Of a stretch of 56,649 bases of DNA, positions 1 to 56,649 are shown one piece after another. Under the pieces are notes generated by a model. The model searched no databases. It saw nothing but the letters and a program-made list of their open reading frames with translations, and was not told where the DNA came from. The translations under genes and the position numbers were made by a program. How positions within the stretch are numbered: position 1 is the first letter of the stretch; each line of letters starts with the position of its first letter. Source of the stretch: an uncultured virus (IMG/VR IMGVR_UViG_3300031413_000586) (lineage: Duplodnaviria > Heunggongvirae > Uroviricota > Caudoviricetes); the IMG/VR virus record IMGVR_UViG_3300031413_000586; one strand, written 5' to 3'.

Positions 1-290
1 TCCCAATCTTCATGTAGGTTATATTTTGTAATAATGTACATCGCATTACTTATCAATTCTCTATCACTAATATAAGTTCCAACAATACCATCCCCTTTTC
101 GCCAGTTTTGACGAGGTAAAAATATGTTTGAATAATCTGTGACTCCCTTTTGAAAAGCCTCGTCAGCACCCCAAGAACCGCCACTTCTTAATGTCCAACC
201 TTGCATTTCTAGATAATAGGCAAGTTCTGTCATGATATTTAAATATTTTTCTGGTGTTTCTCTTGAACCCACACCTGTATAGAACTTCAT
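1..290 (-). CDS. SLOG-superfamily (DprA/YspA-like) protein, runs off the window edge
   Basis: Not in ORF track. Manual translation from ATG 290: MKFYTGVGSRETPEKYLNIMTELAYYLEMQGWTLRSGGSWGADEAFQKG; GxGSR and SGGxxGAD are SLOG motifs. Confidence 0.8.
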   Translation of the reverse strand, partial: MKFYTGVGSRETPEKYLNIMTELAYYLEMQGWTLRSGGSWGADEAFQKGVTDYSNIFLPRQNWRKGDGIVGTYISDRELISNAMYIITKYNLHEDW

Positions 291-378
291 AGGTATAAAA
301 ATGTTTATATTTATACTATACCATATTAAATGAAAAAACCGCAATGAAATGCGGTTTTATATCATGAATTACCTTATT

Positions 379-891
379 TTATTGATAGGCATGTTTTTCT
401 TTGATATAATAATCTCTCTGCAACAGATAAATGTTTTTACCATTTGTTTCTATTTTTACTTGGTTTTTATCTTTGTTTGCTGTAATATTGACAGTCTGCT
501 TGTCTTTTTCAACATTATTAGTTCTACCCAATTTCAATGCACCTTCCCCATCTGTGAATAGCACTTTATCACCATCCAGTATGCCTTCACCAAAAATATC
601 TTTAGCAACAGCAAGCTGACGATGAAAATCACGTTCAGTCGGTTTCTTTTCTTTAGGAGTATAATCTATTTCAAAAATCTCTTTCAAATCCAATGGTTCT
701 GGAAACATATAAATTGCTTGGGACGGATTTTTAATAATAGAAGATTTTCCAGCAAGGGATTCTACTTTGACAAAACCATCTTTATTGAAAGCTTTAATAA
801 CGCCCTTAAATATTTCACCTGTTTCAGTAAGATAGATAGACTCTTTATCTTTTTCCAAAATCTTACCAACTATATCAACTATGTCATTCAT
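379..891 (-). CDS. hypothetical protein with N-terminal small beta domain, paralog of 990..1226
   Basis: 170 aa ORF with GGAG SD; N-terminus aligns with the 78 aa neighbour. Confidence 0.75.
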   Translation of the reverse strand: MNDIVDIVGKILEKDKESIYLTETGEIFKGVIKAFNKDGFVKVESLAGKSSIIKNPSQAIYMFPEPLDLKEIFEIDYTPKEKKPTERDFHRQLAVAKDIFGEGILDGDKVLFTDGEGALKLGRTNNVEKDKQTVNITANKDKNQVKIETNGKNIYLLQRDYYIKEKHAYQ

Positions 892-961
892 ATTTCTCTC
901 CAGTTTTTTTAAATTGTATAATGTTCAACAGTATTGTCAATCAAGAGATTCTGAACTTAAC

Positions 962-982
962 AAAAAACCCGCCTAAGCGGGT
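962..982 (-). terminator. rho-independent terminator
   Basis: CCCGC-ctaa-GCGGG stem with U-run on minus strand just after 990..1226. Confidence 0.75.
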
Positions 983-989
983 CAATCTA

Positions 990-1226
990 TCATGCAGAAC
1001 GTTTCTTAACTCTTTTGTAATACTCTTTAGCTACCAATAATACTTGTTTGTTACAATCTTTAATAGTAAGCTCTCTTTTATTGCCTATTCCAATAACTTT
1101 CAAAAAACCTTCTTCTGTAAGTTCCAATACTCTACCTATTTGTAAAGTGCCGTGAGTGGTAGCATAAATAATTTTATCATCTTTATCTACAACTTTACCT
1201 TTAATGTCTTTAATATCTATATTCAT
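990..1226 (-). CDS. hypothetical small beta-barrel (SH3/KOW-like) protein
   Basis: 78 aa ORF, GAGG SD, followed by terminator. Confidence 0.7.
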   Translation of the reverse strand: MNIDIKDIKGKVVDKDDKIIYATTHGTLQIGRVLELTEEGFLKVIGIGNKRELTIKDCNKQVLLVAKEYYKRVKKRSA

Positions 1227-1320
1227 AACATATACCTCTATCTGTTAATTGTCTAAATATTAACATAGAATAATGTTTTTGTCAATAAAGAACAGATTGA
1301 TTGCCTTACCAATCGTCTAT

Positions 1321-2220
1321 TTAAACATTTTTATCTACAAACATACCACAAGAGGCTTTAACGTCAAAACCAACTTTTGGCACTATACGGTAGTTGTCAG
1401 GTTTAAGCAGACCAGCAAGGATTTCAGTGTTTCTATTGATCGTTTCGATATCAGACTCTTCTCCATATTTAGGTGAATAAGGGTTGTACCTAACGATATT
1501 AAAATTAACTTTTAGATCAATATCATTAATGGCATTTGCAATATTAACAACATCTTCTTCGCTATCGTTTTCTCCTTTGATAAAGGCAAAGTGTATTTTA
1601 GGAATTTTTCCATTATATTCTTGCCATTGTTTCAATAATTCCAGACTTCTTTGATAAGGAAGTGCCCTCGCCAACCATCTTTTTCTAAATTTTTCATTGG
1701 TGCTGTAAATCGAATAGTATATATCAGGTGTTGTTCTTGGAAATATACTCACTAATGTTTTATTACCGAGATCTTGTGGCATTATAGTAGAGATAAGGTG
1801 TTTGGCTTGAAGATTTCTGTTACTTGCTAATCGTTCAAGTTCTCTAAATAAAGTTTCATTATCATTTAAAATAACAGGATTGTTCAAAGCTTCTCCACGA
1901 GCCATAAAGTTATAATGTATTATTTGGGCTTTTTCAGGCAATTGATCGTAATGGCTATAAACAAGCTCTGCTTGTTTTAGAAAATCTTCTAAAGTAGCAT
2001 TTTCTAATTTGTTTTGTCCTGTTGTCGTGAGATGACAGAAACGACAAGCTTGATCACAACCAGATTGAGAAGAAAGATACAGAATGAAATAATTGTCAGT
2101 ACGATCAGGATCAAAGTCGCGACATACATATCTTGCTTCAAATTTACCTACATGGGCAGAAGGATAAATAAAATTGACTGATTTGTCTATTTGACTTGCT
2201 ATTCTGATTATTTTGCTCAT
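1321..2220 (-). CDS. RlmN/Cfr-like radical SAM protein (divergent)
   Basis: SSQSGCDQACRFC (CxxxCxxC in RlmN SSQxGC context), MARGEAL (cf. MGMGEPL), C-terminal ASCG (cf. AACG). Confidence 0.85.
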   Translation of the reverse strand: MSKIIRIASQIDKSVNFIYPSAHVGKFEARYVCRDFDPDRTDNYFILYLSSQSGCDQACRFCHLTTTGQNKLENATLEDFLKQAELVYSHYDQLPEKAQIIHYNFMARGEALNNPVILNDNETLFRELERLASNRNLQAKHLISTIMPQDLGNKTLVSIFPRTTPDIYYSIYSTNEKFRKRWLARALPYQRSLELLKQWQEYNGKIPKIHFAFIKGENDSEEDVVNIANAINDIDLKVNFNIVRYNPYSPKYGEESDIETINRNTEILAGLLKPDNYRIVPKVGFDVKASCGMFVDKNV

Positions 2221-2342
2221 TTTTCATCCTCTTATAGTTGTATACATATCATAGTATCATAAAACAGTCTATTTTTTAATTTTTTATATTTAATAGGCTA
2301 TAATGAATACAAATGATTACAAAAAAAGCTATTTTTATTAGC

Positions 2343-3470
2343 TTAATTTTCATAATCACCTTTGAGTTGTTGATAAAGTTCAGCAATATCAGCCTCAGAA
2401 CTTGCTGTATTTTCAAACTTAACAATTTTACCAAAATGGGAGTCTGTTATGGCTTGCTTTATCATACTTTGTTTGGCACTGTTACTTTTCATGTGTTTTA
2501 TGCGGTTTTCTGCTGTAACAGCATCTATATTTCTAAACTTTTCCAAACGTTCATGGCGAACTGATTTTTCAGCTTCTACAATAATTACATGATTGTTACA
2601 TAGATTCAACAAATTACTTTCCACCAAAATTGCCGAATTGATTAACAATATTCCTTTTTTCCCACGAAGTTCGTGACGCAGCAATACCATTACGGGTGTT
2701 TGAAAAATTTTATTTAAAAAATCAACATGATCTTTGCTATCTTCTGAACCAAATGCAATTTCACCAATTTTCTTACGATCCAGTGTGCCAAAATAAGATT
2801 TTATTTTATCTCTAATTTGTTTATACATAGGCTTGTCAGTTGTAAAGACTTGATGAGCAATTTTATCTAGCTCAATATTATAGATAATAGGATTATCTTC
2901 TGAAAAAGCATTCTGTTCTTTAGAGTAGCGTTCAAGTTGTTCAGCAACATAAGACTTTCCAGATCCCATAACACCTGTTATACCATAAATCAGTTGTGAC
3001 GAAATTTTCTTTTCCAATACTTTTTTCACGGGAAGAGGCACATACTCATGAATTAGTCCATTTTCAGCTTGTAAAGCTTTTACATTGCTAGAACTGACAT
3101 GAGAAAGCTTTGATCGTGAAAACATGAAGAATGTATCTATATTCATCTGTGAACCATTAATTTGATCGAGGGCCTGTTCGTCTACTGCATCAGACGCATT
3201 TCTAATTCCACGAACAATAATTGTAGCTCCTTGTTCATAAGCAAAATCCACAAGAAGCCCTTCAAAAAACATTACCTTTACATTGGGTAAATGGGAAAGT
3301 GATTGCTTGGCTACATCCAGTCTTTCTGTAGGTGTAAGCAGATATCGTTTATTAGGGTTAACACCAAGAGCTACAATGAGGTTATCAAAAGCATTGGCAG
3401 AGCGGTTGATAATATCAATATGACCAAATGTGATAGGGTCACCAGAAAGGGCATAAACAGCAGTAGTCAT
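2343..3470 (-). CDS. coaD: bifunctional phosphopantetheine adenylyltransferase / dephospho-CoA kinase fusion
   Basis: N-term SGDPITFGHIDII...IIVRGIRN...VSSSNVK (CoaD); C-term GITGVMGSGKS P-loop and ELDKIAHQ, LDRKKIG, AILVE (CoaE-like). Confidence 0.9.
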   Translation of the reverse strand: MTTAVYALSGDPITFGHIDIINRSANAFDNLIVALGVNPNKRYLLTPTERLDVAKQSLSHLPNVKVMFFEGLLVDFAYEQGATIIVRGIRNASDAVDEQALDQINGSQMNIDTFFMFSRSKLSHVSSSNVKALQAENGLIHEYVPLPVKKVLEKKISSQLIYGITGVMGSGKSYVAEQLERYSKEQNAFSEDNPIIYNIELDKIAHQVFTTDKPMYKQIRDKIKSYFGTLDRKKIGEIAFGSEDSKDHVDFLNKIFQTPVMVLLRHELRGKKGILLINSAILVESNLLNLCNNHVIIVEAEKSVRHERLEKFRNIDAVTAENRIKHMKSNSAKQSMIKQAITDSHFGKIVKFENTASSEADIAELYQQLKGDYEN

Positions 3471-3529
3471 TTTGTTTCTCCTTAAGGTATTAAAATGCCT
3501 TTAAAGGCATTGTATTCAAACATGTATAA

Positions 3530-3700
3530 TTATTCAGGTTTTGGTTTTCGATGGCTTGTTTTTTTGTGGCCTCGATTGTACTTGGTATCTTCCTCTGCTT
3601 TTAGATTTCTTCCGACTTTTTCTTTTATTTGAAAGTAGTCATCTGCTGCTAAATCTTCTAGATTGGACAAGTCAATTTCTTTCACATCAATTTTGCTCAT
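3530..3700 (-). CDS. small hypothetical protein (56 aa), basic C-terminal tail
   Basis: Manual translation MSKIDVKEIDLSNLEDLAADDYFQIKEKVGRNLKAEEDTKYNRGHKKTSHRKPKPE; GAGGAAGGG SD-like sequence upstream. Confidence 0.65.
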   Translation of the reverse strand: MSKIDVKEIDLSNLEDLAADDYFQIKEKVGRNLKAEEDTKYNRGHKKTSHRKPKPE

Positions 3701-3803
3701 TACCCTTCCTCAGTTATATCTTTTTTTTAATAATGATATTTATCAATATTTATATTATTACCATATTACACTGACATAAAAAATATTTCAAGAGTATTCC
3801 ATT

Positions 3804-4181
3804 TTATTTGAAAATCTTTTTTAATATGTTGGCAAGTCCAAGTCGTCTATTCTGACTCAATGTTAATTTTATCAATTCCAACGTATCTTTATAATTTTCA
3901 AAAACTGGTTTTTTATCATGCTTTATTATAACACAAATAATACCAAGAATGCCACTGATAACTTCTGAGTCTGAATAACCTTTTAATAGGCTACCTTCAT
4001 TTGTTTCTTGTATTGTTATGTATACACTACTCATACATCCCACTATTTTATTGTCAGTTGTACATTCCGATTCATCCAGAACATTCAAATATTTTTTCAA
4101 TGAAATAATATAATCATAGAGTAATTCATCATTGTCTCTATAATTTGTAAGATCTGTTTTAATCTTTTCTTTATCTATCAT
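3804..4181 (-). CDS. sufE: SufE/CsdE-like sulfur acceptor protein
   Basis: IVGCMSSVY conserved Cys motif, GYSDSEVISGIL, LSQNRRLGL. Confidence 0.8.
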   Translation of the reverse strand: MIDKEKIKTDLTNYRDNDELLYDYIISLKKYLNVLDESECTTDNKIVGCMSSVYITIQETNEGSLLKGYSDSEVISGILGIICVIIKHDKKPVFENYKDTLELIKLTLSQNRRLGLANILKKIFK

Positions 4182-4257
4182 AAGACAACCCTATTTTATC
4201 AAATTACTGTCTTTATTTTGTTTCAATTATTATATATTAAATATTAAATAAATCAAA

Positions 4258-5415
4258 TTAGAACATTTTTGAAAAAACTTTCTTGATTATAGGAGCAAAC
4301 ATGATTTTGGCTTCTTTAACTTCTTCAGATTTAACAAATGGAACGTCACGTCTTATAGTGAGTTCTGAAATTTCTGTCATGCTCATAGTTGAGATATCCA
4401 AATTATCGTGTCTAATGCGATGATGTATCTTTTTAACAATATCAAGACGTTCATCAGCAGCAAGGTCTTTCTTGTTGAGCATATTGAAAACCGGTAACAT
4501 TTTTTGAACTTCGCTGGCACTTAATACATGAGAGGTCTTTTGAATCATAACATCAACGTTATCAGCAAGGTATTTTGAGCCTTCACTATTATAGGGACTC
4601 ATTTCCATAAGTTGATTTCTATTTTCAAGCTCTCTTTTGACATTATCAAATAACCTGACACCTAGTTTTTGTCCACGAAATGAATGAGCTACTGAAATAT
4701 ATGACATATAGTTAAGATCCGTCTTTTCAGATTTTGTGATACCTGCAATTCCACATATTTCATAATTATTATGAGCAACAATAACAAATTGTTCTTTTTC
4801 TTTAACAGATTGTCCAAAAAGCTGTATATCATATTGCTTCATTGAATTTTTTAATTGTTCCATTTTTAAATCATCGTTGGCCAATGACTCGTCAACATAC
4901 GCCAATTTTTGAAATTTTAATATATCCTGATAATTCGAATTTTCATCGGGTGTTACCACAGTATAATTAACGGAATGACGTTCCTTCAAGTGGAGTGATT
5001 GTTTTATAGGGTTTGATTCAAAAATAATTTTATAAAAATCGTCTTTATCTTTTAATACATTGATGATGTCATTATAAAGGTAGGATATTTTAATACTTTG
5101 CATTGCCAAACCTTTACCCGATGTGATTTGACCTAACTCATCAAAGAAAATACCCGCATTTCTATAGGTGCTGCTGCCAAGGTATTTGTCATCGGTAGGC
5201 ATCCTAAGATAATAAATTTGGTCGTTATCGTTCTTTTCTTTTACCAGTTGGGTTCTATAGAGTCTTTCAAAATAGTAGGAATTTAATATTTTATGAAGTA
5301 CAGCATTAAGTTCAAAACTATACAATGCTTTTTCTTCTATACTGAGATCTTTAATGGGTTTTACAAAATTTTCAAATGTATCAAGTATATCTTTTTCAAA
5401 CTTTCCAAAATTCAT
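4258..5415 (-). CDS. GNAT-family acetyltransferase domain protein, paralog of 34997..36262
   Basis: ISVAHSFRGQKLGVRLF acetyl-CoA motif A; LHKILNSYYFERLY matches paralog LHTIINSYYFENLY. Confidence 0.75.
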   Translation of the reverse strand: MNFGKFEKDILDTFENFVKPIKDLSIEEKALYSFELNAVLHKILNSYYFERLYRTQLVKEKNDNDQIYYLRMPTDDKYLGSSTYRNAGIFFDELGQITSGKGLAMQSIKISYLYNDIINVLKDKDDFYKIIFESNPIKQSLHLKERHSVNYTVVTPDENSNYQDILKFQKLAYVDESLANDDLKMEQLKNSMKQYDIQLFGQSVKEKEQFVIVAHNNYEICGIAGITKSEKTDLNYMSYISVAHSFRGQKLGVRLFDNVKRELENRNQLMEMSPYNSEGSKYLADNVDVMIQKTSHVLSASEVQKMLPVFNMLNKKDLAADERLDIVKKIHHRIRHDNLDISTMSMTEISELTIRRDVPFVKSEEVKEAKIMFAPIIKKVFSKMF

Positions 5416-5781
5416 AGCTATTATTTTTGTTTATATGATATCATTGTACCATAATATTTTAGTATTGGTAATAAAAAATCTATAATTTTATGATTTTATT
5501 TTGTTTATATATATTATATTATAAAAAAATATGATATTTTTTGAAATATTCAATTAATCTCATTGTTATAGTATTTCTCTCTTTTTCTTTTATCTTTAGG
5601 CAAATCAGCATTTTTTATTGTCTGTGGCATGAATGCTGCAAAAAGTGTTTCTACAAAACTGGAAACGATGCTTTTTTCTTTTTCTGGTGTTCTCATTTTG
5701 ATATCCATTATTAATATTTTAATACTTGGATAATATCATTGTTAAAAAATACTGTCAAGGCATTGAATAATCATTTTAAAG

Positions 5782-6360
5782 TCAATGATTATAGAATTCG
5801 TTGAAAGTACTGTAGACCTGTGCATCACACTCGCTGACAACATTTTTTTTATCAGTAGACACAGGTGTTATGATCTGATAGACAAGTTGACCATTTTGGC
5901 TGTTATAAATTTCTTCATATTCAAAACCATTTAAATGATATATATCCCATACATAGTCAGAGTTTAAGGATTGTATGTTTTCTTGTGTAAACCGTTTGAT
6001 TGAATAGGCATCATGATCATCCACTACTATACCTGAAAATTGCTTTTTTTGATTGTCATCCGTTTGATATTTAACCACATCAAATCGAGGATCTTTACAC
6101 ATAAATAGTTTGCATGTTTTACATGGATAGCTATTGCAATTGTCAATGTCTTTTATTTTACTTTGCAGGTAAATTGATTTCTTTTTATTATTTTTGAATA
6201 TATTGATTTCTTGTTCATTATACTTTAAAAGTTTAACATAGCTACTTTCACATTTTAACAAAGTCATTTTACCTTGTTTATCAGTAAAGGATATACATCC
6301 GCCTATAATGACAGACATCATGACTAGTAGAAGATGTTTATTGATTATATTATTTTTCAT
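5782..6360 (-). CDS. putative lipoprotein
   Basis: Basic N-terminus, hydrophobic stretch, IGGC lipobox-like. Confidence 0.55.
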   Translation of the reverse strand: MKNNIINKHLLLVMMSVIIGGCISFTDKQGKMTLLKCESSYVKLLKYNEQEINIFKNNKKKSIYLQSKIKDIDNCNSYPCKTCKLFMCKDPRFDVVKYQTDDNQKKQFSGIVVDDHDAYSIKRFTQENIQSLNSDYVWDIYHLNGFEYEEIYNSQNGQLVYQIITPVSTDKKNVVSECDAQVYSTFNEFYNH

Positions 6361-6443
6361 GGTTTTTACTATTATTTTCTATTTATATCATACTTTTTAA
6401 ATATCTATTTACAATATAAAAAAGAAAATAACTAATATGTTTA

Positions 6444-6734
6444 TTAAGAATAGTTGTAATAGTCTTCGTATCTTATCCAAATCCATCCTTTTTCATAAGT
6501 TTTATTGTGTATTATATTATACATTTTGGGAACAATTCTTTTTATATCTTCCATGTGTTTTTCAGGTACGTTAGGCAGTTCATGGAATTCTGCACCTAAT
6601 AAAAAATAAGGATCTATACCATTGGTTAAGCATTCTGATAATACTGTTTCTTTTTCTTTGGATGAAGATAATATATAATATGACCTTAATCCTTCGCCTG
6701 TTGCATAATATTCTATTTTAACAAAATATGCCAT
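6444..6734 (-). CDS. hypothetical protein
   Basis: 96 aa ORF with AGGAGG SD. Confidence 0.7.
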   Translation of the reverse strand: MAYFVKIEYYATGEGLRSYYILSSSKEKETVLSECLTNGIDPYFLLGAEFHELPNVPEKHMEDIKRIVPKMYNIIHNKTYEKGWIWIRYEDYYNYS

Positions 6735-6787
6735 AAAACCTCCTATTCTTGACTAATTATAGTAATTCATACCTATTCATATGTCAA

Positions 6788-6816
6788 TTGACAACAAGTT
6801 TCTATTATTGTATTAT
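6788..6816 (+). promoter_or_regulatory. sigma70-like promoter
   Basis: TTGACA-17 nt-TATTAT upstream of the Sir2 gene. Confidence 0.65.
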
Positions 6817-6840
6817 GAGTCTCACTAATTTGAGGATGCT

Positions 6841-7653
6841 ATGTTAAAGAAAATTTTAGACATTAAGAATAAATTTGATAAAAAGCAATCTACAACTGTT
6901 TTACCAGAAAATTTTAAACCTAAAATTACTATATTTACGGGAGCAGGCATTTCCCGTGAGAGTGGTCTTGAAACATTTAGAGACAGTGATGGGCTTTGGA
7001 ATAACTATTCTATTGCAGAAGTAGCAACCGCTTCTGCCATAAAAAATAATTTTGAGAAAGCAAATGATTTTTACAATGCTAGAAGAAGAGAGGTGATTAA
7101 TGCTCAGCCTAATATGGCTCATAGACTTATCAAGCAACTGGAAGAATATTTTAATGTCGTTGTGATCACTCAAAATGTTGATAATCTGCATGAAAAAGCA
7201 GGTAGCCAGAAAGTACTCCATTTGCATGGTGAAATCATGAAATCACGACCTATTGCAAATACTAAAATTACATATGATCAACATAAAGATATTCAAATTG
7301 GTGATAGATGTCAGGTCAGTAATTCTCAGCTAAGACCTTTTATAGTATTGTTTGATGAGCTTTTGGATAAAGACATTTATTATGAATCAAGAAAACATAT
7401 TAGAGAATCTGATATTTTAATTGTGATTGGCAGTAGTTTAACAGTAGAACCGGCAGCATCACTTATAGCAGAAGGTTTTTCTTTAAGAGATTTCTATTTA
7501 ATTGATCCAAAAGAAGTAGAAATGAAATATAGGGCGAACTACAATCACATAAAACAAATCGCCAGTGCTGGATTGGAACAACTAACACCCGATTTGATAA
7601 ATCAATCAATCCAGTTAAAAAAACTTTTTGAAAAAGAAAAAGGAGCTTTATAG
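6841..7653 (+). CDS. cobB: Sir2/CobB NAD-dependent deacylase
   Basis: FTGAGISRESGLETFR, QPNMAH, ITQNVDNLHEKAG, HLHGE, LRPFIVLFDE, IGSSLTVEPAASL. Confidence 0.92.
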   Translation: MLKKILDIKNKFDKKQSTTVLPENFKPKITIFTGAGISRESGLETFRDSDGLWNNYSIAEVATASAIKNNFEKANDFYNARRREVINAQPNMAHRLIKQLEEYFNVVVITQNVDNLHEKAGSQKVLHLHGEIMKSRPIANTKITYDQHKDIQIGDRCQVSNSQLRPFIVLFDELLDKDIYYESRKHIRESDILIVIGSSLTVEPAASLIAEGFSLRDFYLIDPKEVEMKYRANYNHIKQIASAGLEQLTPDLINQSIQLKKLFEKEKGAL

Positions 7654-7657
7654 CTCC

Positions 7658-8542
7658 TTATGATTTGAAGATGGTGTTAACGTTTTTTAGTCCAGCATTC
7701 ATCAACATGTTTAGTTCAATATCTAAACGTTCATACCTCTGTTTTGCGTCATTGTAGTCATCACTCAATTTATCAATTTCATTTTTTATGACTTTGTAAG
7801 CAGTATGTAAAATGGCCAATGTATTATTTATTTCATTAATATTATGGGATATCGACATTCTATGAAAAGATTTTGATAGGACGATATTTTCACTTTTGTC
7901 CTCTTGTATAATTAATATCAAATTATCCCAGCCATCAAGACGTATATCAGCAGAAATATTGCTAATTTGTTCTTTTCCGTGAATGATATTTTTTTTGAAT
8001 CTACTAACAAAAGTGATAGATTTGCCAAATACCTCTAAAAATTCAGACAATAAAGCATTATATAGTTTTGGATTTATATTAATTGAATGACGAATTTTAT
8101 TTAAATCGTTAAAATTTTTTATACTATTTTCAAACCAATCAATACTTGATTTTCCTATTTTTAAAGATTCATCCATTATATCGCGAACTTTTTCTATATT
8201 TTTAAATGCTGATTTAGTATTTTTATATTGATGACTAAATTCAATATGTTCATCCAGTACATAGCTTTTGTATAATTCAAAGAACTCTTTCTTTTTATTG
8301 TCATACTGGGATTGCTTTTCTTTCATGTTGAATGTGATTTCTTGTATTATTTCAATAAGTTCATTAATTTCATTCGTTTCTTTTTTTTCAAATATTTTTT
8401 TTAAAAAAAACATTTTATTATAGTTTATTTTTTTATAATGAAGTATTTTTTCGTATTCAAAAACCTTGGTTTGAAGATCGGCCAATACATGTTCAGACTC
8501 ATCAGAAAATGATCTAAAATTTATGATATGTTGTTCAATCAT
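7658..8542 (-). CDS. hypothetical helical/coiled-coil protein
   Basis: Long ORF; start moved to ATG 8542 after GGAGG. Confidence 0.65.
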   Translation of the reverse strand: MIEQHIINFRSFSDESEHVLADLQTKVFEYEKILHYKKINYNKMFFLKKIFEKKETNEINELIEIIQEITFNMKEKQSQYDNKKKEFFELYKSYVLDEHIEFSHQYKNTKSAFKNIEKVRDIMDESLKIGKSSIDWFENSIKNFNDLNKIRHSININPKLYNALLSEFLEVFGKSITFVSRFKKNIIHGKEQISNISADIRLDGWDNLILIIQEDKSENIVLSKSFHRMSISHNINEINNTLAILHTAYKVIKNEIDKLSDDYNDAKQRYERLDIELNMLMNAGLKNVNTIFKS

Positions 8543-8685
8543 GTAGATTTCCTCCAGATAGGCAATTATAATATATTTTAAGACAATAATCAATCGATTT
8601 ACATAGCATTTTTTATCAATTCTTTCAAGGACTCTTGCATTATTTTTATTGTATGGTAATTTATTATCAAAACTACGAATTACTT

Positions 8686-9729
8686 ATGAAAAATATATCA
8701 TTAACAGCATTAGCGATTTTAAGTCTTAGCACAGCACAAGCAGATTATAAAGTGGTCGTACCTCTTGAGATTTCCAATAGCGGAGTACTTGAAAACGGTT
8801 CAATCAAGTTTTCTGATAGTCAAAACGAAAGTTGGTCAAAAATAACACCATTGACTAGTGATTGGTCAAATACAGGTAAACCATCTAATTGTACAAACTG
8901 GAGTCCTGAACCATCCACTGTAAATATTGATGAATCTTTCACACAAACAGCTACTGATTGTGAACAAGAACAGACTAGAACAGTACAAGAACGTGAGCAA
9001 GAAACGACATCACTTGCAATTAGAAATGTTGGTTCTCCTACGTCAGAATATCGAACAACAGTGGGTACGGATACAAGAGATAGTAAAGGCACGATGGAAG
9101 GATGGGAAGCATTTGCTGATGCTAGAAAACTTAGTAAGCAATGGAATGATCTTCCATGGTATACCAGTGACTTGACAGAAATACCATATGTACCCTATCC
9201 TCAAACAACTGCAGACTATATCTATTTAAGTGGTAATCAGCTAGCAAACGTAAATGGATTTAAAAATCTAACCAGCGTAAACTATCTTTATCTCAATGAC
9301 AACCAACTTACCAATATAGATGGATTAAGAAACCTAACAAGTGTCAATACGCTTTATCTATATCAAAATAAATTGAGCAACGTCGATGCATTAATCAATT
9401 TAACAAGTGTGCAAACCCTTAATATCGGTGAAAATCAATTAACAAACGTTAATGGACTAAGAAACCTAACAAGTGTAGGACAACTTTCTCTAAATGACAA
9501 TCAATTGACAAATTTAGATGGATTAAGTAATCTAACAAGCGTTAACAATCTCTACTTGAATGAAAATAAATTGACAAATCTAGATGGATTAAGAAATATT
9601 CAACTTGGTCAAAATATCTGGCTTTCTGGCAGCTATTCAGGTCCAAAACTAGCTGCTTCAACTAGATTTTGTACACTCAATGATGAATCAAAGTTTGATT
9701 TTATGAAAAAGTCTCAAATTTGCGAATGA
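8686..9729 (+). CDS. secreted leucine-rich repeat protein (internalin-like 22-aa LRRs)
   Basis: Signal peptide MKNISLTALAILSLSTAQA; Trp/Cys/Thr-rich module; six LxLxxNxLTNxxGLxNLTSV repeats. Confidence 0.85.
   Translation: MKNISLTALAILSLSTAQADYKVVVPLEISNSGVLENGSIKFSDSQNESWSKITPLTSDWSNTGKPSNCTNWSPEPSTVNIDESFTQTATDCEQEQTRTVQEREQETTSLAIRNVGSPTSEYRTTVGTDTRDSKGTMEGWEAFADARKLSKQWNDLPWYTSDLTEIPYVPYPQTTADYIYLSGNQLANVNGFKNLTSVNYLYLNDNQLTNIDGLRNLTSVNTLYLYQNKLSNVDALINLTSVQTLNIGENQLTNVNGLRNLTSVGQLSLNDNQLTNLDGLSNLTSVNNLYLNENKLTNLDGLRNIQLGQNIWLSGSYSGPKLAASTRFCTLNDESKFDFMKKSQICE
9223..9618 (+). repeat. six degenerate 66-bp tandem coding repeats (LRR)
   Basis: Recurring aacctaacaagtgt / ttgacaaat..agatggattaa units at 66-nt period. 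Confidence 0.8.
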
Positions 9730-9849
9730 GTCAATTTAACTGAAAGATTCATATTTCTTGCAATATAAATAAAAGTTAAAGCCATTAATATTCCGTTTAT
9801 TATGGCTTTGACTTTTTTTCATTATATTATATGATTTATATAATTAACT

Positions 9850-10590
9850 ATGATTCTTCTGATGTTTAAGTTCATTTTGTTTGCCTCTCTTATTGTTGCT
9901 TCATTTTCTATCAATGCAATGAATCGCAATATTGTTATACATGATAGAGCAGGACTTGATGAAGAAATGAAATACCTTTCGAAAAATTTTGATGCAGAAA
10001 AGCCTGACACCCTTATTCGATTAGTGGATTATGCTATGAGACATTCAGATGAACGTGGTTACATTTTAAATAATTTTGCAATGAAGCTTTCAAAAGATAC
10101 AGAAAAGATGAACAACATACAATTTATTGTAGATTACATTTCTAATCATATTGTAAGTCTTGACAATAACAATATTCCAAAAAACGGAGAATGGAGTGGT
10201 CAATCAGGTCATTCAAATTTTTTTATTGATGGTGATACAAAATCATTTTCACGTAATGAAGTAAGACAAGCTGCACCACAAGGAATTCCTTTTGAATATG
10301 GATATCCTAATTTTTCAAAATTTAAAATAGGTGAATCAATACCTATAAAAAATCCATCAGGATCTTATGAATTTGATTATGAAAAAGTTGTAGAAAATCT
10401 GATATTTGAGAAAAAATCTCTTAATGGTATGATTTTTAATAGTAAAGAAGAATTAAATGAATACTTTCAATCGAATTATGCAGATCTTCAATACTCTCTT
10501 CATGATAATACATTTGAATTAATACCTAATATTGTATCTTCTGTTATTGACTATAAAGTGCCACATATATCAAAAAGAAAACCGCATTAA
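9850..10590 (+). CDS. secreted protein with degenerate HNH/colicin-DNase-like C-terminal domain
   Basis: Signal peptide; GEWSGQSGHS..GIPFEYGYPNFS..FELIP resemble toxin HNH domains, His cluster absent. Confidence 0.5.
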   Translation: MILLMFKFILFASLIVASFSINAMNRNIVIHDRAGLDEEMKYLSKNFDAEKPDTLIRLVDYAMRHSDERGYILNNFAMKLSKDTEKMNNIQFIVDYISNHIVSLDNNNIPKNGEWSGQSGHSNFFIDGDTKSFSRNEVRQAAPQGIPFEYGYPNFSKFKIGESIPIKNPSGSYEFDYEKVVENLIFEKKSLNGMIFNSKEELNEYFQSNYADLQYSLHDNTFELIPNIVSSVIDYKVPHISKRKPH

Positions 10591-11027
10591 GCGGTTTCTC
10601 TTTCTTGCACATAATAATTCATTAGAAAATTAATTTCGTCTTTTTCTAGTCCAAAGAATTTTTTATACCTATCATGCAATCTATTTATTGTATAGTTATT
10701 GTGTTTACCTAGTATTGTAATAGCTGGTTCTCCATAAGCTTTAAGAATCGTAGACATCAGTTCGGCTATATTATAAATCTCTGTTTTAAATTTCTGATGA
10801 TAGGTTAGCGGATTTTTGTCTTTTTCATAATGACTATCTCTAATAGTAATATTAATATCTTGTCCTTTTATTATGGCATACATCATAAAATCCCCCAGTG
10901 TTAAATCATATTTATTTTTTTTATAATTTTCTCTAAAATGAATAACTGCTTTTTTGATAACTGCTTTTTTATCAAAAACAAGAGTTTCTGTATTTGTTTC
11001 TAGTACATTGTTAGTTTGTGTGTTCAT
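10587..11027 (-). CDS. hypothetical protein, distant paralog of 11652..12005
   Basis: LGDFMMYAIIKGQDI vs LDDYVLYALLREKQDF; AGGAG SD. Confidence 0.7.
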   Translation of the reverse strand: MNTQTNNVLETNTETLVFDKKAVIKKAVIHFRENYKKNKYDLTLGDFMMYAIIKGQDINITIRDSHYEKDKNPLTYHQKFKTEIYNIAELMSTILKAYGEPAITILGKHNNYTINRLHDRYKKFFGLEKDEINFLMNYYVQERETA

Positions 11028-11029
11028 GA

Positions 11030-11617
11030 TTATTCTCCTAATAGTTCATTGATTTTTTTGCCGATTTTGTTTATTTTTTTCCATTTGATTTTAAAGCTAG
11101 TAGATTCAATGCCGCCAAACATGGACGCATTACTGTGAATTTCACAAAGAGCCGTAATCAAAAGTGTAGTGGCGAATGGTTGACTAAAGAATTGGTCGAA
11201 ATCATCCATTTTTAGTAAATGAATATCCATATCTCGCTCTATTAACTGAGCCTGAATTTCTGTGCCGCCGATTTGACGCCAAATGGCACCGGATATTTTT
11301 GCATGTTCAGGAAAGTGTCGTTTACCTTCATCATCCGTAGTTAGACAAAAAGGTTTTCCACAATCATGATAAATTTGATAGGTATTAATATCCTTATCAT
11401 TTTCAAGAGACAACCAAATTTTAGGATTATTAATCCATTCAGGTAATTTCCATTCAAATATTAAAGGACTTCCATTAATAATATGATCTTTAAGATCATG
11501 AAAGTATTTATTAACAGATAAACCATGTTGAAGTACATTCATTTCTTGTGTTTGTTCACAAGATTTCATTGCTTTTATGAGTTTTTTAAAGTTGATATTA
11601 TCAATCTATGTGTTCAT
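11030..11617 (-). CDS. HD-domain phosphohydrolase with in-frame amber at codon 4
   Basis: QHGLSV..YHDCGKP..HFPEHA..MDIH; SD TAGGAG precedes ATG 11617, in frame with ORF 11030..11569 via ATG AAC ACA TAG ATT GAT AAT. Confidence 0.75.
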
Positions 11618-11651
11618 TTTTTAGCTCCTATTAAGTTGTTTTATTATATCA

Positions 11652-12005
11652 TTAATTTGTATATTTAGCCAATTGTTTTTTGAAAGATTCCAAGATTTCC
11701 ACTAGTTTTTCACTGGTCAAATCGATACCTAATCTAGTCGCATAATATCTATAAATATTACCTTTTTTTGACAACTCGTCGTTTGCGGCCAAATTGGTAA
11801 ATGTTTTAATGTATTGTTTCGCAATGTCAATAGCTTGTTGTTTATTGTGAGCACATTTAGTGAAATCTTGTTTTTCTCTTAATAATGCATATAGAACATA
11901 ATCATCCAGAAACAAGACTTTAACTTTATGACCGTTGGCATTTTTTGTTGGACGTGTCACTTTTAAAAATGTTTTCATATTGTCTATCATTGATTTTGTA
12001 TTCAT
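11652..12005 (-). CDS. hypothetical protein
   Basis: 117 aa ORF, AAGGAG SD, ATGA overlap with upstream gene. Confidence 0.7.
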   Translation of the reverse strand: MNTKSMIDNMKTFLKVTRPTKNANGHKVKVLFLDDYVLYALLREKQDFTKCAHNKQQAIDIAKQYIKTFTNLAANDELSKKGNIYRYYATRLGIDLTSEKLVEILESFKKQLAKYTN

Positions 12006-12778
12006 TTTGTTGCTCCTTTTAAAAAATCGTTAAGTGAATTGTATTGTTTGAAGTCTTTTTTGTTTGTAATTGTTTGTATAAATTCAGGTGATTCAAAAAA
12101 CTCCATGCCTTCTGGTGTAAACTCTAGATCGTGCCACGTTTCTTTATTTAATCTCCACATAACTTCAATATTTCCATTTTCCATTTGAAATAGGACAAGA
12201 TTATCAGGAATATCAGTCATGGAAGTAAAGAATTGAACGAATGAATCCAACGAATTTAAATCAACAGTCTTTTCGTCACCATGCTCTCCCCAACCATGAT
12301 CACGCATAACAATATCAAGCAGCATTTTGCAGACACTTTTAGAAAGTTTTTCCAATATTGGACTGACAATTAATAAACGTGCTTGATATGCTTCACTCGC
12401 TTTTTTTGGATACATAAATTTGAAAGACGTGTGTAACTTCGATGGCAGTATCAATCCATCATCAAAACCATGAACAAATAAATAGGCTCCGTCAGGCTGG
12501 AAGTTAATATCAACAATTTCATTGTTGACTTTCCAATTAATTGATACATAACCTTCATAATCGAAGAATATCCCCAAGTCTTCTGGCAATTTATCTTTTG
12601 TGTTTATCAAAAAAATAATCATGTCAGATAATGATTGAGTATTCATTGGTGATCCATTTTGACCATCCCAGTTGGACTGTATAGCCGCTAAAGATAATAA
12701 TCTTTCAGTATTTCTATTACCTAAAAAATCTTTATGGCTATTAATCATTTTAATTTGTATATCGTGATCTATATTCAT
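12002..12778 (-). CDS. hypothetical protein with two internal repeat domains
   Basis: NWDGQNG..SLSDM..LGIFFDYEGYVSINW and GWGEHG..SLDSF..LVLFQMENGNIEVMW; start at ATG after AAGGAG. Confidence 0.7.
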   Translation of the reverse strand: MNIDHDIQIKMINSHKDFLGNRNTERLLSLAAIQSNWDGQNGSPMNTQSLSDMIIFLINTKDKLPEDLGIFFDYEGYVSINWKVNNEIVDINFQPDGAYLFVHGFDDGLILPSKLHTSFKFMYPKKASEAYQARLLIVSPILEKLSKSVCKMLLDIVMRDHGWGEHGDEKTVDLNSLDSFVQFFTSMTDIPDNLVLFQMENGNIEVMWRLNKETWHDLEFTPEGMEFFESPEFIQTITNKKDFKQYNSLNDFLKGATK

Positions 12779-12789
12779 GAATTTTCTCC

Positions 12790-13251
12790 TTAAACACATT
12801 GAAATTTTTTAGTGATTGATCTGATTTCTTCTTTTGTGCATGGACCAATACCAAGAGCAGTAATAATAGGTGAACCGTCAAAATGAGGTGGAAATATATG
12901 ATCTTGATCAACAATCAATGCACAAGGTAAACCAAGAGCGATAGCTTGATTATAGGCTTTAATCAAATGATCGTCATTTTTGGCTTTGAGAGTTACTTTA
13001 GAACCACCTGATTGACGATTTCTGTATTTGGAAACTTTTTCAGGATGTGTTTCAATAGCTGCCATTAAAGCATCGGTATACGCATGTCCAGCTTGTGCAG
13101 AAAGTTTTCCGACAGGCATTTCGAGATCGTTTCGAATGATTGCATAAATATAATGATGGGCATTTTTGTCCGCAGGGACGAATTGTGTGTACTTGCTAAG
13201 AATTTCTTCTTTTGTGATGATTTGGTTTTCTTGATTATCAATCTACAACAT
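12790..13251 (-). CDS. peptidyl-tRNA hydrolase, Pth2 family, with in-frame amber at codon 3
   Basis: YAIIRNDLEMPVGKLSAQAGHA, KVTLK, ITALGIGP Pth2 motifs; first strand lies upstream of ATG 13119; SD AAAGGAG then ATG TTG TAG ATT GAT AAT in frame. Confidence 0.85.
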
Positions 13252-13283
13252 GGTGTAATCTCCTTTGGTTTATTTGTACTATA

Positions 13284-13312
13284 AGTCTAACAATAAAAAA
13301 TCATTAAGTCAA
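13284..13312 (-). promoter_or_regulatory. sigma70-like promoter of the pth2-HD operon
   Basis: TTGACT-17 nt-TAGACT on minus strand. Confidence 0.6.
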
Positions 13313-13444
13313 CAAAAATATCAACATTGACAAAAAAAACAACAGCTATATTTACTTTTGAACCTTCAGCATTTTTCTTTATTGTCAGACAAATAGGAGC
13401 CTGCTTTGAACTAGGTTTCTTATCTTTTTGATTCGATATCTAGT

Positions 13445-14194
13445 TTAATTTATATACATTTTGAAAACTTGGAAAATACCTAAATCTTTTATAACATCTT
13501 TAATATCGAAAACTTTCAAGGCTTTATTATATTTCCTGTTTGACAGGAAATAATACATAAATTTTTCTTCACTTGTTTGACACCATTCCGGCATATTCAA
13601 ACCATTTATTTTTCTGTATATCTTTTTTTTGTTATTATTAAGACCTATGCTCTGCATAAAATATATATTAAACTTAAAATAGTGTTGGTGTATATCAACT
13701 TCTGCCATTTTAAAACTTGGCTCAATATGAATATCAATAAACTTAATTTTTGATAGGTCATAATCGGCATAGTTAATACTGGCGTAAATCCTCATTCCAT
13801 ATTTATTATTTTCATCAAACGTTTGATGAAAAAAATCATTGTCATTTTTATCTATCAAGTCCATAAAAGAAATTTCAACATTAACTTTTAGTCGGTCAAT
13901 GGTGGCAGATTTTTTGTCTTTTAAATTAAGAAGAAATTGATCAGTGAATATGGTTTTAAGGCTTCTGATATTTTTATAAAACATATATTGCCGACTTTGA
14001 AGATACTGATCATCCCATTCATAAATATTATCATCTGGATAATCATGATCATGTTCAATATAGCAATTACAACAATCGCAATCTTCCCAATCATCATTCA
14101 AAATTCGATTGGCTTGTACTGATGTAAATTTTTTTGTTCTTTCGTTGTTTCTGAATTTGCCAAGTTTGCGGATGGCACTATTTTGACTGTACAT
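13445..14194 (-). CDS. hypothetical protein, Cys/His/Asp-rich patch, C-terminal M(-4) tag
   Basis: DCDCCNCYIEHDHD; ends FQVFKMYIN; AGGAG SD. Confidence 0.7.
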   Translation of the reverse strand: MYSQNSAIRKLGKFRNNERTKKFTSVQANRILNDDWEDCDCCNCYIEHDHDYPDDNIYEWDDQYLQSRQYMFYKNIRSLKTIFTDQFLLNLKDKKSATIDRLKVNVEISFMDLIDKNDNDFFHQTFDENNKYGMRIYASINYADYDLSKIKFIDIHIEPSFKMAEVDIHQHYFKFNIYFMQSIGLNNNKKKIYRKINGLNMPEWCQTSEEKFMYYFLSNRKYNKALKVFDIKDVIKDLGIFQVFKMYIN

Positions 14195-14199
14195 GTGAT

Positions 14200-14330
14200 G
14201 CTCCTAATTAATTGTTACACATCTGACAGGTGCATTAATAGATATTAGTTATAATATCACTTTCGATAATTTAAGTCTGCATTCGTCATCTGTGATCATG
14301 AATTAATTGACTACATGGTTGTTTCTCCTT
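14200..14330 (-). promoter_or_regulatory. structured 5' leader with SD-ATG-TAG minigene
   Basis: AAGGAGAAACAACC ATG TAG (ATG TAG at 14316-14311), then nested complementary segments CAC/GTG, TGAC/GTCA, TGCA/TGCA, GATATTA/TAATATC; upstream TTGATT-17-TATCAT. Confidence 0.5.
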
Positions 14331-14393
14331 TTATATTATTAAAAAATGTACAAATATGATAACAATTTTTGTTTTTAAAATCAAGCTTATTTT

Positions 14394-15479
14394 TTACAGA
14401 GTCATCATTGAAACAAGGTCAAAAAATGCTTGTGGATTATCCTCTAACTCATCATGATTCATTTCTATTTCATACTTTTCAAAAAATTTCTTAAATTGGT
14501 AATGAAAAATTATCTTTTTGAAAAAATCTTTTGAGTATTCTTTTTTTAATCTGAGATAACCGTGAGGTGTCATACAAATAGCATAATAGTTTTTGTTTGC
14601 TAAAAAATCAAAATTTCTAATCTCAATTGTAAAATGTTGGTAGTTTGAACCTGTAACATATTTCTGATTGAATGTTTTTACAACACCTTTTTCAGCTTTC
14701 TTTTTACTTTCTTTATGTATCAGTTCTGATTTTTGTAATTTAACCTTTATTTTAATATTAGGAATGGGCAATCCTTCTGTTGAAATTTTATATTCAAACT
14801 TCTTTTCTATTTCTAAAGAAAAAGATATTGAATTTTTAATAAAATAACAAAGTTTTTGACTGTTATTTAAAGGCTTTCTTGGATGTATTGTTTCAATTTC
14901 GCCATACGTTGAAAAGACTTCTAAAATTTCTTTAACACAATGGTCTGCTATTGGATTAATTTGTTTATCTAAAGCATCTTTGAAATTATCAAAATAATTT
15001 TTATCAGTGAGTTCAAAATCTAGATCATAATTATATTCAGGAATAAGGTCAGCCTTGTACTTTTTCTTATAATCTTCTTTATTTAATAATATATTAGGAC
15101 AGGCATCTAATTTCTCTTTCAAACCATATATTTTTGATGTTGGAAATTTACTATGATTTTTTCTAAATATCATAGAATATGATTTATAAATCCGCTCTGG
15201 AATATTTTTTACTTCTTTGTTGGCGGTTTGTTGTAATTTATTTTCTTTTATGCTGAAAGATTGTATATAGTAGCTATCAGGTGATGGTACAGTCGCCAGA
15301 TTTTTCTTAATTATGAGATAATCAGCTTCATCTTTAAAAGCAGCTAGAAATAATTTTTCCATAGGCAATTTCAAATTGTCTTTTCTAGCAGAATAGGAAA
15401 GAGGTGTCTTCTGATTATTATCAGTAACAACTATTTCAACGGTCTGATCCTTATATTGATCAAAATCAATTGTATACAT
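14394..15479 (-). CDS. hypothetical protein, C-terminal M(-4) tag
   Basis: Long ORF, start at ATG after GGAG; ends FFDLVSMMTL. Confidence 0.7.
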   Translation of the reverse strand: MYTIDFDQYKDQTVEIVVTDNNQKTPLSYSARKDNLKLPMEKLFLAAFKDEADYLIIKKNLATVPSPDSYYIQSFSIKENKLQQTANKEVKNIPERIYKSYSMIFRKNHSKFPTSKIYGLKEKLDACPNILLNKEDYKKKYKADLIPEYNYDLDFELTDKNYFDNFKDALDKQINPIADHCVKEILEVFSTYGEIETIHPRKPLNNSQKLCYFIKNSISFSLEIEKKFEYKISTEGLPIPNIKIKVKLQKSELIHKESKKKAEKGVVKTFNQKYVTGSNYQHFTIEIRNFDFLANKNYYAICMTPHGYLRLKKEYSKDFFKKIIFHYQFKKFFEKYEIEMNHDELEDNPQAFFDLVSMMTL

Positions 15480-15480
15480 A

Positions 15481-16200
15481 TTAAATTCTCCACATTTCAT
15501 CTAATTTTTGAAATTCATCTATATTTGCAATAAAATCATCAAGGTTTACTTTCATATTTGTTTTTTTCTCAAACCTATGTTTTATTTTTCCCATAATAAT
15601 ATTTTTTATGGCAGTATTGAAATTATTCAGTGTAGAAAAAATTTCAAGATCTCTTTTTAAAACAAAATACTTACAGTCATGTTTATCAGTTATTACCACC
15701 TTAAATCTAGAATTGTATATGGTCATTTCACAAACAAGAGCCATAATGATGGTATTGCTGGCATGATGAAAAAAAGGTTGTTCTTTAAATACGTTATTAA
15801 ATTTCATGATTTTATTATTTATCTTGAAATCAATAGGTGCCCATGTATTTTCAATATGTTGAAAATACTTCTGATACGTATCATGATCAATGATGTTATA
15901 TTTTTTTAGTGTTTTTATATAGAAGTTGTTTAATGTTGTAATTTTTTGCTCTTTACTGGCAAGATACTGGGTTGAGTCCCTAGCATAATTATGACAATTT
16001 GAAGTCCTGAAATTGATTTCACTCAGAAATTTTTTATTATTGAAATAATAATCTTTGGCAATGTCTGCAATGATCAGATTGGATATAGATTTTTTGGGAT
16101 TGATTACACATAGTCTATTCAATTCACTATTTTCATCCATCATCAGCATTAGATTGGTATTCAATATAAATCTCCAATAAAGAGCTATATTATACAACAA
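15481..16200 (-). CDS. hypothetical protein, C-terminal M(-4) tag (start uncertain)
   Basis: 239 aa ORF; ends FQKLDEMWRI. Confidence 0.65.
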   Translation of the reverse strand: MLYNIALYWRFILNTNLMLMMDENSELNRLCVINPKKSISNLIIADIAKDYYFNNKKFLSEINFRTSNCHNYARDSTQYLASKEQKITTLNNFYIKTLKKYNIIDHDTYQKYFQHIENTWAPIDFKINNKIMKFNNVFKEQPFFHHASNTIIMALVCEMTIYNSRFKVVITDKHDCKYFVLKRDLEIFSTLNNFNTAIKNIIMGKIKHRFEKKTNMKVNLDDFIANIDEFQKLDEMWRI

Positions 16201-16288
16201 AAAAAATAAAAATCAAATAAAAATAGAACTATAATTGACAAAATCGACATTTGTAATACAGTATTCTGATATATATGAGGTATATCTT

Positions 16289-16882
16289 ATGAAAAAAATA
16301 CAAGATTATTTAAAGCAGTCTTATGATAATTCTGTTTCAAAAGGATGGTATGAAAGACCAACTACGTCGATAGAAAGGTTTAGTTTAATGTTATCAGAAG
16401 TTTCAGAAGCTACCGAGGAAGTGCGTTCTAAAAAAGATGATTTCTACATGGTGGCGGAAAAACCAGAGGGACAGGCTGTTGAATTGGTAGACGTTCTTAT
16501 TCGTATCTTTGATTATGCTGGTTATAAAAATGTCAATCTTAGAAAAATAATAGAAACACAATTCTTTTTATATTTTGAAAAAATAGAAACTGTCTCTGAC
16601 TTATTGGTAGCAGTTGAAAATCTAAAAAACATCAAATGCTATGAAGAGCTTGAAAATTTATCCAGTGATATAGAATATCATGCATCAGTAGCTATCTCCA
16701 TATGCGAAGCAATTAAATCTTATATGAAAAAAAACGACAAGGAGTTCCTGTTCTTGGCAGAAGTTGTTGTTAAGATAGCCTATATTTTTCATATCAAAAA
16801 ATGGGATTTATCTAAAATATTGGATATAAAACATGAATACAATACTACACGCCCTCATAAACACGGCGGAAAAACTTGTTGA
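16289..16882 (+). CDS. MazG-like nucleotide pyrophosphohydrolase
   Basis: LMLSEVSEATEEVR..VELVDVLIRIFD..KHEYNTTRPHKHGGK; start after GAGG. Confidence 0.8.
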   Translation: MKKIQDYLKQSYDNSVSKGWYERPTTSIERFSLMLSEVSEATEEVRSKKDDFYMVAEKPEGQAVELVDVLIRIFDYAGYKNVNLRKIIETQFFLYFEKIETVSDLLVAVENLKNIKCYEELENLSSDIEYHASVAISICEAIKSYMKKNDKEFLFLAEVVVKIAYIFHIKKWDLSKILDIKHEYNTTRPHKHGGKTC

Positions 16883-16897
16883 TTTGAGGAATATAAA

Positions 16898-17443
16898 ATG
16901 AAAAAATTAATAGGCTGTGGGGTATTGTTTGCAATAGGGTTATTGACAGGTTGTGTGTCAGATTCTAAATCAATTAATCAAATGACATTACCTTCATTTA
17001 CCAATATGGACGGTCGGTTGATTACTGATTGGCAGCAGAAAACGTTGATTGATTTATTGGATGATGATATAGAAATTGATAGAAATCAGAATTATATTTT
17101 ATTAACAGTCCAAAATGAAAAAGTTTTCAATGACACAGATGCAATAACGCTTAAAGAGTCATTCAAGCGACAACTTGATCAAATCATAAGTGTGGTCAAG
17201 GTTAGTAAGAAAAGCAAGATTAAAGTTATTGTAAACAGCGATGACACATTACCAGCAATAGAAAGTTTTGATCAGACCGCAGAACAAGCATTATTAATTG
17301 CTGATTATATTAAATTTAAAGGAGTTGTCGAAGAAAATGTCACTTTCTTTGGTGTCGGTTCTCATCAACCTTTAGCAGATAATTCTACAAAAAATGGTCA
17401 AAAGATTAATCGTCGGCTTGAAATTCAAATATCAAACGATTAA
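16898..17443 (+). CDS. OmpA-family peptidoglycan-binding lipoprotein (divergent)
   Basis: LTGC lipobox; GVGSHQPLADN..GQKINRRLEI. Confidence 0.8.
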   Translation: MKKLIGCGVLFAIGLLTGCVSDSKSINQMTLPSFTNMDGRLITDWQQKTLIDLLDDDIEIDRNQNYILLTVQNEKVFNDTDAITLKESFKRQLDQIISVVKVSKKSKIKVIVNSDDTLPAIESFDQTAEQALLIADYIKFKGVVEENVTFFGVGSHQPLADNSTKNGQKINRRLEIQISND

Positions 17444-17486
17444 ATATAGTAACATCTAATTCAATTAACTAAGACAGGAGAGAAGT

Positions 17487-18137
17487 ATGCGTAAAATTAC
17501 AGTATTAGCAGTATTGATATCAGCAATTGTAATGGGTGGTTGTACAACAAATCCATATTCGGGAGAAAGTCAAACAGCAAAAAGTGCTAAGTACGGGGGC
17601 TTTGGAGCATTAGGTGGTGCGGCTGTAGGTGCGTTGGCTGGTGGCAAGAAGGGTGCGTTGATTGGTGCTGCTCTAGGCGGTTCAGCAGGTGCTGGATATG
17701 GTTACTATACAGATGTTCAAGAAAAGAAATTGAGAGATTCCTTACAAGGTACAGGTGTTCAAGTAGCCAGAGAAGGCAATAACCTTTCACTTGTAATGCC
17801 GGGAAATATTACATTTGAAACAGGCAATGCAAATATGTCATCTTCATTTTATCCAACATTGAATTCTATTGTCACTGTATTGAAAGAATATAAAGATAGC
17901 ACTATCAAGGTAAACGGTCATACTGATAACTCGGGCAATTCTGATAAAAATCAGGTGCTTTCAGAACAAAGAGCCGCTTCTGTTGCCAATTACATTATAG
18001 CACAGGGTGTGAGTGCCCAAAGAGTCCAATCAACAGGTTATGGATCTCGTTATCCAGTTGCTGATAATAGTTCAGAAAGTGGAAAGCAATCCAATCGTCG
18101 TGTTGAAATACAAATCATTAATAGTCAGCAGGGTTAA
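17487..18137 (+). CDS. OmpA-family lipoprotein with glycine zipper (YiaD-like)
   Basis: MGGC lipobox, Gly zipper, GHTDNSG..NQVLSEQRAASV..GYGSRYPVADN..NRRVEI. Confidence 0.92.
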   Translation: MRKITVLAVLISAIVMGGCTTNPYSGESQTAKSAKYGGFGALGGAAVGALAGGKKGALIGAALGGSAGAGYGYYTDVQEKKLRDSLQGTGVQVAREGNNLSLVMPGNITFETGNANMSSSFYPTLNSIVTVLKEYKDSTIKVNGHTDNSGNSDKNQVLSEQRAASVANYIIAQGVSAQRVQSTGYGSRYPVADNSSESGKQSNRRVEIQIINSQQG

Positions 18138-18139
18138 TC

Positions 18140-18793
18140 ATGTTTAAACTTAATGTTTTATCCACTTGTATGTTAATACTAATGCTGAGCGGATGTACGA
18201 CATCAACCTATACATATACGCAGCAAACTGGATTTATAGATGATGCCGGAAATCCAGTGCCCTCTTCCATTCCAGTAATCGATGCTGGAAGTCAGTCTGA
18301 TATGTCAGCGACTTCCACTGTTGGAAATGGTTTGTTACCTGTGACATCTGTATCCAATGTTGCTTATGATCCAAGCTTTGCAGCTTATGTTGAATCGCAA
18401 GAGTCAGCCATTCGTACTCAATTGGAAAAGACAGGTATGCAAGTTATTAAAAAAGGTGATGATCTCTTTTTGTATATGTCAACCACTGATGCTTTTAGTT
18501 ATAATGGTTATCAATTAACAACTTATGGATACAACACGCTTGATAAGATAGCTTATTTTCTACAAGATTACGACAATAACAAAACGACTTTTCATGTAGG
18601 TGCTTATAATGGTCCTTTTAATAAAGATATGACATTAAATGATATCAGAGCACGAGTGACTACAGATTATCTGTTAGCTAAACATGTAGTTAGTGAGCAA
18701 ATTACTTATTCGACAAACACATCTATTCCATTAACGGGTGTTAATCCTAATGATGGGTACATTGAGATTAAAATAATCAATGTGAACAAGTAA
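18140..18793 (+). CDS. degenerate OmpA-like lipoprotein
   Basis: LSGC lipobox; YVESQESAIRTQLEKTGMQVIKKGDDL matches the YiaD linker; LNDIRARV. Confidence 0.65.
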   Translation: MFKLNVLSTCMLILMLSGCTTSTYTYTQQTGFIDDAGNPVPSSIPVIDAGSQSDMSATSTVGNGLLPVTSVSNVAYDPSFAAYVESQESAIRTQLEKTGMQVIKKGDDLFLYMSTTDAFSYNGYQLTTYGYNTLDKIAYFLQDYDNNKTTFHVGAYNGPFNKDMTLNDIRARVTTDYLLAKHVVSEQITYSTNTSIPLTGVNPNDGYIEIKIINVNK

Positions 18794-18860
18794 TATTCTT
18801 GTAGAAAACTATATAAAAGACCTTTTGATTAGGTCTTTTAATTTTTATGTCAAAAAAATT

Positions 18861-18910
18861 TAGGATCTTTTACGGTAATGCATGGCAATTTATTACCGTG
18901 AGTATATCAA
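18861..18910 (+). repeat. 50-bp dispersed repeat copy 1 (IS200/IS605 right-end-like)
   Basis: 38/50 ungapped identity to 31177..31226; ACGGTAAT/ATTACCGT hairpin then GAGTATATCAA. Confidence 0.55.
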
Positions 18911-19017
18911 TATGAAGTTTTCTACATTATAGAAGCATGAAATTTTAATCTTGGGTCCATTCGCCTATTGACTTTGACTGGTTAAAAGTTAATATTTTAA
19001 TAGCCTTGGAGATAAAA

Positions 19018-19554
19018 ATGAAACAAAAATTAAAGATTTTTTCAGTATTAACATTAGCAGTAATAGCTGCTGGTTGTTCATCCGTTACCAATCACTTCGC
19101 TAGTCATGTGGAAAAAGAACCTACACTGAATGGCTTAAAGTGGTCTACCAATGAAAGTAAAGTTTACTTAAGAACAATGTATGTACAAGCAGATTTTCAA
19201 GAAAATGGTCAAAAACGTGAGTTCAAAGATTATGACTACACACAGGAAACATCACCATGTACAGCCATCAAGAAATACAGCCCACGAACAAATGTTTATA
19301 CTATAGAACATGATAAAAAAACACTTTCTTTTGAATGTCGTCCGTATTTCAGCTATGATCAGCCTGACTTAAGAAGACTTTACTTATTGGGTTCAACACG
19401 AGATTGTGATGATAGAACATGGGACTATCAAGCTCCTATGGTAGATAGCTTTTTAGATGTAAAAATGTTATGTAGAAAAAACTCGAAAAAAGATTATAAA
19501 CAAGAAATCGAGTCTACCTATAAAGACTGGGTTAAATTGGGTATTCTTAAATGA
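19018..19554 (+). CDS. putative lipoprotein
   Basis: MKQKLKIFSVLTLAVIAAGC lipobox; GGAG SD. Confidence 0.7.
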   Translation: MKQKLKIFSVLTLAVIAAGCSSVTNHFASHVEKEPTLNGLKWSTNESKVYLRTMYVQADFQENGQKREFKDYDYTQETSPCTAIKKYSPRTNVYTIEHDKKTLSFECRPYFSYDQPDLRRLYLLGSTRDCDDRTWDYQAPMVDSFLDVKMLCRKNSKKDYKQEIESTYKDWVKLGILK

Positions 19555-19614
19555 GATTTGGAGTTAATAAAAAATAAGCACTCGATGGTTATTTTTATTT
19601 ATTTCAATTATTCA

Positions 19615-19643
19615 TTGACTTTTATAATGCTTTATTTTATAAT
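19615..19643 (+). promoter_or_regulatory. sigma70-like promoter of the leader/attenuator
   Basis: TTGACT-17 nt-TATAAT. Confidence 0.75.
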
Positions 19644-19669
19644 TAAAAATATCTAATAGGAATTTATTT

Positions 19670-19726
19670 ATGAACACTTACAATCTTAACAACAATATAA
19701 TAGCGAGAGCCAGAGCAATATCTTAG
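19670..19726 (+). CDS. putative leader peptide MNTYNLNNNIIARARAIS
   Basis: TAGGA SD; codons 10-17 ATA ATA GCG AGA GCC AGA GCA ATA; directly followed by alternative hairpins and a terminator. Confidence 0.7.
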   Translation: MNTYNLNNNIIARARAIS

Positions 19727-19729
19727 TGA

Positions 19730-19817
19730 GCTAATTTCATTGGGAGGGATTAGCATAGCTAAACCCTCTTGGCAGATTGTTAAAAGCCTTTGAGGGGATA
19801 CCTTGAAGGCTTTTTTT
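19730..19817 (+). promoter_or_regulatory. putative transcription attenuator (alternative hairpins plus terminator)
   Basis: GCTAATTTC/GGGATTAGC; GAGGGATTAGC/GCTAAACCCTC; CCCTC..GGC/GCC..GAGGG; terminator 19782-19817. Confidence 0.7.
19782..19817 (+). terminator. rho-independent terminator of the attenuator
   Basis: AAAAGCCTTTGAGG-ggata-CCTTGAAGGC followed by T7. Confidence 0.85.
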
Positions 19818-19909
19818 ATGTCTATAATAGATAGGTTACTGTTCGATCTAAATAAATGTATATTGTTGATTTTAAAGTAAAAAATTTAAAAATAAATTAA
19901 AAAAAAGTA

Positions 19910-19938
19910 TTGACAATATAAAAAAGAGTTGTTAGAAT
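19910..19938 (+). promoter_or_regulatory. sigma70-like promoter of the tRNA array
   Basis: TTGACA-17 nt-TAGAAT with A-rich UP-like element. Confidence 0.75.
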
Positions 19939-19996
19939 GTTAAACATGAAGAGTTGAGATAGAAAATAAAAAAACAAATCTTCTAGATATAAATAT

Positions 19997-20074
19997 GGGG
20001 GCACATGTTCCAAGGGATGGCGAGTTTGCCTTGCACGCAGACTGTGAAGAGTTCGATTCTCTTTGTCTCCACCA
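19997..20074 (+). tRNA. tRNA-Ala(TGC), atypical D arm
   Basis: GGGGGCA/TGTCTCC acceptor with G3:U70, loop CT-TGC-AC, TTCGATT, ACCA. Confidence 0.8.
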
Positions 20075-20081
20075 AATTTAT

Positions 20082-20156
20082 GGGCTGTTAGTTTAGCTGG
20101 AAAAATATCTGCCTTGCACGCAGAAGTACAGGGTTCGAGTCCCTGACGGTCCACCA
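20082..20156 (+). tRNA. tRNA-Ala(TGC)
   Basis: Canonical cloverleaf, TCTGC-CTTGCAC-GCAGA, G3:U70, ACCA. Confidence 0.92.
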
Positions 20157-20171
20157 GATTAGTAATAATAT

Positions 20172-20248
20172 GTCTGCGTAGCTCAGTTGGATAGAGCATC
20201 CGCCTTCTAAGCGGATGGTCGTTGGTTCGAATCCAACCGCAGACGCCA
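20172..20248 (+). tRNA. tRNA-Arg(TCT)
   Basis: Canonical cloverleaf, TCCGC-CTTCTAA-GCGGA, GCCA. Confidence 0.95.
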
Positions 20249-20256
20249 AATAAAAT

Positions 20257-20333
20257 GGGGCTTTTAGTTTAACGGGGAAAACGTTGATTCATAGCGGATC
20301 ATCAACATGGTTCAAGTCCATGTAGCTCCACCA
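20257..20333 (+). ncRNA. tRNA-like RNA with Ala-type acceptor and aberrant anticodon arm
   Basis: GGGGCT/AGCTCC-ACCA (G3:U70), D stem GTTT/AAAC, T arm CATGG-TTCAAGT-CCATG; anticodon arm lacks a canonical 7-nt U33 loop. Confidence 0.65.
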
Positions 20334-20342
20334 GATTATTAT

Positions 20343-20413
20343 GGGGTTTTAGTTTAATAGGAAAACGCTGGGGAAACCCGGAATTGTAAGGTCGAAACTT
20401 ACAGACTCCACCA
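20343..20413 (+). ncRNA. anticodon-less tRNA-Ala mimic (GAAA tetraloop)
   Basis: GGGGTTT/AGACTCC-ACCA, D stem GTTT/AAAC, CTGGG-GAAA-CCCGG, T arm GTAAG-GTCGAAA-CTTAC. Confidence 0.75.
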
Positions 20414-20419
20414 CTTTAT

Positions 20420-20495
20420 GTTCTCATAGCTCAACTGGAAGAGCAATGACCTTCTAAGTCATAGGTTGTAGGTTCGAGTCCTACTGGGAATACCA
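20420..20495 (+). tRNA. tRNA-Arg(TCT)
   Basis: Cloverleaf, ATGAC-CTTCTAA-GTCAT, ACCA. Confidence 0.92.
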
Positions 20496-20501
20496 AATTG
20501 T

Positions 20502-20578
20502 GTCCGTGTAGCTCAGATGGATAGAGCATCTGCCTCCTAAGTGGAAGGTCATAGGTTCGAATCCTATTACGGACACCA
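20502..20578 (+). tRNA. tRNA-Arg(CCT)
   Basis: Cloverleaf, TCTGC-CTCCTAA-GTGGA, ACCA. Confidence 0.92.
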
Positions 20579-20658
20579 AATACGGGGACTTATCTATAAA
20601 GGATAGGTATTATTGAAATCGTTGGGTTGGGATATTCAATAGAATTAAAGTTGTATAT

Positions 20659-20735
20659 GGGATTTTAGCTCAGTTGGTTAGAGCATCCGACTCATAATCG
20701 GCAGGCCGTAGGTTCAAGTCCTACAAGTCCCACCA
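20659..20735 (+). tRNA. tRNA with CAT anticodon, probably tRNA-Ile2 (lysidine, reads AUA)
   Basis: Cloverleaf, CCGA-CTCATAA-TCGG; arm resembles bacterial Ile2; elongator Met not excluded. Confidence 0.85.
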
Positions 20736-20764
20736 ATTTAAGATATTTTATGCTTGGGAGTTAA

Positions 20765-21160
20765 ATGATGGATTATCAAAAGCATATGTTAGATTTAGCT
20801 TGTAATAAAAATTTTAGCGTTGGTGATGAAGTTTTTGTATTGATTGATTACTCATTAGTCTCCGGTTTCATATTAAAAGTCAATGACAAAAGTATTAAAA
20901 TAAAATTGAATGCAAGTTTTGGTGTTAATTCATATGAAAAAAATTGCAAACCAGAAAAAGTAGTTAGAAAAGTTGATTATGCTGTACTAGTTTGGGAATG
21001 CTGGAAAGGGGTCAATGGCCGAGGTGGATATCGATTAGATACAATAATGTATCCAGATTTACAAAAGCCAGTTGATAAAATTAGACCTAATACATATTTG
21101 AATGAAAGTGAATTTGGGGAAGTATCAGATTTTAGTAAAAAGCGGTATTTAGAAGTATAG
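20765..21160 (+). CDS. hypothetical protein inside tRNA array
   Basis: 131 aa ORF, GGGAG SD. Confidence 0.7.
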   Translation: MMDYQKHMLDLACNKNFSVGDEVFVLIDYSLVSGFILKVNDKSIKIKLNASFGVNSYEKNCKPEKVVRKVDYAVLVWECWKGVNGRGGYRLDTIMYPDLQKPVDKIRPNTYLNESEFGEVSDFSKKRYLEV

Positions 21161-21211
21161 TGACAATAAAAAATTGACGATTTTGATATTGTCTGTTTAA
21201 AAAAATATTAT

Positions 21212-21286
21212 GGTTCTGTAGCATAACGGTAAATGCACCCCGCTCATAACGGGATGATTAAGGTTCGATTCCTTGCAGAACCACCA
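21212..21286 (+). tRNA. tRNA with CAT anticodon (Ile2 or Met)
   Basis: GGTTCTG/CAGAACC, CCCG-CTCATAA-CGGG, TTCGATT, ACCA. Confidence 0.85.
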
Positions 21287-21292
21287 ATTAAT

Positions 21293-21414
21293 AGAGAGAT
21301 AGCTTAATGGGAAAGCGGCCTGTGTCAGCAGGTGAGTTACAATCCTTTCAAAGTGTAAATTTTTTATTTATCTTGATTGAGATAGCGATAATGGTTCAAA
21401 TCCATTTCTTTCTG
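21293..21414 (+). ncRNA. tRNA-Asp(GTC)-like RNA with 56-nt variable-region insertion, no encoded CCA
   Basis: AGAGAGA/TCTTTCT+G73, D stem GCTT/AAGC, GCCTG-TGTCAG-CAGGT, T arm AATGG-TTCAAAT-CCATT. Confidence 0.55.
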
Positions 21415-21423
21415 CTTCATTAT

Positions 21424-21499
21424 GGGCTGGTAGTTCAGTTGGGAGAACGCTTGCATGGCATGCAAGAGGTCGTGGGTTCGAACCCCATCCGGTCCACCA
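21424..21499 (+). tRNA. tRNA-Ala(GGC)
   Basis: Canonical cloverleaf, CTTGC-ATGGCAT-GCAAG, G3:U70, ACCA. Confidence 0.95.
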
Positions 21500-21512
21500 A
21501 ATAATTTACAAT

Positions 21513-21587
21513 GGTACTCTAGCATAATGGCTAATGCTATCCGCTCATAACGGATTAATCAAGCGTTGATTCCTTGGATGACTACCA
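21513..21587 (+). pseudogene. degenerate tRNA(CAT), paralog of 21212..21286
   Basis: Intact D and anticodon arms (ATCCG-CTCATAA-CGGAT), mismatched acceptor stem and altered T loop. Confidence 0.6.
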
Positions 21588-21681
21588 AATAAAATAGAGA
21601 GAATTTTATAGTTCTCTTTTTTATTATCTATTTTTTCATTTTTTTGTTATATTAAAGAATATACCTTAAATAGGAGTACAT

Positions 21682-22328
21682 ATGGGCGGATTAGTCAACA
21701 CATCAATTAGATTTGAAGACGGTAAAATATTAAATACATTGATATATACCAGTTCAATAGATATTTTATTTACTTCAAAGGCTTTTTATGAACGTGATAA
21801 AAAATCAATAAAAAAATTGATTTCTAAAATAAAAATGAACACTTGGAAAGATGAAAAATTTGAGGCGGTTGCACCTTATCATTACGGTCTTATTACTGCT
21901 GATTTCATTTCAAACACTATCATTGATATGCAAGGATATTGTAGTATAGGCAAGTATATATTATCCAGTTTTGATTTACCTGCTCTTGAAAATCTGGAAG
22001 TTTATAAAAAATCTAAATATCATGATTATGAAATTTTCTAAACAATCAAGTTTTAGGATTGAGTTATTATGATGAAGACAATAGAAAAATCATCATTAAT
22101 AAAATAGATACCAATCTTGATACATTTGAAGATATTTATGCTTATATTCTTAATATAAATGATATCTATCCTATGTTGAAAATTATATATGATACTCATT
22201 GTAACATTATAAAAATTGAAGATTACGATTGTCAAAGTTATTTAAATACTTTATCTTCCATTAATTATCCATTGACTACAAACGATCATGTTTTATTCAA
22301 TGAATTCATTGACGAGCATTCCAAATGA
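21682..22328 (+). pseudogene. hypothetical gene probably split by a frameshift near 22035
   Basis: ORF 21682..22041 (AGGAG SD) overlaps a -1 frame open from 22032 to 22328 that lacks a good start. Confidence 0.45.
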
Positions 22329-22456
22329 CGATTAATAGAAAATTAATCATATACCTATAAAAGCAGAGAGCAATTTTTACCTAAAATCTATTATCAAAAT
22401 AGGCTTTATTTTTTAGTATTTTAATGCTATAATTGTGTTCTCAAAAGAGGTGTATT

Positions 22457-23113
22457 ATGAAAAATATAGTCAAATTTATGAAAAAAGATTTCATCTCAAA
22501 ACTTGTGATTTGTAATTTTTTATTCATAGCTATCTATAGTAGTTATTATTTTCAGCATCTTTCAAAGATAACAGCAAGTTTTATAGTGGGTATCTTTGTC
22601 TATTCATTGTTCGCCATTTATCGTTTATATACCCAAAAAGTAACTATCAAGTTTGAACATTTTTATCTGCTGCCTATCATTATTTTTTTATATCTAGGCA
22701 TAATGGCTGTTTATACTCGATATAATGATTTGAGTATCGTCAATCCTTCTTCAATACCACAGGCTATTGAAAGAGTTTTTGATTTTTTTGCACTAGCTAT
22801 GCTTGCATATAATGGTTTACTGGTAATGGTCAGTATAATTGCTTCTAAATCAGCACATACATATTTGAAGACCTGTAAACATAACATTCTAGTAATGACA
22901 GGATCAGAACCAGATTTTATTCACTATAAAATGATGAGACATAAAGAAAGCCATTTGGCATTTAGCGATTCAATTTTTACAATAAAAGGCTATATTCATA
23001 ATGGAATGGAACTTTCTTATAGGCAAATTTATGATTATATGAAAGAACAACAACGTACTTTTGAGTCTTTGAGTGAAGATGATTTTAATATTATACACAT
23101 GTTACATATTTAA
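22457..23113 (+). CDS. membrane protein (about 4 TM), C-terminal M(-4) tag
   Basis: Hydrophobic segments; ends DDFNIIHMLHI; GAGG SD. Confidence 0.7.
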   Translation: MKNIVKFMKKDFISKLVICNFLFIAIYSSYYFQHLSKITASFIVGIFVYSLFAIYRLYTQKVTIKFEHFYLLPIIIFLYLGIMAVYTRYNDLSIVNPSSIPQAIERVFDFFALAMLAYNGLLVMVSIIASKSAHTYLKTCKHNILVMTGSEPDFIHYKMMRHKESHLAFSDSIFTIKGYIHNGMELSYRQIYDYMKEQQRTFESLSEDDFNIIHMLHI

Positions 23114-23150
23114 TTGTCTTTCCAAAATAATATAGTATAGTAATCATTAG

Positions 23151-23227
23151 GCTGATATAGCTTAATTGGATAAAGTATTTGATTCCGAATCAAATGAATG
23201 TGGGTTCGAATCCCATTGTCAGCACCA
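23151..23227 (+). tRNA. tRNA-Arg(CCG)
   Basis: GCTGATA/TGTCAGC, TTTGA-TTCCGAA-TCAAA, TTCGAAT, ACCA. Confidence 0.88.
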
Positions 23228-23246
23228 ATTTGACATTCAATATTCA

Positions 23247-23275
23247 TTGACTTTAAACTCTATAAATAGTATAAT
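23247..23275 (+). promoter_or_regulatory. sigma70-like promoter
   Basis: TTGACT-17 nt-TATAAT. Confidence 0.7.
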
Positions 23276-23304
23276 ATGTCAATTAAAAAATAAGGAGCTT
23301 TATC

Positions 23305-23766
23305 ATGGGTGTAAAAAATTATGAAAATAAAAGACGTGTCTACTTTGATATGGATGGAGTGCTGGCTGACTTTGAAAAAGAAGCTATTGACCGTAATATT
23401 CCTTTTCATGAATTAAAAATTCAAGTTGATGCCTATCGTCATCTTCCTATCATGGAAGGAGCTAAGCAAGCAGTAAGACGTGTACGTGATGCAGGTTATG
23501 AAATTTTTGTATTGACCAAAATCCCTAAAAAGAATCCTTATGCTGCATCGGAAAAAATCTTTTGGATTGATGATCACTTTCCTGAATTTGAGGACCGTAT
23601 CATTATTTCGCCAGATAAAGGTGCTCTTGGACAAGAAGGTCACTTCTTGATTGATGATCATCCAGAATGGGCAAATGCTCACAATTTTGAAAATGGTGGT
23701 GGTGTAGTTATCAAATTCGAACGTGATTGGTCAGTTGTTTATCAAGCTCTTGGTATTACTGCTTAA
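23305..23766 (+). CDS. HAD-superfamily 5'(3')-deoxyribonucleotidase-like
   Basis: YFDMDGVLADFE, EKIFWI, DK, LIDDH. Confidence 0.85.
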   Translation: MGVKNYENKRRVYFDMDGVLADFEKEAIDRNIPFHELKIQVDAYRHLPIMEGAKQAVRRVRDAGYEIFVLTKIPKKNPYAASEKIFWIDDHFPEFEDRIIISPDKGALGQEGHFLIDDHPEWANAHNFENGGGVVIKFERDWSVVYQALGITA

Positions 23767-23781
23767 TAGTTAACTAAAATG

Positions 23782-23810
23782 AAAGAGCCTACGTTTGTAG
23801 GTTCTTTTTT
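23782..23810 (+). terminator. rho-independent terminator
   Basis: AAAGAGCCTAC-gttt-GTAGGTTCTTTTTT. Confidence 0.7.
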
Positions 23811-23829
23811 TATTCATAGAGGATACATA

Positions 23830-24654
23830 ATGAAACGCTTGGATCATGATGCTAATACACAAAAAGAAGTTATTAATTATTTTCAGACAAGAGCAAGACA
23901 ACTGTTGGTTGAGGGATTTATCTGGCAAAAGGATATTATTCCGGCAGTGGGTGGTATTGTTACTACGTTCAAGAAAGATGATGAGTTTTTCAAATCATAT
24001 TATGTGTTTGAATCAGAACGAGGAAAAGGCTATTCTAGTCAAGTAATAGGATCTATTCCTGAGCAGATAGTGACAGTTCCAGATTGTCAAATTGAAAACT
24101 TTTTAAGGGCTAAAGGCAAAGCTTATGTGCTAGCCGGTTCTTTTACCGAATCTACTGAATACAAGGCCATCCAAGCGTTTTATAGTGATGAAAGGGCAGC
24201 ACGCAGTCAATGTTATCTTATGAACCATATCGATGAAGGGTTAATGGTAATGTCATACTTTAATGCTAGTGAGGCAGCAAAGAAAGCTTTCTGCATTCAT
24301 CCATTGGTTCAAAATAGTCAAGATTTAGCTACCAATTGGAACGTTGTAAAAAATCAAGTTTCATCAGAGGTTTTGGGTTTGGCAATGGAGTATCGTAATA
24401 TTGCAAATGCCTATCTGTCTCATAGAGAAATTAAAAGTATAGATGAAATTGAATTGAGTCCAATTGATGATGTAAACTTGATGTTGATTGGTGATAAAGT
24501 TCAAAATTATAAGGACTTTTTAATTTATCATTATGGAACACATCCTAAAAGTGATCGACTTGATGCATATTTCAAAAATTGGCTACTCAAATTGAATGTA
24601 GACGAGTCTGTTTTTGTTGAATTGAGCAATCAACTTAAAGCGATTGAAATTTAA
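23830..24654 (+). CDS. hypothetical protein, GNAT-like N-terminus and HD-like C-terminus
   Basis: YVFESERGKGY; LMNHIDEGL..CIHPLVQ..LIGDKVQN; GAGGA SD. Confidence 0.55.
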   Translation: MKRLDHDANTQKEVINYFQTRARQLLVEGFIWQKDIIPAVGGIVTTFKKDDEFFKSYYVFESERGKGYSSQVIGSIPEQIVTVPDCQIENFLRAKGKAYVLAGSFTESTEYKAIQAFYSDERAARSQCYLMNHIDEGLMVMSYFNASEAAKKAFCIHPLVQNSQDLATNWNVVKNQVSSEVLGLAMEYRNIANAYLSHREIKSIDEIELSPIDDVNLMLIGDKVQNYKDFLIYHYGTHPKSDRLDAYFKNWLLKLNVDESVFVELSNQLKAIEI

Positions 24655-24790
24655 ACGTTCCAACATTATATTGAAAAACTTGTTAGTTTAGACCATATGA
24701 TGTCTATTTGACAGATTTTAAAAATTAGTACAAAAACTATTTTTTTAATTATAAGATGGTATAATGATATTAAAATCTGTCTAATTATGA

Positions 24791-25786
24791 ATGAAATTAT
24801 ATAATCTTACTGAAGTTAGAAATCAAATCCTCACGGATCTAAAATATAAAGGTATTGAAGAAAAAAAGGATACCAGTAAAATATCTTCCATTTATTCAAC
24901 TCGTTATGCTATTGATAAACTGTCACTTACTGAAATTCATATGATTATTAGTGATGATCCAAAATTTACATTTTATATCAATGAAGAACAACTTTCAAAA
25001 ATAAACCTCTTAGCTAAAATGAGCACAGGGCTACCTTTGTCATTTGATATGCTAAAACCTATTGTTTCCGACAATATCTTTACACATAAAGTCAATAAGT
25101 CAGATGACTTAAAAGAAGTCGTTTTAGCTTACAAAAAGCATGATATGGTTGCTGAATCGGTTCGAGAATATGAAGAGCAGAGAACAATTAGAAAAGCTAA
25201 AACTCTGGAAACCAACAATCGCTATGGATTTGTTAGTCGATCAGTTATGAGTAAGCGTATTGTTTCATTGGATTTTGAATTTGATCCTAATGATAAATTA
25301 GATGTATTTCAATTTAGTAATATTTCAGAAATTGGTGTTACTGTCTATGAGAACGGTCAAGTAACGGCTAAACATTATTTAGTTGAAGAAAATAAAAAAG
25401 AAAGCAATAAAGCTTTTTTACAAGATAAGTTTTTATTTGGGAACAGTGAAACTATTACAATTGAAGACATAGACCAGTTACTTAAAAATGTTGTGGCTGA
25501 TAATGATGTATTATTGGTTCATAGCTACTCTACAGAAATAAAATTTTTAGACAATAATAATATTGATATCTCCAATCTTGAGATCTATGATACTCAGCTT
25601 GTATTTAAAAATTATTTTGATAATGACCAGCCTAATTTAAAGCGTCTATCTCATATGCTTCAACATTTTGATCTTTCTTATTCCTTTTTACATAATGCCG
25701 GAAATGATGCTTATCACACTTTAAATGTCTTTCATAAGATGATTGACAATATTCCCAAGCAGATTATTAAACCTAAAATGTTTTAA
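24791..25786 (+). CDS. DEDDh 3'-5' exonuclease-like protein
   Basis: SLDFEF, SEIGV, VHS, YDT, LHNAGNDAYHT. Confidence 0.8.
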   Translation: MKLYNLTEVRNQILTDLKYKGIEEKKDTSKISSIYSTRYAIDKLSLTEIHMIISDDPKFTFYINEEQLSKINLLAKMSTGLPLSFDMLKPIVSDNIFTHKVNKSDDLKEVVLAYKKHDMVAESVREYEEQRTIRKAKTLETNNRYGFVSRSVMSKRIVSLDFEFDPNDKLDVFQFSNISEIGVTVYENGQVTAKHYLVEENKKESNKAFLQDKFLFGNSETITIEDIDQLLKNVVADNDVLLVHSYSTEIKFLDNNNIDISNLEIYDTQLVFKNYFDNDQPNLKRLSHMLQHFDLSYSFLHNAGNDAYHTLNVFHKMIDNIPKQIIKPKMF

Positions 25787-25843
25787 ATATATTCATTTTT
25801 ATAATTCAATATGCTATAATAGATAATAAATAGGGAGATTAAA

Positions 25844-26281
25844 GTGAAAAAGCTTTCTTGTGGCACACTTATTGTTCGAGAAAACTCAGGGGGGAAAGAA
25901 CTTTTTATGGCTCATGTCACTAATAAACCATTTTGGGATATTCCAAAAGGTGGTAGAAATAGTGAAGAAGGGTTCATTCAGGCAGCAATACGTGAATTGT
26001 ATGAAGAATCAGGTTTTGTTTGTGAACATGCAGAGTTGTTGGATCTTGGTTTGTATGAATATACTGATCGTAAGGATTTGTATTTATTTAAATATGTGGG
26101 AAATACTAATTTTTGTCATACGAAAGCTGTGTGTAACAGTACTTTTTTCAGTAAAATATATTCAGCCCATCTTCCAGAAGTCGATGATTTCAAATATGTG
26201 CCTTTTGATGAAGTATTAGCACATTGTAGTGAAGGCTTTAAAAAAGTATTTCCATTATTAATATCTAAAAAAATTATTTAA
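25844..26281 (+). CDS. NUDIX hydrolase
   Basis: PKGGRNSEEGFIQAAIRELYEESG Nudix box. Confidence 0.9.
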   Translation: MKKLSCGTLIVRENSGGKELFMAHVTNKPFWDIPKGGRNSEEGFIQAAIRELYEESGFVCEHAELLDLGLYEYTDRKDLYLFKYVGNTNFCHTKAVCNSTFFSKIYSAHLPEVDDFKYVPFDEVLAHCSEGFKKVFPLLISKKII

Positions 26282-26354
26282 GTGATAACCAAGATTATTT
26301 TTCTTGCTCTGTAAGCCTACAAATGTTAATATGGCTGTATTATTGGAGTTTGAT

Positions 26355-26930
26355 ATGAAAAATAAAACTATCTGTCTAGGTCTTGATATTGATGAAACAC
26401 TCATTGAAACCGAGCGGTACTATGGACTGATTGATAGACCTAATGGTGCTGACTTTTATTTCAGTCTTCCTCCTTTCCATTATGCCTTATATAAACGTTC
26501 TTTTTTAGATCAATTTTTACAATATGTTGATGCTCATTTCACTCTATTTTTCTATACGAGAGCAACCAAGGATTATGCTCAACAGATTGTTGATTTCTTA
26601 GGTTATAGTCATGTTCCTTTGTTTCATCGGCAAGATACACTCAGAATTGAAGAAAAAGAACTGGCTTATGGTCGAGGAAATAAAACGATTTATTTCAAAA
26701 AAGATCTCAATATAATAGCTCAACGTCTTGATACTTCTATTAATAATATTGTTTTTATTGATGATGTTGTTAGTGATAAAGAAATTGTGCCTACTTCAAA
26801 TGTCATTTGTGTACCAGAATTTAATCATAAGATAGACGATTGCGATTTACTTATTATCAAAAATCATCTAATAGAAAGTGAAACAGTTTGTAATCCATTA
26901 ATGTACATTAATACTTTGCAGTTTATCTAA
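26355..26930 (+). CDS. NIF/FCP1-like HAD phosphatase
   Basis: LDIDETLI, YTRATKDYA, KKDL, VFIDD. Confidence 0.85.
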   Translation: MKNKTICLGLDIDETLIETERYYGLIDRPNGADFYFSLPPFHYALYKRSFLDQFLQYVDAHFTLFFYTRATKDYAQQIVDFLGYSHVPLFHRQDTLRIEEKELAYGRGNKTIYFKKDLNIIAQRLDTSINNIVFIDDVVSDKEIVPTSNVICVPEFNHKIDDCDLLIIKNHLIESETVCNPLMYINTLQFI

Positions 26931-26985
26931 CTTTTAATTTTTAGAAAAGATGTTAAAATAATAATAATCAACTAATTAATATTAT

Positions 26986-28884
26986 ATGTCAGATCTTAAA
27001 AAACATATTGAACGTATTCAACAAGGTGAAGCCGCCGATAACTTTGCGAAATGGTTTAACGATGGCGGTATTTGTGATGAAAACGACTATCCATTGGTAT
27101 TGTACAGTGGGACATTATCTGATTTCGATTCTTTTGATCTCTACCATACACAACCAGAATCTTTTTTTGGACAGGGTTTTTATTTGTCTACCAGCAAACA
27201 AGATGCGGCCTATAACTATGCTTCATTTACAGGGCAAGATTTTGTTAATAAAGTAGCTGAACTCAAATCTAAATTTGAACAAGACACCTTGGACATTCTT
27301 AATGATAATTATCAATATGAAATAAACCATCCCGAAGAATCCGAAATAAATGCTAAAATTGCTTTACTGCATCAACAAGAATCGGAAGGTCTTGATGTTT
27401 TTGAAGATATTTACCGAGCAGTGGAAGAATATCATGTAGAAAAGGTTATCAGTATTACTCATGGTGGAATGGTTATGCCTTTATTAGCTGTTTCAAAGAA
27501 GCTAATTGATGTACAAAGCGAGGTTTTTACACAAGAAGAGACATTTGGCGTAATAGATGAGTTGTTTGAACATTTTTGTAATGAATACGATGAAATATAT
27601 GATGAATTAAGAGATAAAATCATTTCAAAACTATCACCAAATACCCATCAATATACATTTGAATTAGATGAATTTAAAGAAATTGTTAATGATGTCATTG
27701 AATCTATTGACCCTTATGAAGATGACTTGGTAGAAGAAATAAATCAATATGTTGAGGATTTTTTCTCTACTTATAATAATGAAATTGAAGTAAATAATCA
27801 GATGGCTGGCACTTTGAATGAATTCAAAAACAATATGACGAATTTATTAATAGATCATGGTTTTGATAAAGAAGCCGAATCGTTTAGTGAGGCATTATAT
27901 AGAGAGTTTGCCGATGAAGATTCTAATTATATTTCTGTTGCTGCGATTTTGAATAATGATAGAATTATTGAAATATTATGTGATGTACATGTAGAAAGTA
28001 GCAATGTCTACAATCAAACAGTCAGCGGAGTAAGAGCCTTATCAGCATTAGCATTTAGAAAAATGGGTTATGATGGAATCGTAATGAATCCTTATGATTA
28101 TTTTGAAATGAAGCATGTTGATGAAAATACCAAGCACTATATTCTTTTTGATGCTAATAATATAAAAAGTGCAATTGGCAACAATGGTGAATTTTCATTG
28201 ATGGACAATAATATATTGCATCGTATCAGTCACACAGTTCATGCAAATAATAAAAAAGAAAAATCAATGACTTTAGAAGAAGCTGAGCATCTAATTCAGG
28301 ATATTACATTGCACTATAAAAACATGCCTAAATGCAAAGTTTACTCTGATTTAGAATCCGTTCATCCTGCATTGAAAGCTCAAAATCCTGATTTAATAAC
28401 ATGCTCTGGTATTTTCGATCTTTCTCATAATACTGTACATATATTCTTGCCCAACGTTATTGATAAAAAGGATTTCATTAAGACATTGTGTCATGAAGTT
28501 TTTGGTCATATGTCGTTGAGAGAGGTTCTGGCAGAAAAATATGAACCTATCATGAATAAGGTTTACCATTATTATAATAAGAGAGGTGAACTAGAAGATG
28601 TTAAAAAGAACTATATAGATCGTTACAGTCTTGATTTGAATAAATCAAAAGACAGGGCACTGATTGCAGAAGAAAAAATGGCATCTGTGATAGAAGAAAA
28701 TGGATTAAATTCCTTTCCTCTCAAAAAAATTGTGATAGGGGCAATTAGAAACGCAATTAGAACAGTAATCCCTGCTTTAAATATCAATGACAATGATATT
28801 ACTTATATTATGTACAGTGCTCATAAGCATATTTTACTACCACCGCCACGTTTTGACAAGAAACATCCTAAAATGAAACAATAA
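26986..28884 (+). CDS. polyvalent protein: ART-like domain with acidic insert plus zincin metallopeptidase
   Basis: FAKWF..PLVLYSGT..FGQGFYLS..GYDGIV..FDANNIKSAIGNNGEFS; HEVFGH..AEE. Confidence 0.75.
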   Translation: MSDLKKHIERIQQGEAADNFAKWFNDGGICDENDYPLVLYSGTLSDFDSFDLYHTQPESFFGQGFYLSTSKQDAAYNYASFTGQDFVNKVAELKSKFEQDTLDILNDNYQYEINHPEESEINAKIALLHQQESEGLDVFEDIYRAVEEYHVEKVISITHGGMVMPLLAVSKKLIDVQSEVFTQEETFGVIDELFEHFCNEYDEIYDELRDKIISKLSPNTHQYTFELDEFKEIVNDVIESIDPYEDDLVEEINQYVEDFFSTYNNEIEVNNQMAGTLNEFKNNMTNLLIDHGFDKEAESFSEALYREFADEDSNYISVAAILNNDRIIEILCDVHVESSNVYNQTVSGVRALSALAFRKMGYDGIVMNPYDYFEMKHVDENTKHYILFDANNIKSAIGNNGEFSLMDNNILHRISHTVHANNKKEKSMTLEEAEHLIQDITLHYKNMPKCKVYSDLESVHPALKAQNPDLITCSGIFDLSHNTVHIFLPNVIDKKDFIKTLCHEVFGHMSLREVLAEKYEPIMNKVYHYYNKRGELEDVKKNYIDRYSLDLNKSKDRALIAEEKMASVIEENGLNSFPLKKIVIGAIRNAIRTVIPALNINDNDITYIMYSAHKHILLPPPRFDKKHPKMKQ

Positions 28885-28908
28885 AGCCTATAACGGCTTT
28901 ATTATTTA

Positions 28909-29274
28909 TTAAGAATTTGAAATATTATTCCAAAGTTTTTGATAGGCTTCTCTTATGGAAAGTCCAGAAGCAACCAGATTTTTGATGAATTCTCTTTCGA
29001 GTTGAAAATCTCTATAAGCGGCTGTACTTTTCTTCCCTGTCAACACTCTGCCATGGTTATACCATAATTCTTCTTGCCCAAAAATTGTTACGCTGATATA
29101 GGTATCGTTTAAACGTACCCTAACATTTAATCCAACCAGATTATTTTTATGGCATTTTGGCTCCATTTTTCTAGCCGCTGCAATGTCGATTTCATCATCT
29201 GGCCAAATTGGTCGCCAAAAGCTTCCATTGTTTTTGATATAATAACCATGTATATCATTTTTTATAATTGACAT
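28909..29274 (-). CDS. hypothetical protein
   Basis: Start moved to MSIIKND after AAGGA. Confidence 0.65.
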   Translation of the reverse strand: MSIIKNDIHGYYIKNNGSFWRPIWPDDEIDIAAARKMEPKCHKNNLVGLNVRVRLNDTYISVTIFGQEELWYNHGRVLTGKKSTAAYRDFQLEREFIKNLVASGLSIREAYQKLWNNISNS

Positions 29275-29453
29275 ATATATTCCTTTCACTAAAAATATTT
29301 TAAAATCATAAATCATACCTAATTTTTTATCAAGTTGTATTTTTATTATTTTTTTTCTAACCATAAACTTTATAGTATTTTTCATTGACATTGAGACTCT
29401 AAAAATGATATAGTATAGAAAATAGTTATTGACCAAACCGAGGAATTCTTTTC

Positions 29454-30092
29454 ATGAAAATAGTAGATTTAATATCATATGACACCACATTGACAACTGA
29501 TCAGGGAGCTTATACGAGATTTTCTCATGAGTTATCTAGTATTGGATTGGCGATTACTCAAAATCATAATCCAGTACTTTTCATTATCACTGATCACGAG
29601 CCTATTGGTAATACTGAAAAATCATTATCTTTTTACAAAGAAGACGATGGGTCATGTGGTATTAGTTTTCATGATAAAGACTTGGATATTGATTTATTTT
29701 ATTCTAATTATGCCGCCCAAGGATTAAGCAGCGTACTTGAAGATCGGGCTGTTATTTCTGAAATATTGGATTATCCTATACTTGCTTCAAAATTTGATTT
29801 TATCAGAACAACTATTGAAGGAGCCGCAAAAATTGATTTAGTACGACTGGTTGTTGATAATATCCAAGATTTCAATCGTCAACTTTCTGACCATTTAGCG
29901 ACATTGATTCAAGATGAATCTTCATTGAAAGATCTTTCTGACATTGAAATTCAGATTTTGTTAGGCAGTAATCAACTGACATTTTTTGATATTTGCGGTA
30001 TCTATGAATGGCTTGAAAATAACAAAATAGATGATTTTGATAATTTTCCAATTAAAGTTTCAAGTATTCAGCATCAACAAATCGTTATTTAA
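29454..30092 (+). CDS. hypothetical acidic protein
   Basis: 212 aa ORF, GAGGA SD, terminator after. Confidence 0.7.
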   Translation: MKIVDLISYDTTLTTDQGAYTRFSHELSSIGLAITQNHNPVLFIITDHEPIGNTEKSLSFYKEDDGSCGISFHDKDLDIDLFYSNYAAQGLSSVLEDRAVISEILDYPILASKFDFIRTTIEGAAKIDLVRLVVDNIQDFNRQLSDHLATLIQDESSLKDLSDIEIQILLGSNQLTFFDICGIYEWLENNKIDDFDNFPIKVSSIQHQQIVI

Positions 30093-30264
30093 TTAGGAGC
30101 AATTTTAGCTCCTTTTTTATTAACTATTTTTTGACTAAATTTAAAAAATACCTCTATTTTATTGACTAAACCTTGACGGCACCTCATTTTTATGTAAAAT
30201 AATAAGAAAGGCTATGCAATTTTTAAACACTATAATATAGAAGAAATTTGGAGAGGTAATTGGT

Positions 30265-31179
30265 ATGGAAGACATTGTAAAAGTATATTCCATAAAAGAA
30301 ATGAGAAAAAAGATTTTCAGCAGTCTTGGTATTTCAAACAGACATGAGATTGGAAATTTTATTTCGATAAGCAATTTGTTTACACAATTATCAATCAGTG
30401 AATATTTGGTGGATGTGGAAAACAAAGAGTGCTATATAAGTTTTATGGACTTTATAAAACTATGTAGTTATATCAATACAACATACCAAGTGCAATATCA
30501 CGTAAAATCTTTTAATTCAATGACAAAACCTAGTGAGAAATTTACTATAATTAATGCACTAGAGCATGCACAGTACCTAGATTCAACATTTCAGTATATT
30601 ACTGAACATCAAGAACATAAAAAGCACTTCTTTGATAGTATGTTTTTGAAAGAACTCAAAATGAATCAAACAATCACTGCATTTGATTTTTCCTATAATA
30701 CTTCACATGAAATAGTGGATGTTGGCATTTCTTATTTTGATAACAATATTCAAAAAAATTATCATTTTATTGTTGAAGAAAACATGCCAGAAGAATTTTC
30801 ATCAAATACCAAGTATTTTTCATTTAATTTTGGTAAAACTGAAGTTAAAAAATTGAAAACAATTCTTGATTTTATAAAACTTTTTACCAATCAAGCAGAC
30901 GTTATCTTATTACATGATTGTTCCAATGATATGAAAGTCATTGAGTCATTGGGCATGGCTGAATTATTTGCGTCGAAAAAAATTATTGATACCTCATTGA
31001 TTTTCAATAGTACAGAAATAAATGGTAAAGTTGTTCAATCAAATGATAGAATCAGTTTGAAAAATCTACTATTAAAAAGTAAAATTTCTTACAGTCAACT
31101 TCATAATAGTGGTAACGATGCTTTCTATACACTGAAAGCATTCTTGAAGAATTTAAAGAAACATAAGTCTATTCTTTAG
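30265..31179 (+). CDS. DEDDh exonuclease-like protein, paralog of 24791..25786
   Basis: AFDFSY, VDVGI, IDT, LHNSGNDAFYT. Confidence 0.75.
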   Translation: MEDIVKVYSIKEMRKKIFSSLGISNRHEIGNFISISNLFTQLSISEYLVDVENKECYISFMDFIKLCSYINTTYQVQYHVKSFNSMTKPSEKFTIINALEHAQYLDSTFQYITEHQEHKKHFFDSMFLKELKMNQTITAFDFSYNTSHEIVDVGISYFDNNIQKNYHFIVEENMPEEFSSNTKYFSFNFGKTEVKKLKTILDFIKLFTNQADVILLHDCSNDMKVIESLGMAELFASKKIIDTSLIFNSTEINGKVVQSNDRISLKNLLLKSKISYSQLHNSGNDAFYTLKAFLKNLKKHKSIL

Positions 31180-31226
31180 GATCTTTTGCGGGAATCTCCG
31201 GTTATTCATTACAGTGAGTATGTCAC
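31177..31226 (+). repeat. 50-bp dispersed repeat copy 2 (IS200/IS605 right-end-like)
   Basis: 38/50 identity to 18861..18910; GGAATCTCC..GAGTATGTCA. Confidence 0.55.
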
Positions 31227-31273
31227 TATATCTCTAGAAAATTACTAGTGATTCTTGGTGTTGATAATTTCAT

Positions 31274-31861
31274 TTATAAGGATATCATTTCGTATACAGT
31301 TAATTCTTTTAAAAATATCTCTTTTTGTATATTATTGAAATTAATTTTATTTCTAAAAGTATCGTTTTCAGCAATGAATGTAAAGCACTCTTTGACACCA
31401 ATTTTTGATACTTTCAATAACTGATAATCATTGAATTCATAAGATATTAGTCTATTATAGAAATATGAAAAACTGCGGTGATATGGCAAAGTTATTAGAC
31501 AACCTACCTTGTTATTGTTATTGTAATTTTGATTATAGAGCAATTCTATGTCAATGAAATCCGATTTATAGTTAAATTTTAATATAATTTTTACTCTAAT
31601 ATTTCTAAATTTATTTTCAAGTTCAATAAGTTTTTCGCAATTTCTGATAATCACCAATATATTATCGTCAGTAATAAAATTTTTCATTTCTTCGACATTA
31701 TCTATTTTTAATGTATAAGAGTCTTTATCAAAAACTAAAAAGCTTCTTTCATTAACATAAGTATAACAATATTTATTATTATACTTGTTTTTTGAATAAA
31801 TTGCTTTTTTTGAAAACCCGAATTTTTTGGCAGTACTTTTAATTTCTTTTTTATTAAACAT
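31274..31861 (-). CDS. hypothetical protein, C-terminal M(-4) tag
   Basis: Ends ELTVYEMISL. Confidence 0.7.
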   Translation of the reverse strand: MFNKKEIKSTAKKFGFSKKAIYSKNKYNNKYCYTYVNERSFLVFDKDSYTLKIDNVEEMKNFITDDNILVIIRNCEKLIELENKFRNIRVKIILKFNYKSDFIDIELLYNQNYNNNNKVGCLITLPYHRSFSYFYNRLISYEFNDYQLLKVSKIGVKECFTFIAENDTFRNKINFNNIQKEIFLKELTVYEMISL

Positions 31862-31870
31862 ATTGGTTCC

Positions 31871-32380
31871 TTAACACTTGGCCATTTCGATAACTTGAAA
31901 ATAGGATTTAAGGTCTTTAAATCCATCTTTGTAAGAAATATTGTAAAAATCTTCAAATATTGAAAACAAGTAATTAAACAAAACAGAATCTCTATTAATA
32001 GATCCATCATTGTTTATTTTGAATATAAATTTCTTGTCAATATTTTTAAAAGTCATAGCAACATTTTTTCGTATTTCATCAAAAGGATTTAAATCTTCCC
32101 TCATGATTTTGACACTACTTTTTGAAAAATCCATAATCATATATACATTATCGTGGGATTTGTAAATTTTGATACCTATATGATTTAAGATATTGATCAG
32201 TGGTAGATATTTCATGTTATTTAGGTAATTTATCAGCAGATCAATGTTATTAAGTTCTAATAAAAGATTTTTTGCCATTTCTTCTGGCAGTATTTCTTTT
32301 TCGAAACTACGCTTTTTATTTCTGAATTCATAAATTATTCGGGTGTTTTCTGCTGTTTCTTGAAACATAATATTCCTCAT
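31871..32380 (-). CDS. hypothetical protein, C-terminal M(-4) tag
   Basis: Ends YFQVIEMAKC; ATGA overlap. Confidence 0.7.
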   Translation of the reverse strand: MRNIMFQETAENTRIIYEFRNKKRSFEKEILPEEMAKNLLLELNNIDLLINYLNNMKYLPLINILNHIGIKIYKSHDNVYMIMDFSKSSVKIMREDLNPFDEIRKNVAMTFKNIDKKFIFKINNDGSINRDSVLFNYLFSIFEDFYNISYKDGFKDLKSYFQVIEMAKC

Positions 32381-33018
32381 ATTTCTATCATGTTGTTGAG
32401 TGTAAAATCATTCTTTGTTAATTCATGTGGCTGCTTTTCTGTAAGGTTGCATACTTTTCTTATCAACGTATTGTTCATTATATCTTCTACTCTTATCTTA
32501 CTATCATTGATATAACCAGAACCAATATCTATATCAAAATCTTTAAAAAATTCAACAAAGTAATCATCAGAAAAGTTTAAAACCATTGTATAATCATTTT
32601 CACTCATGTTTAACTCTCTTAATATGGCTTTTTTAATGCATTTAGAGTCAATTAATTTATAAAGATATTTTGAAATCATGTAAAAGTAAAGCATCATAGG
32701 TAGCATCAAATAAATTGGAAACATTTCCAGAATAGATCTAACAGGAGCATAATAGAAACTACTGACTATAATACCTAGTGTAACAAATGGAATCGAGTAT
32801 ACACCCCATACAAAAACATTAAATTTTATCAAGGTTTGAGAATTTAACGTTCTATTCTTAAATAGCCAAACACCAAAAACCAGTGAAAAAGTAACTGAAT
32901 AGCTTGCAATATTGAAATTAAATAAAGACAGATGAATAATCGGTAAGGCTACCACAATAACAATAAAAATATCTAAAGACCGCTTGAAATCGATTGTTGA
33001 TTTAGTCAATTTATTCAT
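32377..33018 (-). CDS. membrane protein (about 4 TM), C-terminal M(-4) tag
   Basis: Hydrophobic N-half; ends DFTLNNMIEI. Confidence 0.7.
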   Translation of the reverse strand: MNKLTKSTIDFKRSLDIFIVIVVALPIIHLSLFNFNIASYSVTFSLVFGVWLFKNRTLNSQTLIKFNVFVWGVYSIPFVTLGIIVSSFYYAPVRSILEMFPIYLMLPMMLYFYMISKYLYKLIDSKCIKKAILRELNMSENDYTMVLNFSDDYFVEFFKDFDIDIGSGYINDSKIRVEDIMNNTLIRKVCNLTEKQPHELTKNDFTLNNMIEI

Positions 33019-33133
33019 TCTAGTCTCCATATAATTTGGATGATTATATCATAAAAGTAATAAAATAACAACATTTTTATGTTTGACATTCAAATGACAA
33101 ACTATATAATGACTGAATTATTTGGAGACCTGT

Positions 33134-33724
33134 ATGAAAAAAATAGCACTGTTTTTAGGATGTATTTTAACATTACCTGTATGGGCGGCATCTGATGATG
33201 CAACAGGAGCTTTTGGCTATAAATTACGCTATTTCTATGAAGAAGCTAAAGAAACAAAGGACCCCTTAAATAAGATTGTGATAAAGCCAGAAAGTGAATA
33301 TAAATTTTTAATGTTTAATGATTATACTTTATCTGTAACTCCCAAGACATATAAAATATATGCTATCAATGCGATAGGAAAGGTTTTTACATCTTGCCAA
33401 GAAGACAGTTTAATTATTGAAAATTTTTTGAAAAAGAAGTATGAGTTCTCAAGTACAGATAGAAAAATTGATGAACATGTTACTGTTCAGAAAGATGATG
33501 GAAATTTAGAAAAGGATAAAAATATTGCAACCATTTATGATTTAAGTAAAACAAGAATTTATCTAACATGTAATCGAGAAAAAGATATTATTGCTATTTC
33601 TTATGTGGACACTGAAATGGCGATTCAAGCGTCTCTTGAATCACAGGACATGTTTGATAAAAATATGGCTGATAAGATTAAAGCACTGAAAGATCGCGAA
33701 GACTTCAATGTTAAAGGACTTTAA
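33134..33724 (+). CDS. secreted hypothetical protein
   Basis: Signal peptide MKKIALFLGCILTLPVWA; promoter TTGACA-16-TATAAT at 33083-33110. Confidence 0.7.
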   Translation: MKKIALFLGCILTLPVWAASDDATGAFGYKLRYFYEEAKETKDPLNKIVIKPESEYKFLMFNDYTLSVTPKTYKIYAINAIGKVFTSCQEDSLIIENFLKKKYEFSSTDRKIDEHVTVQKDDGNLEKDKNIATIYDLSKTRIYLTCNREKDIIAISYVDTEMAIQASLESQDMFDKNMADKIKALKDREDFNVKGL

Positions 33725-34177
33725 TTATTCTATTGATAAATAGTCTTCATAATTTTTATAGCAGGTATTAACCTTGAATATTAAACTGGTTATATTATAT
33801 TTGTATGTTGACAAAAACTCTAATAAACCATTATCTGCATAAAACATATTCATTATTTCAATAGAGTCATTTTTCATCATGATATGGCCTTGCCAGAAGT
33901 GATTGAGATCGAGGTCACCCGAACGATCACGACAATATTTCACAGTTAATGCATTGCTAGCCATAGAGTATTTTCTATATTTTTTAGGAATTTGATCACT
34001 TACTTCAAATTTTAATGATTCTATTTTATAGATTTTTTTATCAATTAAGTAATAAATGATTTTTGTAAAAAAATCATCAAGTCTTTGCACAATATAGTCT
34101 TCTACATCACCCTGAGTTTCTATTTTCAAATTATATGTGTTTTTATTTTTTATTATAAATAATTTTACTAATCGCAT
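33725..34177 (-). CDS. hypothetical protein
   Basis: 150 aa ORF overlapping the upstream phosphatase gene. Confidence 0.6.
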   Translation of the reverse strand: MRLVKLFIIKNKNTYNLKIETQGDVEDYIVQRLDDFFTKIIYYLIDKKIYKIESLKFEVSDQIPKKYRKYSMASNALTVKYCRDRSGDLDLNHFWQGHIMMKNDSIEIMNMFYADNGLLEFLSTYKYNITSLIFKVNTCYKNYEDYLSIE

Positions 34178-34872
34178 AATTTCTTATCCTTATTAAAAAT
34201 TCTAGCTACAACTTCTAATGTTTTTAAATTGATCAAAGACAATGAGCCACCTTGATAAAATCCAGTATCAAGAAAGATGACATTTGCATGTCTTTCCGGC
34301 TTTTCAAAAACATGGTGACCTACAATAACTGAGTCAATATTTTTTATCTGATTAATTTTTTTGCCTGCCTGTACCGCTTTAGCAGGACCTCGATTCCATA
34401 TAAGACTTTTAATTTCTTGGTCGTTCTTGTTTTTAATTGCTTTGAGAGTATCTTTCCAGTCGTTCAGTGGAAAAGCATGTACAATACCAATTTTTCCCAC
34501 TTGTATGGCATAAGGAAGATCTCTAAAAGCCTTCATAATTCTAATTTTTTTTTCAGTAGCAATATTAAAAAACCATTTGCTTCCATCTTTATTTTTTTCA
34601 GGATAGCATTCTTCATACGATTTCAAACCATTTGCAATCAAAATATCTTCGTGATTTCCACGAACTGTAAAGAACCAAGATTGTTTTAATAATTCCAAAA
34701 CATCTTCACTATTTCTACCTCTATCAACTAGATCTCCCACACAGAAAAGACGATCAACTTCTATATTAAAGTTGACTTGTTTCATTAATTTGAAGAGAGC
34801 CTCATAATTACCATGAAGATCACCCACACAGTAGTCATTGCCCACTTTGTTTTCTTTAAATAATTGATACAT
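34168..34872 (-). CDS. Ser/Thr protein phosphatase (lambda PP / PrpA-like metallophosphoesterase)
   Basis: GDLHG, GDLVDRG, RGNHE, VHA, VGHH, LDTG. Confidence 0.9.
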   Translation of the reverse strand: MYQLFKENKVGNDYCVGDLHGNYEALFKLMKQVNFNIEVDRLFCVGDLVDRGRNSEDVLELLKQSWFFTVRGNHEDILIANGLKSYEECYPEKNKDGSKWFFNIATEKKIRIMKAFRDLPYAIQVGKIGIVHAFPLNDWKDTLKAIKNKNDQEIKSLIWNRGPAKAVQAGKKINQIKNIDSVIVGHHVFEKPERHANVIFLDTGFYQGGSLSLINLKTLEVVARIFNKDKKLCD

Positions 34873-34996
34873 TGTGTAAGTCCTCGAAGTATAGAATATT
34901 AACATACCAGTCAAATATAAGCAATCATATTTTAATTAAACATCTTTGTTATTTTTATTTTTATGATATACTTTTAATAAAAACAAGGGTTTAAAA

Positions 34997-36262
34997 ATGG
35001 TAGCTATTAATCAAGAAAGCAAACTGGCTCAATGTATTTTTGATGGTTATATTAAAGATATAAAAGAAGCTTTTCATCAAATATATAATAGAGTACCAAA
35101 TTTTAGTGATTCTGAAATTTTAGTGTCCTCCCTACATACTATCATTAATTCTTATTACTTTGAGAATTTATATCAATATTCGAAATTAGGTATTGATGAA
35201 AACAATCAGTATTTTCTATCTGTTATACCCAATAAAAATATAGAAAAAAAATCACTTGATATAGATGGGCAAGAAATATTAATAACAGATTACACAAAAA
35301 AAATCTTAGGTGAATCAAGAAGACGAATGCCACTTAATAATGAACTGCCTATTTCGGCTTTCAAACAATTTGTTGATTTTGGTATTGGTCAAGTAATGCC
35401 CGCTAATATAGATGAAATTTTTATAAGCGATTTTTCTGACATTTTACCCGTCATTGTCCAATTAAAAAAGAATAATCCTAGCTTATATAACGTTATTTTC
35501 GAAGAAAGCGATTTAAAACAAAATCTTATTCTAAAAAATAAAAAAGATCTAGAATTCGATGTTGTACCTGTAGATAAAATAGAAACATATTTCAAAGATA
35601 ATTTAAAAATACAATCGGTTGAGAACGCTTATGAGTTACTAAATACCAATTATGACCTTAGATATCTTGTAAAACAAACTCATAAAAAAGATAGCCCTAA
35701 TTTTATTATTGTAGCCCGTAATGATTTCGAAATAGCAGGAGTTTCGGTTGTTGATCAGAGTAATGACATGATTAATAGCTTAAAAACAGTAAATGGCAAA
35801 AACATGGGTGAACTATTTATGAAAGTGTCTAGTATAATGGTTTCTAAAAATTATAGAGGTCAAGGATTAGGTGTTCAACTGTTTGAAACGGCTATCAATG
35901 AAGCTAAGAAACAAGATTATATACTGATTCGCTCAGAAGCTAGCGATCTAGGTCGTAACTACCTAAAAAGTAATATTGATAATATTGCAAATAGTAAACA
36001 AGTACCGGTTATCAATTCAGAATGGTTTGAAATTTTAAAACCTTTATTGCCTAAAATATTTAACAACTCTTATGAATCAGGAAAAGACACATTGCTCAAT
36101 GTACTAGATGAAATGAGAATTTTCGAGAAGTCTATACATGAAAAAAAAATGAACGCTCGTTCAGGATCTGATTTTTTTGCTATTGAGGATGAGCAACAAG
36201 ATTTCTTTAAAAAACTATCCTCTCGTTATAATACTAAAAGAAATAATAACATAAAGTTATGA
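34997..36262 (+). CDS. GNAT-family acetyltransferase domain protein
   Basis: IMVSKNYRGQGLGVQLFE; paralog of 4258..5415. Confidence 0.78.
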   Translation: MVAINQESKLAQCIFDGYIKDIKEAFHQIYNRVPNFSDSEILVSSLHTIINSYYFENLYQYSKLGIDENNQYFLSVIPNKNIEKKSLDIDGQEILITDYTKKILGESRRRMPLNNELPISAFKQFVDFGIGQVMPANIDEIFISDFSDILPVIVQLKKNNPSLYNVIFEESDLKQNLILKNKKDLEFDVVPVDKIETYFKDNLKIQSVENAYELLNTNYDLRYLVKQTHKKDSPNFIIVARNDFEIAGVSVVDQSNDMINSLKTVNGKNMGELFMKVSSIMVSKNYRGQGLGVQLFETAINEAKKQDYILIRSEASDLGRNYLKSNIDNIANSKQVPVINSEWFEILKPLLPKIFNNSYESGKDTLLNVLDEMRIFEKSIHEKKMNARSGSDFFAIEDEQQDFFKKLSSRYNTKRNNNIKL

Positions 36263-36320
36263 TGACTGGTATTTGACCAGTTTTTTTTACATGTTACTAT
36301 TTTTTATAGGAGAAATTATA

Positions 36321-36842
36321 ATGTTTTTTGAAAAAAAAGAATTGTCACTTGAAGAAGTGATTGAGCAAGAAGTTATCGAAAGAAAAGCTAATGGTATTAA
36401 ATATAGCGAATATGATTTAGCTGCTAAAGTAGCACCATTCATGCTATTGGTAAATTTACCTCTAGGAGTCATCTTTACATTAGGCAGTCTAATTCTATCA
36501 AGCTATGACAAAAAGGAAAAGCTGGATAATGTTTTAATGCCCGACTCGTGGCTAAAAAAAGTTGCAGAATCTAGCAAGATAAGTGCAACCGGATTAAATT
36601 TTTTAGCAATAAAATTACAAAAAAATGGTTCTATTACTGTTTCTGATGCCATCAGATTTCTTGAAACAGAAGAACAGGCTCGACAACAGGAAATACAGCA
36701 TATTGCTAATCTACAGATTCAAGAGGACAAGTTCAAGAATTTGCAGTTTGAAGGGGCTTTATCTATACTTGAAAAAGCTAATATACATTTTGATGGTTTA
36801 TACACTTCTACAATCGATACTTTTAAAAAGTCTAGCAACTAA
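36321..36842 (+). CDS. hypothetical membrane protein
   Basis: AGGAG SD, hydrophobic hairpin near N-terminus. Confidence 0.65.
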   Translation: MFFEKKELSLEEVIEQEVIERKANGIKYSEYDLAAKVAPFMLLVNLPLGVIFTLGSLILSSYDKKEKLDNVLMPDSWLKKVAESSKISATGLNFLAIKLQKNGSITVSDAIRFLETEEQARQQEIQHIANLQIQEDKFKNLQFEGALSILEKANIHFDGLYTSTIDTFKKSSN

Positions 36843-36900
36843 TTATCAAGTCTTTCTGCTGATAGCCGACATCTTGTTAATAAAGGAAAAACCGATACAT

Positions 36901-36925
36901 AAAAAAAGCCCTCTCGGGCTTTTTT
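36901..36925. terminator. bidirectional rho-independent terminator
   Basis: A7-GCCC-tctc-GGGC-T6 between convergent genes. Confidence 0.85.
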
Positions 36926-36928
36926 AAC

Positions 36929-37537
36929 TTATTCCAATAGATCAAATAACTTTACATCATCGCCACATTGGTTTTTGAGTCGATCAATCCATGCTTTACT
37001 TTTAACTTTACATCTTACAATTTTATTTCGAGCCACAGTTTTGCCAATTACCCCCTCAAAGGTTACACCGTCCAATGTGCCATACTTGATTTTTTCCAAT
37101 AAAGTTTTGTTAAATTTTGATACCAATAAAAATTCAGACATCTCAACTCTATTACCAAACTCTTTCAAATATTCTTTAGGCGGTAAGTAACCCATCCTAG
37201 TCACATGAACATCAATCAGAGAAGCTTTGAATTTATCTGTTGGGTCGTGAAAACCAGCAAATGAGTTTTTTCCATGAAATTCAAAAAACAATGTTCCACT
37301 TTCCCATTTGTTCTTTTTAAAAATATCATGAACAGCTTGTTCTGTACGCTGGATTAATTCTTTTGATTGGTTGAGAATACCTGAATCATCCGACATTAAT
37401 TTTTTACGTGTTGCAAATTTATCAAAACCTTTTTTGATTGAATATTCTGCACGAATATTAGAACCATCAAGTTTGTCAAAAATATAATACTCAGCATCTT
37501 GTATAATGCCTTTACCAATAGATGGATATTGTTGCAT
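36929..37537 (-). CDS. RNA ligase-like nucleotidyltransferase (Rnl2-type fold)
   Basis: Motif I DKLDGSN, FEFHG, FEGVIGK, CKVK. Confidence 0.75.
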   Translation of the reverse strand: MQQYPSIGKGIIQDAEYYIFDKLDGSNIRAEYSIKKGFDKFATRKKLMSDDSGILNQSKELIQRTEQAVHDIFKKNKWESGTLFFEFHGKNSFAGFHDPTDKFKASLIDVHVTRMGYLPPKEYLKEFGNRVEMSEFLLVSKFNKTLLEKIKYGTLDGVTFEGVIGKTVARNKIVRCKVKSKAWIDRLKNQCGDDVKLFDLLE

Positions 37538-37588
37538 AATAAATCTCCTAGTTTAAACTAAACAATTTAATATGCCTTGATTAAATTA

Positions 37589-37648
37589 TTAGTTTGTTTT
37601 ATTTTTTTTAAGTTTAAGTGATTTTTTAAAGCTATTACAAACTTTCAT
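37589..37648 (-). CDS. possible Lys-rich upstream mini-ORF (19 aa)
   Basis: AGGAG SD; MKVCNSFKKSLKLKKNKTN; followed by a hairpin ending at the ligase SD. Confidence 0.35.
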   Translation of the reverse strand: MKVCNSFKKSLKLKKNKTN

Positions 37649-37661
37649 AATGATGGTTCTC

Positions 37662-38387
37662 CTATATTAATATCATTTTAACTATGTTTTTTAAATTTTG
37701 ATAATCTTGTTCATCAATTTCTCTTGCTTTTTTGAAGTCATATCCTAATGTTTTTAAAAGATCTTTATTCGCATTCAGAAACATTCTTTTTAATGATGTC
37801 TTGAAAAAGTCAGAATTTACTTCTTCAATGGCCCATATCGAATTTCCATGTATAAAAGCTTTATCATGTAGACGAAATCGTATTCTTTCAAAATGACTCC
37901 CATATGACAACTCGAAAATACAATTAATTCTTTTTATGAATGAATGTTCATCTTTGATAAATAATACAGGTTTTACAGATAAATTGCAATTATATTTACC
38001 CATTTTGACAGATCTTTCATATTTATCTTCTGTCACCTTAAAATCTATGAATGCATCATTTGTTAAATCATTGACATCTGTAATAAATTTACTCAAAAAC
38101 TGATAGGACATTTCTGAATTGCTAACCCTTTCTATGCCTGTTTTAATCAATGTATTTTCTATCTTTTCAATATTTCCTTGTGTATCAATAGTGCCTGCTT
38201 GAAAAGGATCATTGTTGTTTGTTAATACAAAATGAGTGAATGCATCAATTTTGCAGGTCATTCTACTGATATAGGTTTTATCAGAATCTAATAAAGAATT
38301 TTCTATTTTTCTTTCCTGAGTCGTACCCTTGAATTGTCTTATCATCATTTTTTCAATTATAGATTTTTCAATTTGACAAGTGATCAT
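37662..38387 (-). CDS. hypothetical protein, C-terminal M(-4) tag
   Basis: Ends LKNIVKMILI. Confidence 0.7.
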   Translation of the reverse strand: MITCQIEKSIIEKMMIRQFKGTTQERKIENSLLDSDKTYISRMTCKIDAFTHFVLTNNNDPFQAGTIDTQGNIEKIENTLIKTGIERVSNSEMSYQFLSKFITDVNDLTNDAFIDFKVTEDKYERSVKMGKYNCNLSVKPVLFIKDEHSFIKRINCIFELSYGSHFERIRFRLHDKAFIHGNSIWAIEEVNSDFFKTSLKRMFLNANKDLLKTLGYDFKKAREIDEQDYQNLKNIVKMILI

Positions 38388-38519
38388 TTAAGGCTCCATT
38401 AGCTTTGTGCAAATGATAATATCATAATAGTGATTATAATACAACATCTAATATGATAGTGTCTATTTGACTTATTTATATAGGATTGTATCATGTAAAA
38501 ATACTTTTCAGGAGATTAT

Positions 38520-39227
38520 ATGATGTTCAACAAGTGTAAGATTGTTTTTTTCTGGTGCTTCCAGATGGTTTTTTTATTTTTTTCATTCTTTTATTTATTC
38601 AAAATGAATGAATTGAGAGCAAACGTCGAACAGTATACCAATGGGGTAACCGACAGTTCTTTTCTTTCTCTTTTAACTAGCTATCTTCCCCTGCCTATGT
38701 TTACCACAGGCATCATCTTTTTAACATTAGCTATAGTTTTGACAGTGACCAGTAATGTGGCAATGGTAACAGGGCATAAGAAATTAGGGGTACTTTTATT
38801 GTTAGTCAGTACATGTTTCATTGCTTTTTTGACTTATGCAAACTACAAAGAAAAAACTTATGTTGATAAATCTCAATCAATATTTGAACAAGTTTATAAT
38901 CAAACCATTCATGATGCTACTGGTGCCGAAAAAGCAGTTCTCAATAACACAAAAATGTATGCTGAGAGATATAAATCAACACCAACTACAGATAATCGTA
39001 TTAGATACAGTACTGCTTTTGATTCTATGTTGTATAAGATGAAAGAATTAAAAGCAATGAAAGCTGAACAAGTTGATGGACTCAATAATGTATTAAGATC
39101 TCATGTTGCTTATGTTACTAATTATGAAAAACTTATTAATACAATTCAATTATACTTAGTTGTATGTTTGATATTTTTAACCATTTTTAGAATTGATTTT
39201 AAGACTAAAAAGGCTCTGACAGTTTAA
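38520..39227 (+). CDS. membrane protein
   Basis: Four hydrophobic segments; AGGAG SD. Confidence 0.7.
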   Translation: MMFNKCKIVFFWCFQMVFLFFSFFYLFKMNELRANVEQYTNGVTDSSFLSLLTSYLPLPMFTTGIIFLTLAIVLTVTSNVAMVTGHKKLGVLLLLVSTCFIAFLTYANYKEKTYVDKSQSIFEQVYNQTIHDATGAEKAVLNNTKMYAERYKSTPTTDNRIRYSTAFDSMLYKMKELKAMKAEQVDGLNNVLRSHVAYVTNYEKLINTIQLYLVVCLIFLTIFRIDFKTKKALTV

Positions 39228-39291
39228 AGTAAAACTATGACAAAAAAATAGACAACTTATGTTGTCTATTTTTAATTGAGCGATTTAAAAT

Positions 39292-39873
39292 TTAGTAACG
39301 CGGACGAGAAGGCAATGATTTTGCAATAGCTTTTAATTCATCTACATCTTTGAATGACAACAACTGATTAAACCCATAAAAACCTGATTTAACACCGCGT
39401 GCTCTAAACTTGGCATTAAGAATTAAATTATCATCACAATAGTCTATCATTGTTTGAATGGAAGCGACACCACAAACAAACACTTTATCGCCACGAAGAA
39501 CAGTAATAATTTCAGCATTGTAAGGTTTTTTAAAGACAACAGGATAATTTCCATAATGAGCACATTTTATGCCTATATTAATACCTAAACCTTTTAAGTC
39601 AGCATGATTATAATTTTCAGATTTTCCAAAAGTAGTATCTAAAATTTTAACGCCTAACATTTTTTCAAGTGCCAGTTCGGCAGAGAATCCTGTCATATAA
39701 CGTTTTATTTCTTGGTCATTATCTATCTTGTGAATCTGTTCTGTTGATTTTGCGATCTGAAACTGTTTTGCAAAATCATAAATAAAAGCAGTATCATTTT
39801 TTGACAGCGTGATAACAGGTACGTTTTTCAGAATTGGTGCTACGTCATCTTGGTATTTTCGTTTAACGGTCAT
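39292..39873 (-). CDS. hypothetical protein, possible PD-(D/E)xK-like fold
   Basis: GFSAELA..HADL..IGIK pattern; weak. Confidence 0.55.
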   Translation of the reverse strand: MTVKRKYQDDVAPILKNVPVITLSKNDTAFIYDFAKQFQIAKSTEQIHKIDNDQEIKRYMTGFSAELALEKMLGVKILDTTFGKSENYNHADLKGLGINIGIKCAHYGNYPVVFKKPYNAEIITVLRGDKVFVCGVASIQTMIDYCDDNLILNAKFRARGVKSGFYGFNQLLSFKDVDELKAIAKSLPSRPRY

Positions 39874-39927
39874 TCAGTTTTCTCCATGTCTGTTGATAGA
39901 TTAATCCTAGCATTTATTGTATTATTT

Positions 39928-40251
39928 TTAAAGCTTTTTTACACTGTAATTATAATGATTTATTACATATTGATTGTTTTGTATAGTAAATAGATGAACC
40001 GTGCAAATACCAACAAGCAAATAAACAACACTATTTAGAACAATGTCTTTATTTTCAATGAAAGTTGAACAAAAATAGCTCACTATCATAGGTAGTAAAC
40101 TACCAAAAAACATTATATAAATATACTGAGTGTTGCTTTCATTCGCATTTATTTGTTCTAAAAATAGAATAGCATTTACACAATAAGCAAAAACAGTACC
40201 ACTTAGTACAGCAAGTAGTATTTGACTTATTTTAATTAAAATTAAATTCAT
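39928..40251 (-). CDS. small membrane protein
   Basis: Three hydrophobic segments. Confidence 0.6.
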   Translation of the reverse strand: MNLILIKISQILLAVLSGTVFAYCVNAILFLEQINANESNTQYIYIMFFGSLLPMIVSYFCSTFIENKDIVLNSVVYLLVGICTVHLFTIQNNQYVINHYNYSVKKL

Positions 40252-40271
40252 TCTATTTAATAATCTTTATT

Positions 40272-40922
40272 TTAAATTGCAAACATTTTAAAAACTGTAA
40301 ACTCTTCAATACTTATCTCTTTAAACGATAAATTATTGGCAGATAAATATTTCAGATACGCACTCAATGTAGAAATTTTCGACTTTTCCTTCTTCTTTAT
40401 TACAGTGCCATCGTAAAGGATATCTTCACAAATATAAACATTGGTATTTGAATCATAATGATATTTAATAGTGTTATTATAATCCAGAGAAGAATACACA
40501 CTTCTTAGATACGCATTGATTTGGTACTGTTCATCCAGTTCTGGATAATATTCGCCTTCATAATATTCTTCGGCATTTTCATACAGGCAATAGGTAATAC
40601 ACAATAAAGCCAAGCTGTATAATGAAACAATCACTATATTTAGAATCGCTTGCATACCTTTAAATTCTAAATGATAAGCATTGATAGTATAATTACCAAT
40701 AGCTAAAAAAACAATAAAGGGCAATATTACTTTTATATTTGAATTGAATATATATCTTTTTTTGAAAGTCATAATCCATGAATATAGTAATAAAGATAAG
40801 CAAACAACTGTATATATAGTTATAAAGATATCCTTATGTAGTGTAAAGATAAAGGCTAAACCTATCGAAAGGTAGGTTAGATCGTTTTTTATAATCATTT
40901 CTTTCAAAAAATTATAGTTCAC
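40272..40922 (-). CDS. membrane protein (about 4 TM), C-terminal M(-4) tag
   Basis: GTG start after GGAG; ends EEFTVFKMFAI. Confidence 0.7.
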   Translation of the reverse strand: MNYNFLKEMIIKNDLTYLSIGLAFIFTLHKDIFITIYTVVCLSLLLYSWIMTFKKRYIFNSNIKVILPFIVFLAIGNYTINAYHLEFKGMQAILNIVIVSLYSLALLCITYCLYENAEEYYEGEYYPELDEQYQINAYLRSVYSSLDYNNTIKYHYDSNTNVYICEDILYDGTVIKKKEKSKISTLSAYLKYLSANNLSFKEISIEEFTVFKMFAI

Positions 40923-40986
40923 TATGAGTATTCTCCACTTGATTGGGAAAACAATAATACCACAGTATAACCAAATTGTAAATAGA

Positions 40987-42108
40987 CTATGGTACTGGGC
41001 GTATTTTTACTTTTGCCTTGTTTATTTGTACAATTTTAAAGCTTTCTGGATCACTCAGGAAATCATTAACCTCTTTATAGTAACGTACCGTTTTATAACC
41101 GTTTTCACTCAGTACTTGAAACAGATGTTTTTTTCTGGATTCTTCCTTATTTGTAAATCGATCTCCTGTTTTAGCAGTCGTCAACAAATCAATCTTTTGT
41201 TTCGCATTAATAAAACCTCTTCTGTTCAATGAATCCACCAGTTTGTTAAAATATAACTGGCCTTCTTTATTTTTGTCGTGAGTTAACGACATATATTCAA
41301 ATTTGTTATTTAACACTCCAAGATTTACAACAGGATTTTGTGTTATTATATCTTGTATTCCAAATTTTTCATTAAGGTATTCTATAGGTTGATAAATTTT
41401 CATTTTAACCTTGGCTGATTCTATAATAACATCTCTAAATTCTGTAGTTTGAAGACGTAGTTCATCATTTCTTTTTCTAACAATTTCAAGATAATCAGTA
41501 AAATCATCCGTTTCTTTAACAAAATGATTTAGAATATTTTTTCCAAATTCATCTTTGATATTTTCTTTTTTGATTTCCAAATTTTTTATTGTATCTTTTA
41601 CATATTGAATCTCATTTAAATAGAAATCTTTTTCATTTTGATCTTTTGATTGAAAAGCTAATTTTTCATTTTGTAAAAATTTAATGGTGTTTTTTTTAAT
41701 CAATCTATCTAAATCAACATATTGAGTGTGAGCTAATTTCCATGACTTTATTATCGTATTAATAGCATTTTCAAACACTATTATATTATCATTTGGATTT
41801 TCAGTAAGTAATTGTTCAATTTTTTTTAATTTTTCTGATGTGTCTGTTTTTGTATTGATAACTTGCTTTATATCATCTGATAATTTGTGATGGAATTTAA
41901 GCAGATCCTCTGACCATTTAGCCAGTTCGTGATTGGCTTTTAATAATTCAGTAGCATCCACTGACAAATATATTGGATCGTATTCCAATCTCATTTTGTA
42001 GGTCTTGGTAGTATTTTGTCCAGAAAATTGTAACGCATTTATAAGAGGACAGGTGACTGGGTGATTTGAGTGAATTTTGAGCAGCATATCTTTTTTTATT
42101 TGGTTCAT
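40987..42108 (-). CDS. hypothetical coiled-coil protein, basic tail
   Basis: 373 aa ORF; ends KAKVKIRPVP. Confidence 0.7.
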   Translation of the reverse strand: MNQIKKDMLLKIHSNHPVTCPLINALQFSGQNTTKTYKMRLEYDPIYLSVDATELLKANHELAKWSEDLLKFHHKLSDDIKQVINTKTDTSEKLKKIEQLLTENPNDNIIVFENAINTIIKSWKLAHTQYVDLDRLIKKNTIKFLQNEKLAFQSKDQNEKDFYLNEIQYVKDTIKNLEIKKENIKDEFGKNILNHFVKETDDFTDYLEIVRKRNDELRLQTTEFRDVIIESAKVKMKIYQPIEYLNEKFGIQDIITQNPVVNLGVLNNKFEYMSLTHDKNKEGQLYFNKLVDSLNRRGFINAKQKIDLLTTAKTGDRFTNKEESRKKHLFQVLSENGYKTVRYYKEVNDFLSDPESFKIVQINKAKVKIRPVP

Positions 42109-42322
42109 ATACTATTTAGGTATTAAGGATAATATCAATTTATCATGCCTTTAGAAAAAATATAGCCAATTGATAAAAAAATGTTACAAAAAGAAACAAC
42201 ATGACTTTATTATAATATAGTACTTGTTTATTTAAATTGATAAATACGAAATAAAGCTTGACAAAGGCGTGTTTTTAGGTAAAATGTGATGTTCTGAATT
42301 TTAAAAGTATAGGAGATAAATC

Positions 42323-44533
42323 ATGGACATTATTACAAATAAAGCGTTGTTGACTCGCAAACAAGCAGTAGCTATTGAGGCAACTAATAGTTCACAGATT
42401 AATACATCTCTCGTATTGGCGATCATGACTGAAATTGCACAGTTGGGCTATACTTTTGATAAACCATTGATGGATAGATTAGCAGCCTTGGATTCAACAA
42501 AATTAAAAATATTTAGAAGCTTCTTGGTTGAACAGCTACAAGAGATGGTGGGATCTCATGTACGCTATGTACCTTTATTCAAATCTTTTCCTGATGGTAT
42601 TCCAGATACTACTGAACTTATGTTGAAGAAAATCATTGGATACTTTCAAAATATATTGAAAATACCAGTCGATAATTATGTAGTATTATCCTGCGGACAT
42701 ACTGTATGTACAGATATGTTTGATCTTGATAATTATTCAGCATGTCCTATTTGCGAGCAGCAAGTAGCAGAATTGATGGACCATGACGATTCACATAAAG
42801 CATCAGAACCTGTTAAGCAGTTTAAAATCATTAAATTGGTTGAGCATTCTGTTGTGTATGATGTATTTTCAAATATTCTAGATTCTAAAACTTCTATTTC
42901 AGAGACTGACAAAGCATTGGTTGAAGCTATTGTTAAATTAGAAGGTAATGGTATTGAAAAATATCTACCAGAAAAGATAGATCAAAAAGAAACTATTGCA
43001 TTTTTGGCAGATAAACTATTAAAAAATACAACAGTATCTTATCAACTGATTGCAAAATACTTTAAAACAGCCACAGATGTATTACGTTTGGCCGTACAAT
43101 TTTCGGAAGGTGATGTTACTCTTCAGCAAAATACTAAATTTAAATTATCGAATGCCAAAAGAAAGCTGATTATGGCTTTATTGAACAATGTCAATGAAGC
43201 TCAGGTTGATATGGTCAGATACCGTGAACAGTGGATTAAATTAGGTGAAGTTATTCACATTGGCACCTATAAGAATAAGTATTCAAAAGCTTATAAGGCT
43301 TTTGATCTGTTACGCAATCACAAAAGGGCTATTGAAACTTTTAATGGTAAAGTAGAAGAGTTAGTGATGTTGGCTCGATACACAGAAGATAATGAGTCTA
43401 TTATTATTGAATTGGTAACTTTATTGTCAAGCCGTGCAGGTGAGTTTGCTCGACGTTTTGACCAAGTATTGAGATTGTCTGTTAATCAGGATATTGTAAT
43501 AGATGCTTTTGAAAAAGTAGTACCTTCTGTAAAGACTGCAATGTTGTTGGGTATCAGCAAACATTTATTGGCTCGTGATGTTGCTCGTGATTTTAGAGCT
43601 TATATTCCAAAAGGAAAAATGTCGAAAATTCAGTTTTTTGCGGGTGATGACAGAAAACTATTAACTAAATATGCAATTGATAAAACAGTCAACATTATCG
43701 AAAGTGAACTGTTGAGCAGATTTTCAAATCAAGAATCACTAGGTAAAGTGTATATTGATCCAGAACTGGCAAATGTATTAGTGCCCTTCTCACAAAGAAG
43801 TGCTTCTACTTCATTGGTGAATATTCCAAGAGGCTCTAGAATCAAGATAGATGATAAAACACCTTTCATTAGACTGTATACTTATTGGAAAGCTTCGGTT
43901 GACGTTGATCTTGGTGCAACCATGTTGGATAAGAATTTCAAAGAAGTAGGCACTATCAGTTATTATAACTTAAGTTCTTTCGGACGCTCTGTTCACTCAG
44001 GCGATATTCGCGATGGACATAAAGGAGCAACTGAATTCATCGATTTGGATTTGCAAGCTTTTCGTGCAAAGAAAATTAAATACGTTGTAGTCAACTTAAT
44101 TTCTTTTACTGGTGAAAAATTCTCAACGATGGAATGTTTTGCTGGCTTTATGGAACGTGAAACACCAGATTCAAAACAATTTGATGCAACAACTGTTAGA
44201 CAAAAATTTAATATTACATCTGAATCCAGCTACTGTATTCCTATGATTTTTGATATTGAAACCAATGAAGTTATCTGGTTGGATTTGGTAACCCGTGAAG
44301 ATGGTTTTGGATACAATTATCATAACAATAAATCTAATGTTTTGGATGCTGTCAAAGCTGGTATTGATTTGGTCAATACTAAAACAACTTTGATGGAGCT
44401 TTTTAATTTACATGCCCATGCTCGTGGTGAATTAGTTCATTATAAGCGAGAAGAAGGTGTTGAATATGATACTGTCTTTGATATTGAAAAGCTAAAAGAC
44501 TTGGATGAAATTATGTCGAAATACCTAGCATAG
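42323..44533 (+). CDS. RING-like Zn finger plus TerD-like domain protein (MXAN_6230/SCO0854-like)
   Basis: LSCGHTVC..FDLDNYSACPIC; TATDVLR; RAGEFARRFD; DVDLGA..HSGDIRDG..ATEFIDLD (TerD-like); promoter TTGACA-16-TAAAAT at 42258-42285. Confidence 0.75.
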   Translation: MDIITNKALLTRKQAVAIEATNSSQINTSLVLAIMTEIAQLGYTFDKPLMDRLAALDSTKLKIFRSFLVEQLQEMVGSHVRYVPLFKSFPDGIPDTTELMLKKIIGYFQNILKIPVDNYVVLSCGHTVCTDMFDLDNYSACPICEQQVAELMDHDDSHKASEPVKQFKIIKLVEHSVVYDVFSNILDSKTSISETDKALVEAIVKLEGNGIEKYLPEKIDQKETIAFLADKLLKNTTVSYQLIAKYFKTATDVLRLAVQFSEGDVTLQQNTKFKLSNAKRKLIMALLNNVNEAQVDMVRYREQWIKLGEVIHIGTYKNKYSKAYKAFDLLRNHKRAIETFNGKVEELVMLARYTEDNESIIIELVTLLSSRAGEFARRFDQVLRLSVNQDIVIDAFEKVVPSVKTAMLLGISKHLLARDVARDFRAYIPKGKMSKIQFFAGDDRKLLTKYAIDKTVNIIESELLSRFSNQESLGKVYIDPELANVLVPFSQRSASTSLVNIPRGSRIKIDDKTPFIRLYTYWKASVDVDLGATMLDKNFKEVGTISYYNLSSFGRSVHSGDIRDGHKGATEFIDLDLQAFRAKKIKYVVVNLISFTGEKFSTMECFAGFMERETPDSKQFDATTVRQKFNITSESSYCIPMIFDIETNEVIWLDLVTREDGFGYNYHNNKSNVLDAVKAGIDLVNTKTTLMELFNLHAHARGELVHYKREEGVEYDTVFDIEKLKDLDEIMSKYLA

Positions 44534-44546
44534 TTAATCTACATAT

Positions 44547-44570
44547 AGAGCCACCTTCGGGTGGCTTTTT
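44547..44570 (+). terminator. rho-independent terminator
   Basis: AGCCACC-TTCG-GGTGGCT followed by T-run. Confidence 0.9.
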
Positions 44571-44644
44571 GTTTTAATAACTGTTTATACTTCTTTTGTA
44601 TATCTATTTAATATGGTATAATAAAAAAAACTCAATAAATAAAT

Positions 44645-46450
44645 ATGTCAGCATTAATCAATAATTTAGATTTATTCGATCCGCTATTAAATAAAAAAAT
44701 AATTTCCAATTATGAAAATATAAAAGGTTTTATGTTTGGCTCCTTTGAAGAACATATAATGAAATTAATTTTTAATTCTAATCAACGAGGTTATGGTTCA
44801 TATAATCAATCACTGAATGAATCATTGTTGGAATTCAATAAAATATTAAATACGCCTTCTGAGCAGTTTAAAGAAATTAAATTATTATCAATTGATAGAA
44901 TGAAAGATCCTGTATTAACACAGGAAAATATAATTGATATACCTTCAATGATCATAGAAGAATTATTTAGTTATGCTGAATCTCTAGGTATTGATGTATC
45001 AAATCAAAGAAAAGAAAGTATTTCAATTTTTGAAAAATTACAAAAAGAACAAGATAAAGTTGATGTCTATTTTAATCAATTAGAAAAATTAGTTTTTTTA
45101 AGTAAAAAAATTGCAGTTTGTAAACATGCTAGTAAAGATTTGACTAAACTAGAAAACCATTTGAAGATGGGTAGAGATTTCTTAAATGATAACGAAACAA
45201 TTTTGTTAACCACTGATATGTCTAGCGAGAGCAGTTACTTGTCATCAGGGTCAGACATAGCCAAGAATTTTGGTGAGCTATTTAAAATGAAGCAACAGCT
45301 TATTCAAAAAATAAAAACTGAATGTACAGATAACATGGGTTTAACAACTGCAGATATTTATTTGCGTTATCAAAATAATATGACACCTTTACAAAAAGCA
45401 ATTTTTGAAAAAAGTACAGTAGTTCATATAGAATTAACTAAATCACAAGATGTATCAGGAGCTATTTTATTTGAAGATGGTAGCACTTTATTTAAAGAAA
45501 AAGATGGTAATTACATTATTAAAGACACACATACTGATGTTAACAGAACTGTAAAGAATCTTTCTGAATGTTGTTTGGATTTCATGCTTAGGAAAAAACC
45601 TCAATTGGCTAAAGTTTTCAAAACAAAGTTTGAAGAAGATAGTCCTAAAATAAAAACAATGCTTAATGTTGTGGATAGATTTCTATCATCAGAAGATATT
45701 TTAAAATCTGCATTAAAAGAAAATTATGGTACATTTCTAAAAGAGATGTTTGTCTATCGCTCTATTGAAGCACTCGATGACTATGTGGCTAAAGTTGTGG
45801 ATGATCATAAATTCAATCAGTTTGCTTACAGTATTGCGAGTTCAAAATATAAGCATTTATATGATGATAAATCTTTGACATTGTTAAAAGAAATTTATGA
45901 CAATAAAATAGATGCTGTACAACTACAAGATTATATAGGTAAAAAAATAGCTGCTTTTAAAAATTCTGACGATTTCAATAATATTCTTACTCAATTTGTA
46001 TCTAAAATGAATGGTTTTGATATTGATACAATTACTGATAAAGTTGAACGTTTAGGAGCCACGATAGTTTCTGCTGACGATGGTGTTTTGATCGTTGAAA
46101 CAAGCGATTACAAACAAATGCAAGAGTTAGGTTCTACTAGTTGGTGTATTGTAAGAGATGAGGGGTTTTACGAAGATTATGCGGGGGGAGGCAATAGACA
46201 ATATATTGTTTTTGATTTCAATGAACTTTCATCTAATAATAATTCTATGATAGGTATTACATTAACCGAAGATGGAAAACACAGAAATTCACATATTAAA
46301 AACGATGACAGTGTTTATGCAGAAGATGTTGAAAAATTTCACCACATTATCATCAAGCAGCAAGTTAATACATTTAAAAACTTAAATGAAAATTTAAGAA
46401 AGGAAATTTTTCCAAATGATACAAGAATTAACAAACTTAAAATGGCTTAA
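44645..46450 (+). CDS. large protein with C-terminal PcfJ-like domain
   Basis: MQELGSTSWCIV..YEDY..RQYIVFDF. Confidence 0.6.
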   Translation: MSALINNLDLFDPLLNKKIISNYENIKGFMFGSFEEHIMKLIFNSNQRGYGSYNQSLNESLLEFNKILNTPSEQFKEIKLLSIDRMKDPVLTQENIIDIPSMIIEELFSYAESLGIDVSNQRKESISIFEKLQKEQDKVDVYFNQLEKLVFLSKKIAVCKHASKDLTKLENHLKMGRDFLNDNETILLTTDMSSESSYLSSGSDIAKNFGELFKMKQQLIQKIKTECTDNMGLTTADIYLRYQNNMTPLQKAIFEKSTVVHIELTKSQDVSGAILFEDGSTLFKEKDGNYIIKDTHTDVNRTVKNLSECCLDFMLRKKPQLAKVFKTKFEEDSPKIKTMLNVVDRFLSSEDILKSALKENYGTFLKEMFVYRSIEALDDYVAKVVDDHKFNQFAYSIASSKYKHLYDDKSLTLLKEIYDNKIDAVQLQDYIGKKIAAFKNSDDFNNILTQFVSKMNGFDIDTITDKVERLGATIVSADDGVLIVETSDYKQMQELGSTSWCIVRDEGFYEDYAGGGNRQYIVFDFNELSSNNNSMIGITLTEDGKHRNSHIKNDDSVYAEDVEKFHHIIIKQQVNTFKNLNENLRKEIFPNDTRINKLKMA

Positions 46451-46453
46451 ATC

Positions 46454-48145
46454 ATGATTAGTAAATTTATAACACAAGAACTTGATAATTTAACAGTTGA
46501 CATGGATACACGTTCTGCAATAGAACATATGGTTTTACAATCTTTATTTAAATATCCTTATTTTAAAGATTTACCCCAATTATTTTTATGTCAAGACATT
46601 AATGATAATTACTCATTTATCAATGGCCAATCAAGTGAAAAAGAAGACGCTCTTATTATAGGAGGCTATATATTAACAAAAGAAGAACAACAGATTATTT
46701 CAAAATTCAAAAATGATCTAGTGGCATCTTCCACTATTACTGATTTGATGGATTCGATTGATGAGAAAACTGTTCATGTATTAAATCGAATGTTTGGCAA
46801 TAACTCTAGCAGTGATAGTGTAGCATCCAAAATTGTATCCATGGTTTATTTGAAAAATGAAGTAGAAAAAAATAAAAATTATACATTTTCATATAAAACT
46901 TATTTTGCTGATTTTCCTATTAATTTTGGTATTAATAAAGCTATTGACGTTCAAAAATATCCCCCAATCATCATAAAACACCTTTTTCAAAGTGAACAGC
47001 CTTTAACCCAATTTGATATTGATTCAACGACTTTGAAACAATTGGCCGGTAAAGAAAATACTTTTTTGAAAAATATTATAATGAAACATCATAGTGGTGA
47101 AGGAGAAGGGGAGATTTTCACTGATCTCAGTCATGTTTTTAAAACACCTCAAATTAGAAATAATTCTACCATTGGTATTTTATTTGATCCAGATTTAACG
47201 GGTTATGAAAAAACATTTAAAATATATAATAATCTTTATTTCAAAGCAGACAAACAATCGTTGTTAAATGCTTTGGAATACAAACTGTCATATCCATCAC
47301 TTGAAGAAGTTCGTAAACCTTATGAATCCATAGTTGAACAGTTATTGAATAATATAGAGAAAAATTATCCTATCATCAATACGTTACGCCATGATAACTC
47401 TTTTACCGTAAAAGATATGGTATCGTATGATCAATCTCACGCTTATTCACAAATTTTTAAAAATCATGTCAATGAGTATAAAATATATGAAAAAAACCAA
47501 GACTTGTTAAATGGTCGAATGAATGGGTTATTTAATAAGATCTTTAATACAAATAGTTATAGTACATTAACATCATTTAATGAAGATAAAATTAATATAC
47601 CTTCAAAAGAGATGGTTCAATACCATAATGGAATTGAAGTAAAACTATTAATTAATCAATCAAAAACCGAATATAAGGTTGATGGTACATTTAAAAATAA
47701 TATTCCCAATATTGTAGTTATTGATACTATTGTGCAGGGGACTAATGACGCTGATATCAATTCCAATTTATTCAGACAGTATCTTGATAGTTTGGGAAAA
47801 GATAATAAAATTGCTATTCTGAATATTGATTCAAACAAAGTGACTTGGGATATAACAAATATGTTAACCAGTTTAGGAGAGCATCCAAATCTGAAAACCA
47901 CTGGATTCAATCATTTCGAAAAGGCAGTCAACGTTCTATCGGAAACATTACAAAAAACGGATAAAATTTTCAATAGCAAGGAATCGACTGACATCTTTTT
48001 ATTATCGCTTGAAAAATTTCATGAAATAAAAGAAAAGAATATTTATTATGCAGATGATATCGCCGCGTTCTTTCAAGAAAAGTCTTTTGAAATAATTGAT
48101 AGTTATTCTCCATTGATTAAGCAAAATCAAAAAAACCTTATTTAA
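46454..48145 (+). CDS. large hypothetical protein
   Basis: 563 aa ORF starting 3 nt after upstream gene. Confidence 0.7.
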   Translation: MISKFITQELDNLTVDMDTRSAIEHMVLQSLFKYPYFKDLPQLFLCQDINDNYSFINGQSSEKEDALIIGGYILTKEEQQIISKFKNDLVASSTITDLMDSIDEKTVHVLNRMFGNNSSSDSVASKIVSMVYLKNEVEKNKNYTFSYKTYFADFPINFGINKAIDVQKYPPIIIKHLFQSEQPLTQFDIDSTTLKQLAGKENTFLKNIIMKHHSGEGEGEIFTDLSHVFKTPQIRNNSTIGILFDPDLTGYEKTFKIYNNLYFKADKQSLLNALEYKLSYPSLEEVRKPYESIVEQLLNNIEKNYPIINTLRHDNSFTVKDMVSYDQSHAYSQIFKNHVNEYKIYEKNQDLLNGRMNGLFNKIFNTNSYSTLTSFNEDKINIPSKEMVQYHNGIEVKLLINQSKTEYKVDGTFKNNIPNIVVIDTIVQGTNDADINSNLFRQYLDSLGKDNKIAILNIDSNKVTWDITNMLTSLGEHPNLKTTGFNHFEKAVNVLSETLQKTDKIFNSKESTDIFLLSLEKFHEIKEKNIYYADDIAAFFQEKSFEIIDSYSPLIKQNQKNLI

Positions 48146-48261
48146 TAAAAACGATACTGCTATGAATAAGAGCTTTAATGCTCTTTTTTTATATGGGACT
48201 TTCATTGAAAGATCATAAAATAATGTTAAATTATAAATATAAAACAATAGGAGATTGTTGT

Positions 48262-50130
48262 ATGCAAGGTCATACTGCCTCACTTTTAAAAAGTCGTAAA
48301 TTTTTACCCTTATTTTTGACACAATTTTTTGGTGCTTTCAATGATAATATTTTTAAAAACGCTTTAATCATGATGATCGTTTTTAAACTGGCCACCGATA
48401 CCAACTTGTATGTAAACTTAGCAGCGGCTTTATTTATTCTTCCGTTCTTTTTGTTTTCTGCCGTTGCTGGTCAAATTGCTGATCGTTTCGAGAAATCATT
48501 TGTTATAAAAATAAGTAAGTTGGCTGAAATATTTATTATGGTGGCGGCAACTGTATGCTTTTATATCAATAGCATTAATGGTCTTATTGCTATTTTATTT
48601 TTAATGGGAACTCAATCAGCTTTTTTTGGACCTTTGAAATATAGTATTTTACCACAACATCTCCAAGAAAAAGAAATAATGGCCGCAAACGGTTTTATAG
48701 AAATGGGAACATTTCTGGCTATTTTGTTGGGCACTATGTTAGGCGTCACATTGATTGCTCAACAACAGGGTGAAGCCTTAATATCAGTGGTTATTTTAGC
48801 AATTTCATTAATGGGTTTTGTAACCAGTTTGTTTATTCCAAAAGCAGACTCCTTAAATAAATCCATTAAAATAAATTTTAATATTTTCACAGCAACAAGT
48901 GATGTATTCAAAGTTGTTAAAGAACAAAAGAACTCTGTTGTTATGTCAATCTTTGCCGTATCATGGTTCTGGTTTCTTGGAGCCGTTTACTTAACTCAAT
49001 TACCACAATTTGTAAAAAGTGAATTGGGTTACAGTGAATCTGTTGTGACCCTATTTTTAGTAGTTTTTTCTCTTGGTATTGGTTTGGGTTCCATGTTATG
49101 TGAACGTATCTCCAAAGACTATATTGAAGTTGGATTGGTCGCATTTGGTTCATTTGGCATCACATTGTTTGGCGTATTATTATTTGTTGAAGTACACACT
49201 TTTGATTCTTTATCACTGGTGGTCAATCATCAGCTTTTGTCACTTGAGCAATTTAAACAAGACCCACGAAGTGTTTATCTTTGTTGTTATCTTTTCTTCA
49301 TTGGACTATTTGGTGGTTTTTATACAGTGCCTTTATATGCCATGATTCAAACTAGAACCATTAAAGAACATATGTCACGTATTATTGCAGCCAATAATAT
49401 ATTGAATTCAATTTTTATGGTAGCTTCATCTATTATTGCTATCATACTATTGAAATTTCTGAGTATCAGTCAGTTATTCTTAGTTTTGTCTTTGTTCAAT
49501 TGGGTAGTGGCTTATTATATATATAAAAAGATTCCTGAATTCTATATTCGTTTTATAACGTGGTTTGTATTAACTTTTATGTATAGAATTAAAACCAACA
49601 ATTTAGCAAATGTTCCCAGTGAAGGAGCCGCTGTAATTGTAGCTAATCATGTAAGTTTTGTAGACGCCTTGTTATTAACCAGTGAAATAAAAAGACCACT
49701 TCGTTTTATCATGTATTACAAAATATTCAATATCCCCATTTTAAACTGGTTGTTTAGACAAATGGGTGCAATTCCAATTGCTGGTGTCAAAGAAGATCCA
49801 GCCGTTTTGGCAGAATGTTACGTCAAGATCAAAAAAGCCTTGGATAATGGTGAACTTGTTTGTATATTTCCAGAAGGTTTCATTACTCGTGATGGTGAAA
49901 TAAAGCCATTTAAAAGTGGGGTAGAAAAAATTATAGAAACAACACCTGTTCCTGTTATTCCAGTTGCTTTAAAAGGTATATATGGCAGTATGTTTAGCAG
50001 AAAGCACAAGATAAGATTACCTCGCAAATTTCTTGGTAGAATTACAGTTGAAATAGGAACTCCAATCCCTGCACAAGAATCCACCAAAAAAGTTCTTTAC
50101 GAAAAAGTTAAAGAGTTAATAGAAAAGTAA
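48262..50130 (+). CDS. MFS transporter fused to PlsC-type acyltransferase (LplT/Aas-like)
   Basis: TQFFGAFNDNIFKNA, AGQIADRFEK, many TM segments; NHVSFVD and IFPEG acyltransferase motifs. Confidence 0.92.
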   Translation: MQGHTASLLKSRKFLPLFLTQFFGAFNDNIFKNALIMMIVFKLATDTNLYVNLAAALFILPFFLFSAVAGQIADRFEKSFVIKISKLAEIFIMVAATVCFYINSINGLIAILFLMGTQSAFFGPLKYSILPQHLQEKEIMAANGFIEMGTFLAILLGTMLGVTLIAQQQGEALISVVILAISLMGFVTSLFIPKADSLNKSIKINFNIFTATSDVFKVVKEQKNSVVMSIFAVSWFWFLGAVYLTQLPQFVKSELGYSESVVTLFLVVFSLGIGLGSMLCERISKDYIEVGLVAFGSFGITLFGVLLFVEVHTFDSLSLVVNHQLLSLEQFKQDPRSVYLCCYLFFIGLFGGFYTVPLYAMIQTRTIKEHMSRIIAANNILNSIFMVASSIIAIILLKFLSISQLFLVLSLFNWVVAYYIYKKIPEFYIRFITWFVLTFMYRIKTNNLANVPSEGAAVIVANHVSFVDALLLTSEIKRPLRFIMYYKIFNIPILNWLFRQMGAIPIAGVKEDPAVLAECYVKIKKALDNGELVCIFPEGFITRDGEIKPFKSGVEKIIETTPVPVIPVALKGIYGSMFSRKHKIRLPRKFLGRITVEIGTPIPAQESTKKVLYEKVKELIEK

Positions 50131-50133
50131 ACT

Positions 50134-50156
50134 AAAGAACCTACGGGTTCTTTTTT
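50134..50156 (+). terminator. rho-independent terminator
   Basis: AAAGAACC-tacg-GGTTCTTTTTT. Confidence 0.8.
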
Positions 50157-50216
50157 GCTGTTTAAATATCCAATATTTATGATATAATAAGATTAAGACT
50201 AAAAAATGGAGACAAA

Positions 50217-51419
50217 ATGAATTATATTAGCAATAAAGAACTAGATAAATTACTTTTGGAAAATGAAGCCCAACATCTTCATTTCGAAAAAATGTCAATA
50301 GTTTATAATTATGCATTGGAAGATAACAAAGGAAATCATATTAACCAATCAAAGGTACAAGACGCTTATAAATTTAAAATAGATGGCAAAGATATGGTCG
50401 TAAGTATTGATAGATACAAGGATTATGCCCCAATGAATATGTTGATATCTATTAATGCTCCAGAAATTCTTGAAATAAAAAAATCAGAAGCTCAAATTTA
50501 TTCTGTCAATAAAGAATATGATCGTGTTTCTGAAATTATTCAAAAATCATTAGGCGGATGGATTAACGGTAGAGAAACAGCAAAAGCTTTCAATCAAAAT
50601 GAAGAGTTGAATACAGAATTTGCAAAACGTCTAGAAGATCTCCGCACTGAACATATGGCGGTATTTAAACACATTTTTGTTGAAAATATTAGTGAAATCA
50701 TTCAATCTAAAAAGCTCACAACAGAGACTCATGATGTGCTTGACAAATTAAGAGATAACTTTGAAAAAGCAGTCAAAGAAATTCGTCAACCATTAGATGA
50801 AATATATTCCAGTAAAGTAGCTTCTGAACGTAAAAATGCTTTGGAATCGTATAGAGTCAGACAGGAACAACAAGATCTTGATAATAAAATAACAAGTGAT
50901 TTAAAGAAACTGGTAGCGTTTAATGAAGTTAAAGACAGTTCATTAGAAAAATTTGGTTACTATGCGAAAATTGAAGTAGCTGAATCAAATATCACTGTCA
51001 AATTTTTGGACAAAGATAATAAATCATTGGATATTCTAGTATTGCCTTTAATATCAAAAGAAATTGATTTTTACAGTAAAGAGACAGGTGAGGCAGAATA
51101 TCTTCGTATCAGAATTATTGAGGATCAGGCATTTAAAGAAATCGATAAAATAATTCATAAAAAATACTACCATGCTTTGTATGATTTAAAATCCAGTATC
51201 ATTCTCAATGATAAGCATGATATTGCTCATTTTGATTATATAGTCAACAACAACTTTGATGATATACCACAAAATAAGGATGAAATTATTTTTGCTAATG
51301 ATTCAAATGCGTTGGCCAAAATTATGAAGGTAAACAATTCTAATGAAGTCAGATTGAATCTGGTCAATAGTGAAAAAGAAAAAGACTTTCCGACCCGCAG
51401 TACAAAACTAAAAATTTAA
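50217..51419 (+). CDS. hypothetical helical protein, basic tail
   Basis: 400 aa ORF, GGAG SD; ends TRSTKLKI. Confidence 0.7.
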   Translation: MNYISNKELDKLLLENEAQHLHFEKMSIVYNYALEDNKGNHINQSKVQDAYKFKIDGKDMVVSIDRYKDYAPMNMLISINAPEILEIKKSEAQIYSVNKEYDRVSEIIQKSLGGWINGRETAKAFNQNEELNTEFAKRLEDLRTEHMAVFKHIFVENISEIIQSKKLTTETHDVLDKLRDNFEKAVKEIRQPLDEIYSSKVASERKNALESYRVRQEQQDLDNKITSDLKKLVAFNEVKDSSLEKFGYYAKIEVAESNITVKFLDKDNKSLDILVLPLISKEIDFYSKETGEAEYLRIRIIEDQAFKEIDKIIHKKYYHALYDLKSSIILNDKHDIAHFDYIVNNNFDDIPQNKDEIIFANDSNALAKIMKVNNSNEVRLNLVNSEKEKDFPTRSTKLKI

Positions 51420-51424
51420 AATAT

Positions 51425-51454
51425 AAAAACCTCCTGACGGAGGTTTCTTTTTTT
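51425..51454 (+). terminator. rho-independent terminator
   Basis: AAACCTCC-tgac-GGAGGTTT followed by T-run. Confidence 0.8.
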
Positions 51455-51556
51455 AAGTCAAATTGACATAGATAAACTCTTCATTTGATGAGTAGTATGG
51501 ATAAAAGCACTAAAATGCTTTTAAATTATTGGGTAGTTCAATAAACCGATACTGCC

Positions 51557-51850
51557 TTATGCCTGAGCAATACTTTTAACACGAGATATTTCATCAATAA
51601 AAGACTTAGCTAAAGCACAGTTTTTAGTTATCACGACTTGATAACGCTCAATATCGACATTATTATCTTCCAATTCTTTAAAGCCTTCAAGCATCTTTGA
51701 ATAACTTTTTCCAACATTGATTGCTTTATCAAGAAATTGGAATAAATCGGCATTACGCACATCAGTTCTACAATTTCTTAAATAAATTATAGCTTTATTT
51801 AGCTCAGTATTTAAAATTTCAAACTCTCTAACATTTAAATTAACATTCAT
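51557..51850 (-). CDS. hypothetical protein
   Basis: About 97 aa ORF, AGGTG SD. Confidence 0.6.
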   Translation of the reverse strand: MNVNLNVREFEILNTELNKAIIYLRNCRTDVRNADLFQFLDKAINVGKSYSKMLEGFKELEDNNVDIERYQVVITKNCALAKSFIDEISRVKSIAQA

Positions 51851-52358
51851 AATTATCACCTAAAATATATTATTCACTAACTATTTCAGTATACCCCATC
51901 TTAAACAAATTTCAACTTTTTGTATTATTATAGTATTTTAAATATTAAAAATAAAACCTTATTGTTAAGGGATTTTTTAATAGTATTATTTAATAATAGC
52001 ATAAATTTATTCCTATTTTGATATACATCTTGCTATAAAAAGCTTATTCTTTTGGATAAGTAGAATTATTTAGATTTGTTAGAAAAAATACTCATTAAAA
52101 ACACATTTTTTAGAAAAAATGTTTCTCAAAATTAGAGTGCTTATGCTATTTATTATAACGTTGATGCATCCGGTAAGAATTGAGAACTCAAAATAATCAT
52201 TGGAGAAATAGATGTATTATTTTTTAAAAAATTTTTAATAATTTATAATCCATTTACTATCAAGAATATGAAAAAGATTTTAAATATTATTTAATTATTT
52301 ATAAAACGAAAAAAGTCTAGATACAAAAAAAACCATCTCTGGTTTTTTTTAATTTATA

Positions 52359-52580
52359 TTAATTGAATTTATTTTTATTTTTGTCGGTAGCTTTATTTTT
52401 CAATTTATCAGTAGGTTCGTCCAGAAATCTTGTCTTTATTAGTTCATCGATACTAAAAGAAACTTCATTGGCCTGAATAGATTTTAAATCCTTCAAGATA
52501 TCAGGAACGTTTAATTCTGTAAATTCAACAAGATTAGTCAAGATGTTTTTTGCTTCTGTGTTTAATAGTGTATTTGTCAT
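52359..52580 (-). CDS. small hypothetical protein, basic tail
   Basis: Start MTNTLL after AAGGA; ends KNKNKFN. Confidence 0.55.
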   Translation of the reverse strand: MTNTLLNTEAKNILTNLVEFTELNVPDILKDLKSIQANEVSFSIDELIKTRFLDEPTDKLKNKATDKNKNKFN

Positions 52581-52862
52581 GATCTTATAATCCTTGATTA
52601 TTATTGTATATTTTCTCATTCTAACATTGAAAATTATAATTAAAAGAGGAAAATATTAAAAAAAATGAAAAAAAAACTAAATATATCAAACGTTTATCAA
52701 CATTAGAGAGGACTGCTGTATAATTGTACAGTAAACTTCTGAAAAATAATCTTCTGACGAATAAAGAAATAAATCAATTACTTATAGGGTTTATTGAAAA
52801 AATTATTTGAAAATATTAAAGTAATATGATATAATTAGTCAGTTTTCAGGAGAAAAAATATT

Positions 52863-53732
52863 ATGATTCGTCTCGCTAGCGATTTACATTTGGAATTTCA
52901 TCTAGAGCAGTTCATTGCTGATAACGCTGACTATTCAAAAAAAATGGCGTCTACTATCATTCCAAACTTGCCTACTGATAAAGAAACTGTTTTGGTCTTG
53001 GCCGGTGACATAATTTTGATCAAAAATCTTGAAGTATATTTCAATTTCTTTGAAATCCTATCAGAGCAGTTTAAGGAAGTCTTATGGATTTTTGGTAATC
53101 ATGAATGGTTTAAAAATAAGATGAAGCCAGAAAGATTAATTGAAATAAAACAGAAGATGGCAGTTTTTAAAAATGTTCATGTACTTGAAAATGAGATTTT
53201 TGAGACCGAAAAATATCACTTTATTGCAACTACATTGTGGAGTGATATTAAGAAGGGTGATTATATGACTGCCTTAGATGTTGTTTCTGTTTCTTATGAT
53301 TTTAAGAAGATTGATTTTAAAGAAGGCCATCGTTATTCTAAATTACGTCCGCGTCATGTTACCAAAATGTTTATGGATAATGAGCGGTTTATTCGTGATG
53401 AATTATTAAAGATTAAAGATAGTCAAAAAATCAAGGTTGTTGTTACTCATCATCCACCTACAATTAAAGCTCTTACTGATAGAATGTTAGCAACACCTGA
53501 TTATTGGTCTGACTTTGGGAATGTTGATTTTGGATATTTGAAACAAGCCGGAATAGAACCTGATTTTTGGTTGCATGGCCATGTTCATGAAAGTCAACAT
53601 ATTCCAGAAGGTAAAACAATGATAATTAGTAATGCAAGAGGATATGATGAATTAACGGCATCTGGAAAACCTATGATAAATTCAAATTATACTGCTACAT
53701 TCATTATTAACCCAGATAATGAGAATAAATAA
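52863..53732 (+). CDS. calcineurin-like metallophosphoesterase
   Basis: SDLHLEF, LAGDI, FGNHE, VTHHPP, WLHGHVH. Confidence 0.9.
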   Translation: MIRLASDLHLEFHLEQFIADNADYSKKMASTIIPNLPTDKETVLVLAGDIILIKNLEVYFNFFEILSEQFKEVLWIFGNHEWFKNKMKPERLIEIKQKMAVFKNVHVLENEIFETEKYHFIATTLWSDIKKGDYMTALDVVSVSYDFKKIDFKEGHRYSKLRPRHVTKMFMDNERFIRDELLKIKDSQKIKVVVTHHPPTIKALTDRMLATPDYWSDFGNVDFGYLKQAGIEPDFWLHGHVHESQHIPEGKTMIISNARGYDELTASGKPMINSNYTATFIINPDNENK

Positions 53733-54195
53733 AAACGATATAGCTGTTTCCTGTTGATTGCTCAATAAAACAGCTATAGTTTTTTTTGTTATCTTCCGCA
53801 TAACTTTCGACAGTTTTATTTTTCATAACATCATTAATGGAAATTTCTTTATTTTTATTAGCTATTTTTTCATATTCTACACAATCTTTTTGACTTATAT
53901 TGCTGTTGTATAAGTATCTTTCACCTTGTGATGTTTTGGCATATACATAATCAACACCATTAATTTTAGGAGTTGTTTTATTGAAGATTCTTATATCATC
54001 AATTGAAGATATGTTAAAACCAAGACTATCAGCAGAAGAAATAATTGCACCAAAATCAATATATTGTTGCCCAATATTCATTGCAAGCTGTGTATTGGCT
54101 ATTCCCTTAAACGGCTTATCAATGTACATGATAGTTATTATTAAGAACGCACTGCTCAGTGCTATGGCTATGATTGAAACAAGTAATGAGAACAT
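53707..54195 (-). CDS. pilin-like protein
   Basis: N-terminal MFSLLVSIIAIALSSAFLIITIMY hydrophobic helix, then amphipathic helix and C-terminal Cys pair. Confidence 0.5.
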   Translation of the reverse strand: MFSLLVSIIAIALSSAFLIITIMYIDKPFKGIANTQLAMNIGQQYIDFGAIISSADSLGFNISSIDDIRIFNKTTPKINGVDYVYAKTSQGERYLYNSNISQKDCVEYEKIANKNKEISINDVMKNKTVESYAEDNKKNYSCFIEQSTGNSYIVFIYSHYLG

Positions 54196-54270
54196 GCTGT
54201 TTTTTATTATTATTATTTATATTTTATTGGCCAATGAACTAAAAGTCAAATAAAAAACCTCGTTAGAGGT

Positions 54271-54690
54271 TTATTGTGCATCGCTTAAAATATGACAAAG
54301 ATCAATAAGTTCTTCCAGAAACTCATTGACTTCCAAACGTTCATCTATGTTTTCAAATAATACTTCAATAATAGAGACCAGAAATGGATCTTCAATGTAA
54401 TAAGAATTAACTTCGTCAAACCTTTTTAATTTAAAAATAGGTGAAACATCTCGATGCGTTACTTCTGATAAGGGTTCCAGTAACTCTAAAATATCATGAA
54501 GTGATTCAGGTTGGTGGTTATCCTGCTCTAGGATAAGTTCTAATGCACTGGCATTGTCTGACCATTGATCCGCTGCGTCTTCCACACTCATCATACGATT
54601 GTATTCGTAAAAACCATTCTTGATAATTTGTGATTGAGAGCTTTTTACAGACTCAAATTCAAAATCATTAATTTCTCGTGAGACAGACAT
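54271..54690 (-). CDS. hypothetical acidic protein
   Basis: 139 aa ORF, GAGGA SD. Confidence 0.7.
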   Translation of the reverse strand: MSVSREINDFEFESVKSSQSQIIKNGFYEYNRMMSVEDAADQWSDNASALELILEQDNHQPESLHDILELLEPLSEVTHRDVSPIFKLKRFDEVNSYYIEDPFLVSIIEVLFENIDERLEVNEFLEELIDLCHILSDAQ

Positions 54691-54804
54691 ACTTCCTCCT
54701 ATTTAATTAAGCTCATTATTATCTTGTTGATTTTGTTTGTCAATAAGATATTGCAAAATTTTTTAGAAGATGTTATCATTGCCCTAAAATAAAGGTGTAA
54801 AGAC

Positions 54805-55176
54805 ATGATTAAATCAGATACATACTTCTCTAATAATTTAAAAATGACTGCTTCATTGGGTGGTGGATTCTCTTATTCTGATAGGCCGCTTATTAAAGAA
54901 ATGACACTTCAAGATGTAAAGGTCCAAAATGTTCAGTTATCAGTTAACCTTATAAAAGATGAAGATGCTCTCAGCCATAATAATTCTTTATTGTCAGCTT
55001 CCTTTAACCTTGAAAAAGTAATTTCTAGCTATGTAGATAAGGCTATTGATGATCCTGAACCTGATCTTATTAATGTACTATATACACGTCAAAGTTTAAT
55101 AAAGCTGAAAACACACATAACGAAACAACTGGCTAAATTGGAAGCCTATGAAGATGCATTGAGAGCTACTTTATGA
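54805..55176 (+). CDS. hypothetical protein
   Basis: 123 aa ORF, AAGGTG SD. Confidence 0.65.
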   Translation: MIKSDTYFSNNLKMTASLGGGFSYSDRPLIKEMTLQDVKVQNVQLSVNLIKDEDALSHNNSLLSASFNLEKVISSYVDKAIDDPEPDLINVLYTRQSLIKLKTHITKQLAKLEAYEDALRATL

Positions 55177-55793
55177 TTGATTCAAGCATTAAAAGAAATA
55201 TCATTTCACGGTTAAAAAATGATTTTGGATTGAAAAATGCAACAATACGTTACGTTTGCAAAAGTGGAAATACCATTTCCATGAAAATAGACAATCGTTT
55301 TTTTTCATTGAAACAAAGCATTAGATCAACAAATATCATCTTAGAGGACGGCTGTTTGATGGAACTTGGAGATTTAGCACAATATTCTAAATTAGTTAAT
55401 TTAGATTTAAAAGCAATCCAAGACATTTTAAAAATATCTTCTTGTTTTAAAACATGTTATTCTATTATAGGAATTGCAGGTTATCAAGGGATTTTTAATT
55501 TCATCAAGGTTTATATTCCTTTTGACAACACTCAAAAAATTCATTACTTTATTGATCATGAAATCAACAGTATCGGCATGTATTGTATTACGGACATTCC
55601 TGAAATTCAGCAAGATTTGGTTCGATTTAAAGAAAGCGTTATTCCAAAATCATATAGGCATTTTATAAAAGGTGATTGTCATTCTATTATAGAAAAGATT
55701 GAATCGATATTTATGGATATCTATAGAGAACAAGCTGATAACCCAACATTTATAGAGCAAGAATTTTTAGTAAAAAAAATGCTATATCTATAA
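55173..55793 (+). CDS. hypothetical protein, C-terminal M(-4) tag
   Basis: ATGA overlap; ends EFLVKKMLYL. Confidence 0.7.
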   Translation: MIDSSIKRNIISRLKNDFGLKNATIRYVCKSGNTISMKIDNRFFSLKQSIRSTNIILEDGCLMELGDLAQYSKLVNLDLKAIQDILKISSCFKTCYSIIGIAGYQGIFNFIKVYIPFDNTQKIHYFIDHEINSIGMYCITDIPEIQQDLVRFKESVIPKSYRHFIKGDCHSIIEKIESIFMDIYREQADNPTFIEQEFLVKKMLYL

Positions 55794-55851
55794 TAAGATT
55801 AAACAAGTAATAAAAAATTATAAAATGAACAGATATCTAGGAACGTAAAAT

Positions 55852-56649
55852 ATGCAATCAAGAATAGTTAATATAGACAATTTGAAAAAAGACTTTAACG
55901 TTCATTACAAAGTATTAATTGAAAGCAAGCAATTTAATGAGCATGATCTATTAAACCATGTACCGGTCAGATTTGATTTGTCAGAAAAATTTTCCGGCCA
56001 ACATGCGACCAATGATAGTTATAGTAATGATTATGACAAGTGTGTAAGCGTTTGTGTTAGTGCGATAGATTCTTATTTGGGATCTCTCTATTACGAACTC
56101 TCCAATTCAATTGAAACGATAAACAATAATTTGATGTATCGAATATTTCCCTTTTTATTTGATAAAGAACAATTAAATGAACTTATTATTAAAAGAAATA
56201 AAATATTAAGTTTAAAAGATAATAAAGACATATTGAAATCGCTAGTTGAATTTAATTTTAAATATATTGCTGATACGGAAAGTGACATTAAAGTTCCTTT
56301 TTATAGGTTCTCTATGAATCAGGTTGTATACTCGGTAGTACAAGATCCAGTAAGTTACCTAAAAATAGAAAAATTAATTGTTAGCGATATATCCATAGTT
56401 GATACAAAAACTGATAATGTTACCAATTGTGATTATGAATTTGATTACGAATTACTACAAGACAATAAGTTATCAAAATTGACATACGGTCAGTTTAGAA
56501 AATTTGATGGCAAAAAATGTATTGTAAATTATAATTATGCAATCTTTACTGATTTGGATGATGCTAAAGAACACTGTATTAAAGTATTAAATGCAATTAA
56601 AAATACAGTTGATGAAAAAATAAGAGATGTAGAAAATTTTCTTCCATGA
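55852..56649 (+). CDS. hypothetical protein
   Basis: 265 aa ORF, AGGA SD, ends at the last base. Confidence 0.7.
   Translation: MQSRIVNIDNLKKDFNVHYKVLIESKQFNEHDLLNHVPVRFDLSEKFSGQHATNDSYSNDYDKCVSVCVSAIDSYLGSLYYELSNSIETINNNLMYRIFPFLFDKEQLNELIIKRNKILSLKDNKDILKSLVEFNFKYIADTESDIKVPFYRFSMNQVVYSVVQDPVSYLKIEKLIVSDISIVDTKTDNVTNCDYEFDYELLQDNKLSKLTYGQFRKFDGKKCIVNYNYAIFTDLDDAKEHCIKVLNAIKNTVDEKIRDVENFLP

Follow-up and report, generated by a model that had tools for sequence, protein, structure and literature searches.

The operon and its two early amber codons

The window, the whole stretch of DNA that was analysed, comprises 56,649 nt of an uncultured virus of the Caudoviricetes (IMG/VR record IMGVR_UViG_3300031413_000586). 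Its minus strand carries an operon in which a Pth2-like gene is followed by a 258-aa gene, a 117-aa gene, an HD-like gene and a 146-aa gene (Table 1). The 258-aa gene has no match in Pfam, PHROG or NCBIfam, and no family match was found in Pfam or PHROG for the 117-aa and 146-aa genes; ORFs of 255, 120 and 144 aa, respectively, lie at the equivalent places of the relative G002. Promoter-like sequences precede the operon and the HD-like leader, in a consensus scan whose overall yield was not above chance (14 sites found vs 19.9 expected). At the position matching the operon site, G002 contains TTGACT-17-TAGAAT. The terminator-like hairpin at the operon end comes from a scan that found 5 such sites against 1.0 expected in shuffles.

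Table 1. Features of the operon, in the direction of reading
Feature	Position	Strand	Details
Promoter-like site upstream of the operon	13284..13312	minus	TTGACT-17-TAGACT; consensus scan
Pth2-like leader	13243..13266	minus	SD AAAGGAG 13266-13260; ATG TTG 13251-13246; amber TAG 13245-13243
Pth2-like body	12790..13242	minus	peptidyl-tRNA hydrolase 2 family; read from the codon after TAG; Pfam PF01981
258-aa gene	12002..12778	minus	ORF; ordinary SD-ATG start
117-aa gene	11652..12005	minus	ORF
Promoter-like site before the HD-like leader	11672-11643	minus	TTGGCT-18-TATAAT; consensus scan
HD-like leader	11606..11630	minus	SD TAGGAG 11630-11625; ATG AAC ACA 11617-11609; amber TAG 11608-11606
HD-like body	11030..11605	minus	phrog_14850; read from the codon after TAG; PHROG match 5.9e-63
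146-aa gene	10587..11027	minus	ORF; last of the operon
Terminator-like hairpin and T run	10578..10598	minus	scan; operon end

A sequence-only reading of this DNA had claimed that two genes of the operon open with a Shine-Dalgarno sequence, an ATG and an early in-frame TAG, after which the frame continues. Reading the minus strand confirmed this for both. In the Pth2-like gene the TAG is directly followed by ATT GAT AAT, and the same frame stays open to a TAA at 12790-12792, with the first ATG, GTG or TTG 41 codons downstream of the TAG. The Pfam PTH2 model (PF01981) matches the protein with 79.3 bits against a cut-off of 23, aligning residues 36-151 with positions 4-113 of the 115 in the profile. 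Since the match covers these residues, the first strand of the domain, YIYAIIRNDL, is encoded past the TAG but ahead of the first ATG, in a stretch that offers no other start, as had also been noticed. Two NCBIfam Pth2 models match at 6e-20 and 5e-18 and score below their cut-offs (71.4 vs 126 and 65.5 vs 82); the protein is therefore a divergent PTH2 member, not an equivalog. By profile it would be an enzyme of the peptidyl-tRNA hydrolase family, with a predicted activity of hydrolysing peptidyl- or N-acyl-aminoacyl-tRNA. Compared with G002, the first 42 codons of the gene body differ at 13, 3 and 18 first, second and third codon positions, with 10 codons differing synonymously and 13 non-synonymously. 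The leader ATG TTG TAG ATT GAT AA is identical in L135 and L225-L228, and in L229 a TAA stands where the window has TAG.

In the HD-like gene, ATT GAT AAT again follows the TAG directly and shares the frame of the ORF at 11030-11569. The ATG of this ORF, the first canonical start, lies 12 codons past the TAG and was found to have no GGAG-like motif upstream, in agreement with the earlier claim that it lacks a Shine-Dalgarno sequence. Residues 5-193 of the protein align with positions 78-266 of the 270 in the phrog_14850 profile. The metal-binding signature H...HD...H...D is invariant among 40 sequences of the family (H27, H80-D81, H97, H101 and D125). The entries PDB 3wfo/3wfr, which bear the name 'Poly A polymerase', gave a weak profile match (E 0.011) at their ...HDxGKP...F..H... 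stretch, and an HDIG model matched the window protein with an E value of 0.035, under its cut-off. A Pfam search of the window protein gave no match; PF01966 reached 17.2 bits in the relative L192, under the cut-off of 22, and the Atlas assigns it to 15% of the members of one neighbouring cluster. HD-like homologues with ordinary starts also contain the helix whose codons lie past the TAG and ahead of Met17. Relatives of the window keep ATG, one or two codons and a constant TAG ATT GAT AA at the head of the gene, and the leader codons themselves differ (ATG ACT ATG; ATG ATG; ATG AAC ATG).

Contigs from three other DNA runs (X3, X4 and X7) span both TAG sites. Their 14 listed differences from the window include none within 11597-11608 or 13234-13245, and the same gated arrangement occurs in five more assemblies of close relatives. 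Because the three other runs carry identical letters there, the TAG sites are not sequencing errors, and this comparison of runs bears out what the sequence-only reading had argued. Assembly or sequencing error, or recent nonsense mutation in decaying genes, could draw on the bare presence of the stops only; it is already refuted by the identical letters in three runs and in independent assemblies, and by conservation of the stops across families at 39-88% identity, which leaves it practically no probability. One metatranscriptome run yielded contigs at 11781-11987 and 12681-13007 only, outside both TAG sites, and these may stem from DNA carry-over.

TAG is also a normal stop in the window, as had been stated: of the 63 non-overlapping ORFs that reach 100 aa, 47 end in TAA, 9 in TGA and 7 in TAG, and no other TAG-split gene was found there. 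The two gates share the 12-mer TAGATTGATAAT, which occurs exactly twice in the window. With up to one mismatch allowed, 2 occurrences were found against 2.5 expected, so that the bare 12-mer is not beyond chance; what does exceed chance is that it stands right behind SD-ATG-x in two genes of the same operon. The related TAGATTGATAA is also found at the head of the Pth2-like gene in a Yersinia phage. As a widespread signal it was rejected: a scan of viral contigs for GGAG..ATG..TAGATTGATAA returned at least 117 stretches, and among the matches listed only the two G002 sites and one unrelated gene (L116) are in frame with a long ORF. On these comparisons the shared context is a trait of the window's lineage and no general signal. 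A further candidate, that the 12-mer pair is the target-site duplication of an inserted cassette, was discarded as well; excision of the 1.6-kb segment would keep an in-frame TAG, and the corresponding polymorphism is absent in relatives.

Conservation of the gate in related phages

The HD-like gene was compared over 78 distinct loci with an anchor, tracing the frame back from the HDxGK motif to its nearest stop. In 63 of them an in-frame ATG lies no more than 9 codons before an in-frame stop, which is TAG in 59, TGA in 3 and TAA in 1. The remaining loci comprise 3 with TAG after leaders of 10-12 codons, 2 with an internal TAG and 10 with normal starts. For the Pth2-like gene, the TAG is present in 21 of 22 loci, and in 20 a leader ATG stands no more than 9 codons away. 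As a control, 446 other ORFs with a length of 100 aa or more were taken from the same loci; 10 of them show the TAG pattern and 66 end in TAG. These gate counts are not independent events, because the lineages are related. The alignment of homologues that the sequence-only reading had called for came out in favour of a conserved TAG, and judged from these alignments the gate is conserved across two gene families and the stretch past the stop is coding. TAG is selected at the gate despite being the rare stop, both in the window (7/63 ORFs) and in the controls (66/446).

Fused genes extend this pattern. The PTH2 and HD-like domains are joined N-to-C in L140 and L192, and PTH2 follows C-terminally in XacN1 ORF364. 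In the fused Pth2-HD genes of L165, L183, L193 and L192, up to 121 codons past the TAG lack a canonical start, with the entire PTH2 domain (~110 residues) encoded ahead of the first start codon. These comparisons support the view that both genes would need passage of the early UAG. They count against the proposal that no passage occurs, in which the proteins would begin at an internal ATG (Met17 of the HD-like and Met45 of the Pth2-like protein), SD-ATG-x-TAG would be a tuning uORF, and the Pth2-like product would be a truncated or degenerate protein. Gene callers and depositors do annotate these shorter ORFs, and Met17 is invariant in the HD-like family. Moreover, in several phages including XacN1 only ~4 codons separate the TAG from the conserved Met, so an internal start would cost little in phages of that type. 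However, the internal ATGs lack a Shine-Dalgarno sequence, the mini-ORF is always in frame, and the stretch from the stop to the Met is conserved as protein, with the first PTH2 strand or, in the fused genes, the whole PTH2 domain inside it. Internal initiation is consequently regarded as very unlikely.

The nucleotides around the stop bear on a second proposal, re-initiation after termination, in which the mini-ORF would only deliver ribosomes that begin anew at the neighbouring AUU or a codon close by, without readthrough. AUU is the start codon through which infC (IF3) is controlled, and in the window's lineage it likewise follows the stop. ATT comes directly behind the stop in the window, in every close relative and in 27 of the 63 early-gated HD-like loci, and ATTGATAA is kept even with a third codon that varies in the amino acid it encodes (AAT, AAC, AAA) and with the TAA stop of L229, a pattern that resembles nucleotide constraint. 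On the other hand, GTT, AAC, GTA, CTT, CTA or ACG follows the stop in 24 of the 63 loci, with GGC and GCA also seen, and none of these is a bacterial start. Unlike infC, the Shine-Dalgarno sequence lies 17-19 nt from the ATT, beyond the distance for direct initiation, and the post-stop codon is a non-start in many relatives. Re-initiation should also be blind to stop type, yet TAG, the rarest stop, occupies 59 of the 63 gates, and TGA appears exactly where the suppressor tRNA is UCA. The AUU alternative raised by the sequence-only reading is accordingly disfavoured, since it leaves both the TAG preference and the switch together with the anticodon unexplained, and it is considered improbable.

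The base after the stop in the 63 gated HD-like loci is A in 43, G in 15, C in 5 and T in none. Purines following UAG favour suppression in E. coli. The general features of the gate are a purine, mostly A, past the stop and a very short leader. Ribosome hopping, with take-off and landing on TTG, was rejected as a route past the stop; the frame would be wrong, and the HD-like gene has no matching codon.

Suppressor tRNAs and the stop at the gate

A virus record, G001, is identical to window positions 23958-56649 over 32,692 nt. It begins at window position 23958, which places the operon itself outside G001, and the two joined amount to 461 kb; the protein database assigns the window's HD-like ORF to a 604-kb contig. 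No CUA or other suppressor tRNA was found within the 56-kb window, nor was a suppressor tRNA found in the relative G002 (181 kb, 58% complete). The search for a CUA-anticodon tRNA that had been suggested did find one at G001:375947-376020, a 74-nt cloverleaf with an encoded CCA end, ~400 kb from the operon. Taking G001 as the same genome on the basis of 100% identity over 32.7 kb, this tRNA would belong to the genome of the window. Comparison with other phage tRNAs by BLAST and global alignment, aimed at the amino acid that it carries, pointed to no clear parent. The other gene suggested for the search, a release-factor gene, was not found in 437 kb of this genome.

Across the joined 461 kb, only the Pth2-like and HD-like genes combine an SD-ATG, at most 4 codons, a TAG and a long open frame. 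Of the two other TAG matches, one is an ATG TAG followed by 96 open codons and one falls within a tRNA-Met gene. Frames joined across a stop show no excess for TAG (18, against 34 for TAA and 37 for TGA). General reassignment of TAG was therefore rejected, given that only two genes in 461 kb are gated and TAG ends 7 of the 63 window ORFs. Pyrrolysine decoding of UAG was dismissed too, as no match to pyrrolysyl-tRNA synthetase (PylS) above the cut-off was found in G001 or G002 (best 37.4 bits vs 178); the ARAGORN label 'tRNA-Pyl' denotes the anticodon only. Initiator tRNAs are distinguished by three G-C pairs in the anticodon stem. The suppressor tRNA has no such pairs and the Shine-Dalgarno spacing is unfit, so its use as an initiator on UAG was likewise discarded.

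Further evidence comes from phages with other stops at the gate. Three viral records whose HD-like gene has an early TGA contain 2, 1 and 2 copies of a UCA tRNA, and no CUA tRNA was found among their 49, 15 and 38 tRNAs. In Atu_ph07, whose Pth2-like gene has a TGA at codon 7, the sole suppressor tRNA is reported to be UCA (PMC6102473), which brings the UCA tRNA to all four TGA-gated phages. CUA tRNAs were found in the TAG-gated phages XacN1, Arash and fHe-Yen9-03 and in four of five TAG-gated records searched (G006, G007, G009 and G010); the fifth, G008, has a tRNA-like sequence with a CUA loop only (25.4 bits, under the cut-off of 29). A CUA tRNA lies within 2.5 kb of the HD-like gene in 30 of 80 loci and in 18 of the 59 distinct TAG-gated loci; for the Pth2-like gene, 11 of 22 loci have one at a distance of 3 kb or less. 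In L229 both genes carry TAA in place of TAG, switched together. Across the sequences compared, the stop type of the gate covaries with the phage suppressor anticodon, with TGA and TAA variants being few in number.

The sequence-only reading had proposed that the two enzymes are made when RF1 activity falls or a suppressor tRNA appears. The latter arm gains from the covariation and from the CUA tRNA in this genome. The former amounts to a release-factor sensor with no dedicated tRNA, in which near-cognate host tRNAs would read UAG when RF1 is scarce or inhibited during infection. UAG is recognised by RF1 alone, which suits such a sensor, and the weak context (T follows the stop in none of the 63 loci) together with the near-start position could lower termination efficiency. 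The suppressor gene is also not near the operon in the window's lineage, which counts against dependence on a suppressor and speaks for the sensor. However, the stop type tracks the phage suppressor anticodon in four TGA and many TAG cases, the gene adjoins a suppressor tRNA in one third of loci, a CUA tRNA is present in this genome, and here no phage gene is known to act on RF1. Covariation and tRNA adjacency indicate a dedicated tRNA, and the release-factor sensor is judged very unlikely.

A proposed suppressor-dependent gate and its relation to known systems

The explanation that best fits these comparisons, and which is considered probable, is that the Pth2-like and HD-like genes would be made in full only when a phage suppressor tRNA overrides the early stop. 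In this very large bacteriophage, which uses the standard code, ribosomes would initiate at a normal SD-ATG, read one or two further codons and reach UAG. Where RF1 wins, only a di- or tripeptide would result. Where the phage CUA tRNA wins, translation would continue in frame to give the full Pth2-like hydrolase or HD-like phosphohydrolase, a putative functional pair acting on tRNA 3' ends. The readthrough itself is what we infer from the conserved frames and tRNAs, and RF1 competition must set its level. Because full products would need the suppressor to read UAG, enzyme output would be tied to the presence, maturation and charging of that tRNA. The preferred view of the gate's purpose is that it may serve as feedback or a checkpoint through which the state of the phage tRNA pool acts on the tRNA-end enzymes. 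A suppressor of this kind would also read the ordinary TAG stops of about one tenth of the phage genes, a cost that is without explanation and counts against suppressor-dependent expression.

A broader proposal, possible but doubtful, is that suppressor tRNAs of standard-code jumbo phages exist mainly to unlock this early-stop-gated module. It would form a natural translational feedback circuit, in which phage tRNA maturation and charging set how much of an enzyme for deacylating or repairing tRNA ends is made, so that a private tRNA pool could be monitored, held steady or checked before later steps. Because anticodon and gate codon change together, the circuit would be portable between stops (UAG/CUA, UGA/UCA and perhaps UAA/UUA).

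The window and ~100 related loci point to a specific, conserved target for such tRNAs. Suppressor tRNAs occur in many large phages with the standard code. They have been described in the standard-code phages XacN1 (PMC5852040) and Atu_ph07 (PMC6102473) and in the siphophage Summit (PMC9022506), and the XacN1 and Summit papers state that no target was identifiable (PMC5852040, PMC9022506). The searches set out in these sources looked downstream of annotated stops or counted stop codons only (PMC5852040, PMC6102473, PMC9022506). XacN1 and Atu_ph07 have the same kind of tRNA and the same gated genes as the phage studied here, and the gate would have been missed because annotation places the starts downstream of the early stop. 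No published description of early-stop gating of Pth2-like or HD-like genes was found in the literature. If suppressor-dependent expression is true, it would explain a systematic mis-annotation of GenBank phage records, in which Pth2-like and HD-like genes are truncated or absent, and the role of phage suppressor tRNAs would be directly testable in cultured phages.

It would also represent natural, gene-specific nonsense suppression as a regulatory gate, built as a compact and transferable switch of leader and tRNA. Synthetic circuits in E. coli are described in which an amber codon and a separately controlled tRNA form an AND gate or leak damper (PMC7969014, PMC13276491). Whereas those are engineered, the gate described here would be a natural and widely conserved counterpart.

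Stop-codon-recoded phages with their own suppressor tRNAs were reportedly described by Borges et al. in 2022. Such phages ('code 15' and 'code 4'; crAss-like, Lak and other jumbo phages) are described as using TAG or TGA as sense with their own suppressor tRNAs, and recoding has been proposed as a form of phage gene regulation (PMC13037316). As in those phages, a phage stop-anticodon tRNA would here let the phage's own genes pass in-frame stops. Unlike them, where the code is effectively changed and dozens to hundreds of genes are affected, the code is standard and two genes in 461 kb are involved, the stop occupies codon 3-4 after a leader of one to few codons, and the targets are one conserved tRNA-enzyme pair. 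Of the marks of a code 15-like genome, an in-frame TAG in conserved coding sequence and a cognate CUA tRNA were found, and many interrupted genes, typically late ones, were not.

The lambda bar minigenes cause peptidyl-tRNA drop-off, which is relieved by Pth, are toxic when Pth is limiting, and are not followed in frame by a gene. Both leaders share their layout of SD, AUG, one or two codons and a stop, and one gated product falls in the peptidyl-tRNA hydrolase family. In contrast to bar, a gene follows in frame and the hydrolase belongs to the Pth2 type instead of the bacterial Pth type; the likeness is one of anatomy only, and any drop-off here would be by analogy. The RF2 gene (prfB) is autoregulated through an early in-frame UGA that is passed by a +1 frameshift, its product being the factor that reads the stop. 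The gated genes resemble prfB in their early in-frame stop and in a yield that would be set by termination against alternative decoding. They differ from it in that the products are not release factors, the competitor would be a tRNA, and there is no change of frame, the frame downstream of the TAG being that of the ATG in both genes.

Two early-stop genes and the genome that carries them

Two genes of one operon, the Pth2-like gene and the HD-like gene, meet an in-frame TAG within a few codons of a start preceded by a Shine-Dalgarno (SD) sequence; this stop is called the gate here, and the ATG with the codons before the stop its leader. The Pth2-like gene starts AAAGGAG-N8-ATG TTG TAG ATT GAT AAT and the HD-like gene TAGGAG-N7-ATG AAC ACA TAG ATT GAT AAT, and both frames are open from the TAG through to the gene end. 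The coordinates and description of both leaders in the sequence-only reading were correct. The first ATG, GTG or TTG past the TAG lies 12 codons on in the HD-like gene and 41 codons on in the Pth2-like gene, whose 41-codon extension had rightly been said to contain none, and no SD sequence precedes either of these internal starts. The two-gene observation is confirmed, and its interpretation as a whole is partly supported.

Features of the gated operon and of the tRNA array in the window
Feature	Position	Strand	Remark
Promoter-like site	13312-13284	minus	5' end of operon
Pth2-like gene	13251-12790	minus	operon gene 1
Gene, 258 aa	12778-12002	minus	operon gene 2
Gene, 117 aa	12005-11652	minus	operon gene 3
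HD-like gene	11617-11030	minus	operon gene 4
Gene, 146 aa	11027-10587	minus	operon gene 5
Terminator-like hairpin	10598-10578	minus	3' end of operon
tRNA array, 10 genes (Ala, Arg, Met, one weak Leu-UAG)	19999-23227	plus	tRNA gene calls
tRNA-like sequence	20343-20410	plus	Rfam; shrunken anticodon arm
tRNA-like sequence, 122 nt, insert of about 50 nt	21293-21414	plus	Rfam
tRNA-like sequence	21513-21584	plus	Rfam

The 12 nt common to both genes had been taken as an argument against error. With one mismatch allowed, the AT-rich window holds 2 matches against 2.5 expected; the bare 12-mer is not improbable, and its placement is what counts. Sequencing error is ruled out by contigs of three other DNA runs, which show zero differences at both TAG sites. 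TAG was also claimed to be a normal stop elsewhere, and it does terminate 7 of the 63 window ORFs, with no other window gene split by it.

The window, which has 10 tRNA genes and about 30% G+C and whose DNA weakly matches jumbo phages, comes from a very large phage, and for its own HD-like ORF the protein database lists a 604-kb contig. G001, a 437-kb virus record, is identical to window 23958-56649 across all 32,692 shared bases and therefore belongs to the same genome; the boundary of the record leaves the operon just outside it. Its first base is window 23958; since the tRNA array and the gated operon are left out, its IMG/VR rating of 98% complete understates this phage. The joined genome (461 kb) was scanned for SD, ATG, up to four codons, a stop and at least 80 open codons. 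This check for gated starts gave seven matches (TAG 4, TAA 2, TGA 1), the TAG matches being the Pth2-like and HD-like genes, one inside a tRNA-Met gene and one ATG TAG with 96 open codons. TAG as a general sense codon was rejected across the joined 461 kb. Just past the window end, at joined position 57959 (minus strand), a TAG joins a 394-codon ORF to 121 more open codons, the first start codon lying 28 codons in; this is possibly a C-terminal readthrough extension. Window 8635-9729 (plus strand) holds a 364-aa ORF with leucine-rich-repeat-like units (LTNVNGL.NLTSV...).

Conservation of the gate and of the frame behind it

The nearest relative among the viruses (G002, with protein identity of 78-79%) and four relatives from metagenomes, 73-88% identical, keep TAG ATT GAT AA in both genes, after ATG and one or two varying codons in the HD-like gene and after ATG TTG in the Pth2-like gene. 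The HD-like family set comprised 93 loci (80 viral, 10 metagenomic, 3 cultured phages), of which 78 were distinct and contained an HDxGK anchor; two had no such anchor, and all others were duplicates. In 63 of the 78, the stop nearest to HDxGK on its upstream side (TAG in 59, TGA in three and TAA in one) is preceded by an in-frame ATG within 9 codons; three carry TAG behind a 10-12-codon leader, two an internal TAG (one of them Yersinia phage fHe-Yen9-03, at codon 47) and ten a normal start. In four of these ten (L136, L137, L139, L152) the adjoining Pth2-like gene bears the TAG instead. The remaining ORFs of these loci that reach 100 aa served as a control: 10 of 446 have a TAG with an in-frame ATG at most 9 codons before it. 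The Pth2-like gene has TAG upstream of the conserved first strand in 21 of 22 viral loci, with a leader ATG within 9 codons in 20. On these counts the gate is a property of both families.

The leader peptides differ between loci, so it is not their sequence that is conserved. In the 63 gated HD-like loci the stop is followed by A (43 loci), G (15) or C (5) and never by T. The ATT GAT AA shared by both genes is specific to the window's lineage, and either inheritance of the N-terminus (Ile-Asp-Asn/Lys) or an advantageous context may account for it; TAGATTGATAA also heads the unannotated Pth2-like gene of fHe-Yen9-03. An unrelated small gene on a 148-kb viral contig (L116) starts GGAG-N..-ATG GCA TAG ATT GAT AAT, followed by 75 open codons. 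Operon relatives of 78% identity lie within metagenome contigs of 1,859,102 and 1,539,155 bases (L225, L227), possibly hosts with huge prophages, mis-joins or something larger, and G002 (181 kb) is labelled 'provirus' in IMG/VR.

Several comparisons show that the stretch past the stop is coding. The Pfam PTH2 match begins at residue 36 and profile position 4 (79.3 bits, cut-off 23), which places the first strand of the fold ahead of any ATG past the stop in the window gene. Over the 42 Pth2-like codons past the TAG, the window and G002 differ at 13/3/18 sites in codon positions 1/2/3, with 10 codons differing synonymously and 13 non-synonymously. The window helix between the TAG and Met17 of the HD-like protein is present in ordinarily started homologues, and several phages have an entire PTH2 domain fused ahead of the HD-like domain, downstream of the TAG, leaving up to 121 codons without a start codon. 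Translation from an internal Met would cut away this conserved stretch, and an entire domain wherever the two are fused.

Stop type, suppressor tRNAs and a possible switch

Of the 80 viral loci, 30 have a CUA tRNA no more than 2.5 kb away from the HD-like gene; counted over distinct TAG-gated loci, the figure is 18 of 59. For the Pth2-like gene, 11 of 22 loci have one at a distance of at most 3 kb. Five near-complete TAG-gated records (G006-G010) were chosen for having none in the flank; four (G006, G007, G009, G010) carry one elsewhere, and in G008 the only candidate, a tRNA-like sequence whose loop reads CUCUAAA, scores below threshold (25.4 bits, cut-off 29). The cultured phages XacN1, Arash (Salmonella) and fHe-Yen9-03 each have CUA tRNAs. 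Three viral records with an early TGA in the HD-like gene encode 2, 1 and 2 UCA tRNAs, and their 49, 15 and 38 tRNAs include none with anticodon CUA. In phage Atu_ph07, whose sole suppressor is UCA according to the accessible part of its report (PMC6102473), the Pth2-like gene reads ATG ATT GGC GAA CAC TTT TGA ATT AAT...; the first strand is encoded past this TGA and before the ATG given in the annotation. A 90-kb metagenome contig (L229) has TAA at the gate of both genes, then the same ATT GAT AA; that phage would accordingly be expected to encode an ochre suppressor (UUA), and within 10 kb there is none.

The gate stop switches together with the suppressor anticodon, and the window's genome has one CUA tRNA, in its G001 part (74 nt, regular cloverleaf, encoded CCA end); it is flanked by tRNA-Leu(UAA) and tRNA-Met and is separated from base 1 of the window by about 400 kb. 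Both points support the suppressor tRNA proposed in the sequence-only reading, whereas a fall in RF1 activity, the other trigger proposed there, is a hypothetical one; the release-factor gene considered beside it was not found in G001 or G002, nor was a PylS gene. A 450-aa open frame at G001:209597-209884 (minus strand) has weak similarity to class II aminoacyl-tRNA synthetase cores and scores 37 bits to the PylS C-terminal model, far under its cut-off, which suggests a synthetase-like protein among the products of this phage.

The simplest account would be that RF1 and the phage suppressor tRNA compete at codon 3-4, and that the full Pth2-like and HD-like enzymes are made only when the suppressor wins. 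Re-initiation at the AUU next to the stop had been offered as an alternative. It cannot be general, since in many loci the codon that follows is no start codon, the gate is almost always TAG, the rare stop, and stop and anticodon switch together. Possible reasons for the gate are feedback on the charged-tRNA pool, a checkpoint for functional phage tRNAs, or peptidyl-tRNA recycling supplied in step with readthrough.

The gate works like phage stop-codon recoding; however, the genome-wide reassignment that defines code-15 phages is absent from the window's genome, and this phage is therefore not one of them. The logic resembles that of prfB but without a frameshift, and the leader is built like a minigene of the bar type. 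In the literature searched, including the accessible text of PMC13037316 and PMC8386662, no account was found of Pth2-like or HD-like genes gated by an early stop. The portions available of the XacN1 report (PMC5852040) and the Summit abstract (PMC9022506) state that no suppressor targets were identified, and those of a 2026 jumbo-phage survey treat suppressors only together with alternative codes.

The enzymes, their annotation and other tRNA-related genes

The Pth2-like product is probably a divergent PTH2-family hydrolase. The HD-like protein has the invariant H...HD...H...H...D pattern and is weakly similar both to HD models and, at E 0.011, to the HDxGKP stretch in structures of class II tRNA nucleotidyltransferases; the PDB entries matched are named 'Poly A polymerase' and are tRNA A-adding enzymes. 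Because the two domains are fused in both orders (PTH2 N-terminal in L140 and L192, C-terminal in XacN1 ORF364) and the genes lie among tRNA genes, we infer that the enzymes may act jointly on tRNA 3' ends. The early stop has caused such genes to be missed or truncated in GenBank: Arash gp84c is a 50-aa fragment (and the Arash CUA tRNA is labelled tRNA-Phe), fHe-Yen9-03 has no annotation for the Pth2-like gene and splits the HD-like gene as g411/g412 at the codon-47 TAG, and XacN1 ORF364 and the Atu_ph07 gene are annotated from an internal Met.

The three tRNA-like sequences in the window's array are Rfam matches without an ARAGORN call, and the anticodon arm of the 122-nt one suits a loop of 6 or 8 nt better than one of 7 nt. 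In the XacN1 terminal repeat (L218 6248-7822) ARAGORN calls a tmRNA-like gene with tag peptide ANANTFDYALAA, about 1 kb past two CUA suppressor tRNAs. It also calls four-base-anticodon tRNAs (cgct, agaa) at L128 19832-19917 (G002) and joined genome 413119-413194 (G001 part), which could be quadruplet decoders or degenerate copies.

Follow-up and report, generated by a model that had tools for sequence, protein, structure and literature searches.

How is transcription into a phage tRNA array controlled, and could such an array respond to the decoding capacity that it supplies? The question is raised by a 56,649-nt stretch of DNA from an uncultured virus of the Caudoviricetes (IMG/VR record IMGVR_UViG_3300031413_000586; this whole stretch is termed the window here), in which a promoter, a short open reading frame (ORF) and an intrinsic terminator lie, all on the plus strand, ahead of a set of tRNA genes. 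A preliminary description of the sequence proposed that these elements form a leader-peptide attenuator. We consider it likely that the region is a ribosome-mediated leader-peptide transcription attenuator, which gates transcription from the first promoter (P1) into the phage tRNA array; on the basis of sequence and comparison, the attenuator is held to be real and probably functional. The argument is built from the parts of the locus as read from its sequence, from the match between leader and array, from alternative helices that are conserved in relatives and from energy barriers obtained in models.

The leader ORF and its codon run

P1 (TTGACT-17-TATAAT) is found at 19615–19643, as claimed in the preliminary description, matches the consensus at 11 of 12 positions and would drive the leader transcript. 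It is followed by a Shine–Dalgarno sequence, AGGA (19658–19661), which lies 8 nt 5′ of the ATG of an 18-codon leader ORF, MNTYNLNNNIIARARAIS (19670–19729 with its two stops, TAG at 19724–19726 and an in-frame TGA at 19727–19729); the ribosome-binding site and the ORF (19670–19726) were likewise read from the sequence where they had been placed. At the sequence level, the locus has what an attenuator calls for at its 5′ end, a promoter and, after it, a short ORF equipped with a ribosome-binding site and a start codon. A P1-like −35/−10 pair was also recognized by eye 5′ of the leader in the 10 other cassettes (related loci, described below) in which that side is present, and AGGA, AGGAG or GAGGA precedes the leader ATG in cassettes with an intact 5′ side. 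P1 and a second promoter, P2, stand apart from other promoter-like matches solely by score and conservation.

Codons 10–17 of the leader (19697–19720) read ATA ATA GCG AGA GCC AGA GCA ATA (IIARARAI), and the sequence confirms that only Ile-ATA, Ala and Arg-AGA codons occur in this putative sensing run. When all six frames of ~461 kb (window positions 1–23957 joined to the near-identical record G001) were searched for runs of at least seven codons from the set {ATA, GCN, AGR}, this run was the single one present. About 0.003 runs of eight such codons would be expected in ~461 kb, and the one observed lies at exactly this place, which makes it extremely improbable that the run and the pairings described below arose by chance in AT-rich intergenic DNA beside a terminator; such DNA is indeed rich in short ORFs, and promoter-like matches as a class show no enrichment in the region (40, vs 38.8 ± 6.2 in shuffles), yet chance would also have to account for twelve independent cassettes with matched leaders and for compensatory changes in the helices. 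The Asn codons of the window leader are not kept in orthologous leaders and are, for that reason, not regarded as part of the sensor.

The tRNA array

The genes that would be regulated lie in two blocks. The first (19999–20735) holds two Ala-TGC genes, Arg-TCT, an odd Ala-like tRNA (20257–20333), an odd tRNA-like gene (20343–20410), a further Arg-TCT, Arg-CCT and a CAT tRNA resembling Ile2 (20659–20735). An ORF of 131 aa without a family match (20765–21160) is situated inside the array, and a weaker promoter-like site (21183–21211) precedes the second block (21212–21587), which consists of a CAT tRNA (21212–21286), a 122-nt Rfam tRNA match (21293–21414), Ala-GGC (21424–21499) and a degenerate CAT copy (21510–21587) read from the sequence alone. 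ARAGORN called Ala-TGC ×2, Arg-TCT ×2, Arg-CCT, CAT ×2, Ala-GGC and an odd ‘Leu-TAG’, to which Rfam added 20343–20410 and 21293–21414. The array content given in the preliminary description, Ala-TGC ×2, Ala-GGC, Arg-TCT ×2, Arg-CCT and CAT tRNAs, was thus recovered with two CAT genes, but a third (21510–21587) was called by neither tool. The CAT tRNA at 20659–20735 has as its best Escherichia coli match a CAT-anticodon gene that is annotated as tRNA-Ile (83.6% identity, E = 3e-11), and the CAT tRNA at 21212–21286 has no E. coli match. Provided that the CAT tRNA is Ile2, the array tRNAs decode all eight codons of the run under wobble rules, in agreement with the earlier claim that each has a decoder in the array. 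The leader contains no AGG codon, though the array holds Arg-CCT, and no GCT, though GCT is the commonest Ala codon of the phage.

At the gathering threshold, 11 Rfam matches were obtained for the window; each is to tRNA (RF00005), and none is to a Trp, His, Thr, Leu or Phe leader. Nor was there a match to a T-box leader covariance model among these, the Rfam library being one that we take to include such a model.

Mutually exclusive helices downstream of the leader

Between the leader and the array, the RNA can fold in alternative ways. Segment 1 (GCTAATTTC, 19730–19738) has as its partner segment 2 (GGGAGGGATTAGC, 19742–19754), which is common to helix 1:2 (19746–19754) and to a hairpin, 2:3, that starts 13 nt after the TGA. 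Segment 3 (19758–19773) provides both the 3′ arm of this hairpin (19758–19770) and, in the antiterminator, the 5′ strand (CCCTC 19764–19768 and GGC 19771–19773), the alternative partner of which is segment 4 (GCC 19786–19788 and GAGGG 19792–19796). Segments 4 and 5 together form the intrinsic terminator (19782–19817), whose 14-pair stem (19782–19814) and T7 tract (19811–19817) are as first described. Every pair in helices 1:2, 2:3, 3:4 and 4:5 is standard or G-U, and the helix energies are −9.1, −15.1, −12.2 and −19.0 kcal/mol, respectively. Such a terminator separates the leader from the genes to be regulated not only in the window but in 11/11 cassettes analysed, where it lies, with its T-tract, 71–99 nt 3′ of the leader stop.

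The exclusive pairings 1:2, 2:3 and 3:4, which had been proposed from the window alone, are borne out by relatives, in which they are kept through compensatory changes. Amongst the three orthologues of the window class, pairing is kept in 100% of cells of helix 1:2, with one compensatory UA→CG change and one one-sided change, and the CCCTC:GAGGG core is invariant. In a class of five aligned sequences, the share of paired cells is 95.8% for helix 1:2 (2 compensatory pairs), 88.9% for helix 2:3 (3 compensatory pairs) and 80% for helix 3:4 (1 compensatory pair), whereas control partners shifted by 1–3 columns pair in 30–60%; the covariation score of the 1:2 + 3:4 structure in this class was reached by 1 of 500 shuffles. 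Selection therefore appears to maintain terminator, antiterminator and anti-antiterminator pairings that exclude one another, the compensatory changes being few in the window class with its three sequences. In eight cassettes (three Ala/Arg and the aligned five-cassette class), segment 1 is located at or just past the stop codon, where it would be covered by a terminating ribosome only.

Related cassettes match leader to array

Comparison with relatives supplies the decisive evidence. The window is 100% identical to record G001 over their 32,692-nt overlap, and G001 carries a paralogous cassette in which the terminator, spacer and P2 are homologous (77% identity) and a different leader, MKTTLMTTSYYYSYYSH, precedes a Ser ×4/Tyr ×2 array. 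When metagenomes were scanned for nothing but the P2 motif, 10 loci were retrieved, 10/10 of them such cassettes, and a viral scan found one more. The 12 cassettes belong to six isotype classes (Ala/Arg/Ile2, Ser/Tyr, Gly/Cys, Asn/Thr, Leu and Ile/Val/Asp/Met), and each has its own leader peptide in the amino acids of its own array: GGCGCGCG ahead of Gly/Cys arrays, TNNTNNNT ahead of Asn/Thr, LSLLLLL ahead of Leu, VVIVVSVDMDIIDMD ahead of Ile/Val/Asp/Met, and IRARAI or IIARARI ahead of Ala/Arg/CAT. The orthologues of the window leader are MNIQLTIRARAIS (L032) and MNTLNHNIIARARIS (L035), which have the same ATA TCT TAG TGA end.

The best 8-codon window of the leader matches its own array at 8/8 codons in 8 of the 12 cassettes, at 7/8 in one and at 6/8 in three. 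For the last 10 codons of the leader, agreement is 0.72 with the cassette's own array vs 0.12 with arrays of other classes, and the observed match sum was equalled by 1 of 720 class permutations, which again speaks against chance. That the codon run is linked to what the downstream genes encode is seen here both in the uniqueness of the window run and in the twelve matched cassettes. Relatives that kept the terminator and lost the ORF and the run were the test set beforehand in the preliminary description; the opposite was found, every locus retrieved with P2 having a leader ORF and a run that co-varies with its array.

A second promoter downstream of the terminator

An AT-rich conserved spacer (19818–19909; 77% identity to the paralogous cassette) separates the terminator from P2 (TTGACA-17-TAGAAT with a TG extension, 19910–19938), which has an 11/12 consensus match. 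The caveat that a promoter lies 3′ of the terminator has proved real and general: P2 is present between terminator and array in 12/12 cassettes, 10 of them found via the adjoining motif, and the distance from T-tract to P2 −10 is 113–115 nt in 11/11. The terminator is consequently not the sole gate to the tRNA genes; P1 transcripts alone are gated, and with a near-consensus P2 before it the array is expressible whatever the switch does.

This arrangement lends itself to another explanation, which we judge unlikely, namely that P1, leader and terminator constitute a separate small gene for a peptide or short RNA, that P2 is the sole promoter of the array and that the terminator insulates the array from upstream transcription. 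The constancy and fixed spacing of P2 are what such an arrangement would show, as are the strength of the terminator (−19.0 kcal/mol plus T7) and the fact that the window copy always folds it at equilibrium. It would leave unexplained, however, why the peptide changes with array tRNA content in six classes and why three exclusive helices ending in the 5′ arm of the terminator are kept up by compensatory changes; moreover, leaders vary in length (18, 13 and 15 aa) and in sequence within a class, which argues against a functional peptide.

A model for attenuation by ribosome position

In the attenuator mechanism favoured here, P1 would make a short mRNA on which a ribosome translates the 18-codon leader. 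Were charged tRNAs for AUA (Ile2), GCN (Ala) and AGA (Arg) plentiful, the ribosome would reach TAG/TGA and cover segment 1 (19730–19738); segment 2 would then pair with segment 3 (hairpin 19742–19770), segment 4 would be left free, and the terminator (19782–19817) would form and end the transcript. Were those tRNAs scarce, the ribosome would wait in the run with its front edge short of segment 1, leaving this segment free; helix 1:2 would form first, segment 3 would then pair with segment 4 as the antiterminator and, the terminator being kinetically blocked, RNA polymerase would pass P2 into the genes of the lacking tRNAs. P2 would supply expression that is independent of the switch. The products of the array would relieve the stall, so that the circuit would act as negative feedback on decoding capacity.

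The geometry of the leader is consistent with this scheme. With the ribosome front edge set at +11, a general-knowledge assumption that is uncertain by ~2 nt, an A site on any codon of the run places the edge at 19729 at most, and segment 1 begins at 19730. In a lead-ribosome model, the barrier to terminator formation in the window was 16.2 kcal/mol for a ribosome stalled within the run vs 2.7 kcal/mol for one at the stop (11.7–13.7 vs 2.2 kcal/mol with hand-defined helices), and across cassettes a run stall raised the modelled barrier by 8–22 kcal/mol in 10 of 11, the difference exceeding that of 40/40 shuffles in 10/11. The exception is L030, of the Leu class, for which the barrier model gave the opposite sign (12.8 at the stop vs 5.9 in the run). 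Without the 3′ arm of the terminator, the probability of helix 3:4 was 0.45–0.79 with the A site on codons 10–12, vs 0.03–0.04 at the stops.

At equilibrium, the full-length window leader folds the terminator in every ribosome state (probability at least 0.94) and shows no switch, and the switch therefore has to be kinetic. Two thermodynamic switch measures were weak for the window, at 0.7 kcal/mol (equalled or exceeded by 17 of 30 shuffles) and 4.1 kcal/mol (by 11 of 100), and by the second L030 was not above shuffles (23 of 100). In the no-ribosome state, segment 1 is free and the simple model makes no clear prediction of termination. The stall/stop logic of the preliminary description is reproduced by the barrier model, for the window and for 9 of 10 other cassettes, but not by the equilibrium fold, which is always the terminator in the window copy.

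It is quite unlikely that the output is opposite or different, with efficient translation opening hairpin 2:3 to give readthrough (a sensor of translation competence) or with P1 readthrough occluding or interfering with P2. The barriers of L030 run in that direction, transcription from P1 must cross P2, and the short distance between the TGA and the hairpin would suit such an opening; against this stand the higher run barrier of the other ten cassettes, the position of segment 1 in eight cassettes, and the want of an evident use for positive feedback that silences tRNA genes during tRNA shortage.

An RNA run compared with the locus gave no coverage of the leader. For the attenuator, we infer that the leader is translated and the terminator read through, and likewise which way and how strongly the switch responds and what its physiological trigger is; that this trigger is tRNA cleavage by host anticodon nucleases is speculation. 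There is about an even chance that in huge phages codon-matched attenuators make up a modular family by which each tRNA set is kept in homeostasis: a swappable test peptide at the head of each isotype-sorted array would gauge the speed at which the combined tRNA pool of host and phage decodes just the codons that this array serves, and slow decoding would raise transcription of that array alone, such that a mismatch with the host tRNA pool, or loss of tRNAs to tRNA-cleaving defences, could be detected and repaired one isoacceptor set at a time.

Comparison with known regulatory systems

Textbook cases of leader-peptide attenuation are known from amino-acid operons and from one operon for a synthetase; amongst the enterobacterial examples, thr (Thr and Ile) and ilvGMEDA (Ile, Leu and Val) have multivalent leaders, and trp, his, leu and pheA are also controlled in this way. 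The phage element resembles these in having a promoter, a short ORF with a run for several amino acids and alternative hairpins leading up to an intrinsic terminator, and ribosome position would make the decision here too. It differs in that tRNA genes would be controlled, so that what is sensed, charged tRNA, would come straight from the regulated product; in being a swappable module with at least six isotype versions; in its second promoter 3′ of the terminator; and in the location of segment 1 past the stop codon, so that a stalled ribosome would free this segment instead of covering it. Unlike the classical attenuators, the window element has no match to an Rfam leader family, and the simple model does not clearly predict termination when no ribosome is present.

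In the E. coli pheST operon (pheM leader), too, attenuation through a run of cognate codons acts on a gene of the translation apparatus and not on a biosynthetic enzyme; this system is cellular and single-valent, has no second promoter downstream and controls an aminoacyl-tRNA synthetase, whereas the element here would control phage tRNAs, is multivalent and is followed by P2. T-box leaders likewise choose between terminator and antiterminator, according to whether a specific tRNA is charged. They recognize uncharged tRNA by direct binding and work independently of translation, whilst at the phage locus an ORF of the translated type appears conserved and the sequence gave no T-box match. Similarly, the rrn P1/P2 pair has a regulated upstream promoter and a downstream one in tandem before stable-RNA genes, but regulation at rrn acts on initiation at P1, and here it would fall on termination between P1 and P2. 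Full-text literature searches turned up no account of leader-peptide attenuation controlling tRNA genes, in cells or viruses.

If the cassettes work as modelled, phage tRNA arrays are not merely constitutive cargo and would be feedback-regulated by the decoding capacity that they supply. This bears on why large phages carry tRNAs, be it for codon-usage matching, late-infection supply or escape from tRNA-targeting host defences, and it makes the question directly accessible to experiment, since the codons that the phage would monitor can be read off the leader. The module seems to have been re-addressed in evolution, with terminator, spacer and P2 kept and the leader and helices rewritten for each tRNA set, and the cassettes could be put to use as small, programmable devices for sensing how fast particular codons are translated.

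A comparable layout occurs in an unrelated phage record, LR745206.1 (634,780 bp), where 24 of the first 25 leader codons fall in the amino-acid set of the array and a terminator likewise stands before the array. That cassette is not homologous to the one in the window, has its antiterminator strand inside the ORF and has no P2; it serves one mixed array of 19 tRNAs, whereas the cassettes described here serve isotype-sorted arrays.

Architecture of the window cassette

The elements that precede the tRNA array of the window were read in the preliminary description as a candidate leader-peptide attenuator, the sensing codons of which match the tRNAs downstream; the observation itself is confirmed, and the interpretation as an attenuator is supported by comparison with related loci and by modelling. 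When the sequence was re-read, the promoters, Shine-Dalgarno site, ORF, pairings and terminator were all found as they had been described. The first promoter (P1; TTGACT-17-TATAAT, an 11/12 match) occupies 19615-19643 and is followed by an AGGA Shine-Dalgarno sequence (19658-19661) and by the leader ORF MNTYNLNNNIIARARAIS (19670-19726), which ends in TAG TGA. Further downstream are the terminator, which has 14 pairs followed by T7 (stem at 19782-19814), a second promoter with a TG extension (P2; TTGACA-17-TAGAAT, 19910-19938) and the start of the first tRNA at 19999. The alternative helices 1:2, 2:3 and 3:4 (the antiterminator) and the terminator helix 4:5 contain standard or G-U pairs only, with free energies of -9.1, -15.1, -12.2 and -19.0 kcal/mol, respectively, and only 2/200 shuffles of 19650-19830 gave a better fold (z = -2.55). 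A six-frame search of 461,000 nt, comprising window 1-23957 and the overlapping viral record G001, found the sole run of at least seven codons from the set {ATA, GCN, AGR} in this leader, where codons 10-17 form the run; about 0.003 runs of eight would be expected.

A family of related cassettes

Relatives of the cassette were retrieved using the P2 motif alone as the probe, with no leader or tRNA sequence included. A metagenome scan yielded 10 loci, namely G001 and nine new ones, and a P1-like promoter, leader ORF, hairpins, T-tract terminator, conserved spacer, P2 and same-strand tRNA array were found in 10/10, the P1 side of locus L031 being lost at the contig end. A further locus, L085, was added from a scan of viral contigs; there the spacer motif gave 85 stretches, 80 of which were examined and two of which (G001 and L085) passed the promoter filter, and the strict 30-nt P2 pattern was found in G001 only. 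A shorter P2 motif gave five stretches, four of them chance matches with tRNAs absent. The leader region had no blastn match among 50,697 phage records, the upstream 182-aa protein had no relatives in the viral contigs, and a scan of genome contigs for relatives gave 0 matches. Two of the loci, L028 and L029, share one 677,834-nt contig, and the contig of another relative is 497,968 nt long. The contig of L034 is listed as 1,859,102 nt, which far exceeds any phage genome known to us; it may be a chimeric assembly or a cellular genome. In 11 cassettes, ATG AAG AGT and then a stop codon (TGA, TAG or TAA) come just past the P2 -10 element (19945-19956 in the window); this is probably incidental. 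The stretch belonged to the search pattern, and L085 continues there without a stop.

The cassette of G001 shares 77% identity with that of the window, limited to a stretch that begins shortly upstream of the terminator and includes the spacer and P2. On the 5' side of this match, G001 has a separate P1, a separate Shine-Dalgarno site and the ORF MKTTLMTTSYYYSYYSH; on the 3' side it has Ser-CGA, Ser-GCT, two copies of Tyr-GTA, Ser-TGA and Ser-AGA. Inspection by eye of the remaining 11 tRNA clusters of G001 revealed no comparable leader. A second SYYYSYY codon run lies at ~236171-236191 of G001, away from any start codon, terminator or tRNA array; it could be either a relic or due to chance. 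Elsewhere in this record, two alike, structured-looking and G+C-richer stretches of ~250 nt (~385100-385375 and 388300-388565) lie between a promoter and tRNA-Pro or tRNA-Asn, and two repeats (381750-382064) precede a tRNA-Cys.

Leader codons and tRNA content

Co-variation of leader codons with tRNA content in relatives had been suggested as a check on the attenuator reading, and it was borne out across the family. Leaders containing VGGCGCGCGR (L027) and VGCGGCGCGCGR (L029) precede Gly/Cys arrays, to which Arg-CCT is added in L029, and leaders ending in TTNNTNNNTC (L028 and L033) precede Asn/Thr arrays with CAT tRNAs, with Lys too in L028. The RLSLLLL leaders of L030 and L085 are found before Leu arrays, that of L085 comprising 11 Leu tRNAs (12 with a later copy past a gap) and Gln. 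A leader ending in VVIVVSVDMDIIDMDRS precedes an Ile/Val/Asp/Met array (L031), one ending in SYYYSSYSS precedes a Ser/Tyr array (L034), and those ending in IRARAIS (L032) and IIARARIS (L035) precede arrays of Ala, Arg and CAT tRNAs. In the best 8-codon window, the match of the leader to its own array was 8/8 in eight of the 12 cassettes, 7/8 in one and 6/8 in three. When the last 10 codons were scored, leaders matched their own array at a mean of 0.72 and arrays of other classes at 0.12, and when classes were permuted (one representative per class) the true assignment alone of 720 attained the observed sum. Neither L032 nor L035 conserves the Asn codons of the window leader, which the preliminary description had raised as a caveat.

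Conserved pairing and spacing

The distance from the stop codon to the T-tract is 71-99 nt, and that from the T-tract to the P2 -10 element is 113-115 nt, in 11/11 cassettes analysed. Between the terminator and P2, the spacer of ~90 nt (window 19818-19909) is conserved throughout the cassettes, L027-L036 and L085 included, and this conservation exceeds what a promoter UP element would need. In a five-sequence class made up of the Ser/Tyr, Ile/Val/Asp/Met and Asn/Thr cassettes, the TAA stop falls within segment 1. Helix 1:2 of this class has 95.8% of cells paired with two compensatory pairs, helix 2:3 has 88.9% with three and helix 3:4 has 80% with one, compared with 30-60% of cells paired for slid partners used as the control; the covariation score of 1:2 and 3:4 together was attained by 1/500 shuffles. 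Within the class of the window (three sequences), helix 1:2 is 100% paired and shows one compensatory UA-to-CG change and one one-sided change, helix 2:3 is 90% paired and the core of 3:4 is invariant. The codon run can additionally pair with segment 3, and shuffles did as well in 4/200 cases for the window, 1/200 for L032 and 37/200 for L035; as a feature of the window and L032 only, this pairing is suggestive and was kept out of the model. The -35 element and spacer of P1 lie within a palindrome in L028, L033, L034 and L036 (the example in G001 being AGCTTGAATAA-TTT-TATTCAAGCT), which could be the terminator of the upstream gene or an operator; no palindrome is present at P1 of the window.

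Ribosome position and possible fold switching

Folding with ribosome masking, which the preliminary description had put forward as a check, gave a divided result for the window, with the path barrier favouring a switch and the equilibrium fold failing to show one. The full-length window leader at equilibrium was predicted to form the terminator in all ribosome states, and an equilibrium switch was therefore rejected. The copy in G001 does switch at equilibrium, with a terminator probability of 0.31-0.65 for ribosomes stalled at codons 11-14 versus 0.79-0.85 for a ribosome at the stop or no ribosome. When the 3' arm of the terminator was omitted from the window, the probability of helix 3:4 was 0.45-0.79 with the A site at codons 10-12 versus 0.03-0.04 at the stops. 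A free-energy measure of switching with a 30-nt footprint was above 30/30 shuffles in 6/11 cassettes, the window not being separated from its shuffles. When all RNA on the 5' side of the lead ribosome was left out, the measure was positive in 11/11 cassettes and above 100/100 shuffles in seven; the value for the window was 4.1 kcal/mol, with 11/100 shuffles equal or higher. The path barrier, defined as that to terminator formation from the fold that precedes the existence of its 3' arm, was 16.2 kcal/mol in the window with a ribosome in the run versus 2.7 kcal/mol with a ribosome at the stop. A barrier difference of 8-22 kcal/mol, above 40/40 shuffles, was found in 10/11 cassettes, L030 being the exception with the opposite sign. 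The barrier results were taken as support for a predicted switch that, in the window, would be kinetic; classical attenuators are likewise understood as kinetic switches. In a ribosome-free leader segment 1 would be free, and termination is then not a clear prediction of the simple model. Control by the predicted switch is limited by P2.

An independent case

In LR745206.1 (locus L026, 2422-2602), an unrelated uncultured phage of 634,780 bp, a mixed array of 19 tRNAs is likewise immediately preceded by a codon-matched leader and a terminator. Of the first 25 codons of its leader, 24 lie within the amino-acid set of the array, and a copy of the 3' arm of the terminator within the ORF could provide the antiterminator strand. 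In contrast to the window-type cassettes with their P2, this cassette has no second promoter. A search of the full-text literature, with older subscription papers outside its scope, found no account of leader-peptide control of tRNA genes. A leader before the E. coli tRNA-Phe genes is not supported: the sequence of the ~105-nt pheV spacer shows none, and for pheU the spacer measures ~106 nt, as taken from annotation only.

The window tRNA array

The array contains two Ala-TGC, two Arg-TCT, Arg-CCT, Ala-GGC and two CAT tRNAs. A third CAT tRNA in the preliminary description (21510-21587) was called by neither program and reads as a degenerate version of the one at 21212-21286, itself with no match in E. 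coli; the other, at 20659-20735, is closest to an E. coli gene annotated as tRNA-Ile with a CAT anticodon. RNA data offered only two low-depth, near-identical pieces (20974-21162 and 21225-21386), neither of which covers the leader. A 122-nt Rfam tRNA match at 21293-21414 (39.5 bits), with an insert of ~50 nt, was not called by ARAGORN. Two tRNA-like genes (20257-20333 and 20343-20410) carry G3:U70, an alanine identity mark, and have aberrant anticodon loops, one being without U33 and called 'Leu-TAG', the other having a GAAA-like tetraloop (Rfam 43.6 bits); in the same slots of the L035 and L032 arrays the loops read 'atta', 'tta' or 'ta'. Possible roles for these odd genes are those of suppressors, of quadruplet decoders or of decoys.

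The phage genome

The window is AT-rich (~30% G+C) and its genes are phage-like, encoding a pyrophosphatase, NUDIX, 5'-nucleotidase and DEDDh exonuclease-like proteins and an ART-PolyVal protein. Bases 1-32692 of G001 (437,043 nt, viral) are identical (100%) to window 23958-56649, and the window is thus assigned to the huge phage of G001 or a nearly identical one; through it the G001 record is lengthened by 23,957 nt. A close cultured phage was not found, a 736-aa protein of the window having at most 32% identity to phage records by tblastn. ORF statistics gave no indication that stop codons are recoded: the summed length of ORFs of 150 aa or more was 112,001 aa under code 11, compared with 115,787 aa when TAG was taken as sense. 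Three genes in a row (16898-18793) encode OmpA-domain proteins, one with a glycine zipper, an unusual cargo for a phage. Finally, tRNAs with CTA or TTA anticodons, which would read stop codons, occur in G001 (375947-376020 and 389162-389237) and in the L030 and L035 arrays, as do tRNAs that ARAGORN reads as having four-base anticodons.

What the first reader, a model, noticed from the sequence alone, without database searches (positions are those of the whole stretch)
20343..20413. tRNA-Ala mimic with the anticodon loop replaced by a GAAA tetraloop
Seen: complete acceptor stem with G3:U70, A73 and encoded CCA, intact D and T stems, but the anticodon arm is CTGGG-GAAA-CCCGG (20368-20381) and the T loop is GTCGAAA. 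Established: AlaRS recognises G3:U70 and ignores the anticodon; GNRA tetraloops are stabilising motifs. Intact stems plus a clean tetraloop look selected rather than decayed. Inference: a chargeable but non-decoding RNA. It could be a non-ribosomal alanyl donor, a ribosome-rescue adaptor similar to the tmRNA tRNA-like domain, or a decoy resistant to anticodon nucleases.
Basis: partly seen in the sequence, partly recalled or inferred. Interest (0 to 1): 0.8.

Follow-up and report, generated by a model that had tools for sequence, protein, structure and literature searches.

The report
Anticodon-less alanine tRNA look-alike in phage
A giant phage carries, inside its tRNA gene row, a perfectly folded alanine-tRNA look-alike whose codon-reading loop is closed into a four-base hairpin, so it cannot decode, and whether it is kept as a chargeable mimic or is a disabled tRNA gene is still open.

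Summary
Window 20343-20413 (+) is a 71-base tRNA-shaped gene with all 21 stem pairs standard. It has G1-C72, G2-C71, G3.U70, A73 and an encoded CCA, a 5-bp anticodon stem capped by GAAA, and a T loop GUCGAAA. Rfam's tRNA model scores it 43.6 bits, with three loop columns missing; ARAGORN does not call it. A contig from another study keeps the tetraloop, so it is not an assembly error.

It lies in a promoter-driven tRNA row of a huge phage of at least about 460 kb. Six of that row's 14 tRNA-like genes carry the alanine acceptor signature. The same phage encodes a minimal 277-302-aa alanyl-tRNA synthetase homologue. In other phages that enzyme family often sits beside tRNA-Ala genes.

GAAA cannot arise from an alanine anticodon loop by one deletion, and the gene has no close paralogue.

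Limits: I found no orthologue with a tetraloop anywhere. The only variant strain shows two structure-neutral changes, and the row also holds clearly decayed tRNA copies.

Best reading (about 0.5): an expressed, probably alanylatable, non-decoding tRNA mimic that acts through its acceptor end. Main rival (about 0.35): a disabled tRNA gene.

The parts
20343..20413 (+). whole tRNA-Ala look-alike gene (71 nt, CCA encoded)
   Evidence: Rfam RF00005 43.6 bits. Cloverleaf is the minimum-energy fold. Only 4-nt-loop cloverleaf among 121. Kept in the run X4 contig.
20343..20349 (+). acceptor stem, 5' strand GGGGTTT (G3 at 20345)
   Evidence: Read from the sequence. Pairs with 20403-20409.
20403..20409 (+). 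acceptor stem, 3' strand AGACTCC (U70 at 20407)
   Evidence: Read from the sequence. Gives G3.U70 and U6.G67 wobbles and five Watson-Crick pairs.
20410..20413 (+). discriminator A73 and encoded CCA
   Evidence: Read from the sequence.
20352..20366 (+). D arm GTTT-AATAGGA-AAAC, with G18 G19 kept
20368..20381 (+). sealed anticodon arm CTGGG-GAAA-CCCGG (tetraloop 20373-20376)
   Evidence: Run X4 has 20378 C>T, which keeps the pair as G.U.
20386..20402 (+). T arm GTAAG-GTCGAAA-CTTAC, with G in place of U54 and A in place of U60
   Evidence: Alignment to RF00005.
19910..19938 (+). promoter-like site TTGACA-17-TAGAAT with TG, heading the tRNA row
   Evidence: Consensus scan, 11 of 12. It follows a terminator-like hairpin at 19782-19814. 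Function is inferred.
20257..20333 (+). neighbouring alanine-type look-alike 'b'
   Evidence: ARAGORN calls it tRNA-Leu(tag). Rfam scores it 27.1 bits, below the cut-off. It has G3.U70, A73 and CCA. Its loop CAUAGCG lacks U33 and folds as a 5-nt loop. Its first 25 bases resemble the candidate's.
19999..20074 (+). first gene of the row: variant tRNA-Ala(UGC) 'a' with a reduced D arm and a C4-C69 mismatch
   Evidence: Rfam 30.8 bits. The same acceptor, mismatch and D-arm type recur in L176 5841-5912, directly behind that phage's mini-AlaRS gene.
20082..20156 (+). canonical tRNA-Ala(UGC)
   Evidence: ARAGORN. Rfam 60.2 bits. Third-best match of the candidate's model (31.3 bits), the best being the candidate itself.
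21424..21499 (+). canonical tRNA-Ala(GGC)
   Evidence: ARAGORN. Rfam 61.8 bits. Best match of the candidate's model after itself, 36.3 bits.

Best explanation
The gene makes a tRNA-shaped RNA that derives from tRNA-Ala and cannot read codons.

How it is probably made (inferred): it is transcribed with the other tRNAs from the promoter at 19910-19938. The tRNA-maturing enzymes cut it out, because it keeps the acceptor stem, T arm, D arm and CCA.

How it probably works (inferred, in order of decreasing support):
1. Alanine identity is read from the acceptor stem alone, so the RNA should be alanylated by the host AlaRS or by the phage's own minimal AlaRS.
2. The GAAA cap removes the anticodon, so the ribosome cannot select it, and enzymes that need an anticodon loop have nothing to bind or cut.
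3. Its work is therefore done at the acceptor end or through the tRNA body. It could carry alanine to a non-ribosomal acceptor, or it could soak up a factor that binds or attacks the acceptor end of tRNA-Ala.

Shown here: the sequence, the fold, the rarity of such a loop, its presence in a second sample, its place in the tRNA row, and the AlaRS homologue in the same phage.

Inferred only: expression, processing, charging and the role.
For: - Integrity. All 21 stem pairs are standard, and U8, A14, G18, G19, U55, C56 and A58 are in place. It is one of only 121 perfect cloverleaves in 1.75 Mb of held sequence and the only one with a 4-nt loop.
- Identity. It has the full alanine acceptor set G1-C72, G2-C71, G3.U70 and A73 (PMC9976931 passages). 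A viral mini-AlaRS is reported to charge an acceptor-stem microhelix as well as tRNA-Ala (PMC10036535 abstract).
- Origin of the loop. GAAA is not a subsequence of an alanine loop of the form NU-NGC-RN, so one deletion cannot make it. The anticodon and T stems differ from every other tRNA of the window, and BLAST of the gene against all loci held finds only itself. Its nearest relatives by covariance model are the phage's own tRNA-Ala genes, at 36.3 and 31.3 bits against 105.7 for itself. So it is not a fresh copy with a fresh deletion.
- Second sample. A contig from another study keeps the tetraloop, and both of its differences preserve the fold.
- Context. Six of the 14 tRNA-like genes in the row 19999-21587 have the alanine acceptor: 19999, 20082, 20257, 20343 and 21424. 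Alanine codons make up only 4.8% of 5114 codons sampled.
- Phage AlaRS. The phage record G001 encodes an AlaRS catalytic-fragment homologue. It scores PF01411 59.6 bits and matches PDB AlaRS chains at E 6.6e-11. The AlphaFold model has pLDDT 83.3, and Foldseek's top hits are AlaRS catalytic fragments at E 1.8e-13. In other phages this gene often lies next to tRNA-Ala genes.
- A low Rfam score does not prove decay here. The 30.8-bit gene at 19999 has a counterpart beside the mini-AlaRS gene of another phage.
- Other phages. Alanine-type look-alikes with non-canonical bodies occur in L017 1501-1568 and in L199 4908-4972. The L199 one lies 29 nt upstream of a mini-AlaRS gene.
- Precedent. A phage enzyme of the GNAT fold, Mu Mom, uses Gly-tRNA-Gly as co-substrate outside translation (PMC13219725 passages).
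Against: - No orthologue with a tetraloop was found. Viral contigs gave 0 matches to two patterns, and none of 24 loci with the shared 5' half has the arm. Metagenome contigs gave 0 of 12 loci. The 50,697 phage records gave no BLAST match. In 47 whole viral records with a mini-AlaRS, the model found 4 hits, all ordinary tRNAs. So there is no covariation and no proof of selection.
- In the one variant strain, 2 of the 3 differences in 502 bases fall in this 71-base gene. That points to faster change than in the neighbours (about p 0.05 by my arithmetic).
- The same row holds decayed or rearranged tRNA copies: 21513-21587 with a broken T arm, and 21293-21414 with a roughly 55-nt insert and no CCA. 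An abundant related phage in run X7 has the row rearranged. Birth and death of tRNA genes is therefore active here.
- U54 is replaced by G, which would be expected under relaxed constraint too.
- The mini-AlaRS gene is not near the candidate. It lies about 109 kb into G001, and G001 itself starts at window position 23958. L017's record has no mini-AlaRS.
- No Fem-type or MprF-type aminoacyl-tRNA transferase was found in G001.
- No RNA data cover the gene.
Confidence: 0.5

Rival explanations
1. It is a disabled tRNA gene. A tRNA-Ala-type copy in a fast-turnover tRNA row lost its anticodon loop and is drifting. It still looks clean because the loss is fairly recent, or because the tRNA body is weakly protected by the need to keep the row's precursor processable.
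For: - The row and the rest of the phage hold several aberrant tRNA copies. In the window these are 21513-21587 and 21293-21414. In G001 they are 375620-375691, with a 6-nt loop, acceptor mismatches and no CCA, and 389163-389234.
- The related phage in run X7 has the row rearranged.
- No orthologue with a tetraloop was found.
- Two of three strain differences fall in the gene.
- U54 is lost.
- Other phages show tRNA bodies with unrelated middle parts: L184 4004-4093 against L226 3996-4086.
Against: - All 21 pairs and nearly all tertiary bases are intact, with no stem-breaking change.
- The gene has no close paralogue, so it is not a fresh copy.
- GAAA needs more than one mutational step from any alanine loop.
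- Both strain differences keep the fold.
- A neighbouring gene with a low Rfam score proved to have a counterpart in another phage.
Confidence: 0.35
2. It is a processing spacer. The tRNA body is kept only as a handle for RNase P and the 3' trimming enzymes, so that the neighbouring tRNA-Arg genes are released from the long precursor. The RNA itself has no further use.
For: Spacers of only 9 and 6 nt separate it from its neighbours. The acceptor stem, T arm and CCA, the parts those enzymes read (recalled knowledge), are the parts kept.
Against: Each flanking tRNA carries its own processing signals. The related phage in run X7 joins tRNA-Ala directly to tRNA-Arg(CCU) without these genes. This idea does not explain why the complete alanine identity set and the D arm are kept.
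Confidence: 0.08
3. It is a ribosome-rescue adaptor of the tmRNA kind. An alanylated tRNA-like domain enters empty A sites with the help of SmpB.
For: It shares G3.U70, a T arm and the lack of an anticodon with the tmRNA tRNA-like domain (the domain's features are recalled knowledge).
Against: - There is no tmRNA match in the window at Rfam's cut-offs or at E up to 1, and ARAGORN finds no tmRNA.
- There is no room for a coding part.
- The RNA keeps a full D arm and an anticodon stem, where SmpB would sit (recalled).
- G001 has no SmpB, and no tmRNA match over the cut-off.
Confidence: 0.02
4. It is an assembly or sequencing error that dropped three bases from a normal anticodon loop.
For: None beyond the short loop itself.
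Against: An independent contig from another study has the same 4-base loop with no gaps. No alanine anticodon loop gives GAAA by losing three bases.
Confidence: 0.01

Closest known systems
Phage-encoded tRNA-Ala (Rfam RF00005)
   Same: It has the cloverleaf, the alanine acceptor set, an encoded CCA and a place in a tRNA row. Its nearest relatives by model are the phage's own tRNA-Ala(GGC) and tRNA-Ala(UGC).
   Different: It has a 4-nt GAAA loop in place of the 7-nt anticodon loop, and G54 and A60 in the T loop. ARAGORN does not call it.
Acceptor-stem minihelix and microhelix substrates of AlaRS, and the Tupanvirus mini-AlaRS
   Same: Charging depends on the acceptor stem with G3.U70, not on the anticodon. 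[quoted passage not shown] This phage too has a minimal AlaRS homologue.
   Different: Those substrates are laboratory constructs, whereas this is a natural gene with a full tRNA body. The phage enzyme is 277-302 aa, and I have not shown it to be active.
tRNA-like domain of tmRNA (Rfam RF00023)
   Same: Alanine identity through G3.U70, a T arm, and no anticodon (recalled).
   Different: It has no mRNA-like part, it keeps D and anticodon stems, it has no Rfam or ARAGORN match, and the phage record held has no SmpB.
Pseudo-tRNA 'tRNA-Other' of Bacillus cereus
   Same: It is a tRNA-derived RNA said not to function in translation yet to have a cellular effect (PMC3399842; start of the abstract in the search listing).
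   Different: It is chromosomal rather than phage-borne. I did not compare sequences or loops and did not read the paper.
Aminoacyl-tRNA used outside translation: Mu Mom with Gly-tRNA-Gly, and FemX
   Same: A phage GNAT-fold enzyme takes an aminoacyl-tRNA as co-substrate, and the authors state that the 3' end and the amino acid suffice for specificity in such enzymes (PMC13219725 passages).
   Different: Those enzymes use ordinary decoding tRNAs. No such transferase has been identified in this phage. FemAB and LPG_synthase_C are absent from G001. The window's two GNAT paralogues keep an R-G-Q-x-L-G motif that I recall as typical of acetyl-CoA users.
Phage tRNAs with altered anticodon loops that escape anticodon nucleases
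   Same: They are phage tRNA genes shaped by tRNA-targeting host defences (PMC10264068, title and start of abstract).
   Different: Those tRNAs still decode. A search of that paper for pseudo, tRNA-like, shortened, decoy and two other terms found nothing.

Membership tests
tRNA (Rfam RF00005) | Score at or above the family's gathering cut-off | tested here: met
   43.6 bits against 29.
tRNA (Rfam RF00005) | Four-stem cloverleaf with tertiary bases U8, A14, G18 G19, U55 C56 and A58 | tested here: met
   21 of 21 pairs are standard and the bases are present.
tRNA (Rfam RF00005) | Seven-base anticodon loop with U33 and an anticodon | tested here: not met
   The loop is GAAA, with a 3-column gap in the Rfam alignment. 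ARAGORN gives no call.
tRNA (Rfam RF00005) | T loop U54-U55-C56-R57-A58 | tested here: not met
   The loop is G-U-C-G-A-A-A, so position 54 is G.
AlaRS substrates (alanine identity) | G1-C72, G2-C71, G3.U70 and A73 | tested here: met
   Read from the sequence. The rule comes from PMC9976931 passages.
AlaRS substrates (alanine identity) | Is alanylated | not testable with these tools
   Needs an aminoacylation assay.
tmRNA (Rfam RF00023) | Match to the family model or an ARAGORN tmRNA call | tested here: not met
   None in the window at gathering score or at E up to 1, and ARAGORN finds none.
tmRNA (Rfam RF00023) | mRNA-like part that encodes a tag | tested here: not met
   The gene is 71 nt, with tRNA genes 9 nt before and 6 nt after it.
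   Not among the 21 matches with E up to 1 in 19800-23400.
Pseudogene (decaying tRNA copy) | Stem-breaking changes, or loss of identity and processing elements | tested here: not met
   None in the stems, CCA or identity set. Only the loop and U54 are changed.
Pseudogene (decaying tRNA copy) | No conservation of the altered form in relatives | tested here: inconclusive
   One near-identical strain keeps it. No more distant relative holding this locus was found.

The most novel reading that the evidence does not exclude
The candidate, together with its neighbour at 20257-20333, is a dedicated alanine carrier that never enters decoding. It would be charged by the phage's own minimal AlaRS. It would then feed a non-ribosomal alanyl transfer, in the way Mu Mom uses Gly-tRNA. 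Alternatively, it would act as a sponge for host factors that attack the acceptor end of tRNA-Ala. That would make it a natural synthetase and mini-substrate pair outside translation.
Probability: 0.12. Interest if true: 0.9.

Novelty: new variant of a known kind. Interest (0 to 1): 0.55.

Why it matters
If the RNA is made and alanylated, it would be a natural counterpart of the laboratory minihelix substrates of AlaRS. It would then be a tRNA body kept for its acceptor end alone, in a phage that also carries a stripped-down AlaRS. That would give a direct handle on what phage tRNA rows do beyond supplying codons: carrying amino acids for non-ribosomal reactions, or acting as bait in the conflict over tRNAs between phages and bacterial defences.

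Such genes are missed by ARAGORN, so tRNA counts in phage genomes leave them out. If it proves to be a disabled gene, it still records how quickly tRNA rows in huge phages gain and lose members.

Tried and rejected
- Orthologue hunts in viral contigs. An exact 21-mer of the arm gave 0. A degenerate whole-5'-part pattern gave 0. A shared 5'-half pattern gave 24 loci, none with the arm. A 26-mer of the neighbouring tRNA-Ala gave 0.
- Flanking proteins. Neither 20765-21160 nor 19006-19554 has relatives in viral contigs.
- Other collections. The metagenome pattern scan gave 12 loci, all lacking the arm. BLAST of the 71 bases against the phage records gave no match.
- Model R1 of the candidate. Over 47 viral records with a mini-AlaRS it gave 4 hits, all ordinary tRNAs; 3 of the 50 loci sent were not held. 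Over the mini-AlaRS locus of G001 nothing scored below E 1.
- Read laying. Runs X3, X7 and X12 gave no cover over 20349-20405, so they say nothing about the gene or its expression.
- Tetraloop receptor. The window has no TATGG...CCTAAG pair within 80 bases that could dock a GAAA loop.
- Partner enzymes. FemAB, LPG_synthase_C and SmpB were not found in G001. That record lacks window 1-23957.
- The two GNAT paralogues of the window (4258-5415 and 34997-36262) have no informative PDB sequence match.
- The gene neighbourhoods of the bacterial mini-AlaRS copies were uninformative.
- The L184/L226 pair of long look-alikes does not keep G3.U70, and their middle parts are unrelated. I dropped them as support.
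- L017's record and four others have no mini-AlaRS.
- Earlier-findings look-ups by place and by sequence returned nothing.
- Paper searches listed no paper on tRNA-shaped phage genes with a capped anticodon stem. That covers only the library searched.

Full report
**What is there.** The window comes from a huge phage. An IMG/VR record of 437,043 bases (handle G001) is 100% identical to the window from position 23958 onward and lacks the first 23,957 bases. G+C content is about 30%.

After a terminator-like hairpin (19782-19814) and a near-consensus promoter-like site (19910-19938, TTGACA-17-TAGAAT with TG), there is a tight row of tRNA genes on the + strand. ARAGORN tRNA genes in the window. 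Rfam's tRNA model finds 11 at its cut-off and 13 in 19800-23400 at E up to 1.

The finding lies between the ARAGORN calls at 20257-20333 and 20420-20495. It is 9 and 6 bases from them, and ARAGORN does not call it.

- The acceptor stem has seven pairs, including G3.U70 and U6.G67.
- A73 and CCA are encoded.
- The D stem has 4 pairs, and its loop AAUAGGA keeps G18 and G19.
- The anticodon stem has 5 pairs and is closed by GAAA.
- The variable region is AAUU.
- The T stem has 5 pairs, and its loop is GUCGAAA.

Rfam's tRNA model scores it 43.6 bits (cut-off 29). Its alignment leaves three anticodon-loop columns empty and shows G for U54 and A for U60. The minimum-energy fold is this cloverleaf: -20.4 kcal/mol, z -2.03, with 7 of 200 shuffles as good.

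A strict scanner of my own asked for all 21 pairs standard, U8 and a T loop NTCNA.
- 117 with 7-base loops
- 2 with 6-base loops
- 1 with a 9-base loop
- 1 with a 4-base loop, which is this gene

It found none in shuffled sequence. So the stems are as clean as those of the best ordinary tRNAs, and the loop is truly unusual.

**It is not an artefact.** Twenty of the 24 public runs listed hold part of the row. I laid four of them. One contig of run X4, from another study, spans 20192-20693 without gaps and with three differences. The tetraloop is there. The two differences inside the gene are 20367 G>T, at the unpaired hinge position 26, and 20378 C>T, which turns G-C into G.U. The other three runs do not cover the gene and so say nothing about it.

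**Origin.** A covariance model built from the gene scores it 105.7 bits. The next best matches are the phage's own tRNA-Ala(GGC) at 36.3 bits and tRNA-Ala(UGC) at 31.3 bits. Normal tRNA-Ala genes of other organisms share its first 25 bases almost exactly. So it descends from tRNA-Ala.

It is not a fresh copy with a fresh deletion, for three reasons:
- BLAST against everything held finds only itself.
- Its anticodon and T stems are unlike those of any other tRNA of the phage.
- GAAA is not a subsequence of an alanine anticodon loop (NU-NGC-RN), so more than one mutational step lies between them.

**Context that favours a kept, chargeable mimic.**

First, the acceptor carries G1-C72, G2-C71, G3.U70 and A73. 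[quoted passage not shown]

Second, alanine-type acceptors are over-represented in the row. The scanner and the detectors give five: 19999, 20082, 20257, 20343 and 21424. Alanine codons are only 4.8% of 5114 sampled codons.

Third, the phage encodes a minimal AlaRS homologue at G001 108848-109156, in an open frame of 277-302 residues.
- It scores 59.6 bits on PF01411 and matches PDB AlaRS chains at E 6.6e-11. Recognisable counterparts of the AlaRS core motifs are present.
- Its AlphaFold model (pLDDT 83.3, pTM 0.76) is closest to AlaRS catalytic fragments (Foldseek E 1.8e-13, TM 0.66).
- The enzyme belongs to a family of at least 868 proteins of about 250-310 residues.
- The family has 74 loci in viral contigs and 75 in bacterial genomes, chiefly Rhizobium and its kin.
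- In the viral loci ARAGORN often finds tRNA-Ala genes right beside it, as in L160, L198, L201 and L209.
- A viral mini-AlaRS without editing and C-Ala domains has been reported to charge both tRNA-Ala and an acceptor microhelix (PMC10036535, abstract).

Fourth, the row's first gene (19999-20074) scores only 30.8 bits and looks decayed. Yet it has a counterpart with the same acceptor, the same C4-C69 mismatch and the same reduced D arm directly behind the mini-AlaRS gene of another phage (L176 5841-5912). A low score is therefore no proof of decay in these phages.

Fifth, alanine-type look-alikes with non-canonical bodies turned up in other phages.
- L199 4908-4972 is 65 nt long, has lost half its anticodon arm, scores 46.3 bits on Rfam, and lies 29 nt upstream of a mini-AlaRS gene.
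- L017 1501-1568 has an 8-nt loop and a 3-nt T loop.
- A non-alanine look-alike with a 4-bp stem and a UGAU loop sits in L198 2887-2954.

**Context that favours decay.** I found no orthologue with a capped stem in any collection. There is therefore no covariation.

The row also holds plainly damaged copies. One is 21513-21587, with a broken T arm. Another is 21293-21414, with a 4- to 6-base loop, a roughly 55-base insert and no CCA.

G001 holds two tRNA-Phe derivatives with 6-base loops, one of which lacks CCA. The 14 homologues found in other phages all have 7-base loops. For one of the two, ARAGORN reads a 4-base anticodon instead.

An abundant related phage in run X7 has the row in another order. 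Two of the three strain differences fall in the candidate. The mini-AlaRS gene is far from the row, and L017's record has none.

**Roles.** The tmRNA-like role is the least likely.
- There is no model match.
- There is no room for a coding part.
- G001 has no SmpB and no tmRNA match over the cut-off.

A decoy against anticodon nucleases makes little sense without an anticodon loop to bind. A decoy could act only on factors that read the acceptor end or the tRNA body. Recent titles in the library show that such defences exist, for example Cas12a3 cutting tRNA tails (PMC12851939, listing only).

An alanyl-donor role has a precedent in Mu Mom, a GNAT-fold enzyme that uses Gly-tRNA-Gly to modify DNA (PMC13219725, passages). 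But I found no Fem-type or MprF-type transferase in G001. The window's two GNAT paralogues look like acetyl-CoA users, by a motif that I recall.

**Verdict.** This is a real, rare, cleanly folded tRNA-Ala look-alike that cannot decode. I put 0.5 on a kept, probably alanylatable mimic that works through its acceptor end. I put 0.35 on a disabled tRNA gene, 0.08 on a mere processing handle, and little on the rest.

Earlier notes of this scan list similar capped-loop look-alikes in other phages. I treat them as leads.

The paper searches listed no description of this kind of gene, which holds only for the library searched. From memory alone, and unchecked here, I note two parallels: the stable tRNA-like RNAs of unknown function in the tRNA regions of T4 and T5, and the non-proteinogenic tRNA-Gly of staphylococci.

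Noticed in passing
G001:C1:108848-109156 (L083 4831-5664); not in the window: The phage encodes a minimal AlaRS homologue of 277-302 aa with an AlaRS catalytic-fragment fold. It belongs to an unnamed family of at least 868 proteins. The family has 74 viral loci, often beside tRNA-Ala genes, and 75 bacterial loci, mostly in Rhizobium and its kin. NCBIfam matches only the alaS models, far below their cut-offs.
   Followed up: partly
window 19999-20074 and L176 5841-5912: A variant tRNA-Ala(UGC) with a reduced D arm and a C4-C69 mismatch. The same type lies directly behind the mini-AlaRS gene of another phage, with different anticodon and T stem sequences.
   Followed up: partly
window 20257-20333: An alanine-type acceptor (G3.U70, A73, CCA) joined to a loop CAUAGCG without U33. 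The loop folds as a 5-nt loop. ARAGORN calls the gene tRNA-Leu(tag), and Rfam scores it 27.1 bits.
   Followed up: partly
window 21293-21414: A 122-nt tRNA-like gene with the anticodon arm GCCUGU-GUCA-GCAGGU, a roughly 55-nt A+T-rich insert that repeats part of its own 5' end, and no CCA. Run X7 has about 100 other letters in place of 21321-21417.
   Followed up: no
window 21513-21587: A tRNA-Met-like copy with a degenerate T arm (Rfam 36.6 bits). ARAGORN misses it.
   Followed up: no
G001 375620-375691 and 389163-389234: Two tRNA-Phe derivatives with 6-base loops, CAGAAA and UAGAAG, and fully different but paired anticodon stems. ARAGORN reads the second as having a 4-base anticodon, agaa. 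The 14 homologues found in other phages have normal 7-base GAA loops.
   Followed up: partly
G001 375947-376020: A tRNA with anticodon CUA, an amber suppressor type that ARAGORN labels tRNA-Pyl. Only 2 TAG codons occur in the 5114 codons sampled from window ORFs.
   Followed up: no
window 12790-13119 (-): A phage-encoded peptidyl-tRNA hydrolase of the PTH2 type (Pfam 65.5 bits).
   Followed up: no
window 4258-5415 (-) and 34997-36262 (+): Two paralogous proteins (26% identity, E 5e-18). Each has an unknown N-terminal half and a GNAT domain.
   Followed up: partly
window 48178-50130 (+), 6841-7653 (+), 26986-28884 (+), 16898-18793 (+): An MFS transporter fused to an acyltransferase, a SIR2-family protein, a 632-aa protein with an ART-PolyVal domain, and three OmpA-domain proteins in a row.
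   Followed up: no
L199 4908-4972; L198 2887-2954; L017 1501-1568: Other phages carry tRNA look-alikes that cannot decode normally. One is an alanine-type gene with a truncated anticodon arm next to a mini-AlaRS gene. One is a 68-nt gene with a 4-bp stem and a UGAU loop. One is an alanine-type gene with an 8-nt loop and a 3-nt T loop.
   Followed up: partly
L184 4374-4460 and L177 3585-3671: 87-nt tRNA genes whose anticodon loop holds a 14-nt hairpin. Without the hairpin, the loop would read AUGAAAA, a Phe GAA loop. ARAGORN labels them tRNA-Ala(agc).
   Followed up: no
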